Program-made: the position numbers and the translations under genes
Shown: positions 1 through 52,057 of the stretch, in pieces
How the letters are laid out: the number at the start of each line of letters is the position of its first letter
Numbering within the stretch: the first letter of the stretch is position 1
Assembly: GCA_041492985.1 (NCBI GenBank)
Contig: JBGPXY010000001.1
Location: forward strand, 1 to 52,057
Source of the DNA: Candidatus Eiseniibacteriota bacterium
Lineage (GTDB): Bacteria; Eisenbacteria; RBG-16-71-46
DNA: 52,057 nt
Direction of reading: 5' to 3'
Notes under the pieces: generated by a model
What the model saw: the letters and a program-made list of their open reading frames with translations, nothing else
Databases searched by the model: none
Told to the model about the DNA's origin: nothing

Positions 1-2
1 AG

Positions 3-782
3 TCGCGTCAGCAGAGCACCTGGGCTTCCGGCGACTTCGGCCGGATCGGCGTCCTGCTCCAGATCGTCGGCGAAACGCTGTGCGAAGCCGTGGACCTGCG
101 GGCGGGCGACAATGTGCTCGACGTGGCCGCCGGAAACGGCAACGCCTCGCTGGCGGCGGCCCGCCGCTACGCCGACGTGACCTCGACCGACTACGTGCCC
201 GAGCTGCTCGCGCAGGGGCTCCGTCGCGCCGAGGCCGAGGGCCTGCCGATGCTCACGCGCGTCGCCGACGCCGAGAACCTGCCGTTTCGAGACGGCGAGT
301 TCGACGTCGCCCTCTCGACCTTCGGCGTGATGTCCGCCCCCAACCAGGAGCGCGCCGCGGCCGAGCTGCTCCGGGTCGTGCGGCCCGGAGGGCGTATCGG
401 CCTCGCCAACTGGACGCCGGATGGCTTCATCGGCGAACTGTTCCGCGTCGTCGGCCGCTTCGTGCCACCTCCGCCCGGCCTCATGCCCCCGGCGGTGTGG
501 GGCACCGAGACCCGGATCGTCGAGCTGTTCGGGACACAGGCGGCGGACATCCGGACCGAGCGCAAGCAGTTCGTCTTCCGCAACCTGTCGCCGGAGCACT
601 GGATCGATGTGTTCCGGCGCTACTACGGGCCGGTCCTCCGGGCCTTCGAGGCGCTCGATACGGCCCGACAGGAGGAACTCCACGCCGCGCTCGTCGAACT
701 TCTCGAACGGCACAACCGCGGCGGGCATGAGGCGCTGATCGTGCCCGGCGACTACCTCGAAGTCGTCGTCCGGCGCGCGTGA
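3..782 (+). CDS. Class I SAM-dependent methyltransferase (Methyltransf_11-like), 5' end cut by window edge
   Basis: The frame is open from nt 3 (SRQQSTWASGDFGRIGVLLQIVGETLCEAVDLRAGDNVLDVAAGNGN...). It has the motif I VLDVAAGNG and PGGRIGLANW. The ORF track lists 90..782. Confidence 0.8.
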   Translation, partial: SRQQSTWASGDFGRIGVLLQIVGETLCEAVDLRAGDNVLDVAAGNGNASLAAARRYADVTSTDYVPELLAQGLRRAEAEGLPMLTRVADAENLPFRDGEFDVALSTFGVMSAPNQERAAAELLRVVRPGGRIGLANWTPDGFIGELFRVVGRFVPPPPGLMPPAVWGTETRIVELFGTQAADIRTERKQFVFRNLSPEHWIDVFRRYYGPVLRAFEALDTARQEELHAALVELLERHNRGGHEALIVPGDYLEVVVRRA

Positions 783-825
783 TGGCTGCGCCGCGTTCAT
801 TGCCACAGAACAAGGGAGGCAGGTC

Positions 826-2211
826 ATGACGCACTTGCAAACCATGAGGATCGAGGAGCTGAGGCGTGGCTTCACGGGCGAGATGCTTCTTCCGGGCGAC
901 GACTCCTACGAAAGCTCGCGCAGGATCTGGAACGCGATGATCGACAAGCGCCCCGCGGTCATCGCTCGCTGCGCCACGACCACGGACGTCGTCCGCGCGG
1001 TGAACTTCGCGAGGGACAACGGGCTCCTGCTCGCCATCCGCGGCGGCGGGCACAACATCTCCGGCAATGCCGTGTGCGACGACGGCATCGTCATTGACCT
1101 CGGGCAGATGAAAGCCGCCCGCGTCGACCCCGACACCCGCCGGGTCACGATCGAAGGAGGTGCCACGCTCGCGGACCTCGACGCCGCCACCCAGGCCCAC
1201 GGCCTCGCCACTCCGGTTGGCATCAACTCCACCACCGGCGTCGCCGGACTGACGCTCGGCGGGGGCTTCGGCTGGCTCAGCCGCAGGCACGGCATGACGG
1301 TCGACAACCTCGAGTCGGCCGAAGTCGTGACTGCGACCGGCGAGCTCGTGCACGCCAGCGCGACCGAGCACCCCGACCTCTTCTGGGCACTCCGGGGCGG
1401 CGGCGGCAACTTCGGCGTGGTCACCCGCTTCGAGTTCCGACTCCACCCGGTCGGACCGGACGTCCTGAGCGGACTCATCGTGTACCCGATCTCCGCGGCG
1501 AAGTCGGTGCTTCGGCAGTACCGCGATTTCCTCGCCTGGGCACCGGAGGCGCTTTCGGTGTGGTCGGTTCTGCGCCTGGCGCCGCCACTGCCGTTCCTCC
1601 CGGAGAATGTCCACGGTCAGGGGATCATCGCGCTCGCGGTGATCTATGCGGGCGACCCCAAGCAGGGGGAGCCGCTGATCGAGCCGTTGCGCAAGTTCGG
1701 CACCCCCCTGGGCGAACACGTCGGCGTCCAGCCTTATGTCGCTTGGCAGCAGGCCTTCGACCCGCTGCTCACCCCCGGCGCCCGCAACTATTGGAAGTCT
1801 CACAATTTCTCGACGCTCGAGGACGGACTGTTCGACGCCGTCGTCGAGTCCATCGGGAAGCTTCCGTCTCCCCAATGTGAGATCTTCTTCGGCGCCATCG
1901 GCGGTGCCACCACAAGGCCGGCCCCGGATTCCGCGGCTTACCCCCACCGGGACGCCAAGTTCGTCGTGAACGTCCACGGCCGCTGGGAGGACCCGGCCGA
2001 CGACAAACGCTGCATCGGCTGGGCCCGCGACTTCTTCAATGCCTCCGCGCCCTTCGCCAGCGGTGGCGTCTACGTCAACTTCCTCACCGCCGACGAAGGC
2101 GATCGCGTGCGCTCCGCCTACGGCCCGAACTACGATCGACTTGCCCAGGTGAAGCGCAAATACGATCCGAGCAACCTGTTTCGCATGAACCAGAATATCG
2201 AGCCCGCTTAA
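826..2211 (+). CDS. FAD-binding oxidoreductase (FAD_binding_4 plus BBE-like C-terminus)
   Basis: 461-aa ORF with RBS GGGAGG 7 nt upstream. Motifs: RGGGHN, GGGFGW, LRGGGGNFGVVT, and the C-terminal YVNF...NYDRL..VKRKYDPSNLFRMNQNI typical of berberine-bridge-like oxidases. Confidence 0.85.
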   Translation: MTHLQTMRIEELRRGFTGEMLLPGDDSYESSRRIWNAMIDKRPAVIARCATTTDVVRAVNFARDNGLLLAIRGGGHNISGNAVCDDGIVIDLGQMKAARVDPDTRRVTIEGGATLADLDAATQAHGLATPVGINSTTGVAGLTLGGGFGWLSRRHGMTVDNLESAEVVTATGELVHASATEHPDLFWALRGGGGNFGVVTRFEFRLHPVGPDVLSGLIVYPISAAKSVLRQYRDFLAWAPEALSVWSVLRLAPPLPFLPENVHGQGIIALAVIYAGDPKQGEPLIEPLRKFGTPLGEHVGVQPYVAWQQAFDPLLTPGARNYWKSHNFSTLEDGLFDAVVESIGKLPSPQCEIFFGAIGGATTRPAPDSAAYPHRDAKFVVNVHGRWEDPADDKRCIGWARDFFNASAPFASGGVYVNFLTADEGDRVRSAYGPNYDRLAQVKRKYDPSNLFRMNQNIEPA

Positions 2212-2252
2212 GAGAAGAATGCTCTTCTTCCAGCTCTCACGGATTTCGAACC

Positions 2253-2697
2253 TGAACCGACCCGGGTTCTTCGGAGAACTTGTTAAGTGAGTGTCGCCAG
2301 CTCGGCCGAGGGCTCGACCGGTGGAACATACCCGATAGGCTCGAGCAGACGGTGGTGGGTGAACCAGGCCACCCATTGGAGCGTCGCGAACTCCACGTCT
2401 TCGAGGTTGCGCCATGGCCCCCGACGCCAGCTCACCTCAGCACGGCTCCCGAACCCGCGATTGCTTCGACGAGCGCCGAGCCGAAGGCAAGACCGACCGC
2501 GAGATCCGCCGCTGGCTAAAGCGCTAGATCGCCCGTGAGCTCTACCGCGTTCTCGGGCACTCCCGTGACAGCCACTAGGAGCGTCCTCTCAAGGAATGGA
2601 GCCTCCGGGAATCCCGGCCCGGTTCAATCGCCAGACGGCTCCCGCCGAACTGGCGGTACTCACGTAACGAGCTCTCCGGAGAACCCGGCGCGATTCA
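2253..2697 (-). mobile_element. Internally deleted IS3-family insertion sequence relic (about 445 bp) with about 45-bp terminal inverted repeats
   Basis: 2253-2298 (TGAACCGACCCGGGTTCTTCGGAGAACTTGTTAAGTGAGTGTCGCC) is an imperfect inverted repeat, about 80% identity, of 2652-2697 (reverse complement TGAATCGCGCCGGGTTCTCCGGAGAGCTCGTTACGTGAGTACCGCC). The ends are TG...CA, and the sequence resembles IS3-group IRs (TGAACCGCCCCGGG...). It encloses a transposase C-terminal fragment. No target-site duplication is seen. Confidence 0.6.
2283..2420 (-). pseudogene. IS3-family transposase (OrfB) C-terminal fragment
   Basis: The minus-strand translation ...GPWRNLEDVEFATLQWVAWFTHHRLLEPIGYVPPVEPSAELATLT* matches the conserved C-terminal tail of IS3 OrfB integrase-like transposases. 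The upstream frame is not transposase-like. Confidence 0.6.
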
Positions 2698-2872
2698 TAA
2701 AATCCGTTGCTTCGTGCTTCCAGACCTCGCGAAGCGAGACTCGCTAGAGCTTGCCAACAGAGACGGCCACCGTTGAACCTCCTCGATCAGGGCGAATCCA
2801 GGCAGGAACCGTCCCCGGCGTCGGAGACTCCGCGAGCGAACGGGCCCTGGGCCGCGAACGACAAGGGGGATC

Positions 2873-2899
2873 TGGAGGCGGCACCCGGATTCGAACCGG
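2873..2899 (-). repeat. 27-nt direct repeat of the 3' end of tRNA-Cys (T-arm 3' part, acceptor and CCA); att-like scar
   Basis: TGGAGGCGGCACCCGGATTCGAACCGG is identical to 4547-4573 inside the intact tRNA-Cys. No matching 5' acceptor strand lies nearby, so this is not a gene. Confidence 0.75.
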
Positions 2900-3122
2900 C
2901 GTGCAGGGGGCAATTGGAGAATCTCGAGGTCCTACCGGCGGGTCCGATGCCACGGCTGGGTAGCCCTTGATTCGCCGGGCGTGTGAGGGGCAATTGCGGG
3001 ATCGTGCCACCGCCCCACGGAGCTGTTTCCGTCGCCTCCCTAGCGCGCAACTAGTCGCCGCCACGAACTCGCGAAGCTCTAGCAGCTTCAAGGCCGTGTC
3101 GCCGGCACCGGAGCCGGATCGT

Positions 3123-3476
3123 TCATGGGTACTGAGAATGTCCGCACCGAAAACAGATCTTCGCCTGGGGCGTGCGGAGGATTCGAGCGCATTCTGGGCA
3201 ACGATTGATGAATACCTCGACCTTGTGATCCGCCAGGATGCGCCGAACCACGCCATCTAGGAATGCGATTCTCTCCTCGGACGTGGGCGGCTTGTACGAG
3301 AGCGGTACGTTCTGGAAGGCAGGAACCTTTCGGCGGCGCTCTTCTGCGAGAACTAGGCTCCTTCTCTCCCACCGAGCTCTTTCTTCAGCCGTCCCCGTGC
3401 GCTCAGCATCGGTCATCAAATGGCTGAAGTAACACAGCACATACCCTCTGAGTTCGTCGGTCTCGTCGCGTTCCAT
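3123..3476 (-). CDS. Hypothetical protein with C-terminal zinc-ribbon (CPEC...CFRCGH)
   Basis: 117-aa ORF starting at MERDETDELRGYVL. GC content is visibly lower than the surrounding genes. No family was recognised. The start was chosen at an internal ATG of ORF 3123..3638. Confidence 0.45.
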   Translation of the reverse strand: MERDETDELRGYVLCYFSHLMTDAERTGTAEERARWERRSLVLAEERRRKVPAFQNVPLSYKPPTSEERIAFLDGVVRRILADHKVEVFINRCPECARILRTPQAKICFRCGHSQYP

Positions 3477-3765
3477 GTGCGTCACGCTAAGGGAATCGCC
3501 CTGTGCGCGCCATAGGAAGGTCGGCGGCCAGCTCGGCGCCCTGAGAGCTACCCCACGCGGCGCTTGTCGGCCACGACGGGAGACCTCCGTGCGCGTCCCA
3601 TGGCGAGGCGGCCTATGAGCGGGAAACCGCGCCGTCAAGGATTGGTGTCACACCGATCTTCACCGTCCACCAAACCGAAGCGACTCCGCACCGATCGCTC
3701 TCGGGGGACTTGGAACGGCGCTGTCCGCAGTAGCCGCGACATACAAGTTCTGATATCATGCGAGC

Positions 3766-4101
3766 ATGTCGGAACGGCCACTCGCCTGGCTCGGCTCCTC
3801 TCTCACGGACCTGCGGGCGTTCCCTGCCGACGCGCGCGGAGCCGCTGGCTATCAGCTGAGGCGAGTCCAATCCGGCTTGATGCCCAGCGACTGGAAGGCC
3901 GTGTCCTCCGTCGGGCCGGGGGGGTACGAGATCCGCGTGCACACGGGAGTCGAGCATCGGGTCTTCTACGTGGCCAAGTTCAGCGAGGCGATTTACGTGC
4001 TGCACGCCTTCGAGAAGAAGTCGCGGCAGACCCGTTCGGACGAGATCGAGGTTGGTCGACGCCGCTATGCAAGACTCGAGGCCCAGCGAAGAGGAGCCTG
4101 A
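3766..4101 (+). CDS. Type II toxin, RelE/HigB superfamily (phage Gp49-like)
   Basis: 111 aa with LTDLRAFPADARGAAGYQL..VQSG..P.DWK....GPGGYEIRV....EHRVFYVAKFSEAIYVLHAFEKKSRQT, the typical Gp49/HigB-like pattern. An HTH antitoxin follows 10 nt downstream. Confidence 0.8.
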   Translation: MSERPLAWLGSSLTDLRAFPADARGAAGYQLRRVQSGLMPSDWKAVSSVGPGGYEIRVHTGVEHRVFYVAKFSEAIYVLHAFEKKSRQTRSDEIEVGRRRYARLEAQRRGA

Positions 4102-4111
4102 GGAGGAAGCG

Positions 4112-4411
4112 ATGGCCACCCGAATTCGACAGTCATCCGGAAACGTTTTCCGAGACCTGGGATTTCCCCGCGAGGAGGCGGAGCACCTGAGAATCCGCTC
4201 CGAACTCATGATCCGGCTCACCAAGCTCATCGAGGGAAGGCGTCTTACCCAGGCTCAGGCCGCGCGGCTGCTCGGCGTCACTCAACCGAGGATAAGCGAT
4301 CTTGTACGCGGCAAGATCGATCGCTTCAGCGTGGATAGCCTGATCGAGATGCTGGGCCGGACGGGCGCCCGGATCGCGGTCGTGGTGAAGCCGCGGAGGC
4401 GAGTGGCCTGA
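4112..4411 (+). CDS. XRE-family HTH antitoxin (HigA-like)
   Basis: 99 aa with RBS GAGGAGGAAG. The sequence GNVFRDLGF...LTQAQAARLLGVTQPRISDLVRGKIDRFSVDSLIEML is typical of HTH_37/HigA antitoxins. Confidence 0.8.
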   Translation: MATRIRQSSGNVFRDLGFPREEAEHLRIRSELMIRLTKLIEGRRLTQAQAARLLGVTQPRISDLVRGKIDRFSVDSLIEMLGRTGARIAVVVKPRRRVA

Positions 4412-4435
4412 TCGTCGGCGCTGCCGGACGAACTC

Positions 4436-4462
4436 GTGAACGTTGAGGGGGCTCAACTTCAC
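4436..4462. terminator. Stem-loop between the TA operon end and the tRNA-Cys 3' end (possible bidirectional terminator)
   Basis: GTGAA-C-GTTGAG GGGG CTCAAC TTCAC forms an 11-bp stem with one bulge. It is followed by GCTCGCTTTGG on the plus strand. Confidence 0.35.
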
Positions 4463-4546
4463 GCTCGCTTTGGCGACGGTCGTATTCAACGCTCCCCCGG
4501 TTCAATCAAGGGTTTTGCCAATGAAGGCTTGGGCCCTGCAGGGAGT

Positions 4547-4621
4547 TGGAGGCGGCACCCGGATTCGAACCGGGGAATAAGGGTTTTGCAGACCCTCGCC
4601 TTACCACTTGGCTATGCCGCC
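4547..4621 (-). tRNA. tRNA-Cys (anticodon GCA), CCA encoded
   Basis: The minus strand reads GGCGGCA TA GCC AAGTGGTAA GGC G AGGGT CTGCAAA ACCCT TATTC CCCGG TTCGAAT CCGGG TGCCGCC T CCA. This folds as a cloverleaf with a GCA anticodon and the U73 discriminator characteristic of tRNA-Cys. Confidence 0.95.
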
Positions 4622-4685
4622 CCAACGGGCCGAGCACTCTAGCATCGTAGCGGCAGCTCTTGCCAGCGGTGGACATCACTCAACG

Positions 4686-4925
4686 AATCCCCCCGCCCCC
4701 CGCGCCCTTCTCTCCTCGGTGCACCTCGGTGATTCGGCTCGGCTCGAACTCTCTGACGTGATGGGACGCAGGGTGGCGATGAGAGATTGGGCTTCGCTCG
4801 AGGGCGGCGCACACACGGTTCCGTTGGCCGACGAGACCAGGTTCAGCCCTGGCGTGTGCGGCGTTCGGCTCACGCTCGCGATCCGGCACCGTCGCGACGA
4901 GCGGCGTAATTCTCTCGCCCTGATC
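4686..4925 (+). pseudogene. Relic of a FlgD-Ig/T9SS-type C-terminal sorting domain with no N-terminal body
   Basis: NPPAPRALLSSVHLGDSARLELSDVMGRRVAMRDWASLEGGAHTVPLADETRFSPGVCGVRLTLA...RRNSLALI aligns block-for-block with the C-terminal domains at 25480-25717 and 33770-34002 (NP...L.L.VYDV.GRRV......G.H.V.W......GVYF.R......R.L...). Upstream, the frame runs straight into the tRNA-Cys gene. Confidence 0.45.
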
Positions 4926-4948
4926 TCGAATCTATCTCGACCCGTCGG

Positions 4949-6388
4949 TCAGAGCTTTCGGAACTCCGCGGTTTCGCCCTGCGCGCCAGGATTGCCGCGG
5001 GAGAATCCACCTGGCCCGGCCGATCCCACCACGGTCTGATTCCCAGTTCGCGTGAAAGAACTGGCCGCGTCCTCGAGAATCGCGATGCTCGGGCCGCCGC
5101 CGCCGCCGCCGCCGGCACCGCCACGGCCGCCGGTACCGCCACGGCCGCCGTTTCCGCTTAGGCCCGTACGGCCTCCCAGGAAGTCGGACGCCTGGGCTCC
5201 GGGCTCGCCGCCGACGCCGAAGGTGCCGCCGGCGCCGCCGTCTCCGCCTGGGCCACCGCTGCCGCCATTGGCCGCAACGATGACGTTGTTCAAGAGCGAG
5301 CCGGCTGAGCCCTGCGCGAGCAAGACGCCGAAAGATCCGCCGCCGCCGGCGCCGCCGGCACCACCCTTTCCTCCTCCGCCCCCCGCTCCGCCGCCGCCGC
5401 CGCCCGGGCCGCAAATCAAAAGCGTTCCGACGCCGGCGCCTCCGCCCCCCCCTCCTCCTCCGTTCTGACCGTCGATAGCCTTGTTGCCACCTGCGGGCAC
5501 GTAGCCGCCGCCGACGAAGTTGCCGAAGGACCCGCCCGACGCTCCGTGCGCTCCGTCGCTAACCGGCTGGCCGAAGCCGCCCACGTCGCCGAAATGGGGT
5601 GAGACGAGGACCTGGCCGCCCCTGCCGCCCAAGCCGTAGCCGGGGCCAGAGCCCGGTCGGCCACTAGCACCATCGCCCAGGGTTCCATAGCCGCCGTCTC
5701 CACCACTGCTACCGATCGTGGAACTCTGGCCCGCCCCTCCATCGTTGGGGCATTCGCCGCCGTCGGCGCCCCTCGCCCCGGCGCCCGTCGCGTCGAGTCC
5801 AGCCGCGCCGGGGGGACCCGTCGTCCCCGCCTTGCCCCGGCCCGCGTAGATCCGGTTGTCCGCGATCACGACGCCCTGACTCCCGTTCAGGAGATGGACG
5901 CCGATCGAACTGCCGCCCGAGGCCGTGGCGTCGGCGCTGCGAATGGAGAAGCCGTCGATCAGGAGCGAATCGGCGTTGCTCCCTGACATCGCCGTCGGCC
6001 CGCCCGAGATGACGGTGGAGTCGGTCGCGAGATCGCGGACCCAGGTCGCGCCGCTGTAGCCGCCGTGGAGGCTCATTCTCGAGCGGAGCGTGATGCTGCC
6101 GGCATACGTTCCATAGGCGACGTAGATGTCGGCGCGCGTGTTCCCGGTGGCCGCGACGTCGATCGCCTTCTGAATGGTCTTGAATGGCGCCGGTTGGGTC
6201 CCAACATTCGCATCGTCGCCCGTCGCGGCGCTGACGAAGTAGTTTCCTGGCACGTTCGGGACCCCCGGCGGGCCCGGGTTATTCGGCGCGGTAGGAGATT
6301 GCTTGCTGCAGCCAGTCGCAACCCCCAGAGCGAGCAACGTCACGAACGCCAGGGCCAGCCTGGTGGCCTGATGGATTCTATGATTCAT
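4949..6388 (-). CDS. Lipoprotein with DUF1565/right-handed beta-helix-like N-domain and a long Gly-rich low-complexity C-terminal half
   Basis: RBS GAGGAGG. Signal plus lipobox MNHRIHQATRLALAFVTLLALGVATGC. NYFVSAATGDDANVGTQPAPFKTIQKAIDVA..ADIYVAYGTYAG is DUF1565-like. The C-terminal roughly 200 aa are dominated by GGxGG runs. Confidence 0.7.
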   Translation of the reverse strand: MNHRIHQATRLALAFVTLLALGVATGCSKQSPTAPNNPGPPGVPNVPGNYFVSAATGDDANVGTQPAPFKTIQKAIDVAATGNTRADIYVAYGTYAGSITLRSRMSLHGGYSGATWVRDLATDSTVISGGPTAMSGSNADSLLIDGFSIRSADATASGGSSIGVHLLNGSQGVVIADNRIYAGRGKAGTTGPPGAAGLDATGAGARGADGGECPNDGGAGQSSTIGSSGGDGGYGTLGDGASGRPGSGPGYGLGGRGGQVLVSPHFGDVGGFGQPVSDGAHGASGGSFGNFVGGGYVPAGGNKAIDGQNGGGGGGGGAGVGTLLICGPGGGGGGAGGGGGKGGAGGAGGGGSFGVLLAQGSAGSLLNNVIVAANGGSGGPGGDGGAGGTFGVGGEPGAQASDFLGGRTGLSGNGGRGGTGGRGGAGGGGGGGPSIAILEDAASSFTRTGNQTVVGSAGPGGFSRGNPGAQGETAEFRKL

Positions 6389-6489
6389 GGTTCTGCCTCC
6401 TCGCAGACGCCGAGGACTACTGCTCGCCGCCCTGACGAGCTCTCTACAAGTGAATGCGCAGATTGTAGTCCGAGTGCGCAGCGGGGGGT

Positions 6490-6590
6490 GCTTCGTTCCC
6501 CCTCCAGTCCTCTCAAACGACATCACCCCAGCGAGAACAGGTCGCTGGGGCGATTGGCTATCGGTCTGAGGCGATGTCGGTTGCGTGACT
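6490..6590 (+). repeat. Intergenic module, short variant (copy A')
   Basis: Hairpin CCCCAGCGA-GAACAGG-TCGCTGGGG (6526-6550), followed by CGATTGGCTATCGGTCTGAGGCGAT and GTGACTTTGGC. Shares the hairpin-proximal blocks with 16583-16636 and 40402-40450. Confidence 0.55.
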
Positions 6591-6740
6591 TTGGCACGGG
6601 TCCGGTGTAGAGCGAATTCAAAGCCGCAGCAACCTCTGGCGCCATGTGCGGCTCGAGGTCTCGAGCCGCGCGAAGAAGAGATCGCCGCCGCCGGTTCTCC
6701 CAACCCCGTCGCGTCCTCGCCACGGATCTCGTCTCCGACC

Positions 6741-6941
6741 CTGCTACCGTTTGCTACCGTCTCAGAGTCCCAACGAGTCCTCTCGTGTCCCCTCCTGTCC
6801 CCGCAAATGATATCGCCCCAGCGAGGCAACTCGTTGGGGCGATGGGGGGAATCACTTGGGGCGATGCGGCTTGCGCGCTCTCGTTGAAAAACAAGCCTCC
6901 AGGTTTTGCAGACCCTCGCCTTACCACTTGGCTATGCCGCC
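6741..6941 (+). repeat. Intergenic module, full-length copy B, ending in a 40-nt tRNA-Cys 5'-half copy
   Basis: Collinear with 16508-16694. Contains decamers CTGCTACCGT/TTGCTACCGT, GAGTCCTCTCGTGTCCC, decamers CGTGTCCCCT/CCTGTCCCCG, hairpin 1 at 6816-6839, two GGGGCGAT boxes, hairpin 2 at 6868-6897 and TTTGCAGACCCTCGCCTTACC... Confidence 0.7.
6902..6941 (-). pseudogene. tRNA-Cys 5'-half fragment (positions 1-41: acceptor 5' strand, D-arm, anticodon stem-loop); not a functional tRNA
   Basis: 40/40 identity to 4582-4621. Identity breaks inside the 3' strand of the anticodon stem. No T-arm or 3' acceptor strand follows. Confidence 0.8.
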
Positions 6942-7224
6942 TCGGAAGTGTCGCGGGGCGCGGAAGGTAGCACGCCGAAAGAGGGAGCAACAACCTGAGT
7001 GGCCCGGAGGAGTGTGGGTTCAACAAGCGTCCAAGAGCAAGGTTCTCTACGACAGCGGGTCAACCCCACTTCCAGGTAGGCATGGGCGCCGTGAGGGCAT
7101 CATGCGCCGCGTTCGATTCCCCTGGGCCGAGCACGAGAGTTTCCGGGTGCCGGGCGCGCATCGTCCGGAATCGGCTGGCGTCGATCTCTCGCGAGATACG
7201 GGCCAACCGCGTTGCCGATGGGCA

Positions 7225-7707
7225 TCAGGGCTGACGAGGCTCCGCCACGAAGAGCGTCCGCAGGTAGTCCACCACATTCTGGATCTGCCGTTCATTGAGC
7301 GTGCGCCCCCACGGCGGCATCCCCGTCGAGAGCCCGACCGCGCCGCCACCCGAGCGGATCGCGGTCACAAGATCGACATCGGAGTGCCGTGCCTGGAAGC
7401 TAGAATCGGCCAGTGAGCGCGGCCGTGGATCGAGGTTGTAGGCGTTGAACCCGTCGCCCTTCCCTGTTTCTCCGTGGCAGTTCAGGCAATAGTGGCGATA
7501 GAGCGCCCGGCCTTCGCGCGCGTTGTATCCGAGTTCTGGGATCGGCAACGTCGAGGCGGAGTAGATCGCGCTGACCCTGTCGACCGCCGTCGATTCGGCG
7601 GCTCCCGGGATCCGCGACGCGCGCTGGGCGGCCGTGCCCCGGCAGCCACCGGCCCAGGCCAGCACGGCAGCCATCACCACACTCGATGCGCGGAGGCCGC
7701 GCCTCAT
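7225..7707 (-). CDS. Monoheme class-I c-type cytochrome, probable lipoprotein
   Basis: 160 aa with lipobox-like LAWAGGC, the single heme motif CLNCHG and a distal MPPWG Met ligand motif. The ATGA overlap with the upstream gene indicates coupling. Confidence 0.8.
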   Translation of the reverse strand: MRRGLRASSVVMAAVLAWAGGCRGTAAQRASRIPGAAESTAVDRVSAIYSASTLPIPELGYNAREGRALYRHYCLNCHGETGKGDGFNAYNLDPRPRSLADSSFQARHSDVDLVTAIRSGGGAVGLSTGMPPWGRTLNERQIQNVVDYLRTLFVAEPRQP

Positions 7708-9782
7708 GGCCGCTTCCCTCCCGGATTCCCGGCCGACTTCGCGGACGAGGCCGCACCGTGCGCCGCAGTGAGTGACGGGAGCGACGCCACGTACGCGGTC
7801 AGTGCACGGGCATCGACGTCATCGAGACCATAGTCGGGCTCGCGTGCGTCCGGCCTCCAGCGCTGCGGGCCTTTCAGCCAAGAATAGATCCAACCCGTCT
7901 TCAACCGCTGGCCGGCACCGTCGAGCAGCGGACCGTAGAAGCCCCCCTTCCCACCGATCATGTGGCAGGCCTGGCAGCCGTAGCGTTCGTGGAAGAGCTT
8001 CCGTCCCCGCTCGACCTCCTCGGCCGCCGGCGCGGTCGCAAAGATCTCGCCGGGAATGCGATCGTCGCGCAAGACGTTCTCGGCAATGCTGGCGATGAAG
8101 GCCCGTTCCTCATCGGGCATCTGGAGCTGGATCATCCGTTCTTCGAGGATCGGTCTCACCGTGGTCGGCAGCTTGAGATAGCCGGCCAGCCAGCTCTCGC
8201 GTACCTTGCTCCCCTCGGCCGTGAGCGGCGCGGTGGAGATGTCGCCACCGGCTCCGCCGATCTGGTGACAGGACATGCAGCGATACTTGCGCACCAGCTC
8301 CCCGAACCGACCCGGAGGCGTGTAGGCCGTCTCGCGAGCCGGCACCTGATACGCCACCGGCACCGGCGCGCGCCCCATCGAGAGGAGCGCCGTCGTCAGC
8401 GCTTCCGTCTCGTGCTGGGTGAAGCCGAAGCGGGGCATCTTGAGCCCGTCGCGGAACGATCGCGGGTTCGTGACTTTGGCCGCGAGCCAGTCGGGCAGCG
8501 CGCGGGGCAGATCGTTCCGCCGCCCGAAATCGAGCCGGCCGACCGGCTTGTCCCCGATCCCGGTCAGCTCCGGGCCGATCGCCGCACCTTGGGCTTGGCC
8601 GCCGATCTGATGGCAGCCGTTGCAGCCCGAGCGGCGGAAGATGGTTTCCCCCGCCTGCACCACGCGATCGGCGGAGTGGAGGCCGGGCGCCGGGGCCGGC
8701 GCTGACGCATCCGTGAACTCGTCCATCATGTAGTCGGCGAGGTCGGCCACGTCCCGCGCACTGAAGTGATAGCGCGGCATCCGGGTGTCGGGATAGAACC
8801 GCTGGGGATCGGCGAGGAAGGCGAGGAGCCAGCGACGCGTCACTTTGGATCCCATCCCCGAGAGCTCCGGCGCGCTTCCATTCCCCCGCCCTTCGATGCT
8901 GTGGCACGAGATGCAGCGCGAGGTCGAAAACAGAAGCTTGCCATGCTCGGGATCACCCGGCGCGACCACGGCGGGCAAGTCAGCGTCCAGATCGACGCGC
9001 GGCGGGCGGCTCCACAGGAACGCAACCACCGAATCGATCTCCCCCGCCGAGAGCTTGAACTCCGGCATCCAGGTCGCCGGCCGCAGGGACCTGGGCGACT
9101 GGATCCACGCCGCGAGCCACGCCGGATTGGTCTTCTGCGACAGGCCGGCCAGATCGGGGGCTTCGCTCTTCCAGCCCTCGTGACCCGCGACCTTGTGGCA
9201 TCCGAAGCAGCCGACCCGCGTCATCAAGGCCCGTCCCTCCGAGAGCAGCGATGCTTCGGGCACGGCGTCGGCGAGATGGCAGCGGCCGCACGCCGCCTCG
9301 GTGTAGCGCACCGGCAGGATCGGGGAACTCCAGTCGCGCACCTGGCCGTGCGCCTCGGCCATGGTGGTCGCGCGCCCCTGCCCCAGGTGACAGGCGACGC
9401 ATCCGAACCGACCGATATCTCCCGGCGTGTGCGGCGTGCGTGGGTGCTGGCGGAACGGTTCGGGGGCCCCGGCCATGCGGGGCTCCTCGACGCCCAGGTG
9501 GCAGCTGACGCAGCGATCGACGTGGTCGTCGAGCGCCGGTAGCCAGATCTGCTGAACCCCCACCACGCGCGCGCGGGCCTGCTTCAACTCCTTGAGGGAG
9601 GCTGCGGAGCGAAGCAGCCGCTGGCGGTACTCGTTCTGGTAGCGACGGTACTCGCGGAAGTAGTCCTTGATCGGCGACACCGCCAGCACGACGAGAAAGG
9701 CCACGCTGGAGACGCCGAACCAGAACCAGAGCCGGTCGGACGACGGCCCGGGCGGGGTCACAGGTGCACGCCTCCCTGCCAT
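7704..9782 (-). CDS. Membrane-anchored octaheme c-type cytochrome
   Basis: 692 aa from [11 protein letters not shown], with an N-terminal TM helix LWFWFGVSSVAFLVVLAV. Eight CxxCH motifs: CVSCH, CVACH, CGRCH, CFGCH, CISCH, CNGCH, CMSCH, CQACH. The longer ORF-track start (10625) overlaps the cytochrome b genes in another frame, so I rejected it. Confidence 0.8.
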   Translation of the reverse strand: MAGRRAPVTPPGPSSDRLWFWFGVSSVAFLVVLAVSPIKDYFREYRRYQNEYRQRLLRSAASLKELKQARARVVGVQQIWLPALDDHVDRCVSCHLGVEEPRMAGAPEPFRQHPRTPHTPGDIGRFGCVACHLGQGRATTMAEAHGQVRDWSSPILPVRYTEAACGRCHLADAVPEASLLSEGRALMTRVGCFGCHKVAGHEGWKSEAPDLAGLSQKTNPAWLAAWIQSPRSLRPATWMPEFKLSAGEIDSVVAFLWSRPPRVDLDADLPAVVAPGDPEHGKLLFSTSRCISCHSIEGRGNGSAPELSGMGSKVTRRWLLAFLADPQRFYPDTRMPRYHFSARDVADLADYMMDEFTDASAPAPAPGLHSADRVVQAGETIFRRSGCNGCHQIGGQAQGAAIGPELTGIGDKPVGRLDFGRRNDLPRALPDWLAAKVTNPRSFRDGLKMPRFGFTQHETEALTTALLSMGRAPVPVAYQVPARETAYTPPGRFGELVRKYRCMSCHQIGGAGGDISTAPLTAEGSKVRESWLAGYLKLPTTVRPILEERMIQLQMPDEERAFIASIAENVLRDDRIPGEIFATAPAAEEVERGRKLFHERYGCQACHMIGGKGGFYGPLLDGAGQRLKTGWIYSWLKGPQRWRPDAREPDYGLDDVDARALTAYVASLPSLTAAHGAASSAKSAGNPGGKRP

Positions 9783-10459
9783 GGCCAGATCCACTTCCAC
9801 CCGGGACCGCGGAAGAAGGTGCCGATCACCGTAAGGATGACCGCCACGACGACGAACCAGGTCATGATCCAGTCGCTGAGCGTCACGCGGACGAGCCACC
9901 GCCGCCACGAAGCCGGACAGAGCGGCAGCGAGGGCATCACCATCGCCGCATAGAGCAGGACCGTCGGGACGAGCACCGGCCACACGCGCCAGGCCGCGAG
10001 GAAGGCCACGAGCGCCGCCACCACGGTGGTCAGCCACGACAGCCGGCGCCGCGCGGAGGCCTCGAGGAAGCCCCGGTCCTCCAGGTTCGTTCGGAAGTAC
10101 GGGATCACGACCATCGCGACCACAACCAGCCCGGGGATCAGCACGCCGGCGACGACCGGCGGGAAGTAGTGGAGCAACTCTTGAAGTCCGAGGAAGTACC
10201 AGGGCGCCTTTGCCGGGTTGGGCGTGTTGGTCGGATCGGCGATGCCTTCCAGCGGGGAGTCGAAGAACAGCGAGAGCAGCGCCATGGCGATCACGCACAC
10301 CTGCACCAGGATGATTTCGCGCAGGATCAGGTGTGGCGCGGTCATCACCGTCTCCTCGCGATCGACGAGGACGCGGGCCGCGGTGTCCGGGCGCAGGATC
10401 GCGAGCCGCTTGGGCGTCGCCGTCGCGTCGCTGCTCGGCTCGATTCGGTACTCGGTCAT
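9758..10459 (-). CDS. Cytochrome b C-terminal part / subunit IV-like (PetD-like), extended
   Basis: 233 aa from MTEYRIEPS. The PEWY-equivalent motif is [12 protein letters not shown]. It has several TM helices. The ATGA overlap joins it to the upstream cytochrome b gene. Confidence 0.8.
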
Positions 10460-11202
10460 GCGTCCTCCCCGCTTGGGCGAGCCGTGCGGCGCGAGCCAGC
10501 CAGGCCGCCATCCTTGCGGACCCGCCAGAGATGGAGCCCGACCAGGAGCACCAGGGCCAGCGGCAGGATGACGCAGTGGAGGACGTAGAAGCGCAGGAGG
10601 GCGTTCTCGCCGACGATGTTCCCACCCAGCAGCAGATAGCGGAACGGCGGCCCGAGGACCGGCATCGCCTTCACCATGTTCGTGCCGACCGAGACCGCCC
10701 AGATGGCGAGCTGATCCCACGGTAGCAGGTAGCCGGTGTAGCTCAGCAGCAGCGTGAGGAGCAGCAGAACCACGCCGATCACCCAGTTGAACTCGCGCGG
10801 CGGACGGTAGGCCTTGTGATAGAAGACGCGCAGCATGTGCAGGAAGACAATGAACACCATCGCGTGCGCGGGCCAGCGGTGCAGATTGCGAAGGAACATC
10901 CCGTTGCTCACGGTGAACTGCAGCTCCTTCATGTCGTGGTAAGCCTGCGGCACCGAGGGATGGTAGTAGAGCATCAGCAGCAGCCCTGTGGCGGTCAGGA
11001 TGGCGAACAGGATGAGGCCGATGGCGCCCAGGTAGTACGTGCTCGAGCTTTCGAGGCTGCGCCGCCGCACCTTCGCAGGGTGCAGATGCAGGAGGAGACT
11101 CTCCATCACCACCATGACCCGGTTGCGATTCGTAGCCCGGATCCCGTGGCGGACGATGGAGTGCCACACGCGGCTCTCGGTGATCGACGTCGGCAGCCTC
11201 AT
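10456..11202 (-). CDS. Cytochrome b6-like (N-terminal four-helix, heme-binding part of cytochrome b)
   Basis: 248 aa with [25 protein letters not shown] and [26 protein letters not shown], the paired His ligands on helices B and D. The [15 protein letters not shown] motif is present. Confidence 0.9.
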
Positions 11203-11212
11203 CTGGTCCTCA

Positions 11213-11692
11213 TCAGAATCGGTACGTGGTGCCGGCCGGAACCTCCACCGCCGTGTCCACGATCAGCTCTCCCTTTTCGGAGAGGCTCATCTGCAGCCAG
11301 CGGAGAGGGCGTGGCGCGGGACCGGCCACGACGTCGCCGGCGAGCGTGAACTGGCTGCCATGGCAGGGGCAGGCGATGATGTTCCGGTCTGGCTGGAAGC
11401 GCGTGATGCATCCGAGATGTGTGCACACGGCCGACAGCGCGCGAAATCCTTCCGTAAGCCGGATGACGTAGACGCGCTGTTCGACGTTGGTCACCACCGA
11501 CCCGACCTCGATCGCGTCGGGTGGCCCGGCGGAGAACGCCGTCGGCGGCTCGAACAGCACGCGCGGCCGCAGGAAATCGACCAGCACCACGCCGGCGCCT
11601 GCGGCCGCCGCTGCGCACGCCGCCAGCCCGGCGGCGACGCAGAAATCGCGGCGCGTGATCCCCGGTGCCTTGGCGGCGTCGGCATCAGACAT
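11213..11692 (-). CDS. Rieske [2Fe-2S] protein with Tat signal
   Basis: Twin-arginine [11 protein letters not shown]. Cluster boxes CTHLGC and CPCHGS. The start at MSDADAAK overlaps the stop of the upstream flavoprotein gene by 8 nt. Confidence 0.9.
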
Positions 11693-13559
11693 GTGCCGGC
11701 TCGAGCAGCTGGAACTGCTCCATGGTGATGGTCCCCGCCGGGCAGCGCTCGGCACACAGCCCACAGCGGATGCAGATCGTCTCGTCTTTGATCAGCGCCG
11801 TGCCCGCGCCGCCTCCCTGCGCGAGCAGCGCCGCCGCGGCCTCCCCGTGTTCGGCGCGCACGGCGTCCCCCATCGCCGGATCGGCGACGATCTCGGACAG
11901 GGGCACGAAGGTGATGCAGTTCTCCGGGCACACGTCGGCGCAGCCGCCGCACAGGATGCACTCCGTGCCCTGTTCCGGGTCTTCGTGGAACACGGTGTTG
12001 ACCCAGCAGTGGAGGCAGCGCGATGCCTCGAGCCGGGCCGACACCTCGGTGAAGCAGTGCTCGATCTCGGCGATGCCGACACGCCGCTCGATCGGCAGGA
12101 CGGGCGGTCGCTGGCGCGGCACGCCCTCGAAATCCAGCGCCCGCCGGTAACCCGGCAGCGGTTCGATGAACACCTCTACCGGCGGACCCGGGGTCGCGAC
12201 GCCACGCAGAAAGCCGTCAATCGATGCCGCGGCCCTCTTCCCGTCCGCAACGGCCTCGATCGCAATGCGTGGTCCGAACGCGGCGTCACCCCCGGCGTAG
12301 ATGCCGGGGGCCGTGGTGGCGAGGGTCGTCGGATCCACCTGGAGCGTGCCGCGCGGTGTGACCGCAACTCCGTCCTTCGGTCGCAGGAATGACAGATCAC
12401 AGGCCTGACCGATCGCAAGCACGATGGTGTCGGCTGCGATCGCCAGCTCGGTGCCTGGGACAAAGGTCGGGTTGAAGCGCCGCTGGCCATCGAAGACTGC
12501 GGAGCACTCGATGGTTTCGAGGCCTGTCACGCGACCCGCCTCGCCGAGGATGCGCTGCGGCCCGCGCCCGGCATGGATGACGATGCCCTCCCGCTGCGCC
12601 TCATGGATCTCGTCGCGGTCGGCCGGCATGGCCTCGAGAGATTCGAGACACACGATGTGGACCTCCTTGGCACCGAAGCGGATGGCCGAGCGTGCGACGT
12701 CGAACGCCGTGACGATGTTGAGGCCCGGATGGATGACCTCGTCCCGAAGGGGTGTCCGCAGGGCGGAGCGCGCCACGTCTACGGCCACGTTTCCACCGCC
12801 CACGACGAGCACGCGCCGGCCGAGCTCGACGCGGTAGCCCATGTTGACGTTGAGCAGGAAGTCGACGCCCTTGAGCACCCCGTCCAGGTCGGCGCCGGCG
12901 ATCTCGAGGTCGCGGCTGCGCTGCGCGCCCGGGGCGAGGAACACCGACCGAAAACCCTGCTCGCGCAGATCCGACAGGAGGAAATCGCGGCCCAGGCGCA
13001 TCCCCACCTTGAGCTCGACGCCGAGGTTCAGGATCGCGTTGATCTCGAGCTTGATCAGCTCGCGCGGCAGTCGATACTCTGGGATGCCGAGACGCAGCAT
13101 CCCCCCCGGCACCGCCTGGGCCTCGAAGATGGTCACCGGATATCCGAACAGCGCCAGGTCGTGGGCGGCCGCGAGCCCTGCCGGGCCCGCGCCGATGATC
13201 GCCACGCGGTCCTGCGGGTGGCGCAGCAGGCGCTCGCCGTAGATCTCCCGGAGCAGATCCACGTCCATCATGCTCTCGACGCCGAAACGCTCGGTGACGA
13301 AGCGTTTCAGCGCCCGGATGGCAATCGGCTCGTCGAGCGCCCCACGGCGGCATGCCGCCTCGCAGGGCGCGGCGCAGATCCGGCCGCAGATGGATGCGAG
13401 CGGATTCGGTCGTCGCGCCACGGCGTAGGCCTCGCGGTACTTCCCCTCCGCGATCAGCGCCACGTAGCGCCCGGCCTCGGTGCCGACTGGGCAAGCCTTG
13501 CAGCAGGGGAAGTTGCTCTCCAGCCAGGCCCGGTCGACCCGGCGATCAGACGTTGACAC
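11685..13559 (-). CDS. GltD-like (glutamate synthase small-subunit family) NAD(P)-dependent FAD/Fe-S oxidoreductase with C-terminal 2x[4Fe-4S] ferredoxin domain
   Basis: 624 aa. N-terminal Cys cluster CCKACP...CGRICAAPCEAAC. Dinucleotide folds IIGAGPAGLAAA and VVGGGNVAVDVA. C-terminal CILCGGCADVCP and CIRCGLCAERCP. GTG start. Confidence 0.85.
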   Translation of the reverse strand: MSTSDRRVDRAWLESNFPCCKACPVGTEAGRYVALIAEGKYREAYAVARRPNPLASICGRICAAPCEAACRRGALDEPIAIRALKRFVTERFGVESMMDVDLLREIYGERLLRHPQDRVAIIGAGPAGLAAAHDLALFGYPVTIFEAQAVPGGMLRLGIPEYRLPRELIKLEINAILNLGVELKVGMRLGRDFLLSDLREQGFRSVFLAPGAQRSRDLEIAGADLDGVLKGVDFLLNVNMGYRVELGRRVLVVGGGNVAVDVARSALRTPLRDEVIHPGLNIVTAFDVARSAIRFGAKEVHIVCLESLEAMPADRDEIHEAQREGIVIHAGRGPQRILGEAGRVTGLETIECSAVFDGQRRFNPTFVPGTELAIAADTIVLAIGQACDLSFLRPKDGVAVTPRGTLQVDPTTLATTAPGIYAGGDAAFGPRIAIEAVADGKRAAASIDGFLRGVATPGPPVEVFIEPLPGYRRALDFEGVPRQRPPVLPIERRVGIAEIEHCFTEVSARLEASRCLHCWVNTVFHEDPEQGTECILCGGCADVCPENCITFVPLSEIVADPAMGDAVRAEHGEAAAALLAQGGGAGTALIKDETICIRCGLCAERCPAGTITMEQFQLLEPAHV

Positions 13560-13566
13560 CGGGCGC

Positions 13567-14157
13567 CTACTTCTTCATCGCGAAGTCGGCCGTCGTGATC
13601 CCGGCGACCGTCACCGGTCTGGCAGCCTCCGCCTTGAACTTCGGGTGCCACACCTTCACTGTGTAGGCACCGTCCGGCAGATTCTTGATGGAGTAGGCGC
13701 CGGTCTTCTCGGTGACTGCGAACCAAGGGGTCGGCAGCGCGATGATGAAGCCCTCCATCTCGGCGTGCACCTTGCACAGGAGCGTGGCGTTGCACCGCGT
13801 CTTGAAGGTGTAGCTGCGAGTCTGACCTTGCGGCCAGCTTCCCAGATTGAACTGCTCGCAGCACTTGTCCGGCGAAAAGACGTTGTGGAGAACCTGGTCG
13901 CCATTGAGGAAGTCGACCGTGGTTCCCTGCTGGACCGGCAGGACGTGCGGCGTGAACACCAGGTTCTGCTGGTTCATCCTCGCGTGGGCCGTCGGGGCCG
14001 GGAACGTCCTCCCGGGAATCGCGTCGATGTAGACCACCGCGTCCCCATTGGTCTTCGCGCCCATGACCGTGACGACGCCCTTCAACTCGCCCGCCGGGGC
14101 GGCCGAAGCCGCCGCCAGCAGGATCACGGCGCATCCCACGCCAGATAGAACTCGCAT
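13567..14157 (-). CDS. Secreted cupredoxin (type-1 blue copper) fused to a CarboxypepD_reg-like beta-sandwich
   Basis: Carries a signal peptide. Putative copper ligands are H in VLHNVF and CKVHAEM (C-x2-H-x2-M). The C-terminus has TGAYSIKNLPDGAYTVKVWHPKF. Confidence 0.8.
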   Translation of the reverse strand: MRVLSGVGCAVILLAAASAAPAGELKGVVTVMGAKTNGDAVVYIDAIPGRTFPAPTAHARMNQQNLVFTPHVLPVQQGTTVDFLNGDQVLHNVFSPDKCCEQFNLGSWPQGQTRSYTFKTRCNATLLCKVHAEMEGFIIALPTPWFAVTEKTGAYSIKNLPDGAYTVKVWHPKFKAEAARPVTVAGITTADFAMKK

Positions 14158-14191
14158 ACCGTTTCCTTTCGTGAGTCGGCCGGTGACGAAA

Positions 14192-15514
14192 TCAGAACCC
14201 GATGATGACGCCGAGCGTGCCTCCCTCGTTCGTGAATTTGCCCCCCGGCTCCTTCACCCATGAGCTGGCGAGGAACGACTTGACGTTGGCACGGGCGAGG
14301 CCGTTGACGGTCAAGGACACCCGGTCGGTCTGCTCGTCGGTGATCTTGAACGACTCCCACCGCCCGGCCGGGATCAGCCACGGATATGCCACCCAGGACA
14401 GTTCCGCGAACTGGCTCTTGATCGAGACGTCGACGATCGTCGGATCGGCCACGAACAGCCGGTCGTCCTTGCGGTCCGTATACCCAGCGCGGGCCATCAC
14501 GTCGTGGTAGTTCACGGCCACGTCACCCCCGGCCATCCGAAATGGATCCTGTGAGTTGGGATCCAGCGGATCTCCTCCCTCGAGCAGGCCCTTGCCCTTG
14601 TAAATGAAGCCGGAGAGCGAGAGGGAGGTTTCGCTCCAGGGCTGCGGGTTGGCGGGCAGCGCCGCCTCGGCGGCGCCGCTGGGAGCTCCGTCGAACGGCA
14701 GCCCCCCGAACTTGTAGGCCAGGCGGGCGTACACATCCTTCGAATGGTCGCCCAGGCTTCCCGACCCCTCGACCAGACCGGCGTTGTAGAGGACGCGGTG
14801 CTGGAGCATCCCGTAGGCCTCGAGGCCCTGCTGGAAGCCGTCCGGGGCCCAGGGGTTGTCGCCGACGGGCTGTGTTAGGACCAGCGGTTCCTGGTTCAGG
14901 ATGGAGCGATGCGAGGACACCAGCATGATCCCCGGTTCGAAAGAGCCGACCTTGAACTGCAGCGCGGGCGAATCGAGAGGGCGTACCAGGAGGTTGACCC
15001 GCTCCATCTCGGTGGCGATCTCGCCCCCGTCGCGGGCAAACACAACCGATCCCCAGAAGGAGAAATGCTCGTCGAGGGTCCCGGCGCCCAGAATCTCGAG
15101 CTCGCCGCCCATGCCGCCGAAGGTGACGGTCTTGGTCGTGGGATCGTAGTCGACCGTGCTCGTATAGAGGACGGCGACGGGCGGCATTCCGGGGATCTCT
15201 CCCGGCCATACCGCGTGCGGCCAGAGCTTCTTGTAGCCTTCCGCGCCCAGAGAGACGGGCGGGATCTTGGTCATCGCCGCATCGTTGCCGGCCGGGAACC
15301 GATAGCCGTTCTGCCGGAACGCTTCACCGAAGGGAGTCAGGGCGGGGATCGCAACGTGGCAGGTTTGACAGCTCGTCTGGTATTTCCGCGCGAATGCCGG
15401 AATCGTATAGGCGTTCCGCGGCGCGAGGAGCGCCGCCGAAAACAGCACGATCAACGCGAGCGCGAACACCGTGCGCACGTCGAAAACCACCCGCTTCGAT
15501 CCTTCTCGTGACAT
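14192..15514 (-). CDS. Outer-membrane beta-barrel-like protein with an N-terminal single c-heme motif (fused cytochrome-porin architecture, Cyc2-like in organisation)
   Basis: RBS GAGGAGGGG. Has an N-terminal hydrophobic signal and one CxxCH (FARKYQTSCQTCH) about 50 aa in. About 380 aa of alternating beta-strand-like sequence follow. The C-terminus is ...GVIIGF, and a terminal Phe is the OMP beta-signal. Confidence 0.65.
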   Translation of the reverse strand: MSREGSKRVVFDVRTVFALALIVLFSAALLAPRNAYTIPAFARKYQTSCQTCHVAIPALTPFGEAFRQNGYRFPAGNDAAMTKIPPVSLGAEGYKKLWPHAVWPGEIPGMPPVAVLYTSTVDYDPTTKTVTFGGMGGELEILGAGTLDEHFSFWGSVVFARDGGEIATEMERVNLLVRPLDSPALQFKVGSFEPGIMLVSSHRSILNQEPLVLTQPVGDNPWAPDGFQQGLEAYGMLQHRVLYNAGLVEGSGSLGDHSKDVYARLAYKFGGLPFDGAPSGAAEAALPANPQPWSETSLSLSGFIYKGKGLLEGGDPLDPNSQDPFRMAGGDVAVNYHDVMARAGYTDRKDDRLFVADPTIVDVSIKSQFAELSWVAYPWLIPAGRWESFKITDEQTDRVSLTVNGLARANVKSFLASSWVKEPGGKFTNEGGTLGVIIGF

Positions 15515-15553
15515 AGCCCCTCCTCGTTTCAGTGGGACAATCGAACGAGGACG

Positions 15554-15582
15554 AGCCTAGAAGGACGCCGCGGGCGTCACAA
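15554..15582 (-). promoter_or_regulatory. Candidate sigma70-type promoter of the respiratory operon
   Basis: The minus strand reads TTGTGA-N17-TAGGCT, about 40 nt upstream of the ATG at 15514, in a locally AT-richer stretch. Confidence 0.3.
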
Positions 15583-15604
15583 TCAGCGGAATGAATCATT
15601 TCTT

Positions 15605-15622
15605 CTGATGCAGATGCATCAG
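15605..15622. promoter_or_regulatory. 18-bp palindrome CTGATGCA-GA-TGCATCAG, a candidate HTH-dimer (LuxR-type) operator or the terminator of the regulator gene
   Basis: The half-sites are perfect 8-bp inverted repeats, flanked by ATCAT/ATGAT. This is the most AT-rich patch of the region. It is centred about 35 nt upstream of the putative -35 and lies 30 nt downstream of the PAS-LuxR stop. Confidence 0.35.
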
Positions 15623-15651
15623 ATGATCGCCCAGTCGGGGAAGGGGGCAGG

Positions 15652-16302
15652 CTAGAGGAGATGTGTGCGGAGCGCCAGCGAGACCGCTTCGAGCTTGCTG
15701 TGAACGTCGAGCTTGCGGAGGATGTTCTGGACGTGGTTGCGCGTCGTGGCGACACTGATGAAAAGTGAGTCGGCGATGCCCTGAGTGCTGGCGCCCTCAG
15801 CCAGGAGCCGCAGGATCTGGATCTCTCGCGAGGTCAGGGCCGGGGATGTCGCCGACGGCGCATCACCGGTCACGGGTCGGGACACCGGCGGCGTGGGCTG
15901 ATCGGTCAGGATCCGACGGATCAGCGCGCTGGCCTCGCGCTGGCGGTCGACTTTCGCGAGGAAGTGGACGAGCGTGTACTGGCGTGGGCGCGGCCCCGGC
16001 AACACCACGATCGAGAAGTGGGCCGGTATGAGCTCGCCCGACTCGGTACGGACGTCGAGTTCGAAGCGCCGCGCCGTTTCGTGCCGTTCGACCATGAACG
16101 TCAGGGAGCACTGGCGGTCGCAGAAGCGGTTGCCAAAGACATCACGACCACAGATGATCTCGTGGCAGGACTTGCCGAGCACCTGGGAGGCGTGGTAGCC
16201 GAGCAACTCCTGGGCACCCTTGTTCCAGATGGCGATGCGCCCCTTCTCGTCAGTCGCAAAAGCGGCGCCGCCAGCGCGGGCGACCACATCCAGTGGGTCC
16301 AC
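15652..16302 (-). CDS. PAS-domain LuxR/GerE-family transcriptional regulator
   Basis: 216 aa with a GTG start. N-terminal PAS (GRIAIWNKGAQELLGY...) carries a Cys cluster CHEIIC...C..QC. The C-terminus has LTSREIQILRLLAEGASTQGIADSLFISVATTRNHVQNILRKL. Confidence 0.85.
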   Translation of the reverse strand: MDPLDVVARAGGAAFATDEKGRIAIWNKGAQELLGYHASQVLGKSCHEIICGRDVFGNRFCDRQCSLTFMVERHETARRFELDVRTESGELIPAHFSIVVLPGPRPRQYTLVHFLAKVDRQREASALIRRILTDQPTPPVSRPVTGDAPSATSPALTSREIQILRLLAEGASTQGIADSLFISVATTRNHVQNILRKLDVHSKLEAVSLALRTHLL

Positions 16303-16507
16303 GGTCAGCTCGCCCTCTCACCTCTGCGTTCGAATGAGTCTCCCGCTGCGGTTCGCCCAGCGGTAGCGCGCACCAGAGCCGATCGTCCCACATCGTCCCG
16401 CGAGACGACAGCGGGATCGTTGGGCCCGGGCCCGTCGGGGAGCGCATGCGCTCGTCCTCTGAGCCAAGGCGCCGCAGACAGACTTGACTCCATCCTAGTC
16501 CCCCCAC

Positions 16508-16694
16508 TTGCTACAATTTGCTACCGTCTCAACTTCCTCATGAGTCCTCTCGTGTCCCTTCGTGTCCCCTCGAAGGATATCTCCCCAGCGAAGGCAACTC
16601 GCTGGGGCGATTGGGCTATCGGTCTGGGGCGATATCGCTCGCGGGCTCGGCGTTGAAGAAAATCGCGCCGAAATTTGCAGACCCTCGCCTTACC
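16508..16694 (+). repeat. Intergenic module, full-length copy C, ending in a 21-nt tRNA-Cys fragment
   Basis: Collinear with 6741-6941. Decamers at 16508-16527 and 16551-16570. Hairpin 1 at 16583-16607, hairpin 2 at 16647-16671, and TTTGCAGACCCTCGCCTTACC at 16674-16694. Confidence 0.7.
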
Positions 16695-16830
16695 TGTGGC
16701 GAATACGCAGATCAGCGCCTTGCGGAACCATGGCCTGCGTCACCAGGAATGCCCGATCATGGCTCCGAGGGTGCCACCCTCTGGGGACGGGATGCCGGCT
16801 ACGCCCGCGCCAGCCTTGGGAGCAAGCGAA

Positions 16831-18014
16831 TCAGACCTCCATCACCGCGGCCGTAATGACGTTGATGAACAGGTCTCCACCCCAGTGCGGTGACCCCACC
16901 CTCGCCCCTTGGTAGCTTTGAACCGAGAAATAGCACCCGACGATCTCATGAACCGGGTCCACCCATAAGGACATGCCGCCGGAGCCGCCATGGCAGAACG
17001 AGGCTGGCGAGTAAAGCGATCCGTCTCGCAGACCTCTCTTGGTCCCATGGATGTCCCAACCGAGACCCCACCCCGCCTCGGGGAACAGCTCGTCGCCGTC
17101 CCTTGCCGGGATCCCGGGAATCTGGTTTCGCGTCATCTCGGTAACGGACGCAGGGCTCAAGATCCTGACATCGCCGCGGCAGCCGCGATCGAGAAACATC
17201 TGGGCGAAGATCGCCATATCCATCGCAGTCGAGTACGCGGCGCCGTTGGCCCAGGGGGTGTGCTGAAATGTCGGGGTTTCGAGCCCGGGCTCTGAACCGA
17301 GGCTCACGGCCCACCCCGCCTCCATCCGGCGACGCACCAGTCGGGATCGCGAAGACTCGCGTACGCCGAATGACGTGTCGATCATGCGCAGTGGCTCAAA
17401 GATTCTCTTCGCTGCGAACTCCGACACGGATTGCCCGCTCACCCGGCGCACGATCTCGCCCAGCAGGCGATAGCCATAGTCGCAGTAGGACATCTCTACA
17501 CCCGGCGGCTTCGACAATGGCGCCTGATAGCGCAACCCCAACCACTCGTGCATGTAGGGGGGCTGGTCGCCCACGGGGGGAGGAGCGGCGAGCGTGCCGC
17601 GATTCTGCTTCACATACGTTTCGAGCTGCTCATCGTTGAACCCCGAGGTGTGCGTCAGGAGATGGTGGACCATGACGGAGCTCTTGCCTTCGCCCTGGAA
17701 CTCCGGGATGTATTCGGCCACCGGTCGGTTGAGTCCCAGCAACCCGTCTTCCACCAGAATCATGACCGCGGTGGCCGCAATCGGCTTGGTGATGGAAGCC
17801 AGGGGGAAGATCGTGTCCCTCTCGACCCGTGGAGCACCGGGCTCGGGCGTCAGGTGCCCGTGTGCCTCGTGAAGGACAACGATGCCGCGTCGCGCGGCAA
17901 GAACCACCAGCGCTGGCGTGCGCTCTTGCGCTACCAGTCGCGCCGCCAGATCTGCGGCGACACGCACGCGATCGGGCGACATCCCGACCTCTTCGGGGGT
18001 TCCCGTGCGCAGGC

Positions 18015-18018
<4 letters not shown>
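16831..18018 (-). CDS. Serine hydrolase, beta-lactamase/transpeptidase-like fold (class C / EstB-like)
   Basis: 395 aa with the SxxK motif ASITKP. The TTG start overlaps the kinase stop as TTGA. The N-terminus MSLRTGTPEEVGMSPDRVR parallels the paralog MKLRDGDPEEAGMSAERIR. Confidence 0.85.
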
Positions 18019-21662
<3,644 letters not shown>

Positions 21663-21896
21663 CCCTGAACCTCCTGCACCAGCCGGCGTTCTTCAGGATC
21701 CGACGCGCGATGCGACGAGGCTCGCACATGGAGCGGGACGTCGCAATGCGAGACACCGACACGCGCTGGTGCCGATGCCGGTGGGCGCTGGGGCATCGGA
21801 CCGGAGCCCGGCGCTGCGTTCGGAGTCGGGGAACGGAGCATTCGCCACTCGGGCGGGTCCCCGCTACGCTACGATCGTCTGACGCGGAGGTGGCTG

Positions 21897-23078
21897 ATGA
21901 AGCTGCGCGATGGCGATCCGGAAGAAGCTGGGATGTCCGCGGAGCGGATCCGTCGACTGAGCGGGCTTGCGAAAGGCTGGGTGGATCAGGGAATGACACC
22001 TTCCCTGGTCGTTCTCGTCGCCCGAAAGGGCGTTGTCGTTCTCCACGAAGCGTTCGGCAAGCTGACTCCCGAGCCGGGCGCGCCGCCGCTTCCGAAGGAT
22101 GCGATCTACCCGATCGCCTCGATCAGCAAGCTGTTCACCGCGACGGCGGCCATGATTCTCGTCGACGACGGCCTGCTCGGGTTGCATCGGCCAGTCCAGG
22201 AGTACATGCCCGAGTTTGTGGGCCAAGGCAAGGACGCGGTCATGGTCCACCACCTGCTCACCCATACGTCGGGTTTGCGGGGCGAAGACCTGGATGAGCT
22301 CGTTCGGCGCAAGCTCGGCTCTGGCGAGATCCAGCCTTCTCCAGATGCAGTTCATCCCGGGCTCAACGAGTTCCCAGCGCTTCAGTATTTCTCCCAGACG
22401 CACGATGCTCCGCTCAGCTACCGACCGGGTGCCGAGATGTCGTATTGCGGCTATGGCTACCGACTGCTTGCCGAGATCATCGCGCGAGTGAGCGGAAGCA
22501 GCCTTGCCGAATTCGCGCAGGCGCGAATCCTCGGTCCACTCGGATTGGGCGATACCTTCTACGGTCTGCCAGACGGCCGGCGGGCTCGGCAGGTGCGCCG
22601 CGGACCCGAGGCTCCTCTTGCGCTTCTCGATGATCCCACCACCGCGCCATGCTTTGCCGGGATGGCCGGCATGTTCTCGACCGCTCGCGACCTCGCGGCG
22701 TTCGGGCGGATGATCTTGAATCGGGGCCAGTACGGTGCGGCGAGGATCGTCAGCGCCGCGTCAGTCGCCGAGATGACTCGAAACCAGGTTCCGGGCGTCC
22801 CCGGATCCTACCGGGGAGAGGTATTCCCGGAATCGTCCTGGGGGCTTGGCTGGGACGTCCACGGCACCAAGCGGAGCCTCCGGGAGGCATCGCTCTTCTC
22901 ACCCCGAGCGGTGAGAATGGGCGGCGGTGGCGGCACCAACTTCTGGGTCGATCCGGAGCATGAGCTGGTCGGCGCCTACTTGTCGGTCCAGGTGCATCCG
23001 GGGAGCAAGGAATCCTCTCCCGGGTGGCGGGCGGACGTGTTCGTCGACGCCGCGACGGCGGCGATCGTCGAGCCATGA
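21897..23078 (+). CDS. Serine hydrolase, beta-lactamase-like fold (paralog of 16831..18018)
   Basis: 393 aa with the SxxK motif ASISKL. It is collinear with the other copy along its whole length by eye. Transcribed divergently from the kinase gene. Confidence 0.85.
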   Translation: MKLRDGDPEEAGMSAERIRRLSGLAKGWVDQGMTPSLVVLVARKGVVVLHEAFGKLTPEPGAPPLPKDAIYPIASISKLFTATAAMILVDDGLLGLHRPVQEYMPEFVGQGKDAVMVHHLLTHTSGLRGEDLDELVRRKLGSGEIQPSPDAVHPGLNEFPALQYFSQTHDAPLSYRPGAEMSYCGYGYRLLAEIIARVSGSSLAEFAQARILGPLGLGDTFYGLPDGRRARQVRRGPEAPLALLDDPTTAPCFAGMAGMFSTARDLAAFGRMILNRGQYGAARIVSAASVAEMTRNQVPGVPGSYRGEVFPESSWGLGWDVHGTKRSLREASLFSPRAVRMGGGGGTNFWVDPEHELVGAYLSVQVHPGSKESSPGWRADVFVDAATAAIVEP

Positions 23079-23311
23079 ATCCTCAGCCAGCGCGACTACC
23101 GCCCCGGCCCACCCACGCGCAGGCCAACACATGCCGCGTCGTTTGAACGTGGAACCGTTCGACGCCTGAGCGTTTGCGCGCCATTCGCGTGCGGCGGCGC
23201 CGGCGTTCGCGACCCGATCCCGCGCAATGGCCGCGAGGAACCCATAAACGCCGGCGGACCTCGCCCGACAGGGAGTGTGGCAGTCCCCGCACCCTTTCGT
23301 GGAGGCTCGTC

Positions 23312-25720
23312 ATGCGTCGCACCCGTATTGCCGCCGTGGTTCTGCTCGCCACCTTGGCCGCCGTCGCCAGCGCTCGATACGCCCGCGCCGACGATGCGGC
23401 GGGCTCGTTCTCCGCCACCAACAATCCGTTCGGCCGCTGGAGCTACGGCTACACGAGCGACCGCGGCGGCACTTTCACGCTGTTCGACACGCACGCCCCG
23501 GACGGGGCGGGGCTCGACGTGTGGAAGAAGGTCGGGACGCAGGCGCAGGTCGCCCACAACGGGACGGGCGCACCCAAGCTGGTCGGCGGCACGGTGTACA
23601 CGCTGAACGGCGGGCTGAATCTGACGCCGGGCGCCAACTCCGAGTGGTCTGTCGCGCGGTGGACGGCGGCCGCGGCGGGGAGCTATGCCATCAACGCTCA
23701 CTTCTTCCCCCGGGCGCTGGCCAACGCGAGCGGAGGCGCCGCCGAAGTGGCGGTGCTGCTCAACGGCGCGGTCGTGTTCGATCGGTGGATCCAGTTTCAG
23801 CTCGGGATCAGCACCGCATCCCTCGCGACCACGCTGCCCCTGAACCCGGGAGACAAGCTCGACTTCACGGTCGGCAACGCGGGTGACGGGAACAATCTCG
23901 ACGTGATCGGGCTCGACGCCACCGTGAACGCGATCGCTCCCGACCCGGGACCGGCGGGGCTCGTCTTCTCGTTCGGAGGCCAGCGTTACGTCGGTTGCAA
24001 ATGGGGCTCGTGCTTCGAGTCGATCGCGTTCGATCCGGTCAACCGCCGGCTCGCCTCGAAGAACTTCATCCGCGACCTGTGCGGCAACCAGGTTTCGGCC
24101 GGACCCGACGAGCAGCCGGGCCTGTCGTGGGACTCGAAGACCGGGACGTACTGGCAGGTCACGAATGACCGCACCATTCGGCGCTGGAGCAGCGCGGGCG
24201 TGCTGGTGGACACCGTGTTCACGATCCCGCTCACCTTCACGGTGCCGACCACCGGACCGGACACGCTGGAGGCGGTGAAAGGGATCGCGACCGATTCCAG
24301 CTTCGTCTACCTGGTGGACGCGGGCCCGGTGCCCGGCGCCATCCCGTCGTGCGAGTGGTTCAAGTTCAGCCGTACCGGCACGCCGGTGAAGTCGTCGAAG
24401 GGCACGAACTTCAATGCCAACCTCGGGCCTGGTCCCGACGCGACGGTGGACGACATCTGCTACGTGCCGTTCTCGTCACCGGTGCTGCCGGGCCGGCTGG
24501 TGGTCGCGATCGAGCACACCGGGCTGCAGGTGATCGACACCAATGGCAACTTCGTCTCGAGCTTCCGCTGGACCGATCAGGGATACGCGACCCGACCGCT
24601 CGCCGCACTCGCCGGTCTCGCGATCGATCCTCTGACGGGCAACTTCTATCTCGGCGACAACGACAAAGGCGCTGCGCTGGTGTTCACGCGCATCGTGCCT
24701 CAAGGCGCGGCCTCGTATACCGTCGGTGGCATCGACGGTTCGGGCGCGCTCGGGGCGGACCTCAAGAACCCGACTCCGGGTTGCGATCTTCCGCTGTGGT
24801 CGCCGTATGGGGTGCCGGCGAACAGCAGCGGCAACTTCTTCGGTCTCGCCTATCGGACCGTTGACCGATCCGCCTACACGCTGGACTTCGGCACCCCGGC
24901 CGATCTGTGGCGCTTCGATCCGCGCATCGGCTCCGGAGCGCGCGTCGGGCCGACCGGCATCGACGGCTCGTGGAGCCTCGCCTACGACAGCGAGCGCGAC
25001 GTGCTCTACGGTGCTGTCGGATTCCCCGCCTCACGGGTCGTGACCATCGACCCGGCGAGCGGTAGCACCGTTTCGCTGCCAAATCCATCCGGGTACTCGT
25101 TCGGGTCCAGCACCGACCTGGCCTGGAACTCGATCGACAAGAAGCTCTACGCGGTCGACGCCTCGGTGAGCCCTCGCCACCTGCTCCGCATCGATCGCGA
25201 CACGGGTATCGGCGTGGTGGTGGGCAACACGACCGCGCGCAACGGCGGGCTCGATTTCGACGCCTCGACCGGGAAGCTCCAGGCCTACGACGGGACGACC
25301 GGCAACCTGGTTTCGATCGATCCCGCGACCGGAACTACCACCCCCCTGAACACGCTGCAGCGACAGGCAGGCTTCGAGGGCCTGGCGGTGGTGCCGGTCC
25401 CCTCAGCCCCGGCCGTCGCCGTGTTCGAGCTGCCTCCGCCAACGATGTCGGAGGCCATGGTCGCGGTCCCCAACCCGACCTCCGGCGCCACGCGCCTCGA
25501 CTTCTCGCTGCCGGCGGCCGAGACCGTGACGATCGGCGTCTACGACGTCGCGGGCCGGCGCGTCCGCGAAGTGGCATCGGGCCGTTATGAGGCGGGGCCG
25601 CATCGGGTGAGCTGGGATGGTCGCGACGGCGACGGCCGTCCGGCGCCGAGCGGGGTCTACTTCGCGCGAGTTGACATGGGCACGCGGACCCGCGTCGCGC
25701 GCCTGGTCGTCTCTCGGTGA
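23312..25720 (+). CDS. Secreted repeat/beta-propeller-like protein with FlgD-Ig/T9SS-type C-terminal sorting domain
   Basis: RBS GGAGG. Signal peptide MRRTRIAAVVLLATLAAVASARYARA. The C-terminal 80 aa are PNPTSGATRLDFSLPAAETVTIGVYDVAGRRVREV...SGVYFARVDMGTRTRVARLVVSR. Confidence 0.75.
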   Translation: MRRTRIAAVVLLATLAAVASARYARADDAAGSFSATNNPFGRWSYGYTSDRGGTFTLFDTHAPDGAGLDVWKKVGTQAQVAHNGTGAPKLVGGTVYTLNGGLNLTPGANSEWSVARWTAAAAGSYAINAHFFPRALANASGGAAEVAVLLNGAVVFDRWIQFQLGISTASLATTLPLNPGDKLDFTVGNAGDGNNLDVIGLDATVNAIAPDPGPAGLVFSFGGQRYVGCKWGSCFESIAFDPVNRRLASKNFIRDLCGNQVSAGPDEQPGLSWDSKTGTYWQVTNDRTIRRWSSAGVLVDTVFTIPLTFTVPTTGPDTLEAVKGIATDSSFVYLVDAGPVPGAIPSCEWFKFSRTGTPVKSSKGTNFNANLGPGPDATVDDICYVPFSSPVLPGRLVVAIEHTGLQVIDTNGNFVSSFRWTDQGYATRPLAALAGLAIDPLTGNFYLGDNDKGAALVFTRIVPQGAASYTVGGIDGSGALGADLKNPTPGCDLPLWSPYGVPANSSGNFFGLAYRTVDRSAYTLDFGTPADLWRFDPRIGSGARVGPTGIDGSWSLAYDSERDVLYGAVGFPASRVVTIDPASGSTVSLPNPSGYSFGSSTDLAWNSIDKKLYAVDASVSPRHLLRIDRDTGIGVVVGNTTARNGGLDFDASTGKLQAYDGTTGNLVSIDPATGTTTPLNTLQRQAGFEGLAVVPVPSAPAVAVFELPPPTMSEAMVAVPNPTSGATRLDFSLPAAETVTIGVYDVAGRRVREVASGRYEAGPHRVSWDGRDGDGRPAPSGVYFARVDMGTRTRVARLVVSR

Positions 25721-25952
25721 TGTGGAACGACCCAGGGCCAAGGCACTGACTCACTCCGGGGAGTCACCCTCTGGGTGGCTGAGGGTCTTGCGGTGCGATT
25801 GACCGGGTACGCGCAGGCGACGCTGCGCCTGGAAATCGACGAGCCGGAGTCGGATCAGGCGCCGACCGCGCGGGCGCCCGTTCGCGCCATCACTGTCTTG
25901 CAGGGCAGGGAGCCATGGCGCACTTCTGGGCGCGAAAACAGAGGGGCGATCG

Positions 25953-26171
25953 TCATGACCACACCGGGCGCATCACGTCTTCGAAGCGGGGATCTCGGCG
26001 CACCATGTCCCAGAAGGACGTGACGCGCGACCACAGGATGAGCGGATCGCGCTCGACCACCGCCCGCTCCACCCGGTGGATGGGTTCGTCGGGGAGTCCG
26101 GCCGCCGCGGGCGGCAGCGCCCAGTCGGGTTCGCGCTCGAGGTTTCTCGCGAGCAAGGTGCTCCGGCCCAC
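25953..26171 (-). pseudogene. Possible relic of a TPR-type C-terminal tail (ERDPLILW....DMVRRDPRFEDVMR)
   Basis: 72-aa ORF immediately downstream of the kinase-TolB gene. It resembles the ...ERDP.L.WL..DP.FD.LR.DPRF..LLRR tails common in kinase/cyclase-TPR proteins. It could also be a spurious ORF. Confidence 0.3.
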
Positions 26172-26264
26172 CCCGGGATGGGCACCGCTAGCTTCTCCAG
26201 ATCCCCGCCAGCGGGACGACCGCTCTCCTGCTCCCGCTCGATGCCGAACGAGGCGGAACCAGAG

Positions 26265-28982
26265 TCACTTCCGCTCTCCCTGCCTCTCGCCCATTCGCGC
26301 CTTCAGCCGCTTCGCCCAGCCCAGCGACAGCGCGATCTCGCGCCGCTCGGCCACGCCACGCGGCGGGCGGGTGAACAGGAACCGGTCGCTGATCGGATCG
26401 TAGTCGTAGTCGCGGAACGCGATCTCGGTGGCCGCCGGGGGGACCTCGAACAGCGCTTCGGGCTGTCCGATCGCAGGGCCGCCGCCGCGCGCGTCAATGG
26501 GCACGCGCATCAGGATCTCACCGCTGACTTCGAACAGCTCACGCCCCGCCCGACCCCAGCGTATGGCGCCGGCCCCGCCGGTCGAGAGTTGCCAACTCCC
26601 TGCGCTCCCGTCCAGCCGGCGCAGGCAGACCTCCTCGCGTCGGGTCTTGTTCGTGACGTAGGCCAGCCACCCGCCGTCGGGAGACACCCTGCCGGCCAAC
26701 TCGTAGCCGTCGCCCTCGATGCGGATCTCCCGGGACGGGACGTCGCCGTCCGCCGCGGCAATGTGGATGCGGCCCGTGCGCTGCCCGTAGTCACAGTAGA
26801 CGACTCCGCGGCCGTCAGGGGTGACGTCGGTCACGATCAGCGGGTGCGGGGCGCGCGCCCGCTCGCGCTCGCCACCCGCGCCGTCCAGGCGGCGCACCAC
26901 CACCACCTCGCTTCCTGCGGAATCCCTCCTGGTGTACGCGATCCGCACACCGTCGGGAAACCAGGCTCCGGGACCGCTGCGGCCGCCGTAGGTGAGGCGG
27001 TTGATCGCGCCGCTGCGGAGATCGGCGAGCCACAGGTCGGTCGCCCCGCCCCCGGGGCCCGCCGCGATCAGGGCGCGCGCGCCATCGGGTGAGATGCGCA
27101 GCTGGGTATAGGGCCCGGCGGGGATCGCGGTCGGTGTCCAGCGACCCGACCGGTCCATCCACCCCACCTCGCGCGTCACCTCGCGTTCTCCGCCGGGGAG
27201 CCAAGCGATCGTCCCGTCGTCGGCGATGCCGAAGAATGATGCTCCGCTCGACGCGTCGCCGCTCACCCCGGCGAGCACCGGCACCGGATCCTGCGTGATG
27301 CGGGGGTCGCGGGGGTCGATGCGGGCGGCATAGAGGTCGGTGCCCCGGGCCAGGAGGACATACCCGCCAGGGGCCCAGGCGGCGCGCCGCGCGCCCTTGT
27401 AGAGATGACGGCGCTCCCCGGTGCGCACGTTGACTGCGTCGATGCCGGCGTCGTCGTAGCCTCCGGGGCTGTCCACGGTCTGCACGGTGAACACCACCCA
27501 CGGCCCGCCGTCGAGCGCGCATGGGAACCGGTGCGTCCGCTCCCGCCTCGTGGTGTCGAGGGCGGTGATGGCGACCGGCGTGCCTCCGCTCTCCGGGATC
27601 CGGTAGAGCGGCTCCGTGGTCTCGCGCGAATACACGATCGTGCCGTCGTCGAGCCACGTGCCGAGCCTGTCCTGAAGCGCGTCGGCGAGCTCGACCGGGG
27701 TGCCGCCGCGAACCGAGACCTTGCACATCTTGCGGGTGTCGAAGAACCCGATCCATTGGCCGTCGCGCGAGAAGAACATGTTGCGCGCCCCGTCGGCGCC
27801 CGGGATCTCAATGTCTTCGCGCGCATCCAGCCGGCGCAGGCGCAGTTTCAGCACGCCCCCGATGCGCACCGTGTAGGCGATCGCCCGGCCGTCGGGAGCG
27901 ATGGCCATGGGGTGATAGCTGATGTCCTCGGCCACGCGCTGCCCCCCGGCGGGCACGATGCTCAACTCGGTCGCGGAGGGCGCGGGCGGCGGCATGCGCC
28001 ACAGCGAGACGGCGAGGGCGACCACGGCGGCCGCGGCGAGAAGCCAGGGAATGAGCGCGGCGCGACGCGCGGGTGCCGGCCCCGTCGCGGCGCCCGCCTC
28101 GGGCAGGGTGTCCCCGGGGTTGGCCGCCAGGTCCTCGAGCGCGATGCGCGCCTCACCGATCGCCTGCAGGCGCCGCCGCGGGTCCTTGGCCAGGCAGCGC
28201 ACGAGCAGCCGTCGCCAGCGCGGGGAGAGTCCGGACGGTAGCGCCGACCAGTCGGGCTCGTCGCGCATCACCGAGGCGAGCGTGTCGGAAATGGTGTCGC
28301 CCACGAAGGCGTGGCGCCCGGTGAGCATCTCGTAGACGACGGCGCCGAATGCCCACACGTCGGCGCGGCGGTCGGCCTCGCGCCCGCGCGCCTGCTCAGG
28401 CGACATATAGGCGGCGGTCCCCAGGATCACTCCCTCGTGGGTCATCCGCTGGGTGAGGGTCGGCGATTGGCTGAGCTCGGCGGTCGAGCCGCTCGCATCG
28501 GTCGCAAGTGCGCGGGCGAGACCGAAGTCCAGTACCTTGACCGTGCCGTCGGGCCGGAGCTTCACGTTGGCGGGCTTGAGGTCCCGGTGCACGATGCCGC
28601 GCTCGTGCGCGTACTCGAGCGCCTCGGCCAGCTGCCGCGCGATGGGCAGGGCGTCGGCGGTGGCGAGCGCCCCCGAATGGATGCGCTCGGCGAGCGTTTG
28701 CCCTTCCACCAACTCCATGACGAGCGCGTGCGAGCCGCCTGCCTCCTCGACCCCGAAGATCGATGCGATCCCGGCGTGGCTCAAGGCCGCCAGCAGCCGG
28801 GCCTCGCGCTCGAAGCGGGCGAGGCGCTCGGCGTCGCCCGCCAGGGCATCGGGCAGCACCTTGATCGCCACCTCGCGCCCGAGGCGCGGGTCGCGCGCGC
28901 GGTACACCTCCCCCATCCCGCCCGCGCCGAGCGGGGCGACGATCTCGTAGGGGCCGAGGCGAGTGCCGGGGGTGAGTGGCAT
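26265..28982 (-). CDS. Ser/Thr protein kinase with one TM helix and a periplasmic TolB-like/WD40-like beta-propeller region
   Basis: 905 aa. Kinase motifs GAGGMGEVY, HRDLKPAN, DFG, SPEQ. A TM helix lies around ALIPWLLAAAAVVALAV. Repeated SPDG/APDG...Y propeller blades. Confidence 0.9.
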   Translation of the reverse strand: MPLTPGTRLGPYEIVAPLGAGGMGEVYRARDPRLGREVAIKVLPDALAGDAERLARFEREARLLAALSHAGIASIFGVEEAGGSHALVMELVEGQTLAERIHSGALATADALPIARQLAEALEYAHERGIVHRDLKPANVKLRPDGTVKVLDFGLARALATDASGSTAELSQSPTLTQRMTHEGVILGTAAYMSPEQARGREADRRADVWAFGAVVYEMLTGRHAFVGDTISDTLASVMRDEPDWSALPSGLSPRWRRLLVRCLAKDPRRRLQAIGEARIALEDLAANPGDTLPEAGAATGPAPARRAALIPWLLAAAAVVALAVSLWRMPPPAPSATELSIVPAGGQRVAEDISYHPMAIAPDGRAIAYTVRIGGVLKLRLRRLDAREDIEIPGADGARNMFFSRDGQWIGFFDTRKMCKVSVRGGTPVELADALQDRLGTWLDDGTIVYSRETTEPLYRIPESGGTPVAITALDTTRRERTHRFPCALDGGPWVVFTVQTVDSPGGYDDAGIDAVNVRTGERRHLYKGARRAAWAPGGYVLLARGTDLYAARIDPRDPRITQDPVPVLAGVSGDASSGASFFGIADDGTIAWLPGGEREVTREVGWMDRSGRWTPTAIPAGPYTQLRISPDGARALIAAGPGGGATDLWLADLRSGAINRLTYGGRSGPGAWFPDGVRIAYTRRDSAGSEVVVVRRLDGAGGERERARAPHPLIVTDVTPDGRGVVYCDYGQRTGRIHIAAADGDVPSREIRIEGDGYELAGRVSPDGGWLAYVTNKTRREEVCLRRLDGSAGSWQLSTGGAGAIRWGRAGRELFEVSGEILMRVPIDARGGGPAIGQPEALFEVPPAATEIAFRDYDYDPISDRFLFTRPPRGVAERREIALSLGWAKRLKARMGERQGERK

Positions 28983-29065
28983 CGGTGGAATCTACAGCAT
29001 GACCGTCCTTTCCTCCGATGAAGCGCCGGCTGCGTTCTGGCCGAGGTTCAGCTGGCTAATGCCTC

Positions 29066-29217
29066 CCATCGGTGGCCACCGTTGGCCACCCTTGAGACGA
29101 CGCCCCAGAGGACTCAACCCTCTGGGGCGTCGCGCATTGTATTGCCGCGGACCTGCTTGCAGACTCGGTCTCGTAAGTGACGTGTTTTCGAGGTCCCGCG
29201 TTTGCAGACCCTCGCCT
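29066..29217 (+). repeat. Intergenic module, diverged copy D, ending in a 17-nt tRNA-Cys fragment
   Basis: Same geometry as copies B and C. Decamers CGGTGGCCAC/CGTTGGCCAC at 29070-29089. Hairpin 1 CCCCAGAGG-ACTCAAC-CCTCTGGGG at 29103-29127. Hairpin 2 at 29149-29196. TTTGCAGACCCTCGCCT at 29201-29217. Confidence 0.55.
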
Positions 29218-29265
29218 GACCACACGAGGGACGAGGCCGGCGCGCCTGGAGGCGAAGGGCCCGAG

Positions 29266-29481
29266 CTACGCGCGACGCTTCGTAGGTGTTTGGGTCGACC
29301 AGCCGAAGCGACGGTAGACCGGGCAATGTCCGTTGTGCGAAGTGACGACCATCATCGTCGCGATCGACATTGGGATGAAGGCCCAGAGTCCCTTCGCCAG
29401 CCCGAGCGCCACAATCCAGAACATCGCCGAGGCGATCGACAGGCGCAACATGCGATCCATGGAGCCAAGGTTCGTCATCAT
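29266..29481 (-). CDS. DUF2892 (YgaP-like) small membrane protein
   Basis: 71 aa from MMTNLGSMDRMLR with RBS AAGGAGGG. Two TM helices and the C-terminal GHCPVYRRFGWST motif typical of DUF2892. Confidence 0.7.
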   Translation of the reverse strand: MMTNLGSMDRMLRLSIASAMFWIVALGLAKGLWAFIPMSIATMMVVTSHNGHCPVYRRFGWSTQTPTKRRA

Positions 29482-29678
29482 GAGCCCCTCCTTGGGTCTC
29501 TTCGGTCCCCCCGCCTGGCGGACCCATCGAGACCGTCGCCCCCGGCCTATTGCATGGCCCAGGCCGAAAGGGTCAGTCTTCGTCGTACTCCTTGAGGCGC
29601 AGCAGGTTGGCGACCCAGGATCGGGGCAGAATGAAAGACCGGATCGCCTGCGAGGCGTCAATTTTCTCGCCGCTACCC

Positions 29679-30047
29679 CTACGCACGGACCGGTTCACGA
29701 CCCACTAGTTGCGGAACCCTTGCTCCCATGACGGCAAGCCAGATGACGATCACGTAGCTCATCCACGTGCCGAGCGGTATCGCCAGGGCCACGCCCAGCA
29801 CCTGCAGCGTCCAGCGCGCGAGCCACCGGGGCAATCGCTTCGGCCATGGCTCGAACAGGCCGAACGCCAGCATCACGAAGAGACCGGTGAACACCGTGCG
29901 GGTGGGCAAGGACAGCAGCCCGGACTCCCAGCCGAAGCTGATCATCAGGCCGAAGACAATCGCATTGGACGGCGTGAACCGCACGCGCCCCCAGCCCAGC
30001 ATCAACGCCATGCCACGCGGCTTTGAAGGAACGGCGGTTGCGCTCAT
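29679..30047 (-). CDS. Hypothetical polytopic membrane protein (possibly the truncated N-terminal sensor part of a larger protein)
   Basis: 122 aa with 3-4 hydrophobic helices. No catalytic motif was recognised. Confidence 0.4.
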   Translation of the reverse strand: MSATAVPSKPRGMALMLGWGRVRFTPSNAIVFGLMISFGWESGLLSLPTRTVFTGLFVMLAFGLFEPWPKRLPRWLARWTLQVLGVALAIPLGTWMSYVIVIWLAVMGARVPQLVGREPVRA

Positions 30048-30281
30048 GGCATGAGGATGATCCAGCCGGGCGGCGGGCGCGGCGAGAGCTGGACGACTTC
30101 ACGACGGATCGGTCGAGCGGGCTCGATCGCAGGCTAGCGGCGGGCCAGTGAATCGCTCGCTGGCTACCCCTTCAGAAATGCATCGGCCGCCAAGCGCGTG
30201 GCGATCGATGCTTGAGTATCCTGACTATCGTGGCTAACCTGCCCCCGGGATTCAGGCGTCCACCAGGGCAGCCAACCGACC

Positions 30282-31007
30282 ATGATCCTACGTTTCGCAT
30301 GCGCGCTGGCGGTGATGTCCGCCGCGACGGTGCTGGCCGCCGGCTGCCGGGAGGGGCGTGATGCCGCTCAACTGGAGAGCGGAGGTCAGGCCTTTCTCGC
30401 CCAGTGTGCCGTGTGTCACGGTGTGCGAGGCGCGGGCGACGGACCGCTGGCCTCCTCCATTGCCGCCGAGGGCAAGACCACGCCAGCGGTGCTCGACAGC
30501 GCGCGAGTGGCTTTGCTCGGCCGGGCGGGCGTGCGGCGGGCGATCGAGACCGGAGCCCACGAACTCCCCGGCTCGCCGATGCCCGTCTGGGGACCTCACC
30601 TGGGCCCCGAGTGGATGGATCGCATCGCCGACTACGTGGTCGCCATGCCGCCGGCCGGCGAGGTCGGCCGGGACATGATCGAGCGCTACCTGGCTGCGCC
30701 CGCGGGATCGCCGCCGTCCGGTCGGCAGGTCTATGTGACGTACTGCTCGAGCTGCCACGGGCCGTACGGCGGTGGCGATGGGTTCTTCTCGTCCGCGCTC
30801 GCATCGAAGCTCAAGCCGCCCGGCCTGCGCGGTGCGGCGCTCTCCGGGCTCGACGACGCCGAGCTCTCACGCCTGATCAGCATCGGCGGCGCACACGCCC
30901 CGTACGCGGTGACCATGCCGGGCTGGCTATACACGCTCTCGCCGGCCAACCGTCGGGCGCTTGTGGGGTACCTGCGCGCTCTCGCGGGGGCGGCCGAACG
31001 CGATTGA
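30282..31007 (+). CDS. Diheme class-I c-type cytochrome (c4-like), lipoprotein
   Basis: Lipobox VLAAGC. Two heme motifs, CAVCHG and CSSCHG, each followed by GDG and a distal Met region (MPVWG, MPGW). Confidence 0.8.
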   Translation: MILRFACALAVMSAATVLAAGCREGRDAAQLESGGQAFLAQCAVCHGVRGAGDGPLASSIAAEGKTTPAVLDSARVALLGRAGVRRAIETGAHELPGSPMPVWGPHLGPEWMDRIADYVVAMPPAGEVGRDMIERYLAAPAGSPPSGRQVYVTYCSSCHGPYGGGDGFFSSALASKLKPPGLRGAALSGLDDAELSRLISIGGAHAPYAVTMPGWLYTLSPANRRALVGYLRALAGAAERD

Positions 31008-31266
31008 GCCATTGAGATCGTCCTGGCACAGACCAGGAGGACGATTGTGCGACGACAAGCTCGCATCCTGCCCCCAGCTGGCCTCAACCTGTTCCTGGCC
31101 TCCTCGCGGTTCAACAAGCCACTGCCGCAGCTCTACCGCCATGGCCGAGAGTAGAAAGTCGCTGGGCGGAGCCTCCCGAGCGAGGTAGCCTTGATGATGA
31201 AACGAGGTCGCGGCTAGGCTGCCGCGTCCGCCGCCACCCGGCTCGAACGCACGATGGAAGAGGCTC

Positions 31267-34005
31267 ATGAGAAGCGTACGTTGGACGCGCGCAACGCTCC
31301 TGTTCCTTATGGGCCTCCTGGCCCTGATTCCCCCGTTGGCTGAGTCGCACCGTGACGCCTTGAGGGCCCATCCATCGGGAAGGATCCCGGCTTCGCTCGG
31401 CACCGAAGACGATCCGGACGCCCAGGCCGAGATGGAATTCTCGATGCTCCGCGATCCGAGAACCAATGCGATTCCTCTGGACATCCGCAGGCGGGAGGCG
31501 GTCTTCGCGCGAAGCCTTCCGGATCGGAGGGCGCTGAACCTCCAGAACGAAGGGGAAGGCGCGACCAGCACCGAGGCGCTCACCTGGACCGAGCGGGGCC
31601 CGAACAACGTGGGTGGGCGCACGCGGGCCTTCGCCATCGATGTGGCCAACTCGAGGACGCTGCTCGCCGGCAGCGTGGCCGGTGGCATCTGGAAATCGAT
31701 CGATGACGGTGGCTCCTGGTCACTCCGAACCGCCCCGGCGCAGCTTCACGGGACGACCTGCATCACCCAGGACAAGCGGACCGGGAAGACCAACCTCTGG
31801 TATGTCGGCACGGGCGAGATCCGTGGCTCGACCACCAACGACACCCGATGGGGATCGCTCTACCGGGGCGATGGCGTCTTCAAGTCCATCGACAACGGAG
31901 ACTCGTGGACCCTTCTGCCCTCGACCTCCTCCGGCACTCCGCAGACGACGGATGACTTCGACTTCGTGATCGACGTGGCGACCAATCCGGCCAATGCGAT
32001 CCAGGACGAAGTGTTCGCGGCGACCCACAATGGCATCTACCGAACCCTTGACGGCGGGAACACGTGGACGAAACCACTGCCCTCCGACTCGGGGTTCACC
32101 GACGTGGCGGTCACCTCCACCGGTGTCACCTACGCATGCACCAGGACGGGCGTTCTCCCCCGGATCTGGCGATCCCCCGACGGTGTGACCTGGACGAACA
32201 TCCTTCCCGCCACCTTCCCCACCACCGCGAACCGGATCGTCATCGCCCTGGCGCCGTCCAATCCCAACGCCCTCTATTTCTTCGTGCAGGGCGCGAACAA
32301 CACTCCGGGCATCGCGGGCCATCAGATCTGGAAGTACAACTACGTCTCCGGAAGCGGCGCCGGGGCCGGCGGGACCTGGGTAAACCGAGGCGGCAACCTG
32401 CCGTCGGACATCAACACGCAGACCGGCTACGACATGATCGCTCACGTCAAGCCGGACGACGAGAACTTCGTCGTGATCGGGGGCACAAACCTCTACCGCT
32501 CGACCGACGGCTTCGCGACCAGCGCGGCCACCACGACGATCGGCGGCTATCCCTTCTATCCGGACTTGAATCATCATCCCGATCTGCATGCCGCTGCGTT
32601 CGTGAGCTCCGCCCCGAGCGTGTACTACTCGGCAGGCGACGGCGGCATTGCCAAGGCTGCGGACATCACGATCGCGAGCATGGTATGGACGAGCCTGAAC
32701 CACGGTTACAACGTGACCCAGTTCTATTCGGTGTCGATCGCCCCTGAGAGCGGCAGCGACCTGATCATGGCGGGCGCTCAGGACAACGGCACGCGGTTGG
32801 GCAACGCGCCGGGCGCCTCCGATTGGATCATGGCTTTCGGCGGGGACGGCACGGTGGTGAAGGTGGCGCCGGTCGCGGACGACCGGCTCTACACGCAGTA
32901 CCAGGGCGGCCAGATGCAGCGGCAGAACCGGGACGGCTCGAATCTCCTGGACATCACTCCCTCGGGCGCCATGAACCAGCTGTTCGTGACCCCGATCGTC
33001 CTGGACCCCAACAACTCGGCGCTGCTCTACTACCCGGCCGGAATCTCCGCATCCACCAGCAGGATCTGGCGCAATGACTCGGCACCGAACGCGACGACGA
33101 CGACCGGATGGACATCGCTAGCCGCGACCGAGGTGGGCGCGGGCACGGGCTACGTCCGGCGGATCACCGCGCTCGGGATCTCGACTGCGGGCGGTCCGAG
33201 CGTGCTGTATTACGGAACGGTCGACGGGCTGGTGATGCGGGCCGACAACGCCAACACGGCGACCCCGACTGTGACGAACATCACCCCGCCCGGACTGCTC
33301 GGGGGCACGGCCTCGGGAGGGTTCGTCCGGTGCATCGCCGTGGACCCGACGAACTCGAACAAGGCGCTGGTGGCGTTCGGGAATTACAACTTCCCGAGCC
33401 TCTGGTACACCACCAATGGCGGCGCGAGCTGGACGGACGTGGAAGGCAATCTGGCTGGACCGTCGGGGCCGTCCGTACGTTGGGCTTCGATGTTCTACGT
33501 CGGCGGGACGCTGCAGGTGTTCCTGGGCACGAGCATCGGCGTCCTCTCGACGACGGCGCTTGCAGGGGGCGCGACCGTCTGGGTTCAGGAGGGCGGCACG
33601 ACGATCGGCAACATCATCGTCGGATACATGGACTATCGTCCAACGGACAGGACGCTCGCGATCGGGACTCATGCGAGGGGCGTGTTCACGACCTCGTTCC
33701 TCTCGCCGGTGGCAGTGGGCGATGGGAGCACCGTCCGTCACGAGCGTGTGGCGCTGAGCCAGAGCTACCCGAATCCCACGCACCGGGCGGCGACCATCGC
33801 CTACGAACTTCCCCGTGCGGATCACGTCTCGCTGAGGGTGTACGACGTGAGCGGCAGGGAGGTGGCGACGCTGGTGAATGAGCGACAGGGTCGCGGCCGG
33901 CACGAGGCGCGCTTCACCGCGGGGCGCCTGCCGGGCGGCCTGTACTACTACGTGCTGAAGTCGGGTGGCGCCACCGAGACGAGGAAGCTGTCGTTGGTGA
34001 GGTAG
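31267..34005 (+). CDS. Secreted BNR/Asp-box (sortilin-Vps10 / glycoside-hydrolase-like) repeat protein with FlgD-Ig/T9SS-type C-terminal domain
   Basis: Carries a signal peptide. Repeated S/T-x-D-x-G-x-(T/S)-W boxes: SIDDGGSW, SIDNGDSW, TLDGGNTW, SPDGVTW, TTNGGASW. C-terminus PNPTHRAATIAYEL...VYDVSGREVATL...GLYYYVLKSGGATETRKLSLVR. Confidence 0.8.
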   Translation: MRSVRWTRATLLFLMGLLALIPPLAESHRDALRAHPSGRIPASLGTEDDPDAQAEMEFSMLRDPRTNAIPLDIRRREAVFARSLPDRRALNLQNEGEGATSTEALTWTERGPNNVGGRTRAFAIDVANSRTLLAGSVAGGIWKSIDDGGSWSLRTAPAQLHGTTCITQDKRTGKTNLWYVGTGEIRGSTTNDTRWGSLYRGDGVFKSIDNGDSWTLLPSTSSGTPQTTDDFDFVIDVATNPANAIQDEVFAATHNGIYRTLDGGNTWTKPLPSDSGFTDVAVTSTGVTYACTRTGVLPRIWRSPDGVTWTNILPATFPTTANRIVIALAPSNPNALYFFVQGANNTPGIAGHQIWKYNYVSGSGAGAGGTWVNRGGNLPSDINTQTGYDMIAHVKPDDENFVVIGGTNLYRSTDGFATSAATTTIGGYPFYPDLNHHPDLHAAAFVSSAPSVYYSAGDGGIAKAADITIASMVWTSLNHGYNVTQFYSVSIAPESGSDLIMAGAQDNGTRLGNAPGASDWIMAFGGDGTVVKVAPVADDRLYTQYQGGQMQRQNRDGSNLLDITPSGAMNQLFVTPIVLDPNNSALLYYPAGISASTSRIWRNDSAPNATTTTGWTSLAATEVGAGTGYVRRITALGISTAGGPSVLYYGTVDGLVMRADNANTATPTVTNITPPGLLGGTASGGFVRCIAVDPTNSNKALVAFGNYNFPSLWYTTNGGASWTDVEGNLAGPSGPSVRWASMFYVGGTLQVFLGTSIGVLSTTALAGGATVWVQEGGTTIGNIIVGYMDYRPTDRTLAIGTHARGVFTTSFLSPVAVGDGSTVRHERVALSQSYPNPTHRAATIAYELPRADHVSLRVYDVSGREVATLVNERQGRGRHEARFTAGRLPGGLYYYVLKSGGATETRKLSLVR

Positions 34006-34015
34006 GTGGCGGGTT

Positions 34016-34061
34016 GGGGCGGCGCGCCGGCCGGGTGTGAGAGCACCCTTCACGCCGCCCC
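34016..34061. terminator. Nested GC-rich stem-loop between convergent genes (possible bidirectional terminator)
   Basis: Outer stem GGGGCGGCG (34016-34024) pairs with CGCCGCCCC (34053-34061). Inner stem GGGTG (34033-34037) pairs with CACCC (34044-34048). There is no U-tract. Confidence 0.25.
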
Positions 34062-34084
34062 CCCCCGATCTCGGGGCCCACCGG

Positions 34085-37000
34085 TCAAGCCGCTGCGGTG
34101 ACCGCCTCCACGCGCGGCGCGATCAGCTTGTACACGACCGGCGTGACGATGCGCGCGAGCAGGGTGCTCGACACCAGCCCACCGATGATCACCCACGCCA
34201 GCGGCGCGTACATGGCGCTGCCCTGGAGCGCGATCGGCAACAGCCCACCGATCGCGGTGAGGCTGGTGAGCACGATCGGCAGGAAGCGCACCTCGCCGGC
34301 CTTGCGGATCGCGTCCTCCAGTCCCATCCCCTGGGCACGCAGCTGGTTCGTCAGATCCACGAGCAGGATGGACGTCTTGATCTCGATGCCGATCAGGGCG
34401 GCGAAGCCGATGGTCGCGGTGAACGACAGCGTCTGCCCGGCAAGGAGCAGCGCGACGACCCCGCCGCCAATGCCGAGCGGGATCACCGACGCCACGATCA
34501 GCGTCGAGCGGAAGGTGCGGAACTCGAGCACCAGGATTGCGAGGATGCCGAAGACCGCGACCAGGATGGCGCCGCCGATGCCGCCGAAGCTCTCCTTGCG
34601 GCTGGCGATCTCGCCGGCGGGCACGATGTGATATCCGGCCGGCAGGGGCAGTCGACCGATGCGGTCCAGCGCGCGGCGGGTGACACGGTCGGTGTTGTGG
34701 CCGGTGCGCACGTTCGCCGTCACCGTCACGCTGCGGGTGCGGTCGTAGCGCTGCATCTCGGGCACCGCGCGCTCGAATCGCAGATCCGCGACCTGGGCCA
34801 GAGGCGTGAGCCCCCCGCTCATCGCGCTCACGTAGACGCGCTCGAGATCGGCCGGGCTGGGCCGCCCGGCACGGGCGAGCCTCACCACCACCGGACGTTC
34901 GTCGCCGTTCGTCTCGCGCAGGCTGCCCGCCTCGAGCCCGGCCAGTCCGAGCCTCACGGTGCGGTCGATCTCCAGCGTCGGGATGCCGAGCAGCCCGGCC
35001 TTGGCCCGATCGATCTCCACGCGCAGGTCGCTGCGCTTGAGCCGCACCGGGTTGTTCACGTACTGCGTGCCGGCCGTGGCCTCGAGTGCCTCCTCGACAT
35101 GCGCGGCGATGGCATCGAGCGAATCGAGCGAGGTCCCCTCGATGCGCAGGGCGATCGGGGCGTCCACCGGAGGGCCGTTCTCGAACTCCCGCAGGGCCAG
35201 CTCGACGCCCGGATACATCGCCAGCTCGGCTCGCAGCGAGTCGAGCAGCGGCGGCGTACGGCGCTGGTCATAGTGATCGAGCAGCACGAGGAGCTGCCCG
35301 ACCCGCGGATCATCGACCCGCGAGGTGACGTTGTAGTAGACGGGTGGGTTGTCGTGGCCGACCGAGGTGTAGATGGTCCTGATGCCCGCCCGGCGGGCGA
35401 TCACGCGCTCGGCGAACCGCGCGGCCGAGTCGGTGACGGCGATGCTGGCGCCCTCGGGGGCGGTGATGTCGACACGGAACTGCGGCGTCTCGGCCTTGGG
35501 GAAGAGCGAGAACCCGACCACCGGTACCAGCGCTAGGGTAGCGACCACGAAGGCCGCTGCGATCGCCAGCGCCCTCCCCGGCCGCCTGAGCGCGCGGTCG
35601 AGGAGCGGCGAATACGTGGCATGGATGACTCGGTCGAACGCGCGCAGGGCTCGGTTCCCGCCGGGACCCTGGTCGCCACCCGGCAGCAGGCTCACCAGCC
35701 AGGGGATGATCGTGAGCGCGACGAACAGCGACCCCAGCACCGAGAAGACCACCGCCATGGGCAATGAACGGATGTAACGCCCGGGCGCTCCGGGCAGGAA
35801 GAGCATCGGCAGGAATGCGAACAGCAGCGTGGCGGTGGCGCCGAGCACCGCGACCCAGATCTGGTGGGTGGCGAGGATCGCCGCCTCGCGCCGCCCGTGC
35901 CCGGCGCGGCGGAAATGACTGATGTTCTCGACCACGACGATCGAATCGTCCACCAGCAGACCGAGCGCGATCACCATGCCGACGATGGTGAGCTGGTTGA
36001 GGGTGAATCCGGTCCAGTTCAGCGCCGCGAGGCCGATGGCCAGCGAGAGCGGGATCGAGATCATCACCACCAGCGCCGCCCGCAGGCCGAGCGGCAGCAG
36101 AGTCAGCAACACCAGGCCGATGGCGATCAGGAAGTCCTCGCCCAGGCGCGCCAGCCGGTTCGACACGTTGGCCGCCTGATCGAAGCCGCGGCCCAGCGTC
36201 ACGCCGGGCGGCAGCTCGCGCTCGAATCGGTCGAGCTCGGCGTAAATGCGGTCGCGCACGGTCTGGGCGCTGATGCCGCCCTGCTGACCCGCGGTCACGA
36301 ACACGGCGCGGCGCCCGTTGAAGCGCGCGCGATAGGTCGAGTCTGCGTAGCCCCACTCTACCGTGGCGACGTCGCGCACGCGCACCACCTGAGCCCCGTC
36401 GCCGCGGATCACCGTGGACCGGACCTGGTCCAGGTCTTCGTAGCTTCCCGAGGAGCGCACGCCGAAGCTACGCCGCCCGGCCTCGACGCTGCCGGCGGGG
36501 ATGTCGGCGCTCTCGCCACCGATGGCCGCCAGCACCTGCCCGACCGGCAGGCGCAGCTGCGCGAGACGGCCGAGGTCGAGCTCCACGTGGACCTCACGCG
36601 CAGGCGCTCCCCAGCGCTCCGCTTTGCGCACGCCACCTATGGCGCTGAAGCGGTCTTCGAGCGCCTCGGCGAGGGAATCGAGCGTGCGGTAGCTGGCGGC
36701 GTCGGCAACCAGCGCCACCTGGACGATGTTCACGTCGAGGGTGGTGCCGCGCCGAACCTCAAGCCGCGTCAGCTCGGCCGGCAGCGACGGGCGAAGCGCG
36801 TTCACCTCACGCACCACCTCGTCGTACTTGCGGGCGGCGTCCTGGTTGGCCTCGAACTCGACGCGGACCGTCGCCACGCCGGGATGGATGCGGCTGTCCA
36901 GGCTCTTCAGATCGTCCAGCTTGTGCAGTCGGTCCTCGATCGGCTTGATCACCAGCCGTTCGAGGTCCTTGGGGCTCGCGCCGGGATAGACGGCGACCAC

Positions 37001-37138
37001 CGCGTAGAGCGGAAAATCGAGCGGCGGATCCTCGAGCCGCGGGATGGCCGACCACGAGGTCACCCCGAGGAGGGCCAGCATCGCGAACAGCACGACCGTG
37101 AACTGCCAGTTCTTGACCGAGAACTCCGTGAGCTTCAT
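34085..37138 (-). CDS. RND-family efflux transporter permease (AcrB/CzcA superfamily)
   Basis: 1017 aa. Has 12-TM topology with two large periplasmic loops and a typical N-terminus MKLTEFSVKNWQFTVVLFAMLALLG. Its start overlaps the adaptor gene stop. Confidence 0.95.
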   Translation of the reverse strand: MKLTEFSVKNWQFTVVLFAMLALLGVTSWSAIPRLEDPPLDFPLYAVVAVYPGASPKDLERLVIKPIEDRLHKLDDLKSLDSRIHPGVATVRVEFEANQDAARKYDEVVREVNALRPSLPAELTRLEVRRGTTLDVNIVQVALVADAASYRTLDSLAEALEDRFSAIGGVRKAERWGAPAREVHVELDLGRLAQLRLPVGQVLAAIGGESADIPAGSVEAGRRSFGVRSSGSYEDLDQVRSTVIRGDGAQVVRVRDVATVEWGYADSTYRARFNGRRAVFVTAGQQGGISAQTVRDRIYAELDRFERELPPGVTLGRGFDQAANVSNRLARLGEDFLIAIGLVLLTLLPLGLRAALVVMISIPLSLAIGLAALNWTGFTLNQLTIVGMVIALGLLVDDSIVVVENISHFRRAGHGRREAAILATHQIWVAVLGATATLLFAFLPMLFLPGAPGRYIRSLPMAVVFSVLGSLFVALTIIPWLVSLLPGGDQGPGGNRALRAFDRVIHATYSPLLDRALRRPGRALAIAAAFVVATLALVPVVGFSLFPKAETPQFRVDITAPEGASIAVTDSAARFAERVIARRAGIRTIYTSVGHDNPPVYYNVTSRVDDPRVGQLLVLLDHYDQRRTPPLLDSLRAELAMYPGVELALREFENGPPVDAPIALRIEGTSLDSLDAIAAHVEEALEATAGTQYVNNPVRLKRSDLRVEIDRAKAGLLGIPTLEIDRTVRLGLAGLEAGSLRETNGDERPVVVRLARAGRPSPADLERVYVSAMSGGLTPLAQVADLRFERAVPEMQRYDRTRSVTVTANVRTGHNTDRVTRRALDRIGRLPLPAGYHIVPAGEIASRKESFGGIGGAILVAVFGILAILVLEFRTFRSTLIVASVIPLGIGGGVVALLLAGQTLSFTATIGFAALIGIEIKTSILLVDLTNQLRAQGMGLEDAIRKAGEVRFLPIVLTSLTAIGGLLPIALQGSAMYAPLAWVIIGGLVSSTLLARIVTPVVYKLIAPRVEAVTAAA

Positions 37139-38178
37139 GGCCTCACCTCCACCGCGCGCCCGTCCCGCAGGAACGCGGCGCCGTCGGTGATGACTAACCG
37201 CACCCCGTCGAGGCCGCCGGCGACCGCGGCCTGGTCACCGGAGACGAACGCGAGCGTGACCGGGCGGCGCTCCGCGCGCCCGCCGTCGGGGCTCAGCACG
37301 AACACGGTGGCGCCCGCACCGTCGGCCTCGAGGACCGACTCGATCGGCACCATGATCAAGGAGCGCGAGGCGGCGGGACGGATCTCCACGGTCCCGACCA
37401 GCCCGCTGGAGAGCCCCAGCGCGCCGGGCAGCGACACCTCGACGCGGTAGGTGCCGGTCACTGGGTCGGCGGCCGCGGCGATCTCGCTGACCGTGCCCGC
37501 GAACTCGCGGCCGGGAAGCGCGCTGAAGCGGACCACGGCGCCGTCGCCGCGCTGGATGCGCACCACGTCGCGATCGGCGAGCCCGACGCGCAACACCTGC
37601 CCGCGCGAGCGGCTGCCCAGCCTGAGGATCGGCGCGCCGGCCTGAACCAGCTCCCCCGGCTCGGCGCGGCGCTCGAGGATCACCCCCGCCGAGGGCGCCA
37701 CGATCACCGCGTGGCGGCGGTTGAAGGTGACGCTCTGCAGCTCGGCGCGTGCCACGTCGCGCCCGGTCTCTGCGTCCTCCACCTGCTCGAGCGTGGCGAC
37801 GCTGTCGGCGTAGAGGCGGCGCGCCCGCACCAGATCGCGCTCGGCCTTCTCGGCCACGCTCTGAGCCCGGGCGACCCCGGGGTCGATCTCGCCCAGGTCG
37901 AGGGCGGCCAGCTCCTGCCCCGCGACCACGGTCCGGCCCGCGTCCACCAGCACGCGGGCGATGACCCCACCGATCTTGAAGCTGAGGGTCACCTCCTCCT
38001 TGGGACCGAGGGTGCCACTGGCCGTCACCGGCAGCGCGACGCGCCGCATGGTCACCGGCGCCACGCGCACCGCGACCGGGGTCGCGGCGGGGTGGTCGGC
38101 GGCGTCCCCCCGGGTGCAGGATTCGAGCGCAAGCGGCAGGAGGAGGGGTAGTGCGAGCGTGATCAGCGCGCGTCTCAT
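37135..38178 (-). CDS. RND efflux periplasmic adaptor (membrane fusion protein), lipoprotein
   Basis: 347 aa with lipobox LALESC, coiled-coil hairpin and barrel-sandwich motifs (VVAGQELAALD..., AGVILERRAEPGELV). Confidence 0.9.
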   Translation of the reverse strand: MRRALITLALPLLLPLALESCTRGDAADHPAATPVAVRVAPVTMRRVALPVTASGTLGPKEEVTLSFKIGGVIARVLVDAGRTVVAGQELAALDLGEIDPGVARAQSVAEKAERDLVRARRLYADSVATLEQVEDAETGRDVARAELQSVTFNRRHAVIVAPSAGVILERRAEPGELVQAGAPILRLGSRSRGQVLRVGLADRDVVRIQRGDGAVVRFSALPGREFAGTVSEIAAAADPVTGTYRVEVSLPGALGLSSGLVGTVEIRPAASRSLIMVPIESVLEADGAGATVFVLSPDGGRAERRPVTLAFVSGDQAAVAGGLDGVRLVITDGAAFLRDGRAVEVRP

Positions 38179-38192
38179 GGCGGTTCTCCTTT

Positions 38193-39554
38193 CTAGAGTG
38201 GCAGGTCGCGGAGCGCGGCGGCACGCTCCAGATCGACCCAGCGGATGGCGTATCGGTAGGCGGTGAGGATGCGGTTGAGCTCCGCGCCCGTCATCGCGGC
38301 GCGGGCGTCCACCAGCTCGAACGGACTGGCGGCGCCCTCTTCGAAGCGGCGTCTCACCAAGGTGTAGGTGCGGCGCGCCGCGTCCAGCCGGGTGTCAGCC
38401 GTCGCAATCGCCGCGTGGGCCACCGTGGCGGCCTCGTGAGCGTCGCGGACTTCGAGCGTGATGCGTTCGGCGAGATCGCGCCGCAGCGCAAGGGCCCGAT
38501 CGGCCTCGTAGCCGGCGGCGGCCCGACGCGCGGCGTCTCGGCCACCGTCAAAGAGGTTCCACGACACGACCAGCGACGCCGTCCAGTAGTCCTCATCGCT
38601 GCCGAACGAGAGCCGCGGGCCCTGAAAGCCATACTCGAGCGCCACGGCGGCGCTGGGGATGTACCCCGCCGTGGCCACCCGCTTCGCCGCCCGCGCCGCG
38701 CCCACGCCGGCGTCGGCCTGACGCAGCTCCTCGCGCCCGGCGAGCGCGCTCGCCACCGAGGCATCGGCGGTGATGTCGAGCGGCAGGTCGAAGGCGCTGT
38801 CGGGGATCACCTCGACCGGAGCTTCGAGCGGTCGCTGAAGCACGTGATTGAACGCCCGCGCCGCAGCCGTCCGGTGCTCGCGCGCCTCGGCGAGCTGCTG
38901 CTCGACCTCGGCGCATTCGGCGCGGGCGCGCTGCAGCGCCTCGGGCGTGGCGCGCCCGGCCGCGAGCAGGCGGCCCGCGACGCGCTCGCTCTCGCGCACC
39001 AGCGCCAGCGTCGCTTCGTACGTCTCGGTCACGCGCTGCGCCGACGCCTGCACGAGATACGCGACCTGTACGTCGGCGGCGAGCCGCCGCGCGGCCGCCG
39101 CGAGCTGCAGGCGCTGGCCATCGCGGCGCGCGTGCGCCAGCGTGAAGTTGGCCCGGATCGCCTCGTTGAAGAGCGGCTGAGTGAGGCGCACGGTGGACTG
39201 GTGCCGCTGCGGCAGGGAGAAGTTGAGGTCGGTCGGGAAGCTCTGGGTGCCGGTGATCTGGTTGAGCGCCGCGTACGCAGGGTTCACCAAGTCGCCGAGG
39301 TTCGGCACGCCGCTCGCGCGCGTGCCGCGCGATTCGAGGCTTACCGATGGGAGCAGGAGAGCGCGTGCCTCGCCCACCTCGGCCTCGGCGCGGCGTGCGG
39401 CCAACCGCTCCTGCTCGAGATCGAGGTTGGACTTCAGGGCCTGCGACACGAGGGCGCCGAGCGGATCCGGTCGCTGGGCGGCGGCCGGGCGTGCGAGGGT
39501 GACCGCGGCTGCGGCGACCAGAATCAGATGTATGGGCCGAGAATGGCTAAACAT
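38193..39554 (-). CDS. TolC-family outer-membrane efflux protein
   Basis: 453 aa from MFSHSRPIHLILVAAAAVTLARPAAAQ with RBS GGAGAG. Two-fold internal repeat of long helical segments typical of OEP/TolC. Confidence 0.85.
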   Translation of the reverse strand: MFSHSRPIHLILVAAAAVTLARPAAAQRPDPLGALVSQALKSNLDLEQERLAARRAEAEVGEARALLLPSVSLESRGTRASGVPNLGDLVNPAYAALNQITGTQSFPTDLNFSLPQRHQSTVRLTQPLFNEAIRANFTLAHARRDGQRLQLAAAARRLAADVQVAYLVQASAQRVTETYEATLALVRESERVAGRLLAAGRATPEALQRARAECAEVEQQLAEAREHRTAAARAFNHVLQRPLEAPVEVIPDSAFDLPLDITADASVASALAGREELRQADAGVGAARAAKRVATAGYIPSAAVALEYGFQGPRLSFGSDEDYWTASLVVSWNLFDGGRDAARRAAAGYEADRALALRRDLAERITLEVRDAHEAATVAHAAIATADTRLDAARRTYTLVRRRFEEGAASPFELVDARAAMTGAELNRILTAYRYAIRWVDLERAAALRDLPL

Positions 39555-39564
39555 GGGTAACTCT

Positions 39565-39580
39565 CCTAACGGCGTTAAGG
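39565..39580. promoter_or_regulatory. Second copy of the TetR operator-like palindrome, overlapping the tolC-like RBS
   Basis: CCTAACGGCGTTAAGG has a perfect 11-nt core palindrome, TAACGGCGTTA. It is nearly identical to the site in the tetR promoter at 40280-40296. Confidence 0.5.
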
Positions 39581-39596
39581 GCCAGGTCAAAAAAAA

Positions 39597-40244
39597 TCAT
39601 GACGCCCTCCCCCGTGCCGCCGGCTCGCGAAGGAAGCCGTGCAGCAGGACCTGCATCGACGCCTCCACCGTGGCGCGCAAATCGCCCCACGGAAACCCGT
39701 CTCCTTCGTAGTACTTCACCATCCGCAGCGAGATGAGACCGTGCACGGCGCCCCAGAGGATCTGCGCCAGCTGGTCCGGGTCCTTCACCTCTGGGCGAAT
39801 CCGGCCCTGCTCGATCGCCTGCCGGCACGCCTCGCGCAGGAACATGTAGGCGTCCTTCTCGGGATCGCCGTGCACCCACTTGGAGTCGAAGATCCTCGGC
39901 AGGAAGGTCATGAACATGAAGCGGTACTGGCTCGGGTATTCCACGGCGAAGCGCAGGTAGGCGCGGCCCACGGCGAGGATGCGCTCCACGGGATCAGCCG
40001 CCGCAGCCTGGCCGCTGAAGTGACGCGCGAGCGATTCGAAGTCGCACTGGCAGAGCTCGGTGAGGAGCGACTGCTTGTTGCGGAAGTGGTGATAGAGCGC
40101 GGTCGGTGTGTACTCGACGCGCTCGGCGATGGCCCGCATCGTCACCGCGTCGTAGCCCTCGTCGGCGAACATCTCGCGAGCGGCCGCGAGGATCTTGTCA
40201 CGCGTCTCGAGCTTCTCCCGATCACGCCGTTCTTTCGTTCCCAC
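39597..40244 (-). CDS. TetR/AcrR-family transcriptional repressor
   Basis: 215 aa with a GTG start and RBS AAGGAGGAGG. N-terminal HTH: ILAAAREMFADEGYDAVTMRAIAERVEYTPTALYHHFRNKQSLL. Confidence 0.9.
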   Translation of the reverse strand: MGTKERRDREKLETRDKILAAAREMFADEGYDAVTMRAIAERVEYTPTALYHHFRNKQSLLTELCQCDFESLARHFSGQAAAADPVERILAVGRAYLRFAVEYPSQYRFMFMTFLPRIFDSKWVHGDPEKDAYMFLREACRQAIEQGRIRPEVKDPDQLAQILWGAVHGLISLRMVKYYEGDGFPWGDLRATVEASMQVLLHGFLREPAARGRAS

Positions 40245-40274
40245 CGCGGACCTCCTCCTTGCCTGACCGCCGTT

Positions 40275-40303
40275 ACGATACCTAACGGCGTTAGGTCAGT
40301 CAA
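40275..40303 (-). promoter_or_regulatory. tetR promoter (TTGACT-N17-TATCGT) with a 17-bp perfect palindromic operator filling the spacer
   Basis: The minus strand reads TTGACT GACCTAACGCCGTTAGG TATCGT. The palindrome ACCTAACGGCGTTAGGT lies at 40280-40296. An extra half-site, CGCCGTTAC, lies at 40267-40275. Confidence 0.55.
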
Positions 40304-40380
40304 GCGGTAAGATGCCGGACCCCTTCTGGCAGGTCCACGGAGAGTTCGAAGGTGGCCCCGGCGCACCCGGCGCGGGCCCC

Positions 40381-40450
40381 AGGTCCCTCCGATGGAATCA
40401 GCCCCGGCGAGAATAACTCGCTGGGGCGATTGGCTATTGGTCCGGAGCCT
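40381..40450 (+). repeat. Intergenic module, short variant (copy E)
   Basis: Hairpin CCCCGGCGAG-AATAA-CTCGCTGGGG (40402-40426, one G-U pair when read on the plus strand). It is followed by CGATTGGCTATTGGTCCGGAGC and GTGACTGTGGC, as in copy A'. Confidence 0.5.
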
Positions 40451-40507
40451 CAGAAGTGTGACTGTGGCTGGTGAAGCGTCGTGACGGGGGGCGAAGGCCC
40501 GAGCGCG

Positions 40508-41371
40508 TCATGCGACCCGGGCCGCGAGATCGCGCAGGAAATCCCCGGGCTCGAAGCCGTAGTCCTGTCGCGCCGGGCGGATATCGTAGCCCTTGGCCAC
40601 GACCAGCCGGTCCAACTGATCCGGATTGAATGGGACGGGCAGGCGACAGCGCACCGCGGCCCGCAGGAGTCCGATCGGCACGGGGACACACCTCACCCGC
40701 ATGCCCGCGCGTCTCAGGGCGTTCGCCATGTCGGGCGCCGTACACGGTTGTTCGGCGCACAGCGTGTAGACGGCCCGCGAGCGCACGAAGCGATTCACGA
40801 CATCGAGAAGGAACTGCGTGACCCGCTCCGCCGACACGGGGGCGTACCGCACCGGACCGTTGTCGCGGAAATCCACCATGATGCGCGTGCGCAGTGCGAG
40901 TCCGACCAGGACGTCGATCCCCTCCGCCGACTCGAGGCCGTAGATCTCGGCCGGTCGCACGATGACCCAGTCCAGACCGCTCGCGCGCACCGCTTCCTCG
41001 GCGCGCAGCTTGGATGCCCCGTAGGCCCCCGCATCGGGATGTGCGCAGATGGTGCTCATGTGGATCAGCCGCTGGCCCGGCCGCGCGCTGTCCAGCAGCC
41101 GGCGCGTGAGGACGTGGTTCACGTGCTCATAGCGCGACCCATCGTCGCTATGTGTCACCGCGGCCAGGTGGACGATGATGTCGGCCTCGCCGATGCGCGC
41201 GGCGTGACCCTGGCACCGCTCGAGCCCGTCCGGCAGCAGCTCCACGCGCCCACCGCGGTCGTCCACCGGCTGCCGGTGCACCGTGGCGAGGATCCGGTGG
41301 GTGGGCAGCAGGCCGTCGATGAGTGCCCGGCCCAGTGCGGAGCTCGCACCCGTCACCAGCACGGTGCTCAT
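40508..41371 (-). CDS. NAD-dependent epimerase/dehydratase-family (SDR) protein
   Basis: 287 aa. N-terminal Rossmann VLVTGASSALG. Catalytic YGASK. ATGA overlap with the upstream GT2 gene. Confidence 0.8.
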   Translation of the reverse strand: MSTVLVTGASSALGRALIDGLLPTHRILATVHRQPVDDRGGRVELLPDGLERCQGHAARIGEADIIVHLAAVTHSDDGSRYEHVNHVLTRRLLDSARPGQRLIHMSTICAHPDAGAYGASKLRAEEAVRASGLDWVIVRPAEIYGLESAEGIDVLVGLALRTRIMVDFRDNGPVRYAPVSAERVTQFLLDVVNRFVRSRAVYTLCAEQPCTAPDMANALRRAGMRVRCVPVPIGLLRAAVRCRLPVPFNPDQLDRLVVAKGYDIRPARQDYGFEPGDFLRDLAARVA

Positions 41372-42144
41372 GCGCCGGTCCGGTGCCGCTGGTAGCGCGG
41401 CCCGAAGCGGTACGCCAGCAGGTGACGCAGGAACTCGAACACCGCCCCCGGCCTCACGAACGACTTGCGACCACCCAGGCTCTGGAACTTGACGGGGATC
41501 TCGTACATGCGCAGGCGCAGGGCCAGGCAATTGAGCATGATCTCCGCGTCGACGAACCAGTCGTCGCTGAGCAGCTCCATGCGCTGGAAGGCCTCCCGCT
41601 TCATGATCTTCGGCTTCGAGTTGACGTCCGAGAAGCCGCGGTAGGCGGGGAACAGCAGATTGAACAGTCGTTGATAGATGAAGGAGATGAAGTTGCGGTA
41701 GAGCCCATCGGCACGCACGACCCGGTAGGTCTTGATGAAGTCGTAGTCCTCGCTCCTGATCTTCGCGAAGCAGGAGAAGATGGCTTCGACCGGGAACTGC
41801 CCGTCGCCGTCGATCACCCCGATGTAACGCCCGCGGCAGGCCTCCAGGCCCTTGCGCATGTCCCAGCCCATGGCCCCCTGCTTGGGCTCGGCGATGCACC
41901 GCACGTGGAGGAGCCTCGCGGCCAGGCTCTGACACACCTCGGGCGTGCGATCCCCCGTTCCGGGCCAGAAGTTCGCGACCAGCACCAGCTCCCATTCGAT
42001 GCGGAACATCGACATGATCCGGTGCAGGTTCTCGACGAACGGGATGATGGACTCACCTGCGCGATAGCACAGGATGGCCATCGAGAATTCCACCGGCGGG
42101 TCCTGCGACTGACTCTCCATCGGGCGCCGAGGATAACCCGTCAC
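41368..42144 (-). CDS. Family-2 glycosyltransferase, polyprenol-phosphate sugar synthase type (ArnC/GtrB/DPM1-like)
   Basis: 258 aa with SMAILCYRAGE (start of the GT-A fold), the IDGDGQFP DxD motif and a C-terminal amphipathic/TM segment. Confidence 0.85.
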   Translation of the reverse strand: MTGYPRRPMESQSQDPPVEFSMAILCYRAGESIIPFVENLHRIMSMFRIEWELVLVANFWPGTGDRTPEVCQSLAARLLHVRCIAEPKQGAMGWDMRKGLEACRGRYIGVIDGDGQFPVEAIFSCFAKIRSEDYDFIKTYRVVRADGLYRNFISFIYQRLFNLLFPAYRGFSDVNSKPKIMKREAFQRMELLSDDWFVDAEIMLNCLALRLRMYEIPVKFQSLGGRKSFVRPGAVFEFLRHLLAYRFGPRYQRHRTGA

Positions 42145-42199
42145 GCGGGCATGTCTAGAATGGCCGCCGAGCGCGCAGCGCGCGCTGGGGCTCGCGGGC

Positions 42200-44224
42200 T
42201 CAGCGCCAGGCCAACCTCACGGCCTCCGCCTCCTGGGCGAGCGCCGCGGCGCGATTCTCCGCTTGCCGTGCATCCGGTCCGCGCGATGCGGCGTCATAGA
42301 ACCCGGCCAGGACCTGCTGGATCATGATCCGGCACCCACGCATCTCCTGGGCGCCCTTCCCCCGGGGTTGCAGTCGTGCAAGGCGTTCAGCTTCCTGCTC
42401 CAGGTAGGCGATGGCGCTCTCGCCGAAGGGCGGTCCGCCGGCCAGCCCACTCAGAAGTTGATACGCCTGCGGTGTGGGCTCGGCCAGATTGGCCCGCCGC
42501 ACCGCCGCCAGGATGCTGGCGGGATCGGGTGATGGCAGACCCGTCAGCATGGCGGTCGCGAGGCTGAGCGCCCGCGTCATCTCCGAGGGGTACTTCAACT
42601 GGCCCGCCACCGCCCGCGGCACGAGCGAGGCCGTCGGTTCGGACCGGGCGTCTGCGAGCACCACCATGCGGCCATCGTTGTAGATGCTCGCCCACTGGCG
42701 CGTCGCCGTCAGTCGCGACAGGAGGGGACTGAAGCGGGGCGATGAGGGAACGATCACCAGATGCACCTGGTTGTCTCTCAGCAGCTGTGGGCCCTGGTCG
42801 GTCGTCTGGATGCGAGTCCACAAGTCCAGCACGCCGGGCGGATAGATCTGCTGGGCCCTCCCGCCCATGAGCAATCGCGTGTCGGGATGGACCCACCGCA
42901 GATAGCCTTCCCATTCCCAGGCCGCCAGCGCGTTGCCCGAGAGCCGGTTGTCGCCGAGGAACTGGCCGGCCGACACCGGGAAGACGTCGGACACGGAGTG
43001 CATGCGATCGAAGATCGTGCTTCCGGTTCGGATGGGGTGGTCCGGGCGATACGCCTGGAAGTTTCGCCACCCCAGCGTGAGCAGTGGCACGATGACGCCG
43101 AGGCACGCCGCGATCGTGACCCACCGGCCCTTGCGAAGCGCCAGCCATCCCAGCAGCCTCGCCAGTGGGGGCGCCGTCGCGAGCACCGCGAGCGGGACGA
43201 ATCTCCGCGACTGGAAGGCCATGAGCGTCGCCGCGCCGAGCAGCACGTATTCGAAGGCCACGGGTCCGAATGCCGCCCGTCGATCAGGTGGAAGAGTCTG
43301 CCGGGTCGACCGCGCGGGGACCTTGCTCAGCAGGCGGGCAAGACCCAGGGCCAGCACCAGCCCGAGGACGACGAACAGCTCCCACGGAAACGGCATCCGA
43401 TCGTTCGACAGGAGCGGCAGCCACTCGGGCACCTGTCTCCAGCCCGGGCTCGAAGCGACCACGAGCGGCTCCTCGAGGTTGACCAGCCCGAAGGGGCTCA
43501 GCGCGCACGCGACCACGCACGCCGCCAGGCAAGCGGGGAGCCGCCAGTGCTTGCGAATGTTCGCGCGCCCATGCGTGCGCCAGTCCTCGATCAGAGCGCA
43601 CGACACCCAGAGACCCACCATCCCCAGGCCGAATACGAACGCGCCGTGCAGATTGGCCCAGACTGCCATGAGCGGGACGGTCCACCAGATGCGACGGTGG
43701 TCCTCGAACGAGCGGAACATCACCAGCATGCTGAGTGGAACGAGCACCAGAGTCATTAGATTTGGGCGCAGCAGGACGAAGCGGAAACACGCCAGCACGA
43801 TTCCCGCCGACAGCAGGGCCGCTGTCGGCGCATGGCCGCCGCGGCGGCGTGCGACCAGGAAGAGGAGCGCCGACATCACGGCCAGCAGGCCCGCTTTCAA
43901 CACCAGGAGACCCGCGTCCCTGCCCCAGAGCCAGGTCGAGTAAATGAGGAGGTGGGACAGCCAGTTCTGGTTGATCCACACCCGGCCACCGGTGGTGAAG
44001 GACCAATCGTCCGGGCTGCCGAGCTTGCCCTGGACCACATCGCGCCCGCCGGCCAGGGCCATGAAGAGATCGGCGGCCGATTCCGAAGTGGCCCAGGTGA
44101 CGAGCACCGCCGCCGCCGAGAGCAGCACAAGTCCCACCACGACGGCGACGGGTGTCTTCGCTCGCGGTTCGACACGCGGCCTCGCCCCTTCGGAACGCGC
44201 GAGCGGTTGGAGTTTCCTTGCCAT
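42200..44224 (-). CDS. Large polytopic membrane protein, putative GT-C-type (ArnT/PMT-like) glycosyltransferase with soluble C-terminal domain
   Basis: 674 aa. The first 400 aa contain about 10 or more TM helices and a WANLHGAF motif. It sits in an operon with a polyprenol-P sugar synthase. The family assignment is not certain. Confidence 0.55.
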   Translation of the reverse strand: MARKLQPLARSEGARPRVEPRAKTPVAVVVGLVLLSAAAVLVTWATSESAADLFMALAGGRDVVQGKLGSPDDWSFTTGGRVWINQNWLSHLLIYSTWLWGRDAGLLVLKAGLLAVMSALLFLVARRRGGHAPTAALLSAGIVLACFRFVLLRPNLMTLVLVPLSMLVMFRSFEDHRRIWWTVPLMAVWANLHGAFVFGLGMVGLWVSCALIEDWRTHGRANIRKHWRLPACLAACVVACALSPFGLVNLEEPLVVASSPGWRQVPEWLPLLSNDRMPFPWELFVVLGLVLALGLARLLSKVPARSTRQTLPPDRRAAFGPVAFEYVLLGAATLMAFQSRRFVPLAVLATAPPLARLLGWLALRKGRWVTIAACLGVIVPLLTLGWRNFQAYRPDHPIRTGSTIFDRMHSVSDVFPVSAGQFLGDNRLSGNALAAWEWEGYLRWVHPDTRLLMGGRAQQIYPPGVLDLWTRIQTTDQGPQLLRDNQVHLVIVPSSPRFSPLLSRLTATRQWASIYNDGRMVVLADARSEPTASLVPRAVAGQLKYPSEMTRALSLATAMLTGLPSPDPASILAAVRRANLAEPTPQAYQLLSGLAGGPPFGESAIAYLEQEAERLARLQPRGKGAQEMRGCRIMIQQVLAGFYDAASRGPDARQAENRAAALAQEAEAVRLAWR

Positions 44225-44281
44225 GGGGCCCGGATTAGCACAGCCGACGACGACAACGCAACAATCCGCGGACGACCTCGA

Positions 44282-45229
44282 TCAGCCCAACTCCCTTCGG
44301 GCGAGCCACAGTCCGGGCGCAAGGGGCAGCAGCAGGGTGAATCCCCGGAACAGGAGCGTCACTCCGAGACTCGCCTCGATGGGCACGCCCGAGAGGTGAA
44401 GCATCGCGACGCAGGTGCCGTCGAAGGTCCCGATCCCGCCCGGGATCAGGGTGAACGTCGCCACCATCGAGGCGGTCACGTAGCTGAGGAACACCACCGC
44501 GGGACTCGCGCGGATCCCCATCGCCGCCAGCGCGGCCGCGAGCGTGGCGGCATCGAGGAGGACGATCGCCAGCTGGAATGCACCGGCCTCGAGGAGCGCC
44601 TTGCGCCGGGCGCCCCCCGCGCCTCGCGCGCTGCGCAGGGCCCGTGTGGCGTGGATGAACGGCGGCGCTCGGCGGAGCCACCGGGGCAGCCTCGCCGCGC
44701 CGCGCTTTCGCAGCCACAGGCCGGCGATCGGGACGACGAAGATCAGGACGAGCACCGGCGTCGCGAGCCATGCGAGCGCGCGGCGCGAGTCGCGCATGAG
44801 CAGCCCGACCACAAGGGCGGCCAGGACCGCCGCCACCGAGGCGAAGTAGTAGCCGACCAGACTGATGACGACCGCGCCGGTGGCGGTCCGGCGCGATACC
44901 CCACGACGCCCGAGTCCGCGCACGACCAGGAGGGTCCCGCTCAACCCCGCCGAGGGGATCGCCTGGTCGGTGAAGAGCTTCGCGAGGCCGAGGGGCAGGA
45001 GATTCACCAGCGAGCGCCTCGTGCCAAGGCCGACGAGACTGCGCTGCCAGATCGCCGCCGCGCACACGTAGGTCGCGGCCTGCAGCACGAGCGCCACGGC
45101 CAGCCACTCCGGACGCACGTGCCGAACGAGCTCCGAGAAGCGCTCGACTTCGCCGACGTGCGCCACCACGAGGACGAGACCGAGCAGGACGAGCAGGCCC
45201 GTCGTCCAGACCGCGAGCCGCCGGCTCAT
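44282..45229 (-). CDS. UPF0104 / lysylphosphatidylglycerol-synthase-TM-region-like (flippase-like) membrane protein
   Basis: 315 aa from MSRRLAVW with about 8 TM helices. Conserved ...LIPGGIGTFDG... motif. ATGA overlap with mgtA. Confidence 0.8.
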   Translation of the reverse strand: MSRRLAVWTTGLLVLLGLVLVVAHVGEVERFSELVRHVRPEWLAVALVLQAATYVCAAAIWQRSLVGLGTRRSLVNLLPLGLAKLFTDQAIPSAGLSGTLLVVRGLGRRGVSRRTATGAVVISLVGYYFASVAAVLAALVVGLLMRDSRRALAWLATPVLVLIFVVPIAGLWLRKRGAARLPRWLRRAPPFIHATRALRSARGAGGARRKALLEAGAFQLAIVLLDAATLAAALAAMGIRASPAVVFLSYVTASMVATFTLIPGGIGTFDGTCVAMLHLSGVPIEASLGVTLLFRGFTLLLPLAPGLWLARRELG

Positions 45230-47850
45230 GCTCTGGCGAGGCGCCGGTAGAACCACCGTTTCACCAGGTCGACCGTGACGAGATAGAGGACGACGATCCC
45301 CCCGAGGATCGCGAGGAACCTCAGGGGGATGGGGACGAATCCGAGTCGCGCTCCCAGCGTCGTGAAGGGCAGCATCGTCGCGGCGGCGATCACCACGAAG
45401 GCCGTGACCAGGAGCAGCGTGCTCGGCCACGAACGGAAAGGACCGCGCCGGCTTCGGATCACGAAGATGACCAGCACCTGCGTGGCGAGGGATTCGACGA
45501 ACCAGCCCGTGTGGAACCCCGCCTCGCCGAGACGGAACAGGCGCAGCATCACGTAGAAGGTCAGGAAGTCGAACAGCGAGCTGACCGGTCCGATCGCGAG
45601 CATGAAGTCGCGGATGAACGTCATGCTCCACCGGTGCGGCCGGGCGATGAACTCATCATCGACGCGGTCCATCGGGATCGGGATCTCCGAGATGTCGTAG
45701 AGGAGGTTGTTCACCAGGATCTGCACCGGGAGCAGGGGAAGGAAAGGCAGGATCAGCGTGCCGCCCGCCATGCTGAACATGTTCCCGAAGTTGGAGCTGG
45801 TGCCCATCATCAGGTACTTGAGGATGTTGCCGAACGTCCGGCGCCCTTCCAGCACGCCGCGGTGGACCACGCTCAGGTCGTGGTCGAGCAGGATCATGTC
45901 CGCGGCCTCGCGGGCCACGTCCACGGCCCCGTCGACCGAGAGACCGACGTCCGCCGAGTGGAGCGAGGGCGCGTCGTTGATGCCGTCTCCCAGGTATCCC
46001 ACGACATGTCCGCGGCTCCGGAGCGCCTGGATCACGCGGAGCTTCTGAGGTGGCGTCACGCGGCAGAAGAGGCTGACATTCTCGGCCCGGTCCGCGAGCG
46101 CCGCGTCGCTCATGGCCTCGAGCTCACGACCGGACAGGACTCCCCCGACGGGCAGCGCGAGCTCTCGGCACAGATGCTGGGTCACCAGCTCGTTGTCGCC
46201 GGTGACGATCTTGACGGTGACTCCGCTCGCCTCGAGGGCGTGTACCGCCTCCGACGCGCCGGCCTTGGGAGGGTCCTCGAACGTGGCGAATCCGGCGAAG
46301 AACAGCTCCGTCTCATCGTCGAGGATGGCATGCACGTGGTCGGGAGCCGTCTCCTTCCACGCGACCCCCAGCACTCGGAATCCTTCTCGCCCGAAGGTCT
46401 CGAATCGCTCGTTCACCTGGCGCCTCGCCGCGTCGTCGAGCGGCAGGAGTCGCTCCGGACCGCCGTCTTCGTATCGCGTCGCATGCAGGAGCACGTCTTC
46501 GAATGCGCCCTTGAGCACGAGCAGGCGCTGCCGCCCGTCGTCGGCGAGCACCGAGACCCGCCGCCGCTCGAAATCGAACGGCATCTCGTCGATCTTGCGC
46601 CAGCCGCTTACGTCCACGTCGGTGCGACGCAGGATCGCCTCGTCCAGCGGCGTCTTCAGTCCGCTCTCGAAGTAGCTGTTCAGGTAGGCGAGGTGAAGGA
46701 CGCGCGGGCTCTCGCGGCCCTGGGGATCCAGGTGCCTCGAGAGGCGGATCACGGCCTCGGTGAGGGTGCCGGTCTTGTCGGTGCACAGCACGTCCATGCT
46801 GCCCAGGTCATGCACCGAGGCCAATCGCTTCACGATCACCCGCTCCTTCGCCATCCGCAGCGCGCCACGCGAGAGCGTGACGGTGACGATCATGGGCAGC
46901 AACTCAGGCGTGAGCCCCACGGCGAGTGCCACCGCGAACATGAACGACTCGATCCACGGGCGATGGAAGCTGGCGTTGACCAGCAGGACGAACAGGATCA
47001 TGAGCACTGCGTTCCCGACGATGAACCGACCGAAATCGCGGATGCCCCGTTCGAAGGCGGTGGCTGGGGGCCGGGCCAGCAGGCTCTCGCCGATCTCGCC
47101 GAGCGCGGTGGCGACACCGGTGCGGCAGACGAGCACGCTCGCGGTCCCGCTGACCACGGAGGTACCCATGAACACCGCGTTCGAGGCGGAGGCCGGATCG
47201 GTTGCGGGCTCGGAAAGGTCGCCCGCGTGCTTCTCGACCGGGAACGGCTCACCGGTGATGAGCGCTTGATTGAGGAAGAAATCCCGGGCCCCGACCACGC
47301 GGCCGTCCGCGGGGACGAGCCTCCCGGGCGAGAGCTCGACCAGGTCTCCCGGGACGATGTGGTCGCGGAGCAGCTCCAGGCGGTGGCCCCCTCGCACCAC
47401 GGTCACCTGGACCGCCACCGAGTGCTGCAACCTTTCGGCGGCGCGCCCGGCGCGATGCTCCTGCACCGCGTCCAGCGTGACGCTCAGCCCGACGACCGCC
47501 GCGATGATGAAGAAGCTCGCGGTCTGTCCGGTGAAGAACGAGATCAGCCCCGCGGCAAGCAGCAGCAGGACCAGCGGGTTGCCGAGTCGCGTGAGGAGTT
47601 GGAGCGCGAATGTCTTCGTGCGGCGGGGCTGGATCCGGTTCGGACCGTACTTCAGGAGTCGACGCTCGGCTTCGGCCGGTTCGAGCCCTGTGCCATCCGT
47701 GCCCAGCTCGGCCAGGATCGAAGTCCATGGGCGCGGCCAGAAAGGTCCGCCCTGGCCGGTGACGGACGCGCTCGTGTGTGCGCTCATGGGAAGGAGGCCG
47801 AGCCTACTCCCCGCTCCCGCTCCCGGCCAGGCGGGTCCCGGTCGGTCCAT
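45226..47850 (-). CDS. mgtA: Mg2+-importing P-type ATPase (MgtA type); start uncertain (47850 or, more likely, 47787)
   Basis: Motifs DKTGTLT, TGDN, GDGINDAP. The MgtA-specific TM region reads LPFLPLLPVQILVNNLLYDISEIPIPMDRVDDEFIARPHRW. Confidence 0.9.
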   Translation of the reverse strand: MDRPGPAWPGAGAGSRLGLLPMSAHTSASVTGQGGPFWPRPWTSILAELGTDGTGLEPAEAERRLLKYGPNRIQPRRTKTFALQLLTRLGNPLVLLLLAAGLISFFTGQTASFFIIAAVVGLSVTLDAVQEHRAGRAAERLQHSVAVQVTVVRGGHRLELLRDHIVPGDLVELSPGRLVPADGRVVGARDFFLNQALITGEPFPVEKHAGDLSEPATDPASASNAVFMGTSVVSGTASVLVCRTGVATALGEIGESLLARPPATAFERGIRDFGRFIVGNAVLMILFVLLVNASFHRPWIESFMFAVALAVGLTPELLPMIVTVTLSRGALRMAKERVIVKRLASVHDLGSMDVLCTDKTGTLTEAVIRLSRHLDPQGRESPRVLHLAYLNSYFESGLKTPLDEAILRRTDVDVSGWRKIDEMPFDFERRRVSVLADDGRQRLLVLKGAFEDVLLHATRYEDGGPERLLPLDDAARRQVNERFETFGREGFRVLGVAWKETAPDHVHAILDDETELFFAGFATFEDPPKAGASEAVHALEASGVTVKIVTGDNELVTQHLCRELALPVGGVLSGRELEAMSDAALADRAENVSLFCRVTPPQKLRVIQALRSRGHVVGYLGDGINDAPSLHSADVGLSVDGAVDVAREAADMILLDHDLSVVHRGVLEGRRTFGNILKYLMMGTSSNFGNMFSMAGGTLILPFLPLLPVQILVNNLLYDISEIPIPMDRVDDEFIARPHRWSMTFIRDFMLAIGPVSSLFDFLTFYVMLRLFRLGEAGFHTGWFVESLATQVLVIFVIRSRRGPFRSWPSTLLLVTAFVVIAAATMLPFTTLGARLGFVPIPLRFLAILGGIVVLYLVTVDLVKRWFYRRLARA

Positions 47851-47888
47851 TTTGGGTCGCGTTGCCGATACGGTAGATTCCCCCGCTC

Positions 47889-50564
47889 ATGACCCTGACC
47901 GCTGGCACCCGGCTCGGACCCTACGAGGTGCTCGCCCCACTCGGCGCGGGGGGCATGGGCGAGGTGTACAAGGCGCGAGACACGCGCCTGGAGCGCACCG
48001 TGGCGATCAAGGTGCTGCCCGAGCACCTGTCGGCGACGCCCGACCTGCGGACACGCTTCGAGCGCGAGGCGCGCGCGGTCTCCTCCCTCAACCACCCCCA
48101 CATCTGCACCCTCTACGACATCGGTCACCAGGACGGAGTGGACTACCTGGTGATGGAGCACATCGAGGGGGAGACGCTGGCGGCACGACTGGAACGAGGG
48201 CCGCTGCCCACCGCGGACGTGCTGAGGTACGCGGCGGAGATCGCGGACGCGCTGGACAAGGCGCACCGGCAGGGGATGGTGCACCGGGATTTGAAGCCCT
48301 CGAACGTCATGCTCACCAAGAGCGGCTCCAAGCTCCTGGACTTCGGCCTGGCACGGGTGATGGGGCCCGGTGGACCGGCGGCGGGTGGCGGGAGCGGCAG
48401 CGGGCCGGCGGTGCTGAGCCAGACGCCGACGATGAGCCAGCCGCTCACGGCGGCGGGGATGATCGTCGGGACGTTCCAGTACATGGCGCCGGAGCAGCTC
48501 GAGGGCAAGGAGGCGGATGCGCGCAGCGACATCTGGGCGTTCGGGGCGACGGTGTACGAGATGGCGACTGCGAAGCATGCGTTCGAGGGAAGCAGCCAGG
48601 CGTCGCTGATCGCGTCGATCCTCAAGGAATCGCCCCGCCCGATCGCGGAGCTCCAGCCGCTGACGCCGCCCGGGCTGGACCGGGTGGTGGAGCGCTGTCT
48701 GGCGAAGGATCCCGACGATCGCTGGCAGTCCGCGCGGGACCTGGCGCACGAGCTGCAGTGGATCGCGCAGGCCGGCTCGAAGGCCGGCGTGGCGGCTCCT
48801 GTTGCGGCCCGCCGCAGGAGCCGCGGGCGCCTGATCGCCGCGCTCGCACTCGTCTCGACGCTCGGGATGATCGCGTTCGCCGTGCTCTACATGCTTCGCG
48901 CGCCGGCGCCGCCCAAGACCGTGCGTTTCGAGATCCGCACCGCCACGGCGGTCCAGTCGCAGGACGCGCCCCGCATCTCCCCCGACGGCCGAACGCTGGC
49001 CTGGACCGCCGTGGACTCAACGGGGACGTCGCGGATCTGGGTGCGCGCGCTGGCGGCCACATCGGCGCAGCCGCTCCCCGGGACCGAGGGCATCGTCCAG
49101 CGCCCCTTCTGGTCTCCGGACAGTCGGTTCCTCGGCTTCTTCGCCGGCGGCAAGCTCAAGAAGATCCCGGTCACGGGCGGTCCGGCGGCCACGATCTGCG
49201 ACGCTCCGAACGGGTCCGACGGCGCGTGGAGCCCCCGAGGCGTGATCCTCTACGACGGCGGCAGCACCGATCCCATCCGGCGGGTGTCGGCGGGTGGTGG
49301 CGTGCCCGTGACCGCCGTCCCGCTCGACAGTGTCAACAACATCGGCGTCGGATGGCCGTTCTTCCTGCCCGATGGACGTCACTTCCTCTACATGATCCTG
49401 GGCACGCGACAGGCCCTGTGCGTCGGCACGCTGGATTCCAAGGAGTCGCGCGAGCTGGGGCCCTGCGACTCCCGAGCCGAGTACGCGCCGCCCGGGTACG
49501 TGCTGTTCGCGCGCGGGGGGGCGCTGGTGGCGCAGCCCTTCGACCTCCGGGGTCTCAAGTTCAAGGGCGACCCGGCGCCGATCACCGAGTCGATCCGGAC
49601 CCAGCCCTTCGGGGGCGCGGACTTCTCGGTGTCCCAGGACGGTGTCCTCACCTACGCGTCGGGTTCACTCCAGAGCGGGCGGCTGATCTGGGTGGATCGG
49701 CAGGGCCGCGAGCTCGAGACCGTTCCCACCACGAGCCTGGTCAACGTGCTCAACCTCGCGCTCTCCCCCGACGGCAGGAAGGTCGCGGTTCGAACGCTGG
49801 AGGCCCAGAGCCGGAACCGGGATGTCTGGGTGATCGACCTCGTCCGCTCGGTCTCCTCGCGTTTCACGTTCGACGCGGGAAACGAGAACCACCCGCTCTG
49901 GTCGCCGGACGGGACGAAGATCCTCTACTGGTCCGACAACCCGAACGCCTCCGGCATGATCCTCAAGAACGCGAGCGGCGCGGGCGAGGCCGACACGTTG
50001 CTGCGCTCCAAGGAAGAGACGATCGTCACCGACTGGTCCAGAGACGGCCGATTCATCGTCTACAGTCAGACCCATGGGACCGGCAACTCGGAGCTGAACT
50101 ATCTGCCCATGACCGGAGATCGAAAGCCACAGGTCTTCCAGCGCGGGCAGTTCAACTATGGGAGCGGAGTGCTCTCGTCCGACAGCCGGTGGCTCGCCTA
50201 TGTCTCGGACGAATCGGGCAAGCCCGAAGTCTACGTGCAGACGTTTCCGGACCACGGCGGCAAGTGGCAGATCTCGACCGACGGCGGCGTGGAGCCGAGG
50301 TGGTCGGCCAACGGGAAGGAGCTGTTCTTCCTGTCCGCCGACCAACGGATGATGTCCGCGACCGTCCGGACGTCGCCGGGGTTCGAGGCCGACGTTCCCA
50401 AGACGCTGTTCGCGGCGCGCGTGCTCTTCCCGGGGAGGGTCGTTCGCGCCCACTACGGGGTCTCGGCGGATGGCTCGCGCTTCCTGCTGGTCGCGCCCCT
50501 GGTCAACGAGGCGGCGGCCACGCAGGTCGTGCTCAACTGGGCGGCGGACCTGGACCGCAAGTAG
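47889..50564 (+). CDS. Ser/Thr protein kinase with TM helix and TolB-like beta-propeller region (paralog of 26265..28982)
   Basis: 891 aa. The N-terminus MTLTAGTRLGPYEVLAPLGAGGMGEVYKARD is nearly identical to that of the paralog. Also HRDLKPSN, DFG, and SPDG-type blades. Confidence 0.9.
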   Translation: MTLTAGTRLGPYEVLAPLGAGGMGEVYKARDTRLERTVAIKVLPEHLSATPDLRTRFEREARAVSSLNHPHICTLYDIGHQDGVDYLVMEHIEGETLAARLERGPLPTADVLRYAAEIADALDKAHRQGMVHRDLKPSNVMLTKSGSKLLDFGLARVMGPGGPAAGGGSGSGPAVLSQTPTMSQPLTAAGMIVGTFQYMAPEQLEGKEADARSDIWAFGATVYEMATAKHAFEGSSQASLIASILKESPRPIAELQPLTPPGLDRVVERCLAKDPDDRWQSARDLAHELQWIAQAGSKAGVAAPVAARRRSRGRLIAALALVSTLGMIAFAVLYMLRAPAPPKTVRFEIRTATAVQSQDAPRISPDGRTLAWTAVDSTGTSRIWVRALAATSAQPLPGTEGIVQRPFWSPDSRFLGFFAGGKLKKIPVTGGPAATICDAPNGSDGAWSPRGVILYDGGSTDPIRRVSAGGGVPVTAVPLDSVNNIGVGWPFFLPDGRHFLYMILGTRQALCVGTLDSKESRELGPCDSRAEYAPPGYVLFARGGALVAQPFDLRGLKFKGDPAPITESIRTQPFGGADFSVSQDGVLTYASGSLQSGRLIWVDRQGRELETVPTTSLVNVLNLALSPDGRKVAVRTLEAQSRNRDVWVIDLVRSVSSRFTFDAGNENHPLWSPDGTKILYWSDNPNASGMILKNASGAGEADTLLRSKEETIVTDWSRDGRFIVYSQTHGTGNSELNYLPMTGDRKPQVFQRGQFNYGSGVLSSDSRWLAYVSDESGKPEVYVQTFPDHGGKWQISTDGGVEPRWSANGKELFFLSADQRMMSATVRTSPGFEADVPKTLFAARVLFPGRVVRAHYGVSADGSRFLLVAPLVNEAAATQVVLNWAADLDRK

Positions 50565-50720
50565 CCCCGCCTCGTCCGGCGCCCGCGCGTCCTCCGCTGC
50601 GCGCGGTGGTGATGCTCACCCCTCCGCGCGCGGGTTGAACGCGTCCTCGGTCGTGCGATATCGTCGGGCCATCGAACCTGACGAGAACACAGTGACGAGA
50701 CCTCCAGAGGGAGTGCGTGC

Positions 50721-51857
50721 TTGAGCGCCATCCTGAACGGCATGCGCCTCGACGGCATGTCCGCGTATGTGCCGGATGAGGTGTGGAGCAACAGCCGGGT
50801 CGCGGCCCGGCTGCGACTCGAACGCATGCGCTTGCGCGGCAACGGGAGTCGCTCGCTCACTCGCGAAGAGGCCAAGCTGTTCGAGACCGGTGACCGCTGG
50901 GTGCGCCGATTCATCGGCTTCAGCGAGCGGCGCTTCTGCCGCGAGGGCGAGGGCACCATCGACCTGGCGGCCCGCGCGGCCCGCCAGCTCTTCCAACGCT
51001 CCGGTCTGGCCCCCAACGACATCGATGGGATCGTGGTCGCCAGTGTCACGCCCTCCTACCTCTATAGCCCTCCAGACGCGGCACTGCTCCAGCACGAGCT
51101 GGGCATCCCGGTCTGGCAGGGACCGGCTCCGCGCGAGATCGTGGGCGCCGACCTCTCGCTGGCCTGCAGCAGCTGGGTCACGTCGCTGATGTTCTGCTAT
51201 GCGCTGATCCGCGCGGGACTCGCGCGACGCATCGTGCTGATCGGCGCCGACCGCATGAGTGCGGCGATCAACTGGCGCGACCGTAGCTTTGCCACCGTCC
51301 TCGGCGACGCGGGCACGGCCACCCTGTGCACGGCGGTCCCGGAGTCCGAAGACTGGTTCTCGCCGTCACAGTTCTGGAGCTGGATGGACGGCAGCCATGC
51401 GGATGTCATTCTGACGCCCGCCGGGGGATCGAGAAACCCCGCCCCCGCCCCGCAGGAGATCGCGGCCGGGAAGCATCGGCTGGCGATGGATGGCGCCGCA
51501 GTTCGGAAGATCCTCGTGCCATTCGTCGGTGGACCGGCGATCGACGCGGCTCTGGCCAAAGCCGGGTGGGGCCTCGAAGACCTCGACCTCGTCACGCTGC
51601 ATGAGGCCAACCTCGCTCTCAACGAGTCGATCGTGAAGATGTGGCGCGAGCGTGGGCTTCGCGCTCGCGTGCTCAACGCCGGAGGCCGGTTCGGCAATAC
51701 CACCAGCGCCTCGATCCCGCTGGCCCTGGCGCTGAATCCCGCCGAACTGTCGGTGGGCAGGAAGTTCGGCCTGTTCGGATTCGGGGGCGGCCTGTCCGCG
51801 TGCTTCGCCTTCGGCACCATCCGTCACCCGGTACAGGCCTGGAGCAACGTGGCCTGA
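50721..51857 (+). CDS. Beta-ketoacyl-ACP synthase III-like (FabH / type III condensing enzyme family)
   Basis: 378 aa. Putative TTG start 7 nt after GAGGGAG (alternative ATG at 50742). Catalytic triad context: LACSSW (Cys), LHEAN (His), GNTTSASIPLAL (Asn). Confidence 0.85.
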   Translation: MSAILNGMRLDGMSAYVPDEVWSNSRVAARLRLERMRLRGNGSRSLTREEAKLFETGDRWVRRFIGFSERRFCREGEGTIDLAARAARQLFQRSGLAPNDIDGIVVASVTPSYLYSPPDAALLQHELGIPVWQGPAPREIVGADLSLACSSWVTSLMFCYALIRAGLARRIVLIGADRMSAAINWRDRSFATVLGDAGTATLCTAVPESEDWFSPSQFWSWMDGSHADVILTPAGGSRNPAPAPQEIAAGKHRLAMDGAAVRKILVPFVGGPAIDAALAKAGWGLEDLDLVTLHEANLALNESIVKMWRERGLRARVLNAGGRFGNTTSASIPLALALNPAELSVGRKFGLFGFGGGLSACFAFGTIRHPVQAWSNVA

Positions 51858-51944
51858 GCCGGACGGCGTCAGCCGACACCGAGCGTGCGGAAGGCGTGCC
51901 CCCCGGAGAGGGCACGCCCGCGCGGGATCCGATTCTCCTACGTG

Positions 51945-52057
51945 TCAGCGTCCGGCGGCCTGGCGCCGCGCATCTTCCTGCAGGGTCGCGCTCGCGTAGA
52001 TCGCAAGCTCGATGCGGCGGTTCTGCTGGCGGCCGGCTTCCGTCGTGTTCGACGCGA
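51945..52057 (-). CDS. OmpA/MotB-family peptidoglycan-binding protein, C-terminal end only (continues beyond the window)
   Basis: The minus-strand translation is ...SNTTEAGRQQNRRIELAIYASATLQEDARRQAAGR*. NRR(V/I)EL is the OmpA_C signature. Confidence 0.7.
   Translation of the reverse strand, partial: ASNTTEAGRQQNRRIELAIYASATLQEDARRQAAGR

Follow-up and report, generated by a model that had tools for sequence, protein, structure and literature searches.

The gene at positions 14192 to 15514 (minus strand) of the window, the whole 52,057-nucleotide stretch of a Candidatus Eiseniibacteriota contig analyzed here, very likely codes for a divergent fused monoheme cytochrome-porin of the Cyc2 family, probably from Cluster 3. 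It heads a cassette that also encodes a blue-copper protein, a Rieske/cytochrome b6 complex with an NAD(P)-binding flavoprotein, and octaheme and monoheme cytochromes c. One-electron exchange with extracellular iron is the most likely function of the Cyc2-like protein.

Heme module and predicted barrel of the 440-residue protein

The ORF begins with ATG on the minus strand of the window and yields a product of 440 residues, which can be divided as follows.

14192..15514, minus strand: candidate Cyc2-family fused cytochrome-porin gene; ORF of 440 aa plus stop codon, with the Cyc2 signature motif
15404..15514, minus strand: signal-peptide-like N-terminus, aa 1 to 37; basic, hydrophobic, and A-Y-T segments, with a predicted helix at 13 to 29
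15185..15403, minus strand: monoheme cytochrome module, aa 38 to 110; IPAFARKY-QTS-CQTCH-VAI-PAL-TPFGEAFRQNGYRFP, the most conserved block of the family
15356..15370, minus strand: CxxCH heme c attachment site CQTCH, aa 49 to 53; Cys49 and Cys52 are the only cysteines of the protein
14195..15184, minus strand: predicted 16-strand beta-barrel porin domain, aa 111 to 440, with a Phe end (strands from AlphaFold2 by DSSP; Foldseek)

Sequence searches of Pfam, NCBIfam, and the PDB gave no usable match to the protein; the PDB matches appeared only at E > 0.3 and are noise. At least 948 homologs were found, none of which has a name, and a profile search with the family matched 4352 clusters at E ≤ 1e-3.

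The N-terminus reads as a basic segment, MSREGSKRVVFDVR, and a hydrophobic segment, TVFALALIVLFSAALLA, followed by PRNAYT and then IPAF. A helix occupies residues 13 to 29 in the AlphaFold2 model, in line with the signal-like N-terminal helix described in the earlier note. The mature end of the homologs usually starts at IPAFARKY, with A-x-A directly before it, and a signal peptide would probably be cleaved before IPAF in the 440-residue protein as well. At the other end, the protein closes with GVIIGF; the terminal Phe, also pointed out previously, is shared by 209 of 264 family sequences.

The segment around the heme site carries the published Cyc2 signature. Keffer et al. 2021 (PMC8406198) give this signature as AXPXFAR[Q/K][T/Y], CXXCH, and PXL, with CXXCH five residues past the Arg and PXL starting four residues past the His; they call AXPXFAR[Q/K][T/Y] upstream of CXXCH unique to Cyc2 and further require a length of ≥365 aa and a 16-strand porin. 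The protein reads T-I-P-A-F-A-R-K-Y-Q-T-S-C-Q-T-C-H-V-A-I-P-A-L, with the same spacing. Its sole mismatch is at the first position, where it has Thr and most homologs have Ala, and the screening form PXFAR[Q/K][T/Y] is matched exactly. The PXL element is present (P57 is invariant and L59 is ≥90% conserved in the family), and the length of 440 aa exceeds the threshold. Thus, the earlier view that this segment departs from the Cyc2 motif was wrong.

There is a single CxxCH near the N-terminus, as had been noticed from the letters, and it is kept in all 253 homologs with an intact N-terminus (exactly one copy in 251), indicating that the heme motif is not there by chance. The 11 family sequences of 264 that lack it do so because their gene calls are N-terminally truncated. 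Residues P39, R43, Y45, T47, C49, T51, C52, H53, P57, F62, G63, G70, and P74 of the module are invariant in the family; the strict Cyc2 pattern is found in 180 of the 253 relatives, and the remainder deviate by conservative changes.

The AlphaFold2 model of the protein (mean pLDDT 79.4, pTM 0.77) contains 16 long beta-strands between residues 113 and 439, mostly at pLDDT 80 to 97; the heme module is modeled with low confidence (pLDDT 40 to 60). Foldseek matched the model to 16-strand porins in the PDB, namely Omp32 (1e54), OmpT/OmpU, PhoE, and OprP (2o4v), at E values of 1e-10 to 1e-8. Similarly, OprO/OprP are the structural homologs of Cyc2PV-1, for which 16 strands are predicted (PMC8406198). 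The beta-barrel suggested in the earlier note is therefore seen in the structure prediction and strand count that it called for, and a barrel together with a universally conserved CxxCH means that neither a non-barrel fold nor a common loss of the motif, its two grounds for refutation, was observed.

Other outer-membrane barrels were also considered. No FadL-like 14-strand barrel is found among the top 50 structural matches listed by Foldseek. Barrels of the MtrB/PioB/MtoB type likewise let electrons across the outer membrane, but they have 26 to 28 strands, are hemeless, and enclose a separate decaheme protein, whereas the predicted barrel here has 16 strands and a fused single heme. No decaheme MtrA/PioA-like gene adjoins the Cyc2-like gene; the strand count and this missing partner led us to reject the MtrB/PioB type. 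Genes of the window for a TolC-like OEP, an RND pump, and proteins bearing a secretion sorting domain at their C-terminus mark the host as a diderm.

Relationship to the Cyc2 family

Characterized members of the Cyc2 family are Cyc2PV-1 of Mariprofundus (Cluster 1), Cyc2 of Acidithiobacillus ferrooxidans (Cluster 2), Cyt572 of Leptospirillum, and Cyc2 of 'Ca. Mariimomonas ferrooxydans' (Cluster 3). The protein, whose N-terminus may likewise be a signal peptide, resembles them in its single N-terminal CXXCH, PXFAR[Q/K][T/Y] and PXL elements at identical spacing, length (about 400 to 500 aa), and predicted 16-strand porin resembling OprP. With the barrel predicted and the heme motif conserved throughout, the fused monoheme cytochrome-porin layout that had been likened to Cyc2 holds. 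Compared with Cluster 1/2 type Cyc2, identity is ∼35 to 45% over the ∼55-residue heme module, whereas the barrel has no similarity detectable in pairwise alignment; the motif variant here is FARKY-TSC-TCH rather than FARQTG.

For the HMM-HMM comparison with Cyc2 proposed earlier, we collected Cyc2 genes from named iron-oxidizer lineages with a degenerate DNA pattern for PxFARQ[T/Y]x3CxxCH. The family profile matched the Acidithiobacillus-type Cyc2 profile with 99.4% probability (hhalign; E = 1.9e-21, 280 columns) and the Sideroxydans/Gallionella/Zetaproteobacteria profile with 99.0% probability (E = 5.5e-18, 220 columns), and both alignments extend into the barrel. An FG(E/R)AF(R/K)xxG(Y/F) block after the heme site, which lies outside the search pattern, is common to the family and Cyc2. 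Because the set was chosen by motif, the heme-module match is partly circular, and the comparison was rerun without the heme module: the barrel alone matched Cluster 1/2 Cyc2 barrels with 19 to 25% probability (P of about 1e-3), a marginal value from which we do not claim barrel homology, and the Cluster 1 and Cluster 2 barrels matched each other at 94%. Homology to Cyc2 therefore rests mainly on the ∼60-residue heme module and the common architecture. Intermediate sequences with FARQY motifs (L070, L061, L095, L123, and L038) match the profile of the window family over their full length.

These results bear on the alternative that the protein represents an independent, convergent family of heme-loaded outer-membrane channels unrelated to Cyc2. 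The marginal similarity of the barrel, and the failure of any Pfam/NCBIfam model or solved structure to match the protein by sequence, would agree with convergence, but the complete signature with identical spacing, the additional downstream residues in common, the profile-profile probability of 99% with alignments that continue into the barrel, and the FARQY intermediates all argue against it. Moreover, porin domains are poorly conserved even among accepted Cyc2 members (PMC8406198). We consider convergence highly improbable; of the earlier description as an "independent or very distant family," independence falls and great distance is a fair description of the barrel domain.

The distance from the Cluster 1/2 type sets, together with survey data, suggests that the gene probably belongs to Cluster 3. 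Cyc2 homologs from Eisenbacteria, Calditrichota, and Acidobacteriota are already on record from surveys with FeGenie and by elimination fall in cluster III. We also found a full-length relative in Geothermobacter hydrogeniphilus HR-1, and a literature search for Cyc2 in Geothermobacter returned no description. G. hydrogeniphilus HR-1 is an Fe(III) reducer. According to Keffer et al., what Cluster 3 homologs do is "most uncertain." Cyc2 homologs are common in organisms without known iron oxidation, and published work warns against assigning function by homology, especially in Cluster 3.

A conserved redox cassette

The Cyc2-like gene was previously named the first gene of an operon, and seven genes do follow it in the same orientation, spaced ≤34 bp apart or overlapping. 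A PAS-LuxR regulator gene lies 137 bp upstream, also on this strand. A promoter/terminator scan of 6800 to 16600 found nothing above shuffle expectation, so the operon structure is drawn from gene spacing and synteny. The gene order is PAS-LuxR, Cyc2-like, blue-copper, NAD(P) flavoprotein, Rieske, b6, subunit IV, octaheme c, monoheme c.

15652..16302, minus strand: PAS-LuxR transcription regulator (Pfam PAS_9, GerE), upstream of the cassette
13567..14157, minus strand: blue-copper protein (cupredoxin) with a CarboxypepD_reg-like domain, periplasmic, 196 aa (Copper-bind 23.1 bits, cutoff 21.2; CarboxypepD_reg 32.9)
11685..13559, minus strand: GltD-like NAD(P)-binding FAD/Fe-S flavoprotein, 624 aa (Pfam Pyr_redox_2, Fer4_20, Fer4_7; NCBIfam PRK12771, 437 bits)
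11213..11764, minus strand: Rieske [2Fe-2S] protein (Pfam Rieske); as listed, it begins 80 nt inside the upstream gene
10456..11202, minus strand: cytochrome b6-type subunit, 248 aa (Pfam Cytochrome_B, 147.6 bits; closest NCBIfam model ExtP, 265, cutoff 290)
9758..10459, minus strand: subunit IV-like membrane protein, 233 aa (Pfam Cytochrom_B_C, 25.1 bits; NCBIfam ExtQ, 52 bits, below cutoff)
7704..9782, minus strand: membrane-anchored octaheme cytochrome c, 692 aa, 8 CxxCH (four Cytochrom_C matches; ExtS 100.4 bits, cutoff 100)
7225..7707, minus strand: small monoheme cytochrome c, 160 aa (Pfam Cytochrome_CBB3)

The cassette is found across phyla, in Eisenbacteria-like organisms, Acidobacteriota, and others. 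Among 10 contexts of family members examined, the window included, the Cyc2-like gene heads the cassette in 8, and the blue-copper gene adjoins it or sits ≤3 kb away in all 10. The PAS-LuxR gene occupies the same position in the window and three other cassette contexts (the two P0054 contigs L001/L002; L003; and L128). The cassette includes no gene for a terminal oxidase or nitrate reductase. We found no description of a linkage of Cyc2, Rieske/b6, and cupredoxin in the searchable literature; the Tenderiales Uet cluster, which has a cupredoxin, is a different system. The neighborhood also differs from the cyc1, cox, and rus genes that accompany known Cyc2.

Several features of the individual proteins can be read from their sequences. 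The type 1 copper ligands of the blue-copper protein (H91, C128, H131, and M134) are invariant in six orthologs, and this 196-residue protein is likely the redox partner of the Cyc2-like protein. Orthologs of the Rieske protein have 149 to 173 residues, suggesting that its true start is probably further downstream. Its best solved relative is Kuste4569 of Kuenenia (9rk4; E = 1.9e-29, 106 bits, versus 65 for the next); its CPCHGSQF motif has the potential-raising Ser, and the Tyr is replaced by Phe. The monoheme cytochrome c matches cytochrome 579 of Leptospirillum weakly (25.8 bits in NCBIfam, against a cutoff of 280).

By domain content, the downstream genes include a set of the Kuste4569-4573 type; of their products, the Rieske protein was compared directly with Kuenenia sequences. 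Complexes of this type are defined by an NAD(P) oxidoreductase, a Rieske protein, a four-helix cytochrome b6, a subunit IV, and a hexa- or octaheme cytochrome c. The cassette resembles the two loci of Kuenenia stuttgartiensis (Kuste4569-4574 and Kustd1480-1485) in its NAD(P) flavoprotein, Rieske protein, four-helix b6, subunit IV, and octaheme c. Unlike the Kuenenia complexes, which have an HAO-like octaheme subunit, it has the Cyc2-like protein, the blue-copper protein, and a monoheme c instead, and the host is presumably a non-anammox bacterium without an anammoxosome.

A second relative is the extHIJKLMNOPQS cluster of Geobacter sulfurreducens, in which the porin gene extI is clustered with genes for the Rieske protein ExtO, cytochrome b ExtP, membrane protein ExtQ, and cytochrome c ExtS. 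ExtP, ExtQ, and ExtS are the best or near-best NCBIfam matches of the b6, subunit IV, and octaheme c proteins of the window, with the ExtP and ExtQ scores below the cutoffs. However, ExtI is described as porin-like, with the cytochromes of the cluster (ExtKL, M, N, and S) encoded separately; it is this published description that sets ExtI apart. In addition, the ext cluster lists no NAD(P) flavoprotein or cupredoxin, unlike the window cassette.

The rus/petI system of A. ferrooxidans follows the same logic, with an outer-membrane Cyc2, a periplasmic blue-copper protein, c-type cytochromes, and a Rieske/b complex tied to NAD(P)H supply. In contrast to A. ferrooxidans, all the genes are in one cassette here, which contains no cox genes; the copper protein has a plastocyanin-like domain fused to a CarboxypepD_reg-like one rather than being a rusticyanin, and the Rieske/b complex is b6 type and includes an NAD(P) module of its own.

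Direction of electron flow and implications

Fe(II) oxidation has been demonstrated for A. ferrooxidans Cyc2, Leptospirillum Cyt572, and Cyc2PV-1 (208 mV) and, in 2026, for a Cluster 3 Cyc2 from a Nitrospirota. By analogy with these proteins, the 440-residue protein would reside in the outer membrane, carry heme, and act on Fe(II), with oxidation as the direction favored by precedent. After Sec export and cleavage of the signal peptide, one heme c would be attached at C49/C52 and ligated by H53; the C-terminal 330 residues would form the 16-strand outer-membrane barrel, with the heme module, modeled at low confidence, at the periplasmic opening of the barrel or within it. In keeping with what is proposed for Cyc2, Fe2+ in solution would enter the pore and donate one electron to the heme. 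The electron may then join a high-potential periplasmic pool made up of the monoheme c and the octaheme c subunit, which would be wired to the Rieske/cytochrome b6 complex bearing the cytoplasmic NAD(P)-binding flavoprotein. The potential of the Kuste4569 Rieske protein was measured at +303 mV; the H/C/H/M ligand set of the cupredoxin and the Ser of the Kuste4569-like Rieske protein thus suggest a chain of high potential that would suit a Cyc2 heme at about +200 mV.

As one possibility, which we rate well below even, the cassette may be a self-contained module that links the redox chemistry of iron outside the cell directly with the NAD(P)H pool. The high-potential arm of a Rieske/b6 complex of the anammox type, bifurcating or, when run backward, confurcating, would then consist of the Cyc2-like heme together with the copper protein.

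Complexes of the Kuenenia type are proposed to push electrons out on the high-potential branch, in which case Cyc2 would serve as their sink and not as a source. The same family of proteins could work in the opposite direction, a reading we regard as conceivable though rather unlikely. The Rieske/b6 complex would bifurcate the electrons of quinol: one would go uphill via the flavoprotein to NAD(P)+, and its partner would run downhill from the Rieske protein to the octaheme c, on to the blue-copper protein or monoheme c, and through the Cyc2-like heme to an extracellular oxidant such as chelated Fe(III), so that the barrel would be the exit of the high-potential branch and take the part that the HAO-like subunit Kuste4574 is proposed to play in Kuenenia. 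The specific closeness of the Rieske protein to Kuste4569 agrees with such a scheme, as does the presence of Kuste4569-4573 type subunits with Cyc2 and a cupredoxin in place of the HAO-like sink; bifurcation as proposed also needs a high-potential acceptor. Geobacter is an Fe(III) reducer, and its porin ExtI is likewise encoded beside a related ExtO/P/Q/S Rieske/b module; the family member in the Fe(III) reducer G. hydrogeniphilus HR-1 points the same way. On the other hand, all Cyc2 proteins tested so far oxidize Fe(II), and bifurcation is still a proposal for the anammox complexes themselves. Partly by our reasoning, an electron passed from a Rieske center at ∼+300 mV to Cyc2 at ∼+200 mV and finally, at neutral pH, to Fe(III) minerals would move uphill or with barely any gain. 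The porin heme might instead sense or detoxify iron or another redox-active solute outside energy metabolism, as the many Cyc2 homologs in organisms not known as iron oxidizers and the PAS-LuxR regulator conserved beside the gene might suggest. We think this very unlikely, because the Cyc2-like gene is tightly packed, and conserved across phyla, with genes for seven respiratory-type redox proteins, which argues for a role in electron transport.

The Cyc2 family and its occurrence in Eisenbacteria are already known, and since FeGenie surveys count such genes there and in Acidobacteriota and Calditrichota, the gene by itself changes little; its conserved neighbors are of more interest. What Cluster 3 Cyc2 does in organisms not known to oxidize iron is an acknowledged question, and discussion of NAD(P)-linked Rieske/b6 complexes has until now centered on anammox bacteria, in which the mechanism is still a proposal. 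A cassette that joins Cyc2, an NAD(P)-Rieske/b6 complex, and a blue-copper carrier provides a testable hypothesis linking electrons of extracellular iron with the quinone and NAD(P)H pools. If the cassette does act as a coupling module, non-anammox bacteria of several phyla would link outside Fe(II)/Fe(III) with NAD(P)H without reverse complex I. The cassette may also be a simpler setting than the anammox complexes for work on bifurcation as proposed.

Protein architecture and homologs

The Cyc2-like gene heads a tightly packed minus-strand series, in agreement with its description in the earlier note as the first gene of an operon:

14192-15514, minus strand: Cyc2-like ORF of 440 codons, with a product ending ...GVIIGF

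Its GC3 (0.85) shows the bias of real genes in the window, where G+C is ∼68%. The protein begins with a basic and then a hydrophobic stretch, and its sole CxxCH (CQTCH, residues 49 to 53) uses both of its only two cysteines. Pfam and NCBIfam models and a sequence search of solved structures gave no match. We aligned 46 diverse homologs (alignment A1) and used AlphaFold2 for structure prediction. Between residues 113 and 439, the model (mean pLDDT, 79.4; pTM, 0.77) forms 16 long beta-strands, mostly at pLDDT 80 to 97; the first ∼110 residues are poorly defined. Foldseek returned 211 PDB matches at E ≤ 1e-3, headed by 16-strand general and specific porins, including Omp32 (1e54), OmpT/OmpU, PhoE, and OmpF; OprP (2o4v) ranked 12th. 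A weak terminator-like hairpin (14197-14216, minus strand) overlaps the 3′ end of the gene; it is probably a chance occurrence, since the scan gave fewer such sites than shuffled sequence.

A word-indexed search found at least 948 homolog matches, and a HMMER scan of 1.84 billion representatives found 4352 clusters at E ≤ 1e-3 and 421 at E ≤ 1e-30. Among 264 sequences retrieved, CxxCH is present in all 253 that are N-terminally intact (exactly once in 251); the remaining 11 are truncated gene calls starting inside or after the heme region. The C-terminal Phe is found in 209 of the 264. Named relatives come from “Candidatus Eisenbacteria” (74% identity), Acidobacteriota, Polarisedimenticolia, and Calditrichota. 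Thus, the single N-terminal heme motif, the barrel, and the terminal Phe, all read earlier from the sequence alone, are borne out by the predicted fold and strand count and by the homologs. Neither outcome that the earlier note named as refuting it, a non-barrel fold or frequent loss of CxxCH among homologs, was seen.

Relationship to Cyc2

Cyc2 proteins are defined by AXPXFAR[Q/K][T/Y] before CXXCH, called unique to the family, by PXL four residues past CXXCH, and by a 16-strand porin modelled on OprO/OprP (Keffer et al. 2021; PMC8406198). In the same study, sequences were screened for the tree by length (≥365 aa), CXXCH, and PXFAR[Q/K][T/Y]. The earlier note did not recognize the Cyc2 motif around the heme; the window protein nevertheless reads T-I-P-A-F-A-R-K-Y-Q-T-S-C-Q-T-C-H-V-A-I-P-A-L, the published signature with identical spacing. 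It has Thr at the leading position, where most homologs have Ala (AIPAFARKY), and 180 of 253 homologs fit the strict pattern.

For comparison, one genome per GTDB species was scanned for the DNA pattern of PxFARQ[T/Y]x3CxxCH. This yielded 120 loci, with Sideroxydans, Gallionella, Gallionellaceae, Zetaproteobacteria, Mariprofundaceae, and Acidithiobacillus MAGs among the lineages, from which 92 complete proteins of ≥365 aa were taken. The A1 profile matched the Sideroxydans/Gallionella/Zetaproteobacteria profile with 99.0% probability (E = 5.5e-18; 220 columns, up to residue 267) and the Acidithiobacillus-type profile with 99.4% probability (E = 1.9e-21; 280 columns). All compared proteins share P-x-L-x-x-F-G-(E/R)-A-F-(R/K)-x-x-G-(Y/F) past the heme site, residues that extend beyond the search pattern. 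To control for circularity, the heme module was deleted on both sides before profile-profile alignment. The barrels alone then matched only marginally (19 to 25% probability; P ∼ 1e-3), whereas the barrels of the Cluster 1 and Cluster 2 types matched each other with 94% probability. The window subfamily thus lies farther from these two published tree groups than they lie from each other. This distance agrees with the poor conservation of the Cyc2 porin part (PMC8406198) and the very long branches remarked upon for Cluster 3.

The gap between the window subfamily and Clusters 1 and 2 is bridged by five FARQY-type proteins that match the A1 profile from end to end: two from deltaproteobacterial MAGs, two from Acidobacteriota MAGs, and one from the isolate Geothermobacter hydrogeniphilus HR-1. 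The HR-1 relative scores 209 bits with the profile and is 26% identical over 395 aa by BLASTP; no cupredoxin or Rieske cassette was found near its gene in the fetched locus (L123). A vent metagenome study reported Cyc2 homologs in Eisenbacteria, Calditrichota, Acidobacteriota, and others, ∼75% of them in cluster III, and assigned clusters I and II only to other taxa (PMC9769843). On the strength of the signature and profile matches, the window protein therefore belongs to the known Cyc2 family, as a divergent member, and not to the independent channel family suggested earlier. As regards the family, the finding is ordinary: one more member, in phyla with reported homologs.

The cassette and its conservation

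The Cyc2-like gene is flanked by the following same-strand genes:

15652-16302, minus strand: PAS-LuxR regulator, 137 bp upstream of the Cyc2-like gene
13567-14157, minus strand: plastocyanin-like blue-copper domain fused to a CarboxypepD_reg-like domain (196 aa), directly after the Cyc2-like gene
7704-13559, minus strand: Rieske/cytochrome b6/subunit IV/octaheme c genes and GltD-like NAD(P) flavoprotein
7225-7707, minus strand: small monoheme cytochrome c, last gene of the cassette

The type-1 copper ligands of the blue-copper protein (His91/Cys128/His131/Met134) are invariant in six orthologs. The next genes encode, in order, a GltD-like Fe-S flavoprotein that binds NAD(P) (624 aa), the Rieske protein, a cytochrome b6 with four helices, the subunit IV-like protein, an octaheme cytochrome c anchored in the membrane, and the monoheme cytochrome. 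The last has an NCBIfam match to cytochrome 579, which in Leptospirillum partners the Cyc2 homolog Cyt572 in the periplasm; at 25.8 bits (cutoff, 280), this sequence match is too weak to interpret. The PAS-LuxR regulator occupies the equivalent position at orthologous loci L001/L002, L003, and L128 and gives way in more distant cassettes (L004) to a histidine kinase, a sigma-54 activator, and a response regulator.

Against all solved structures, the Rieske protein matched 9rk4, Kuste4569 of Kuenenia stuttgartiensis, best (E = 1.9e-29; 106 bits, with the runner-up at 65). It reads CPCHGSQF, keeping the potential-raising Ser and having Phe at the Tyr position of Kuste4569. The Kuste4569 complex is one of two anammox Rieske/b6 complexes, with b6, subunit IV, hexa-/octaheme c, and an NAD(P) oxidoreductase, for which a bifurcation of quinol electrons, to NAD(P)+ on one side and to a high-potential acceptor on the other, has been proposed (PMC12954380). 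The likeness was judged by sequence for the Rieske protein and by domain content for the other window subunits; the complex type is discussed mainly for anammox bacteria, and Kuenenia has an HAO-like subunit, whereas the cassette has none. The window b6, subunit IV, and octaheme c also match ExtP, ExtQ, and ExtS of the Geobacter ext cluster, weakly to borderline, and that cluster likewise holds an outer-membrane porin gene. In the Acidithiobacillus ferrooxidans rus operon, rusticyanin offers an analogy to the blue-copper protein.

We examined ten family-member contexts, counting the two P0054 contigs as one. Eight contain the cassette: the window, P0054 (60% identity), P0080 (an Acidobacteria MAG, 50%), P0087 (43%), P0096, P0107, and P0116 (38 to 40%), and the Solibacteraceae locus L095, seen to subunit IV, where the fetched 8 kb ends. 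P0107 differs in having one 448-aa product as its b-type cytochrome and a shorter c-type cytochrome. L061 and L070 have only the Cyc2-like and copper-protein genes within the fetched 8 kb. P0099 has the copper protein ∼2.3 kb upstream and a multiheme cytochrome, with ∼1.4 kb of downstream sequence covered. The copper protein accompanies the Cyc2-like gene in every family-member context examined.

Loci of the Cluster 1/2 type mostly lack this linkage. However, a FARQTG-type Cyc2 gene adjoins GltD-like flavoprotein, Rieske, and cytochrome b genes in a Desulfobaccales MAG (L045, 2083-8000) and a GltD-like flavoprotein gene in a “Ca. Binatia” MAG (L057, 4413-7998), indicating that the association recurs outside the window's subfamily. 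A full-text literature search found no description of a Cyc2, cupredoxin, and Rieske/b6 linkage.

Two contigs, L001 (10442-12832) and L002 (3700-6172), encode the identical Cyc2-like protein P0054. On the 2.45-Mb L001, the calls for the copper-protein and flavoprotein genes are fragmentary (63 and 387 aa) and separated by an opposite-strand ORF; on the short L002, both are intact. An erroneous frameshift in the long assembly, not a biological difference, probably explains the fragments.

Elsewhere in the window, a long ORF (4949-6829, minus strand; GC3, 0.75) has a lipoprotein-like N-terminus and an extremely glycine-rich C-terminal half (GGxGG runs); its true start is probably internal, given the low GC3 and the noncoding appearance of its upstream part. 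Two paralogous ∼395-aa ORFs with SxxK motifs (SITK, SISK; 16831-18018, minus strand, and 21897-23078, plus strand) face each other across a gene for a 1215-aa Ser/Thr kinase-type regulator (18015-21662) and, by eye, look beta-lactamase or penicillin-binding-protein-like. Large secreted proteins with C-terminal FlgD_ig and Por_Secre_tail sorting domains (23174-25720 and 31267-34005, plus strand; 34085-39590, minus strand) lie alongside RND pump and TolC-like OEP genes, which together fit a diderm host and may point to the FCB group.

Direction of electron flow

The architecture, signature, conservation, and synteny of the Cyc2-like gene and its cassette are observed directly; the outer-membrane site, c heme, and Fe(II) oxidation are attributed to the protein by analogy with characterized relatives, which reside in the outer membrane and oxidize Fe(II) with one c heme. 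Such relatives are A. ferrooxidans Cyc2, Cyt572, Cyc2PV-1 (208 mV; PMC8406198), and a Cluster 3 protein validated in 2026. Given the single heme and the narrowness of the barrel, entry of Fe2+ into the pore has been proposed (PMC8406198). The window protein is probably a Cyc2-family outer-membrane monoheme electron conduit.

Within this role, we lean slightly toward inward flow with Fe(II) oxidation, on precedent and the likely potentials (∼+200 mV for Cyc2; +303 and +335 mV for relatives of the Rieske protein). By analogy with rusticyanin, the adjacent blue-copper protein would be the periplasmic acceptor of the Cyc2-like heme and might share a high-potential pool with the monoheme cytochrome and the octaheme subunit of the Rieske/b6 complex. 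Outward flow, in which the barrel would replace the HAO-like subunit as the sink of the bifurcating complex, seems rather unlikely on the same precedent and potentials. It would fit the Geobacter ext cluster with its porin gene and the relative in G. hydrogeniphilus HR-1, presumably an Fe(III) reducer. It would also suit the lack in the cassette of the HAO-like subunit found in this complex type (PMC12954380). Other roles share the remaining, smaller probability.

As a cultured organism, G. hydrogeniphilus HR-1 could provide an experimental handle on this family. The conserved coupling of a Cyc2-like gene to a blue-copper protein and an NAD(P)-linked Rieske/b6 complex of the Kuste4569 type, supported so far by synteny, goes beyond the observation in the earlier note and merits further attention.

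Follow-up and report, generated by a model that had tools for sequence, protein, structure and literature searches.

The module repeated in five intergenic stretches of the window (the whole stretch of DNA analysed, 52,057 nucleotides in length) is best read as the element-side (P′) arm of displaced target-gene junctions, left by tandem islands that probably integrated, in reversed orientation, at the anticodon loop of a tRNA-Cys gene. A probability of about 0.68 is given to this reading. What has been observed is the relationship of the sequences to each other, the position of the junction, its recurrence across genomes and the variability of the cargo. As the module is always joined to the first half of tRNA-Cys, it is marked as the element-side arm of the island junctions. 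An initial annotation had described it as matching no recognisable element, but its last 21-40 nts are tRNA-Cys, and an annotation aware of tRNA fragments would have explained the repeat directly. The third of the options then put forward, the arm of an integrative element tied to tRNA fragments, is the one to have gained support: the full copies here and ten outside are joined to the tRNA 5′ half, with the promoter region beyond. If the reading is correct, the locus is a clear example of a rare geometry in which a tRNA gene has its promoter and 5′ half replaced by those of the arriving element, and the array is an unusually long tandem instance of that geometry, recurring in several uncultured soil bacteria.

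A tRNA-Cys gene and its displaced fragments

The single tRNA gene in the window is a tRNA-Cys(GCA) on the minus strand at 4547-4621 (identified by ARAGORN and by the Rfam tRNA model, at 69.3 bits). It is intact, and is the target to which the array is anchored. The 5′ half of this tRNA is also what forms the terminal block of the module, TTTGCAGACCCTCGCCTTACC..., which breaks off in the anticodon loop. The best-preserved junction is the one nearest the gene, at 6.9 kb, where the displaced 5′ half (6902-6941, minus strand) is complete; it comprises tRNA positions 1-40, ends just past the anticodon loop and is identical to 4582-4621 at 40 of 40 nts. The junctions farther away are truncated. At 16674-16694 (minus strand) positions 17-37 are present, from the 3′ strand of the D-stem through the anticodon loop, with 21/21 identity, and at 29201-29223 (minus strand) positions 15-37, with a single mismatch (22/23). 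All of the 5′ fragments are upstream of the tRNA and in the same, minus-strand, orientation as the gene. At the window junctions the module replaces the tRNA 3′ half, and here as well as in loci L010-L027 identity to the tRNA always stops at position 37-40, the 3′ edge of the anticodon loop CTGCAAA. Rfam also scores a weak tRNA match at 6847-6941 (21.5 bits); the 5′ half by itself accounts for it, and there is no pseudo-tRNA here. A split or intron-containing tRNA was rejected since no 3′ half follows any module.

The homology extends beyond the tRNA itself. The displaced 5′ half at 6.9 kb is flanked by a promoter-like stretch (6942-7020, minus strand), containing GTGCTACCTTCC, that is homologous to the flanks of the L027 and L010 fragments. 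The promoter-like region upstream of the intact gene (4622-4705, minus strand) is partly homologous to the upstream regions of the intact tRNA-Cys of L011 and of displaced fragments in other loci, with ...CCGCTGG...GCTA... in common, and would be the P arm from the most recent unit.

Downstream of the gene there is a further fragment (2873-2899, minus strand), this time of the tRNA 3′ part, positions 49-75, identical at 27/27 nts to 4547-4573. This is the mark of a separate event, an integration in the usual orientation at the opposite side of the tRNA. With 5′ fragments upstream and a 3′ fragment downstream, the tRNA gene has therefore been hit from both sides.

For the recombination mechanism, the binding of proteins and promoter read-through, the following account is deduced. 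Integrative elements would undergo site-specific recombination at the anticodon loop of tRNA-Cys(GCA) and leave hybrid attachment sites. The attachment site of such an element would carry a copy of the tRNA promoter (~80 nts), the tRNA 5′ half (positions 1-37) and the module, and because promoter and 5′ half are brought in together, integration would restore an intact tRNA gene, its 5′ half coming from the element and its 3′ half being the resident one. At the same time the promoter and 5′ half that were there before would be shifted to the far end of the element and be joined there to the ~190-nt arm. Repeated rounds would give a tandem array upstream of the tRNA, whose junctions are those at 6.9, 16.7 and 29.2 kb, the copies at 6.5 and 40.4 kb being eroded relics. 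The displaced tRNA promoters, which would face across the module towards the first gene of each unit (mostly co-oriented with them), may drive its expression. The earlier suggestion of a promoter or regulatory cassette is plausible in this indirect sense only, with the displaced tRNA promoter facing the adjacent co-oriented gene through the module.

Copies in the window and in other genomes

A profile of nine full module copies (nhmmer) matches, in the 52-kb window, exactly five collinear plus-strand copies of the module together with the tRNA gene. Two of the five are full and of type I. The focal copy occupies 16508-16673, or 16508-16694 with its tRNA portion (E 6e-61 for 16509-16694), and the second, read as a P′ arm on nhmmer evidence and alignments A1 and A2, occupies 6741-6901 (E 8e-52 for 6742-6925). 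The copy at 29048-29200 (E 3e-7 for 29048-29220) is of a second type, with TGGCT(R)CG repeats, the pair TGGCCACCGT/TGGCCACCCT and the palindrome GACGCCCCAGAGG / CCTCTGGGGCGTC; its repeat pattern is shared with locus L025. The remaining two, also supported by alignment, are partial and extend from the second 10-mer pair through the second box only. That at 6493-6587 (E 6e-21, covering profile positions 43-138) lacks the first 10-mer pair and keeps the second one, together with the 13-bp palindrome and the second box of CTGGGGCGAT type, while that at 40380-40447 (E 5e-9) has the palindrome and GATTGGCTATTGGTC. A tRNA fragment was not recognised in either partial copy. The motifs of the module are over-represented in the window relative to dinucleotide-preserving shuffles.

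Five collinear stretches on one strand had been proposed at the outset, and sequence, alignments and profile all bear them out. As to their standing, the copies at 6741 and 16508 are full, as was claimed; that at 29066 is a diverged second type, and those at 6490 and 40381 are partial. The minus-strand genes next to them had also been named soundly, with PAS-LuxR, Ser/Thr kinase and TetR confirmed by the ORF listing and Pfam, along with a Gly-rich protein that has no Pfam match.

Outside the window, a metagenome-wide pattern scan, based on the middle of the module and not on its tRNA part, yielded 17 loci. Nine are true modules, on G+C-rich soil contigs; the other 8/17 matches are coincidences in low-GC coding sequence. 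Scans of viral contigs with module blocks gave one true copy (L027, an IMG/VR contig), the other matches there being phage tRNA 3′ ends or coding sequence. Each of the ten full copies found outside (10/10) is joined to a tRNA-Cys 5′ half, though L011 ends at a contig edge and its 5′ half is visible only in the overlapping contig L010. Past each complete displaced half, ~80 nts share homology with what lies upstream of intact tRNA-Cys genes, as judged by comparing the intact gene of L011 with the displaced fragments of L016, L018, L020, L025a and L025b. L011 has an intact tRNA-Cys 2.6 kb from the module, as is the case in the window. (The left end of L027 is the start of its contig, and the sequence towards the tRNA ends there.)

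More than one junction can be seen in some of these loci. In L020 two are 1.5 kb apart with one PQQ-repeat gene between them, and in L025 two fragments bracket a HigB/HigA pair and there is in addition a truncated type-II module (10995-11090). The genes on the module side are different at each locus and are frequently of island or defence type: a KaiC-like ATPase with a PAS histidine kinase, and AbiEi/AbiEii, in L025; FRG, ABC-3C components and type I restriction fragments in L026; and in L027 a 1438-aa SIR2-like protein with a 1212-aa partner, Mrr and HsdR lying beyond the fragment. (A 97-kb contig, L043, with a homologue of the L027 cargo protein has neither the module nor tRNA-Cys.) The 16.5-kb module is 85-89% identical to the copies in other organisms, all from metagenomes. 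Decay of displaced fragments is seen as a 2-nt deletion in L010 and as a 7-nt deletion with substitutions in L026, and L016/L017, an allele of L024, has lost 105 nts from within the module. An FAD/BBE oxidoreductase is 84-90% identical across phyla and has no value as a marker gene.

Five intergenic copies in 52 kb, all in one orientation, could also be what remains in view of a repeat of the MITE, REP or BIME-like kind, dispersed over the whole genome and including a tRNA-derived piece incidentally, and the hairpin core does resemble the generic GC-rich intergenic hairpins of Acidobacteria and Polyangiaceae. However, the module has no terminal inverted repeats, as had been noted early on, nor a short target-site duplication. 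Every copy in the window is within 36 kb upstream of the single tRNA-Cys gene, in its array, and the ten full copies outside all come with the tRNA-Cys 5′ half and promoter. The module is absent from ~110 kb of other DNA of relatives (nhmmer; L009, L034, L038-L040, L043) and was not matched in phage and plasmid collections (blastn), and a scan of a genome collection with the hairpin pattern returned 8 isolated GC-rich hairpins, in Acidobacteria and Polyangiaceae, with the module not among them. Such a repeat is extremely improbable as the explanation.

Anatomy of the module

The order of sub-features first described for 16508-16694 (10-mer pairs, block, hairpins, second box and terminal block) is found there. 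The first 10-mer pair, TTGCTACAAT/TTGCTACCGT, is at 16508-16527, the block GAGTCCTCTCGTGTCCC at 16542-16558 and the second 10-mer pair, CGTGTCCCTT/CGTGTCCCCT, at 16551-16570. Hairpin 1 is a 13-bp stem, ATCGCCCCAGCGA-N7-TCGCTGGGGCGAT, in which 16579-16591 pairs with 16599-16611. The second CTGGGGCGAT box is at 16624-16633. In hairpin 2, 16647-16652 pairs with 16666-16671, and the terminal TTTGCAG...TTACC is at 16674-16694. Some details had to be corrected. CGAT, which had been placed after hairpin 1, is within its 13-bp stem, and the second box, said to be 27-30 nts later, starts ~22-24 nts after the first. Hairpin 2 is present in the focal copy as claimed, but neither the 6741 subtype nor L020b conserves it.

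Read in the orientation of the tRNA, a unit starts with a promoter-like arm of ~80 nts, which has an inverted GACCCT(T)CGCC motif near -75, followed by tRNA positions 1-37 with GGCGAGGGT and the anticodon loop. Hairpin 2 comes next, and its near strand, GGCGCCGAAA, is a partial dyad with GGCGAGGGT around the loop. CTGGGGCGAT is then present twice directly and once inverted, the inverted copy and one of the direct ones making up the 13-bp palindrome. Beyond are two 10-mers of the GTGTCCCCTC type, two of the TTGCTACNGT type and, in most of the copies outside the window, a second core-like site, GGCGAGGGT-N7-(G/A)CCCT. In type II (29066, and L025 10995-11090) the layout is kept and the 10-mers are different (TGGCTACGG, and TGGCCACCGT twice); the type-II palindrome at 29066 has four compensatory pairs relative to type I. 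That positions are kept while the sequences of the repeats change between types I and II is a pattern that would be expected of binding sites co-evolving with their proteins. To judge from sequence, the paired 10-mers TTGCTACNGT (twice) and GTGTCCCCTC (twice) are probably binding sites of the recombinase and of accessory proteins, and the 13-bp palindrome, the extra CTGGGGCGAT box and the GGCGAGGGT core-like motifs are putative sites of the same kind.

The attP arms of complex tyrosine integrases, P′1-P′3 of lambda and P1-P7 of mycobacteriophage L5, offer a comparison. By analogy with these, the module may be seen as an arm of ~200 bp next to a core, with paired direct 10-mers and further repeats or palindromes, in which, likewise by analogy, the layout is kept between subtypes and the repeat sequences changed. 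The extra copies of the core-like motif GGCGAGGGT, at the far end of the module and in the promoter-side arm, are, in contrast, atypical of lambda-type sites.

Direct repeats of promoter and 5′ half around variable DNA, with no integrase, are also the outcome expected if circles integrated in the Campbell manner by RecA-dependent recombination across the ~120 bp of tRNA promoter and 5′ half, or if segments were duplicated, no dedicated recombinase being involved in either case. The absence of an integrase would then need no further explanation. This is very improbable, however, given that the junction is at the same nucleotides (tRNA position 37-40) in all copies and with both types of module, and that the arm has a multi-repeat architecture typical of recombinase sites. 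Circles carrying exactly a 5′ half that ends in the anticodon loop would also be left unexplained. Among other sources of such a site, an IS110 bridge-RNA-like guide was rejected, there being no adjacent IS110 recombinase and IS110 insertion not duplicating 40 nts, as was a Tn7/CAST end, where the duplication is of the wrong type.

A family of structured RNAs had also been proposed, and this deserves to be weighed against the arm of an integrative element. The RNA would be either a plus-strand small RNA divergent from the adjacent gene or a minus-strand regulatory leader expressed from the displaced tRNA promoter. The second form is compatible with the integration model rather than a rival to it. 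Several features are in keeping with an RNA. The focal copy folds better than its shuffles on the plus strand (z -2.74; minus strand -1.06), 94.5% of the pairs of hairpin 1 are kept with four pairs changed on both sides, the plus strand has more of the G-T wobbles of the palindromes (about 7 against 2, counted by eye), and the module is more conserved than the fragment that neighbours it at 16.7 kb. Yet the double changes come mostly from one diverged (type-II) copy, and relatedness of the copies can beat a shuffle control without there being any structure. The covariation of hairpin 1 fits a palindromic DNA site equally well as an RNA. Its 3′ arm, CTGGGGCGAT, is nearly invariant and is followed by a direct copy 22-24 nts on, and so looks like a sequence-specific DNA site, while the structures of hairpin 2 and of a small GAGTCC hairpin are not conserved across subtypes.

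The Rfam search that the initial annotation had recommended gave no family other than tRNA, at gathering thresholds or at E up to 1, and the module itself had no match even at the permissive setting. Consensus scans around three copies found neither promoter-like nor terminator-like sites on either strand, and the module was not seen away from tRNA-Cys arrays. With no curated match and no covariation that supports one fold, with no copy found off the arrays, ~110 kb of other DNA of relatives included, with hairpin 2 unconserved and with the covariation owed mainly to one copy, a small RNA family is not supported. A structured RNA is decidedly unlikely, and if the integration reading is right, one candidate is removed from the possible new small RNAs.

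Tandem units without an integrase

Recombination with the 5′ part of tRNA genes is described as known, and as far rarer than that with the 3′ part, where the matter is touched on in PMC6563490 (citing Zhao & Williams 2002). In the Islander compilation, a 5′ fragment was counted for 159/3919 islands, the anticodon is the centre of about half of all sites, and among the 3919 cases there are only 4 arrays with three or more members (PMC4383910). The rule applied there is that a 5′ fragment is upstream of the gene and a 3′ fragment downstream of it (PMC4383910). In the window, an intact tRNA is accompanied on the same replicon by cognate fragments in the same orientation, the 5′ fragments are upstream and the 3′ fragment downstream, and the crossover is at a canonical sublocation, the anticodon loop. 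The likeness to known tRNA islands of reversed orientation is thus in the intact tRNA, in the co-oriented 5′ fragments upstream, in the crossover at the anticodon loop and in an element that would supply promoter and 5′ half. The array differs from them in its unusual length (3 clear junctions and 2 relics) and in that some units in relatives hold just one or two genes. An integrase gene inside each island, which Islander looks for, is lacking, and as no unit has one, the window array would fail the Islander integrase filter. What is unusual about the locus is its orientation, the length of the array, the extra core-like motifs and an integrase that is consistently missing.

The searches for an integrase covered both the window and the loci elsewhere. 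No gene for a tyrosine or serine recombinase or integrase was found among the larger ORFs of the window (Pfam, NCBIfam), nor was an integrase or recombinase found with the same libraries beside the outside copies, in the flanks of L011, L016, L018, L020, L024, L025, L026 and L027.

Units that have no recombination genes of their own between att sites are known as cis-mobilisable elements (CIMEs) in accretion arrays. The Streptococcus ICESt1/ICESt3 site and the Dehalococcoides ssrA islands are tandem units of which at least one neighbour has an integrase, and in which it is the 3′ end of the target that is displaced. With these the present array shares side-by-side units at one target gene, each bounded by att-type repeats, and the persistence, between functional-looking sites, of units without recombination genes. 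In contrast to them, no integrase is seen here and it is the 5′ end that is displaced. As the units are without an integrase, they would have decayed, or else could be mobilised only in trans, or in cis as CIMEs are. On this reading the locus could serve to show how variable or defence regions grow at a single place with no resident integrase.

The same absence raises the question of whether the tRNA-Cys locus of this lineage, probably one of Eisenbacteria-like soil bacteria, is an integron-like platform for gene capture, with integrase-less units of 1-12 kb, a portable ~320-bp site, a recombinase encoded elsewhere that would stack the units at the anticodon loop, and stacked tRNA promoters expressing the cassettes. 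(The site in question consists of the tRNA promoter, the tRNA 5′ half, the 190-nt multi-repeat arm and the second core-like site.) Were it so, each insertion would leave a live tRNA promoter transcribing the captured genes. An integrase is in no unit of the ~11 independent loci examined, some units have only one or two genes (the HigBA pair of L025, the single PQQ-repeat gene of L020), the displaced tRNA promoter usually has the same orientation as the first gene past the module, and the site is 85-89% conserved across organisms. The toxin-antitoxin and defence cargo, too, resembles that of chromosomal integron arrays. As in integron cassette arrays, variable genes run in one direction, each followed by a conserved site, with insertion by a fixed anchor; expression from upstream promoters is possible in both, and toxin-antitoxin cargo is present in relatives. 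Unlike in integrons, intI is absent, as are imperfect palindromes of the attC type with extrahelical bases, and the site is ~320 bp long and tRNA-derived.

Further points against a capture platform come from the units themselves. No integrase was found in the window, the repeat there is a 190-nt tRNA-linked module and not attC, and the window units are multigene blocks of 10-12 kb, unlike cassettes. A candidate recombinase was not found; the contigs are short, and an integrase may lie at the unseen end of an array. The decayed fragments and the deletion alleles suggest relics and not an active platform. Gene capture of this kind is held to be unlikely, and tandem integration of islands at tRNA-Cys is preferred. 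If the latter is right, it yields a well-defined site of ~320 bp, of practical interest in the search for new site-specific recombinases.

Certain observations sit badly with the island reading. The genes of the window units look ordinary (cytochromes, kinases, an RND efflux pump), and in G+C content the units are not distinct. Comparison with relatives brought to light neither an empty site nor an excised circle, nor any presence/absence polymorphism. An assembly of the same species, L035, is 99.85% identical over 30.5-51.4 kb, the part that it covers. The relative L034 (85% identical) is syntenic only over 40516-44262; its alignment stops at 40516, and the outermost relic, 40380-40447, is thus next to the end of synteny. 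Around 40.5 kb the more distant relatives carry other genes, and in none of them is tRNA-Cys at that position. With the synteny of the relatives around 40.5 kb too rearranged, a clean insertion cannot show.

Two further observations concern the order and upkeep of the copies. Both partial copies are without a tRNA fragment, and the one at 6493-6587 is inside the youngest unit, closest to the tRNA, a place not expected from simple sequential integration. At 16.5 kb it is the module, and not the adjacent truncated tRNA fragment, that is the better preserved of the two, which suggests either selection on the module or recent transfer.

Motifs within and beside the module

At its far end, the end away from the displaced tRNA-Cys 5′ half, the module carries additional copies of the tRNA-derived motif GGCGAGGGT in three metagenome loci, L018, L024 and L026, and in the viral contig L027. 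The far-end copy is a full dyad, GGCGAGGGT-N7-(G/A)CCCT, which in L026 (~10750-10806) is present twice with a spacing of 33 nt, and which has mostly been lost from the module copies of the window. In the promoter-side flanks of five loci (L011, L016, L018, L020 and L025), an inverted GACCCT(T)CGCC precedes the tRNA start by ~75 nt. These extra motifs, both the far-end dyad and the inverted promoter-side copy, could serve as further sites for the recombinase or as a second target.

A different tRNA resemblance lies inside the module: low-GC viral contigs (L028, L030 and L032) carry a tRNA-Arg(ACG)-like gene whose T-loop and acceptor 3′ end match the block GAGTCCTCTCGTGTCC (16542-16558 and 6775-6791) exactly. 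This identity is probably due to chance; alternatively, the block could be what is left, within the module arm, of the 3′ end of some other tRNA.

One locus, recovered from three soil metagenomes as L016, L017 and L024, differs in its module content. In two of the three, L016 and L017, 105 nt are deleted relative to L024, and with them both 10-mer pairs and the 13-bp palindrome's 5′ arm are lost; at least in that population, then, the module can be dispensed with.

The downstream side of tRNA-Cys

A 27-nt tRNA-Cys 3′ fragment, extending from the T loop to the 3′ end and 100% identical to the gene, is located 1.65 kb downstream of it (2873-2899). Between the two are an ORF for a RelE/ParE-like toxin (3766-4101) and one for an HTH_37 HigA-like antitoxin (4052-4411). 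The fragment together with the toxin and antitoxin ORFs (3766-4411) looks like an island remnant of the usual orientation on the opposite side of the same tRNA-Cys gene. In metagenome locus L025, a HigBA pair homologous to that of the window is bracketed by two tRNA-Cys 5′ fragments.

The window also has a degenerate IS (2252-2701). Inverted repeats of ~55-75 nt (2252-2306 and 2627-2701) are on both sides of an IS110-family-like transposase C-terminal piece (...KTDREIRRWLKR), identified by eye at ~2440-2530. One copy of the repeat, 90% identical, is between tRNA-Cys and the module in the L011 unit (L011 1170-1244).

Other genes and composition

The FAD/BBE oxidoreductase (826-2211) has 84-90% identity to proteins labelled Nitrospirota, Methylomirabilis, Geobacteraceae, Eisenbacteria and a betaproteobacterium. 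Identity that high across phyla is unusual and points to recent horizontal spread. The sole gene (4949-6388) of the unit nearest tRNA-Cys encodes a Gly-rich protein of 479 aa and contains, at 5076-5461, nucleotide repeats with a period of 9 (GGX-like). The protein matched no Pfam family, and NCBIfam gave only a weak match, to a family of Leptospira surface proteins. Imperfect long repeats (28773-28982 and 47889-48098, 74% identical; 21189-21334 and 28512-28657, 73% identical) correspond to the kinase domains encoded by three Ser/Thr kinase paralogues (18015-21662, 26265-28982 and 47889-50564), two within the array of units upstream of tRNA-Cys and one outside it. AT skew is strongly positive (0.22-0.27) at 43001-46000, far above the rest of the window, in a stretch that covers an unannotated 674-aa ORF and an LPG-synthase-like gene.

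What the first reader, a model, noticed from the sequence alone, without database searches (positions are those of the whole stretch)
29066..29217. Diverged module copy keeps both hairpins through compensatory changes
Hairpin 1 in this copy is CCCCAGAGG-ACTCAAC-CCTCTGGGG. In copies A' and C it is CCCCAGCGA-N7-TCGCTGGGG. Two inner base pairs are swapped on both arms (C:G to A:T and A:T to G:C), and the stem length (9 bp) and loop size (7 nt) are kept.

Hairpin 2 also exists in all three long copies, with unrelated stem sequences:
- copy B: GGCTTG/CAAGCC, 6868-6897;
- copy C: TCGGCG/CGCCGA, 16647-16671;
- copy D: GGACCT/AGGTCC, 29149-29196.

In each case hairpin 2 ends 2-7 nt before TTTGCAG.

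The only two imperfect pairs in hairpin 1 are in copy B (6816-6839) and copy E (40402-40426). Both are G-U when read on the plus strand and would be A-C on the minus strand. That weakly favours a plus-strand RNA or plus-strand ssDNA.

A dsDNA protein-binding palindrome would normally conserve sequence rather than covary.
Basis: seen in the sequence. Interest (0 to 1): 0.65.

Follow-up and report, generated by a model that had tools for sequence, protein, structure and literature searches.

The report
Island-end repeat beside tRNA-Cys gene fragments
The repeated "module" is most likely the conserved end of mobile genomic islands that inserted one after another into a tRNA-Cys gene, each leaving a copy of the gene's 5' half; its strong hairpin is real, but there is no good evidence that it is a new structured RNA.

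Summary
Hairpin 1 is real at the stated coordinates and is longer than reported: 14 perfect pairs in copy D, 13 in copy B. Four or five pairs changed on both arms, but every such change comes from copy D alone, so this is one lineage and not replicated covariation. A related metagenome copy (L014b) has two uncompensated mismatches. Hairpin 2 is not a consensus structure. The plus-strand G-U argument fails once the full stem is scored.

TTTGCAGACCCTCGCC… is the anticodon loop plus 5' half of the intact tRNA-Cys(GCA) gene at 4547-4621 (minus strand). Each full module lies against such a fragment, in the gene's orientation and upstream of it, and the match always starts at the same base. The module also carries direct repeats spaced exactly 10 bp apart. 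In D these repeats changed in concert, as the palindrome did.

This anatomy fits attP-like junctions in a tandem array of integrase-less islands of the known, minor "5' tDNA fragment, anticodon-centred" type. The palindrome is probably a terminator-like insulator without a U-tract, or else a protein site. No integrase, empty site or transcript evidence was found. Modest interest.

The parts
4547..4621 (-). Intact tRNA-Cys(GCA) gene, the integration target. Its 5' half (4582-4621) is what is repeated at the modules.
   Evidence: ARAGORN; Rfam tRNA 69.3 bits; repeat family D4; blastn.
2873..2899 (-). Displaced 3'-end fragment of tRNA-Cys (27 nt, 100%), downstream of the gene. It marks a separate, classical 3'-type island remnant that carries HigB/HigA (3766-4411).
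   Evidence: (D19); Pfam Gp49 and HTH_37.
6493..6587 (+). Copy A': truncated module (one GTCC repeat at -19 with a degenerate TTCC at -29, hairpin 1 at 6526-6550, GGGGCGAT motifs). No tRNA fragment.
   Evidence: nhmmer E = 1.8e-19.
6730..6904 (+). Copy B module arm. GCTAC repeats at 6743 and 6753. GTCC repeats at 6767, 6777, 6787 and 6797 (10-bp phase). Hairpin 1 at 6812-6843 (13 bp, one G-T). GGGGCGAT twice. Weak hairpin 2 at 6868-6897.
6902..6941 (-). Displaced tRNA-Cys 5' half (gene positions 1-40, 100% identical), with a decayed promoter-like region to its right.
16496..16673 (+). Copy C module arm. GCTAC repeats at 16510 and 16520. GTCC repeats at 16544, 16554 and 16564. Hairpin 1 at 16583-16607. 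Hairpin 2 at 16647-16671.
16674..16694 (-). tRNA-Cys fragment (anticodon loop to D-arm, 21 nt, 100%).
29048..29200 (+). Copy D (the finding): diverged module arm. TGGCCACC direct repeats at 29073-29080 and 29083-29090 (the same -29/-19 positions as GTCC in the other copies). Hairpin 1 at 29098-29132 (14 bp perfect, loop ACTCAAC). Hairpin 2 at about 29145-29199 (CGCGGACCT/AGGTCCCGCG).
   Evidence: (E = 2.1e-6).
29201..29223 (-). tRNA-Cys fragment (22 of 23 nt), the outermost in the array. It is followed by CGAGGG, which is an inverted repeat of CCCTCG.
40380..40445 (+). Copy E: truncated module (hairpin 1 at 40402-40426 with one G-T, then GGGGCGATTGGCTAT). It lies 76 nt after the stop of the minus-strand gene 40508-41995.

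Best explanation
The 'module' is the conserved arm of the attachment site of a family of integrative genomic islands that target the anticodon loop of tRNA-Cys(GCA).

Each incoming island brought its own copy of the tRNA 5' half plus promoter. That copy rebuilt the gene at 4547-4621. The previous 5' half was pushed outward, where it now abuts the far end of the newer island, which is the module. The window therefore holds a tandem array, in this order:
- the tRNA gene;
- a 2.3-kb island;
- junction B;
- a 9.7-kb island;
- junction C;
- a 12.5-kb island;
- junction D.
There are also truncated remnants A' and E. The islands carry accessory operons and no integrase.

Junctions B and C are attP-like, about 265 bp: GCTAC x2, GTCC x3-4 in 10-bp phase, palindrome, GGGGCGAT, the core TTTGCAG, the tRNA 5' half and a promoter-like box. 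Copy D is the same junction from a diverged family member. Its protein-site repeats and its palindrome both changed in concert.

Hairpin 1 is a palindrome selected for base pairing. I infer, but have not shown, that it works as a terminator-like or insulating RNA hairpin without a U-tract at the island boundary, usable in either direction. One likely job is to stop read-through from the displaced tRNA promoter into the island. This would resemble lambda tI/sib, which lies next to attP.
For: Shown:
- TTTGCAGACCCTCGCC… equals the tRNA-Cys gene from the anticodon loop towards its 5' end.
- In the window, all fragments are co-oriented with the gene and lie upstream of it.
- In 9 junctions (window plus metagenome contigs L010, L011, L014 twice, L015 and L016), the match to the tRNA begins at the same base, the 3' edge of the anticodon loop.
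- The Islander paper lists this configuration as legitimate: 159 of 3919 islands have 5' fragments, 2083 have anticodon-centred attP sites, and attP is about 250 bp (PMC4383910).
- Successive integrations that leave partial tRNAs scattered through an island are described for tycheposons.
- GTCC motifs lie at exactly -39, -29 and -19, and GCTAC at -73 and -63, from the hairpin in 6-8 copies. This is typical of phased protein-binding arrays.
- The repeats at -29 and -19 changed in concert in D.
- DNA on the module side in L016 and L011 is defence-island-like: decayed type I R-M genes, ABC-3C, FRG and HNH.
- The same tRNA also has a classical 3' fragment with HigBA on its other side.
- A TATAAC/TATAAG box lies about 23 nt upstream of the displaced 5' halves in L011, L014 and L015.
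- Hairpin 1 folds on both strands in every copy. The inner pairs remain complementary and are swapped in D.
- Similar GC-rich hairpins without a U-tract lie 12-43 nt after stop codons elsewhere in the window.
- Truncated copy E and the hairpin-1 matches in L012 and L017 lie about 0-80 nt after the end of the nearest ORF on the module's minus strand; only E's gene (40508-41995) was checked against a protein-family library.
Against: - No integrase, excisionase or transposase was found in the 52-kb window or in the ORFs scanned from four related loci (L010, L011, L014, L015) and from the module side of L016; L012, L017 and the ORFs on the other side of the L016 module were not scanned.
- No empty site or integrase-bearing relative could be retrieved. 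Homologues of the flanking genes lie in unrelated contexts.
- The C and D fragments are internal pieces of 21-23 nt, not full 5' halves. Those junctions do not by themselves show that the gene was restored.
- The hairpin has no U-tract on either strand, and the terminator scan does not flag it.
- There is no transcript evidence.
- GC-rich hairpins of comparable energy are common in this genome, even inside genes.
Confidence: 0.6

Rival explanations
1. Hairpin 1 acts as double-stranded DNA. It would be a palindromic binding site for a dimeric recombination accessory protein, an integrase arm domain or a regulator within the att arm. D would carry the site variant that matches its own diverged protein.
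For: GGGGCGAT occurs three times per module. It forms both outer arms of the palindrome, inverted, and occurs once more as a direct copy 22-23 nt downstream in 9 of 10 non-D copies. The palindrome lies 19 nt from a 10-bp-phased repeat array. The direct repeats changed in concert in D, which shows that sites and protein co-evolved in this module.
Against: Complementarity extends over 13-14 bp, up to the loop and well beyond the GGGGCGAT motif. The inner pairs are swapped yet stay complementary in D. That is more than a protein half-site normally needs. D has no third direct copy of its own outer motif. No candidate protein gene was found.
Confidence: 0.22
2. Hairpin 1 forms in single-stranded DNA. 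It could be an oriT or single-strand-origin hairpin of a mobilisable island, or an attC-like structure-specific recombination site for a trans-acting integrase. In the second case the array would be an integron-like cassette array.
For: Structure is conserved while sequence is replaced. All units in the array lack an integrase, and one unit in L014 is a single 1.5-kb gene. A conserved block follows the hairpin, ATTGG(G)CTATCGGTC. D's loop ACTCAAC fits RYYYAAC.
Against: No relaxase, Rep or integron-integrase gene was found. The stems are perfect, with none of the extrahelical bases typical of attC. The loops of other copies (GGGTAAG, GAACAGG, GGGTAGA) do not fit RYYYAAC. The sharp shared breakpoint in the anticodon loop points to a duplex core-type crossover, not to the hairpin.
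Confidence: 0.07
3. One reading: the module encodes an independent structured plus-strand RNA, either a cis-regulatory element or a small RNA, with two conserved hairpins.
For: Hairpin 1 is very stable, and the whole-module fold z-scores are -2.2 to -4.7. D has compensatory swaps. The 9-bp core has G-U pairs on the plus strand.
Against: There is no Rfam match, even at E <= 1. The RNAalifold covariation term is about 0, and only hairpin 1 is predicted. Hairpin 2 is not conserved. The minus strand folds equally well. Cases of G-U on the minus strand exist. Phased direct repeats and the tRNA fragment explain the rest of the conservation at the DNA level. The neighbouring genes in the window are on the minus strand.
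Confidence: 0.05
4. The module is a small non-autonomous repeat (MITE- or REP-like) that spreads on its own and only happens to contain or capture a tRNA-like piece.
For: There are five copies in 52 kb. The truncated copies A', E and L017 and the E-like hairpin-1 match in L012 lie in short intergenic spacers after the end of the nearest ORF, as REP elements do. L016 shows core-like GACCCTCGCCTGAC pieces on the left of the module as well.
Against: An exact-pattern scan of 241 million metagenome records gave only 8 loci. Five of the six or seven true homologues carry the tRNA 5' half. No copy was found in GTDB representative genomes. There are no terminal inverted repeats or target duplications. 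All full copies have one orientation relative to the tRNA gene.
Confidence: 0.05

Closest known systems
tDNA-targeting genomic islands with a displaced 5' tDNA fragment and an anticodon-centred attP (Islander classification; Hudson, Lau & Williams 2015, PMC4383910)
   Same: There is an intact tRNA gene plus co-oriented 5' fragments upstream of it. The crossover boundary lies at the anticodon loop. The conserved att unit is about 250-270 bp. The fragments form a tandem array. The cargo is accessory genes.
   Different: No integrase lies in any of the three or four units, so Islander would reject them. Two fragments are internal pieces of 21-23 nt. The att arm contains a 13-14-bp palindrome. The lineage is an uncultured, Eisenbacteria-like bacterium.
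Tycheposon-built tRNA-anchored islands of Prochlorococcus (Hackl et al., bioRxiv 10.1101/2020.12.28.424599)
   Same: Successive integrations at one tRNA push older elements outward. Degenerate elements and scattered partial tRNAs remain behind.
   Different: There is no sequence relationship. Tycheposons retain recognisable tyrosine recombinases in many copies. No comparable hairpin module is mentioned in that text (0 hits for 'hairpin').
CIMEs and site-specific accretion of ICE/IME (review PMC5704250; my own knowledge of Pavlovic et al. 2004)
   Same: These are integrase-less DNA segments bounded by att sites, arranged in tandem next to a tRNA-type target, and presumed to be mobilisable in trans.
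   Different: No cognate integrase-bearing element has been identified here, so trans-mobilisation is only conjecture.
Lambda tI/sib hairpin next to attP (my own knowledge)
   Same: A stable hairpin lies just beyond the att core, on the arm opposite the recombination genes. It is separated from or joined to upstream transcription units depending on integration state.
   Different: The position relative to int cannot be tested here because there is no int. There is no U-tract and no RNase III evidence.
Integron attC sites (my own knowledge)
   Same: These are recombination-associated palindromes conserved in structure rather than sequence, repeated along an array of units that lack an integrase.
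   Different: Here the stems are perfect and have no extrahelical bases. There are no R''/R' core motifs across the copies and no IntI. The units are 1.5-12 kb operons. The shared breakpoint lies in the tRNA anticodon loop, not in the hairpin.
tRNA-dependent lysogeny with a short common core (Guerrero-Bustamante & Hatfull 2024, PMC10865867)
   Same: In that system attP shares only a short core with a tRNA gene, so the junction does not rebuild the tRNA. The 21-23-nt pieces at C and D look similar.
   Different: No element-borne complementing tRNA-Cys is seen here, and an intact gene exists at the array's end.

Membership tests
tDNA-integrated genomic island (Islander criteria) | Intact tDNA plus a cognate tDNA fragment on the same replicon, in the same orientation | tested here: met
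   The tRNA-Cys gene is at 4547-4621. Fragments are at 6902-6941 (40 nt, 100%), 16674-16694 and 29201-29223, all co-oriented.
tDNA-integrated genomic island (Islander criteria) | Correct configuration: a 5' fragment upstream of the tDNA, or a 3' fragment downstream | tested here: met
   All 5' fragments lie upstream of the minus-strand gene (at higher coordinates). The 3' fragment at 2873-2899 lies downstream. The rule is quoted.
tDNA-integrated genomic island (Islander criteria) | The fragment is an end fragment of the tDNA, not an internal piece | tested here: inconclusive
   B, L010, L011, L014 and L015 reach tRNA position 1. C and D cover only about positions 17-37.
tDNA-integrated genomic island (Islander criteria) | A tyrosine integrase gene inside the candidate island | tested here: not met
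   Pfam and PHROGs scans of all sizeable ORFs in the window and of selected ORFs in L010, L011, L014, L015 and L016 found none.
tDNA-integrated genomic island (Islander criteria) | Sporadic presence, with an empty target site in relatives | not testable with these tools
   Homologues of the flanking genes lie in unrelated contexts.
CIME-like integrase-less att-bounded element | A segment bounded by directly repeated att sites, with no integrase of its own | tested here: met
   The units 4622-6901, 6942-16673 and 16695-29200 are bounded by the TTTGCAG-core repeats and lack an integrase.
CIME-like integrase-less att-bounded element | att sites related to those of an identified integrase-bearing element | not tested
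   No integrase-bearing relative was retrieved. There were no hits in IMG/VR, phage or plasmid collections.
Canonical intrinsic (Rho-independent) terminator | A GC-rich stem-loop | tested here: met
   Stems of 9-14 bp with 6-7-nt loops.
Canonical intrinsic (Rho-independent) terminator | A U-tract immediately 3' of the stem | tested here: not met
   No T-run follows on either strand, and the scan does not flag the hairpin. Hairpins with identical stems in other taxa do carry T-runs (L009; L019).
Integron attC | An imperfect hairpin with extrahelical bases and RYYYAAC/GTTRRRY core sites, next to an IntI-type integrase | tested here: not met
   The stems are perfect. The loops are not conserved as RYYYAAC. 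No integrase was found.
Described structured RNA family (Rfam 15) | A match to a covariance model | tested here: not met
   Only the tRNA matches at gathering score. Nothing better than E = 0.2 around the modules.

The most novel reading that the evidence does not exclude
The array is not debris from conventional islands. Instead it is a working cassette-accretion system anchored at tRNA-Cys. Integrase-less operon-sized units, each ending in the 265-bp module, would be captured and excised by a trans-acting recombinase. That recombinase would recognise the structure-conserved hairpin, perhaps as folded single-stranded DNA, together with the phased repeats. This would be functionally parallel to integron attC recombination but evolutionarily separate from it.
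Probability: 0.06. Interest if true: 0.75.

Novelty: new member of a known kind. Interest (0 to 1): 0.3.

Why it matters
The finding identifies a previously undescribed attachment-site arm in a poorly known phylum (an Eisenbacteria-like lineage). It also gives an example of the uncommon class of tRNA-targeting islands that replace the 5' half of the gene, promoter side included, rather than the 3' half. Elements of that class leave a promoter-bearing tRNA stub pointing into the island. A boundary hairpin conserved in structure would be a sensible adaptation to this, and it could be tested.

The practical lesson is about method. Compensatory-looking changes between paralogous copies of a mobile-element end are not by themselves evidence for a functional RNA, because the direct repeats in the same module changed in concert too.

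Tried and rejected
1. Genome-collection scan for the hairpin plus GGGGCGAT. It returned only unrelated terminator-like hairpins in Acidobacteriota and a Polyangiaceae MAG. These are not module homologues.
2. IMG/VR scans with three module patterns, plus blastn against the phage and plasmid collections. Nothing was found. A D-type stem pattern hit only an ordinary phage terminator.
3. Synteny and empty-site test through homologues of the flanking cytochrome c gene and the FAD/BBE oxidoreductase gene. The neighbourhoods are unrelated, so the test was uninformative.
4. Attempt to walk further into the L016 island through a protein look-up. The pseudogene product is not in the collection.
5. Exact-protein look-ups of window genes. 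These gave only one 3.4-kb contig, which breaks inside module C.
6. tRNA-like fold of the module. The anticodon stem is not closed by module sequence, and the hairpin 1 loop lacks a conserved U33 (from reading the sequences). Rejected.
7. Sigma-54 or sigma-70 promoter at TTTGCAG. The spacing and the scan do not fit. Rejected.
8. CAST-style homing-spacer reading of the tRNA fragment. No Cas or Tns genes are present, and the lineage is wrong for it. Considered and dropped.
9. R388-like nic motif (ATAGCCCA) on the minus strand. This is a single 8-mer coincidence with no relaxase gene. Not pursued.
10. REP-like abundance. This is contradicted by the few metagenome hits.

Full report
OBSERVATION

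The sequence at 29066-29217 is as described. CCCCAGAGG-ACTCAAC-CCTCTGGGG lies at 29103-29127. The pattern CCCCAG-N13-CTGGGG, allowing one mismatch, occurs 4 times on the plus strand against 0.26 expected. The fifth copy, with a 6-nt loop, is at 6816-6839.

The stems are longer than reported. D forms a perfect 14-bp stem (CGACGCCCCAGAGG/CCTCTGGGGCGTCG, 29098-29132). B forms 13 bp (ATCGCCCCAGCGA/TCGTTGGGGCGAT). All three hairpin 2 coordinate pairs are correct.

ARAGORN and Rfam find one tRNA gene in the window, tRNA-Cys(GCA), on the minus strand at 4547-4621. The string that ends every long module, TTTGCAGACCCTCGCCTTACC…, is this gene read on the plus strand, from the anticodon loop towards its 5' end. 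The matches are:
- 6902-6941, identical over 40 nt;
- 16674-16694, over 21 nt;
- 29201-29223, over 22 of 23 nt.

All of these have the gene's orientation and lie upstream of it. A 27-nt fragment of the 3' end lies downstream at 2873-2899, with a HigB/HigA pair between it and the gene. This tRNA gene is therefore a repeatedly used integration site.

RELATIVES

One metagenome scan with the hairpin plus GGGGCGATKGG gave 8 loci.
- L010, L011, L014, L015 and L016 carry the whole module of about 215 nt. L014 carries it twice, 1.5 kb apart.
- L017 carries a truncated copy. L012 has a weak (nhmmer E = 1.3e-3) E-like match limited to hairpin 1 and the following GGGGCGATTGGCT, and may be a chance terminator-like hairpin.
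- L013 is a chance hit inside a gene.

Every full copy ends in the tRNA-Cys 5' half. In the alignment of 9 junctions with the gene, the match starts at the same base, TTTGCAG, which is the 3' edge of the anticodon loop. Three copies keep a TATAAC or TATAAG box about 23 nt beyond the tRNA 5' end, where a tRNA promoter -10 element would lie.

The genome-collection scan gave only unrelated hairpins after genes in Acidobacteriota and a Polyangiaceae MAG. One of them has a T-run. A D-type stem in IMG/VR is likewise an ordinary phage terminator. There were no hits in phage or plasmid collections or in Rfam.

ANATOMY OF THE MODULE

Positions are relative to the first C of hairpin 1.
- GCTAC lies at -73 and -63.
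- GTCC lies at -39, -29 and -19 (also at -49 in B). This exact 10-bp phase holds in B, C, L010, L011, L014b and L015.
- The palindrome follows. Its outer arms are ATCGCCCC and GGGGCGAT.
- A third GGGGCGAT lies 22-23 nt further on.
- A variable stretch follows, then TTTGCAG and the tRNA half.

Similarity stops about 175 nt to the left of the core and about 45 nt beyond the tRNA 5' end. The conserved unit is therefore about 265 bp, which is the size of an attP site.

In D, the motifs at -29 and -19 are both TGGCCACC instead of TGTCCCC. The direct repeats thus changed in concert, just as the two arms of the palindrome did.

CONTEXT

The window is ordinary chromosome from a high-GC bacterium (68% GC). 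It is probably Eisenbacteria-like, judging by T9SS sorting tails and by the only named relative of its cytochrome c.

The stretches between modules carry coherent accessory gene sets:
- a glycine-rich ORF;
- a cytochrome/oxidoreductase cluster with a LuxR-PAS regulator;
- beta-lactamase-like proteins, Ser/Thr kinases and a secreted protein;
- an RND efflux operon with a TetR regulator.

No integrase, excisionase, relaxase or transposase was found anywhere. In L016 and L011 the DNA on the module side holds decayed type I R-M genes, ABC-3C, FRG and HNH genes, which is defence-island content.

STRUCTURE TESTS

Hairpin 1 is in the minimum-free-energy fold of every copy on both strands.

I scored a 14-pair helix on 13 copies.
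- 89.6% of cells pair.
- Five pairs show changes on both sides, and every such cell belongs to D.
- L014b, which was found as a second copy in a locus and not by the search pattern, has G-U plus C-C and C-U mismatches.
- G-U pairs on the plus strand occur in B and in the E/L012/L017/L014b group. My search pattern allowed only those variants, so the L012 and L017 cases are biased.
- A' (pair 10-36) and L014a (pair 8-38) are A-C on the plus strand, which is G-U on the minus strand.

No strand is therefore favoured.

RNAalifold on 10 copies predicts hairpin 1 only, with a covariation term of about 0. The hairpin 2 regions alone have z-scores of -0.17, -1.65 and -1.32. A stem of at least 6 bp in the stated position arises in about 6% of shuffles per copy. 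B's sister copy, L014b, lacks B's hairpin 2.

Hairpin 2 is therefore a conserved sequence within the C-type copies, a reasonable stem of about 9 bp in D, and probably chance in B.

INTERPRETATION

The configuration is an intact tDNA, co-oriented 5' fragments upstream of it, a shared breakpoint in the anticodon loop, and a conserved att-sized unit. The Islander authors use this signature for islands with a 5' tDNA fragment and an anticodon-centred attP. It is a minority class: 159 of 3919 islands have 5' fragments, and 2083 have anticodon-centred sites. Repeated integration that pushes older elements outward and leaves partial tRNAs behind is documented for tycheposons.

In a tandem array, the junction between two related elements is attP-like. 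This explains why module, core, tRNA half and promoter-like box are conserved together at B, C and the metagenome copies. D is the junction of a diverged family member.

The main weakness is that there is no integrase and no empty site. The units are therefore best described as integrase-less remnants, similar to CIMEs. I do not file them as full members of the Islander class.

ROLE OF THE PALINDROME (INFERENCE)

Complementarity runs over 13-14 bp, right up to the loop and beyond the repeated GGGGCGAT motif. It is preserved through swaps in D. This favours real base pairing over two protein half-sites.

A 5'-type island leaves a promoter-bearing tRNA stub aimed into the island's end. A boundary hairpin would block that read-through, and the read-through of island genes in the other direction.

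Other GC-rich hairpins without a U-tract lie 12-43 nt after stop codons in this window: 11599-11642, 34017-34060, 50591-50634 and 51883-51926. Truncated copy E and the hairpin-1 matches in L012 and L017 lie about 0-80 nt after the end of the nearest ORF on the module's minus strand; only E's gene was checked against a protein-family library.

Against this reading:
- there is no U-tract, and the terminator scan does not flag the hairpin;
- stable hairpins are frequent in this genome, even inside genes;
- there is no expression evidence.

A duplex protein site remains a serious rival. An ssDNA role is a minor one.

VERDICT

The element is an att-site arm of tRNA-Cys-targeting islands, which makes it a new member of a known kind. 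The hairpin is a structure-selected palindrome, and its RNA function is unproven.

Noticed in passing
window 2873-2899 and 3766-4411: A 27-nt perfect copy of the tRNA-Cys 3' end lies downstream of the gene. A HigB (Gp49-like) / HigA (HTH_37) toxin-antitoxin pair lies between it and the gene. This is a second, classical 3'-type island remnant on the other side of the same tRNA.
   Followed up: partly
window 4490-4518: GGTTCAATCAAGGGTTTTGC, just downstream of the tRNA gene, resembles its T-loop-to-anticodon part (11-nt exact match AAGGGTTTTGC, E = 1.2). It may be a decayed further fragment, or it may be chance.
   Followed up: no
window 4949-6400 (minus strand): A long ORF with 9-nt-periodic glycine-rich repeats (repeat families D1, D8, D9) is the only sizeable ORF in the 2.3-kb unit next to the tRNA gene. 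It has no Pfam hit and weak PHROG hits to hydrolase and tail proteins. Its annotated 5' end would overlap modules A' and B, so that part is probably spurious.
   Followed up: partly
window 826-2211: The FAD-binding/BBE oxidoreductase is 84-90% identical to proteins labelled Methylomirabilis, Thermodesulfovibrionales, Geobacteraceae, Nitrospirota, Eisenbacteria and Jeongeupia, and these lie in unrelated gene neighbourhoods. This is unusually high cross-phylum conservation, or recent horizontal spread.
   Followed up: partly
window 11599-11642, 34017-34060, 50591-50634, 51883-51926: GC-rich hairpins without a T-run lie 12-43 nt after stop codons. One lies between convergent genes. This suggests that the organism uses gene-end hairpins without a U-tract.
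   Followed up: partly
L016 10761-10774 and 10794-10808: Two copies of GACCCTCGCCTGAC lie immediately to the left of the L016 module. This is the D-type version of the tRNA core, as at window 29207-29220. They look like remnants of further junctions whose island bodies were deleted.
   Followed up: partly
window 6571-6582 and 40455-40466: The truncated copies A' and E diverge from the full modules at the same point. They then share G(C/T)GTGACT(T/G)TGGC (10 of 12 positions). This may be a second variant of the right-hand part, of unknown meaning.
   Followed up: no
window 6648-6669: A perfect 9-bp hairpin, GCGGCTCGA-GGTC-TCGAGCCGC, lies between copies A' and B. It may be the hairpin 2 counterpart of the decayed A' junction.
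   Followed up: no
L014 1-1724: The whole 1.7-kb contig begins and ends inside modules (a C-type and a B-type copy), with a single PQQ-like beta-propeller gene between them. This is the smallest unit seen. L001 also ends inside module C, so assemblies break at this repeat.
   Followed up: partly
window 21189-21334 and 28512-28657; window 7951-8917 and 16151-16178: The other repeat families are ordinary. A 146-nt repeat (73% identity) lies in two paralogous Ser/Thr kinase genes. Of the five copies of a 28-nt repeat, four lie in the multihaem cytochrome c gene (window 7704-10625) about 290-345 nt apart, possibly its repeated cytochrome c domains (not checked), and the fifth lies in the LuxR-PAS gene (window 15652-16302).
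   Followed up: no
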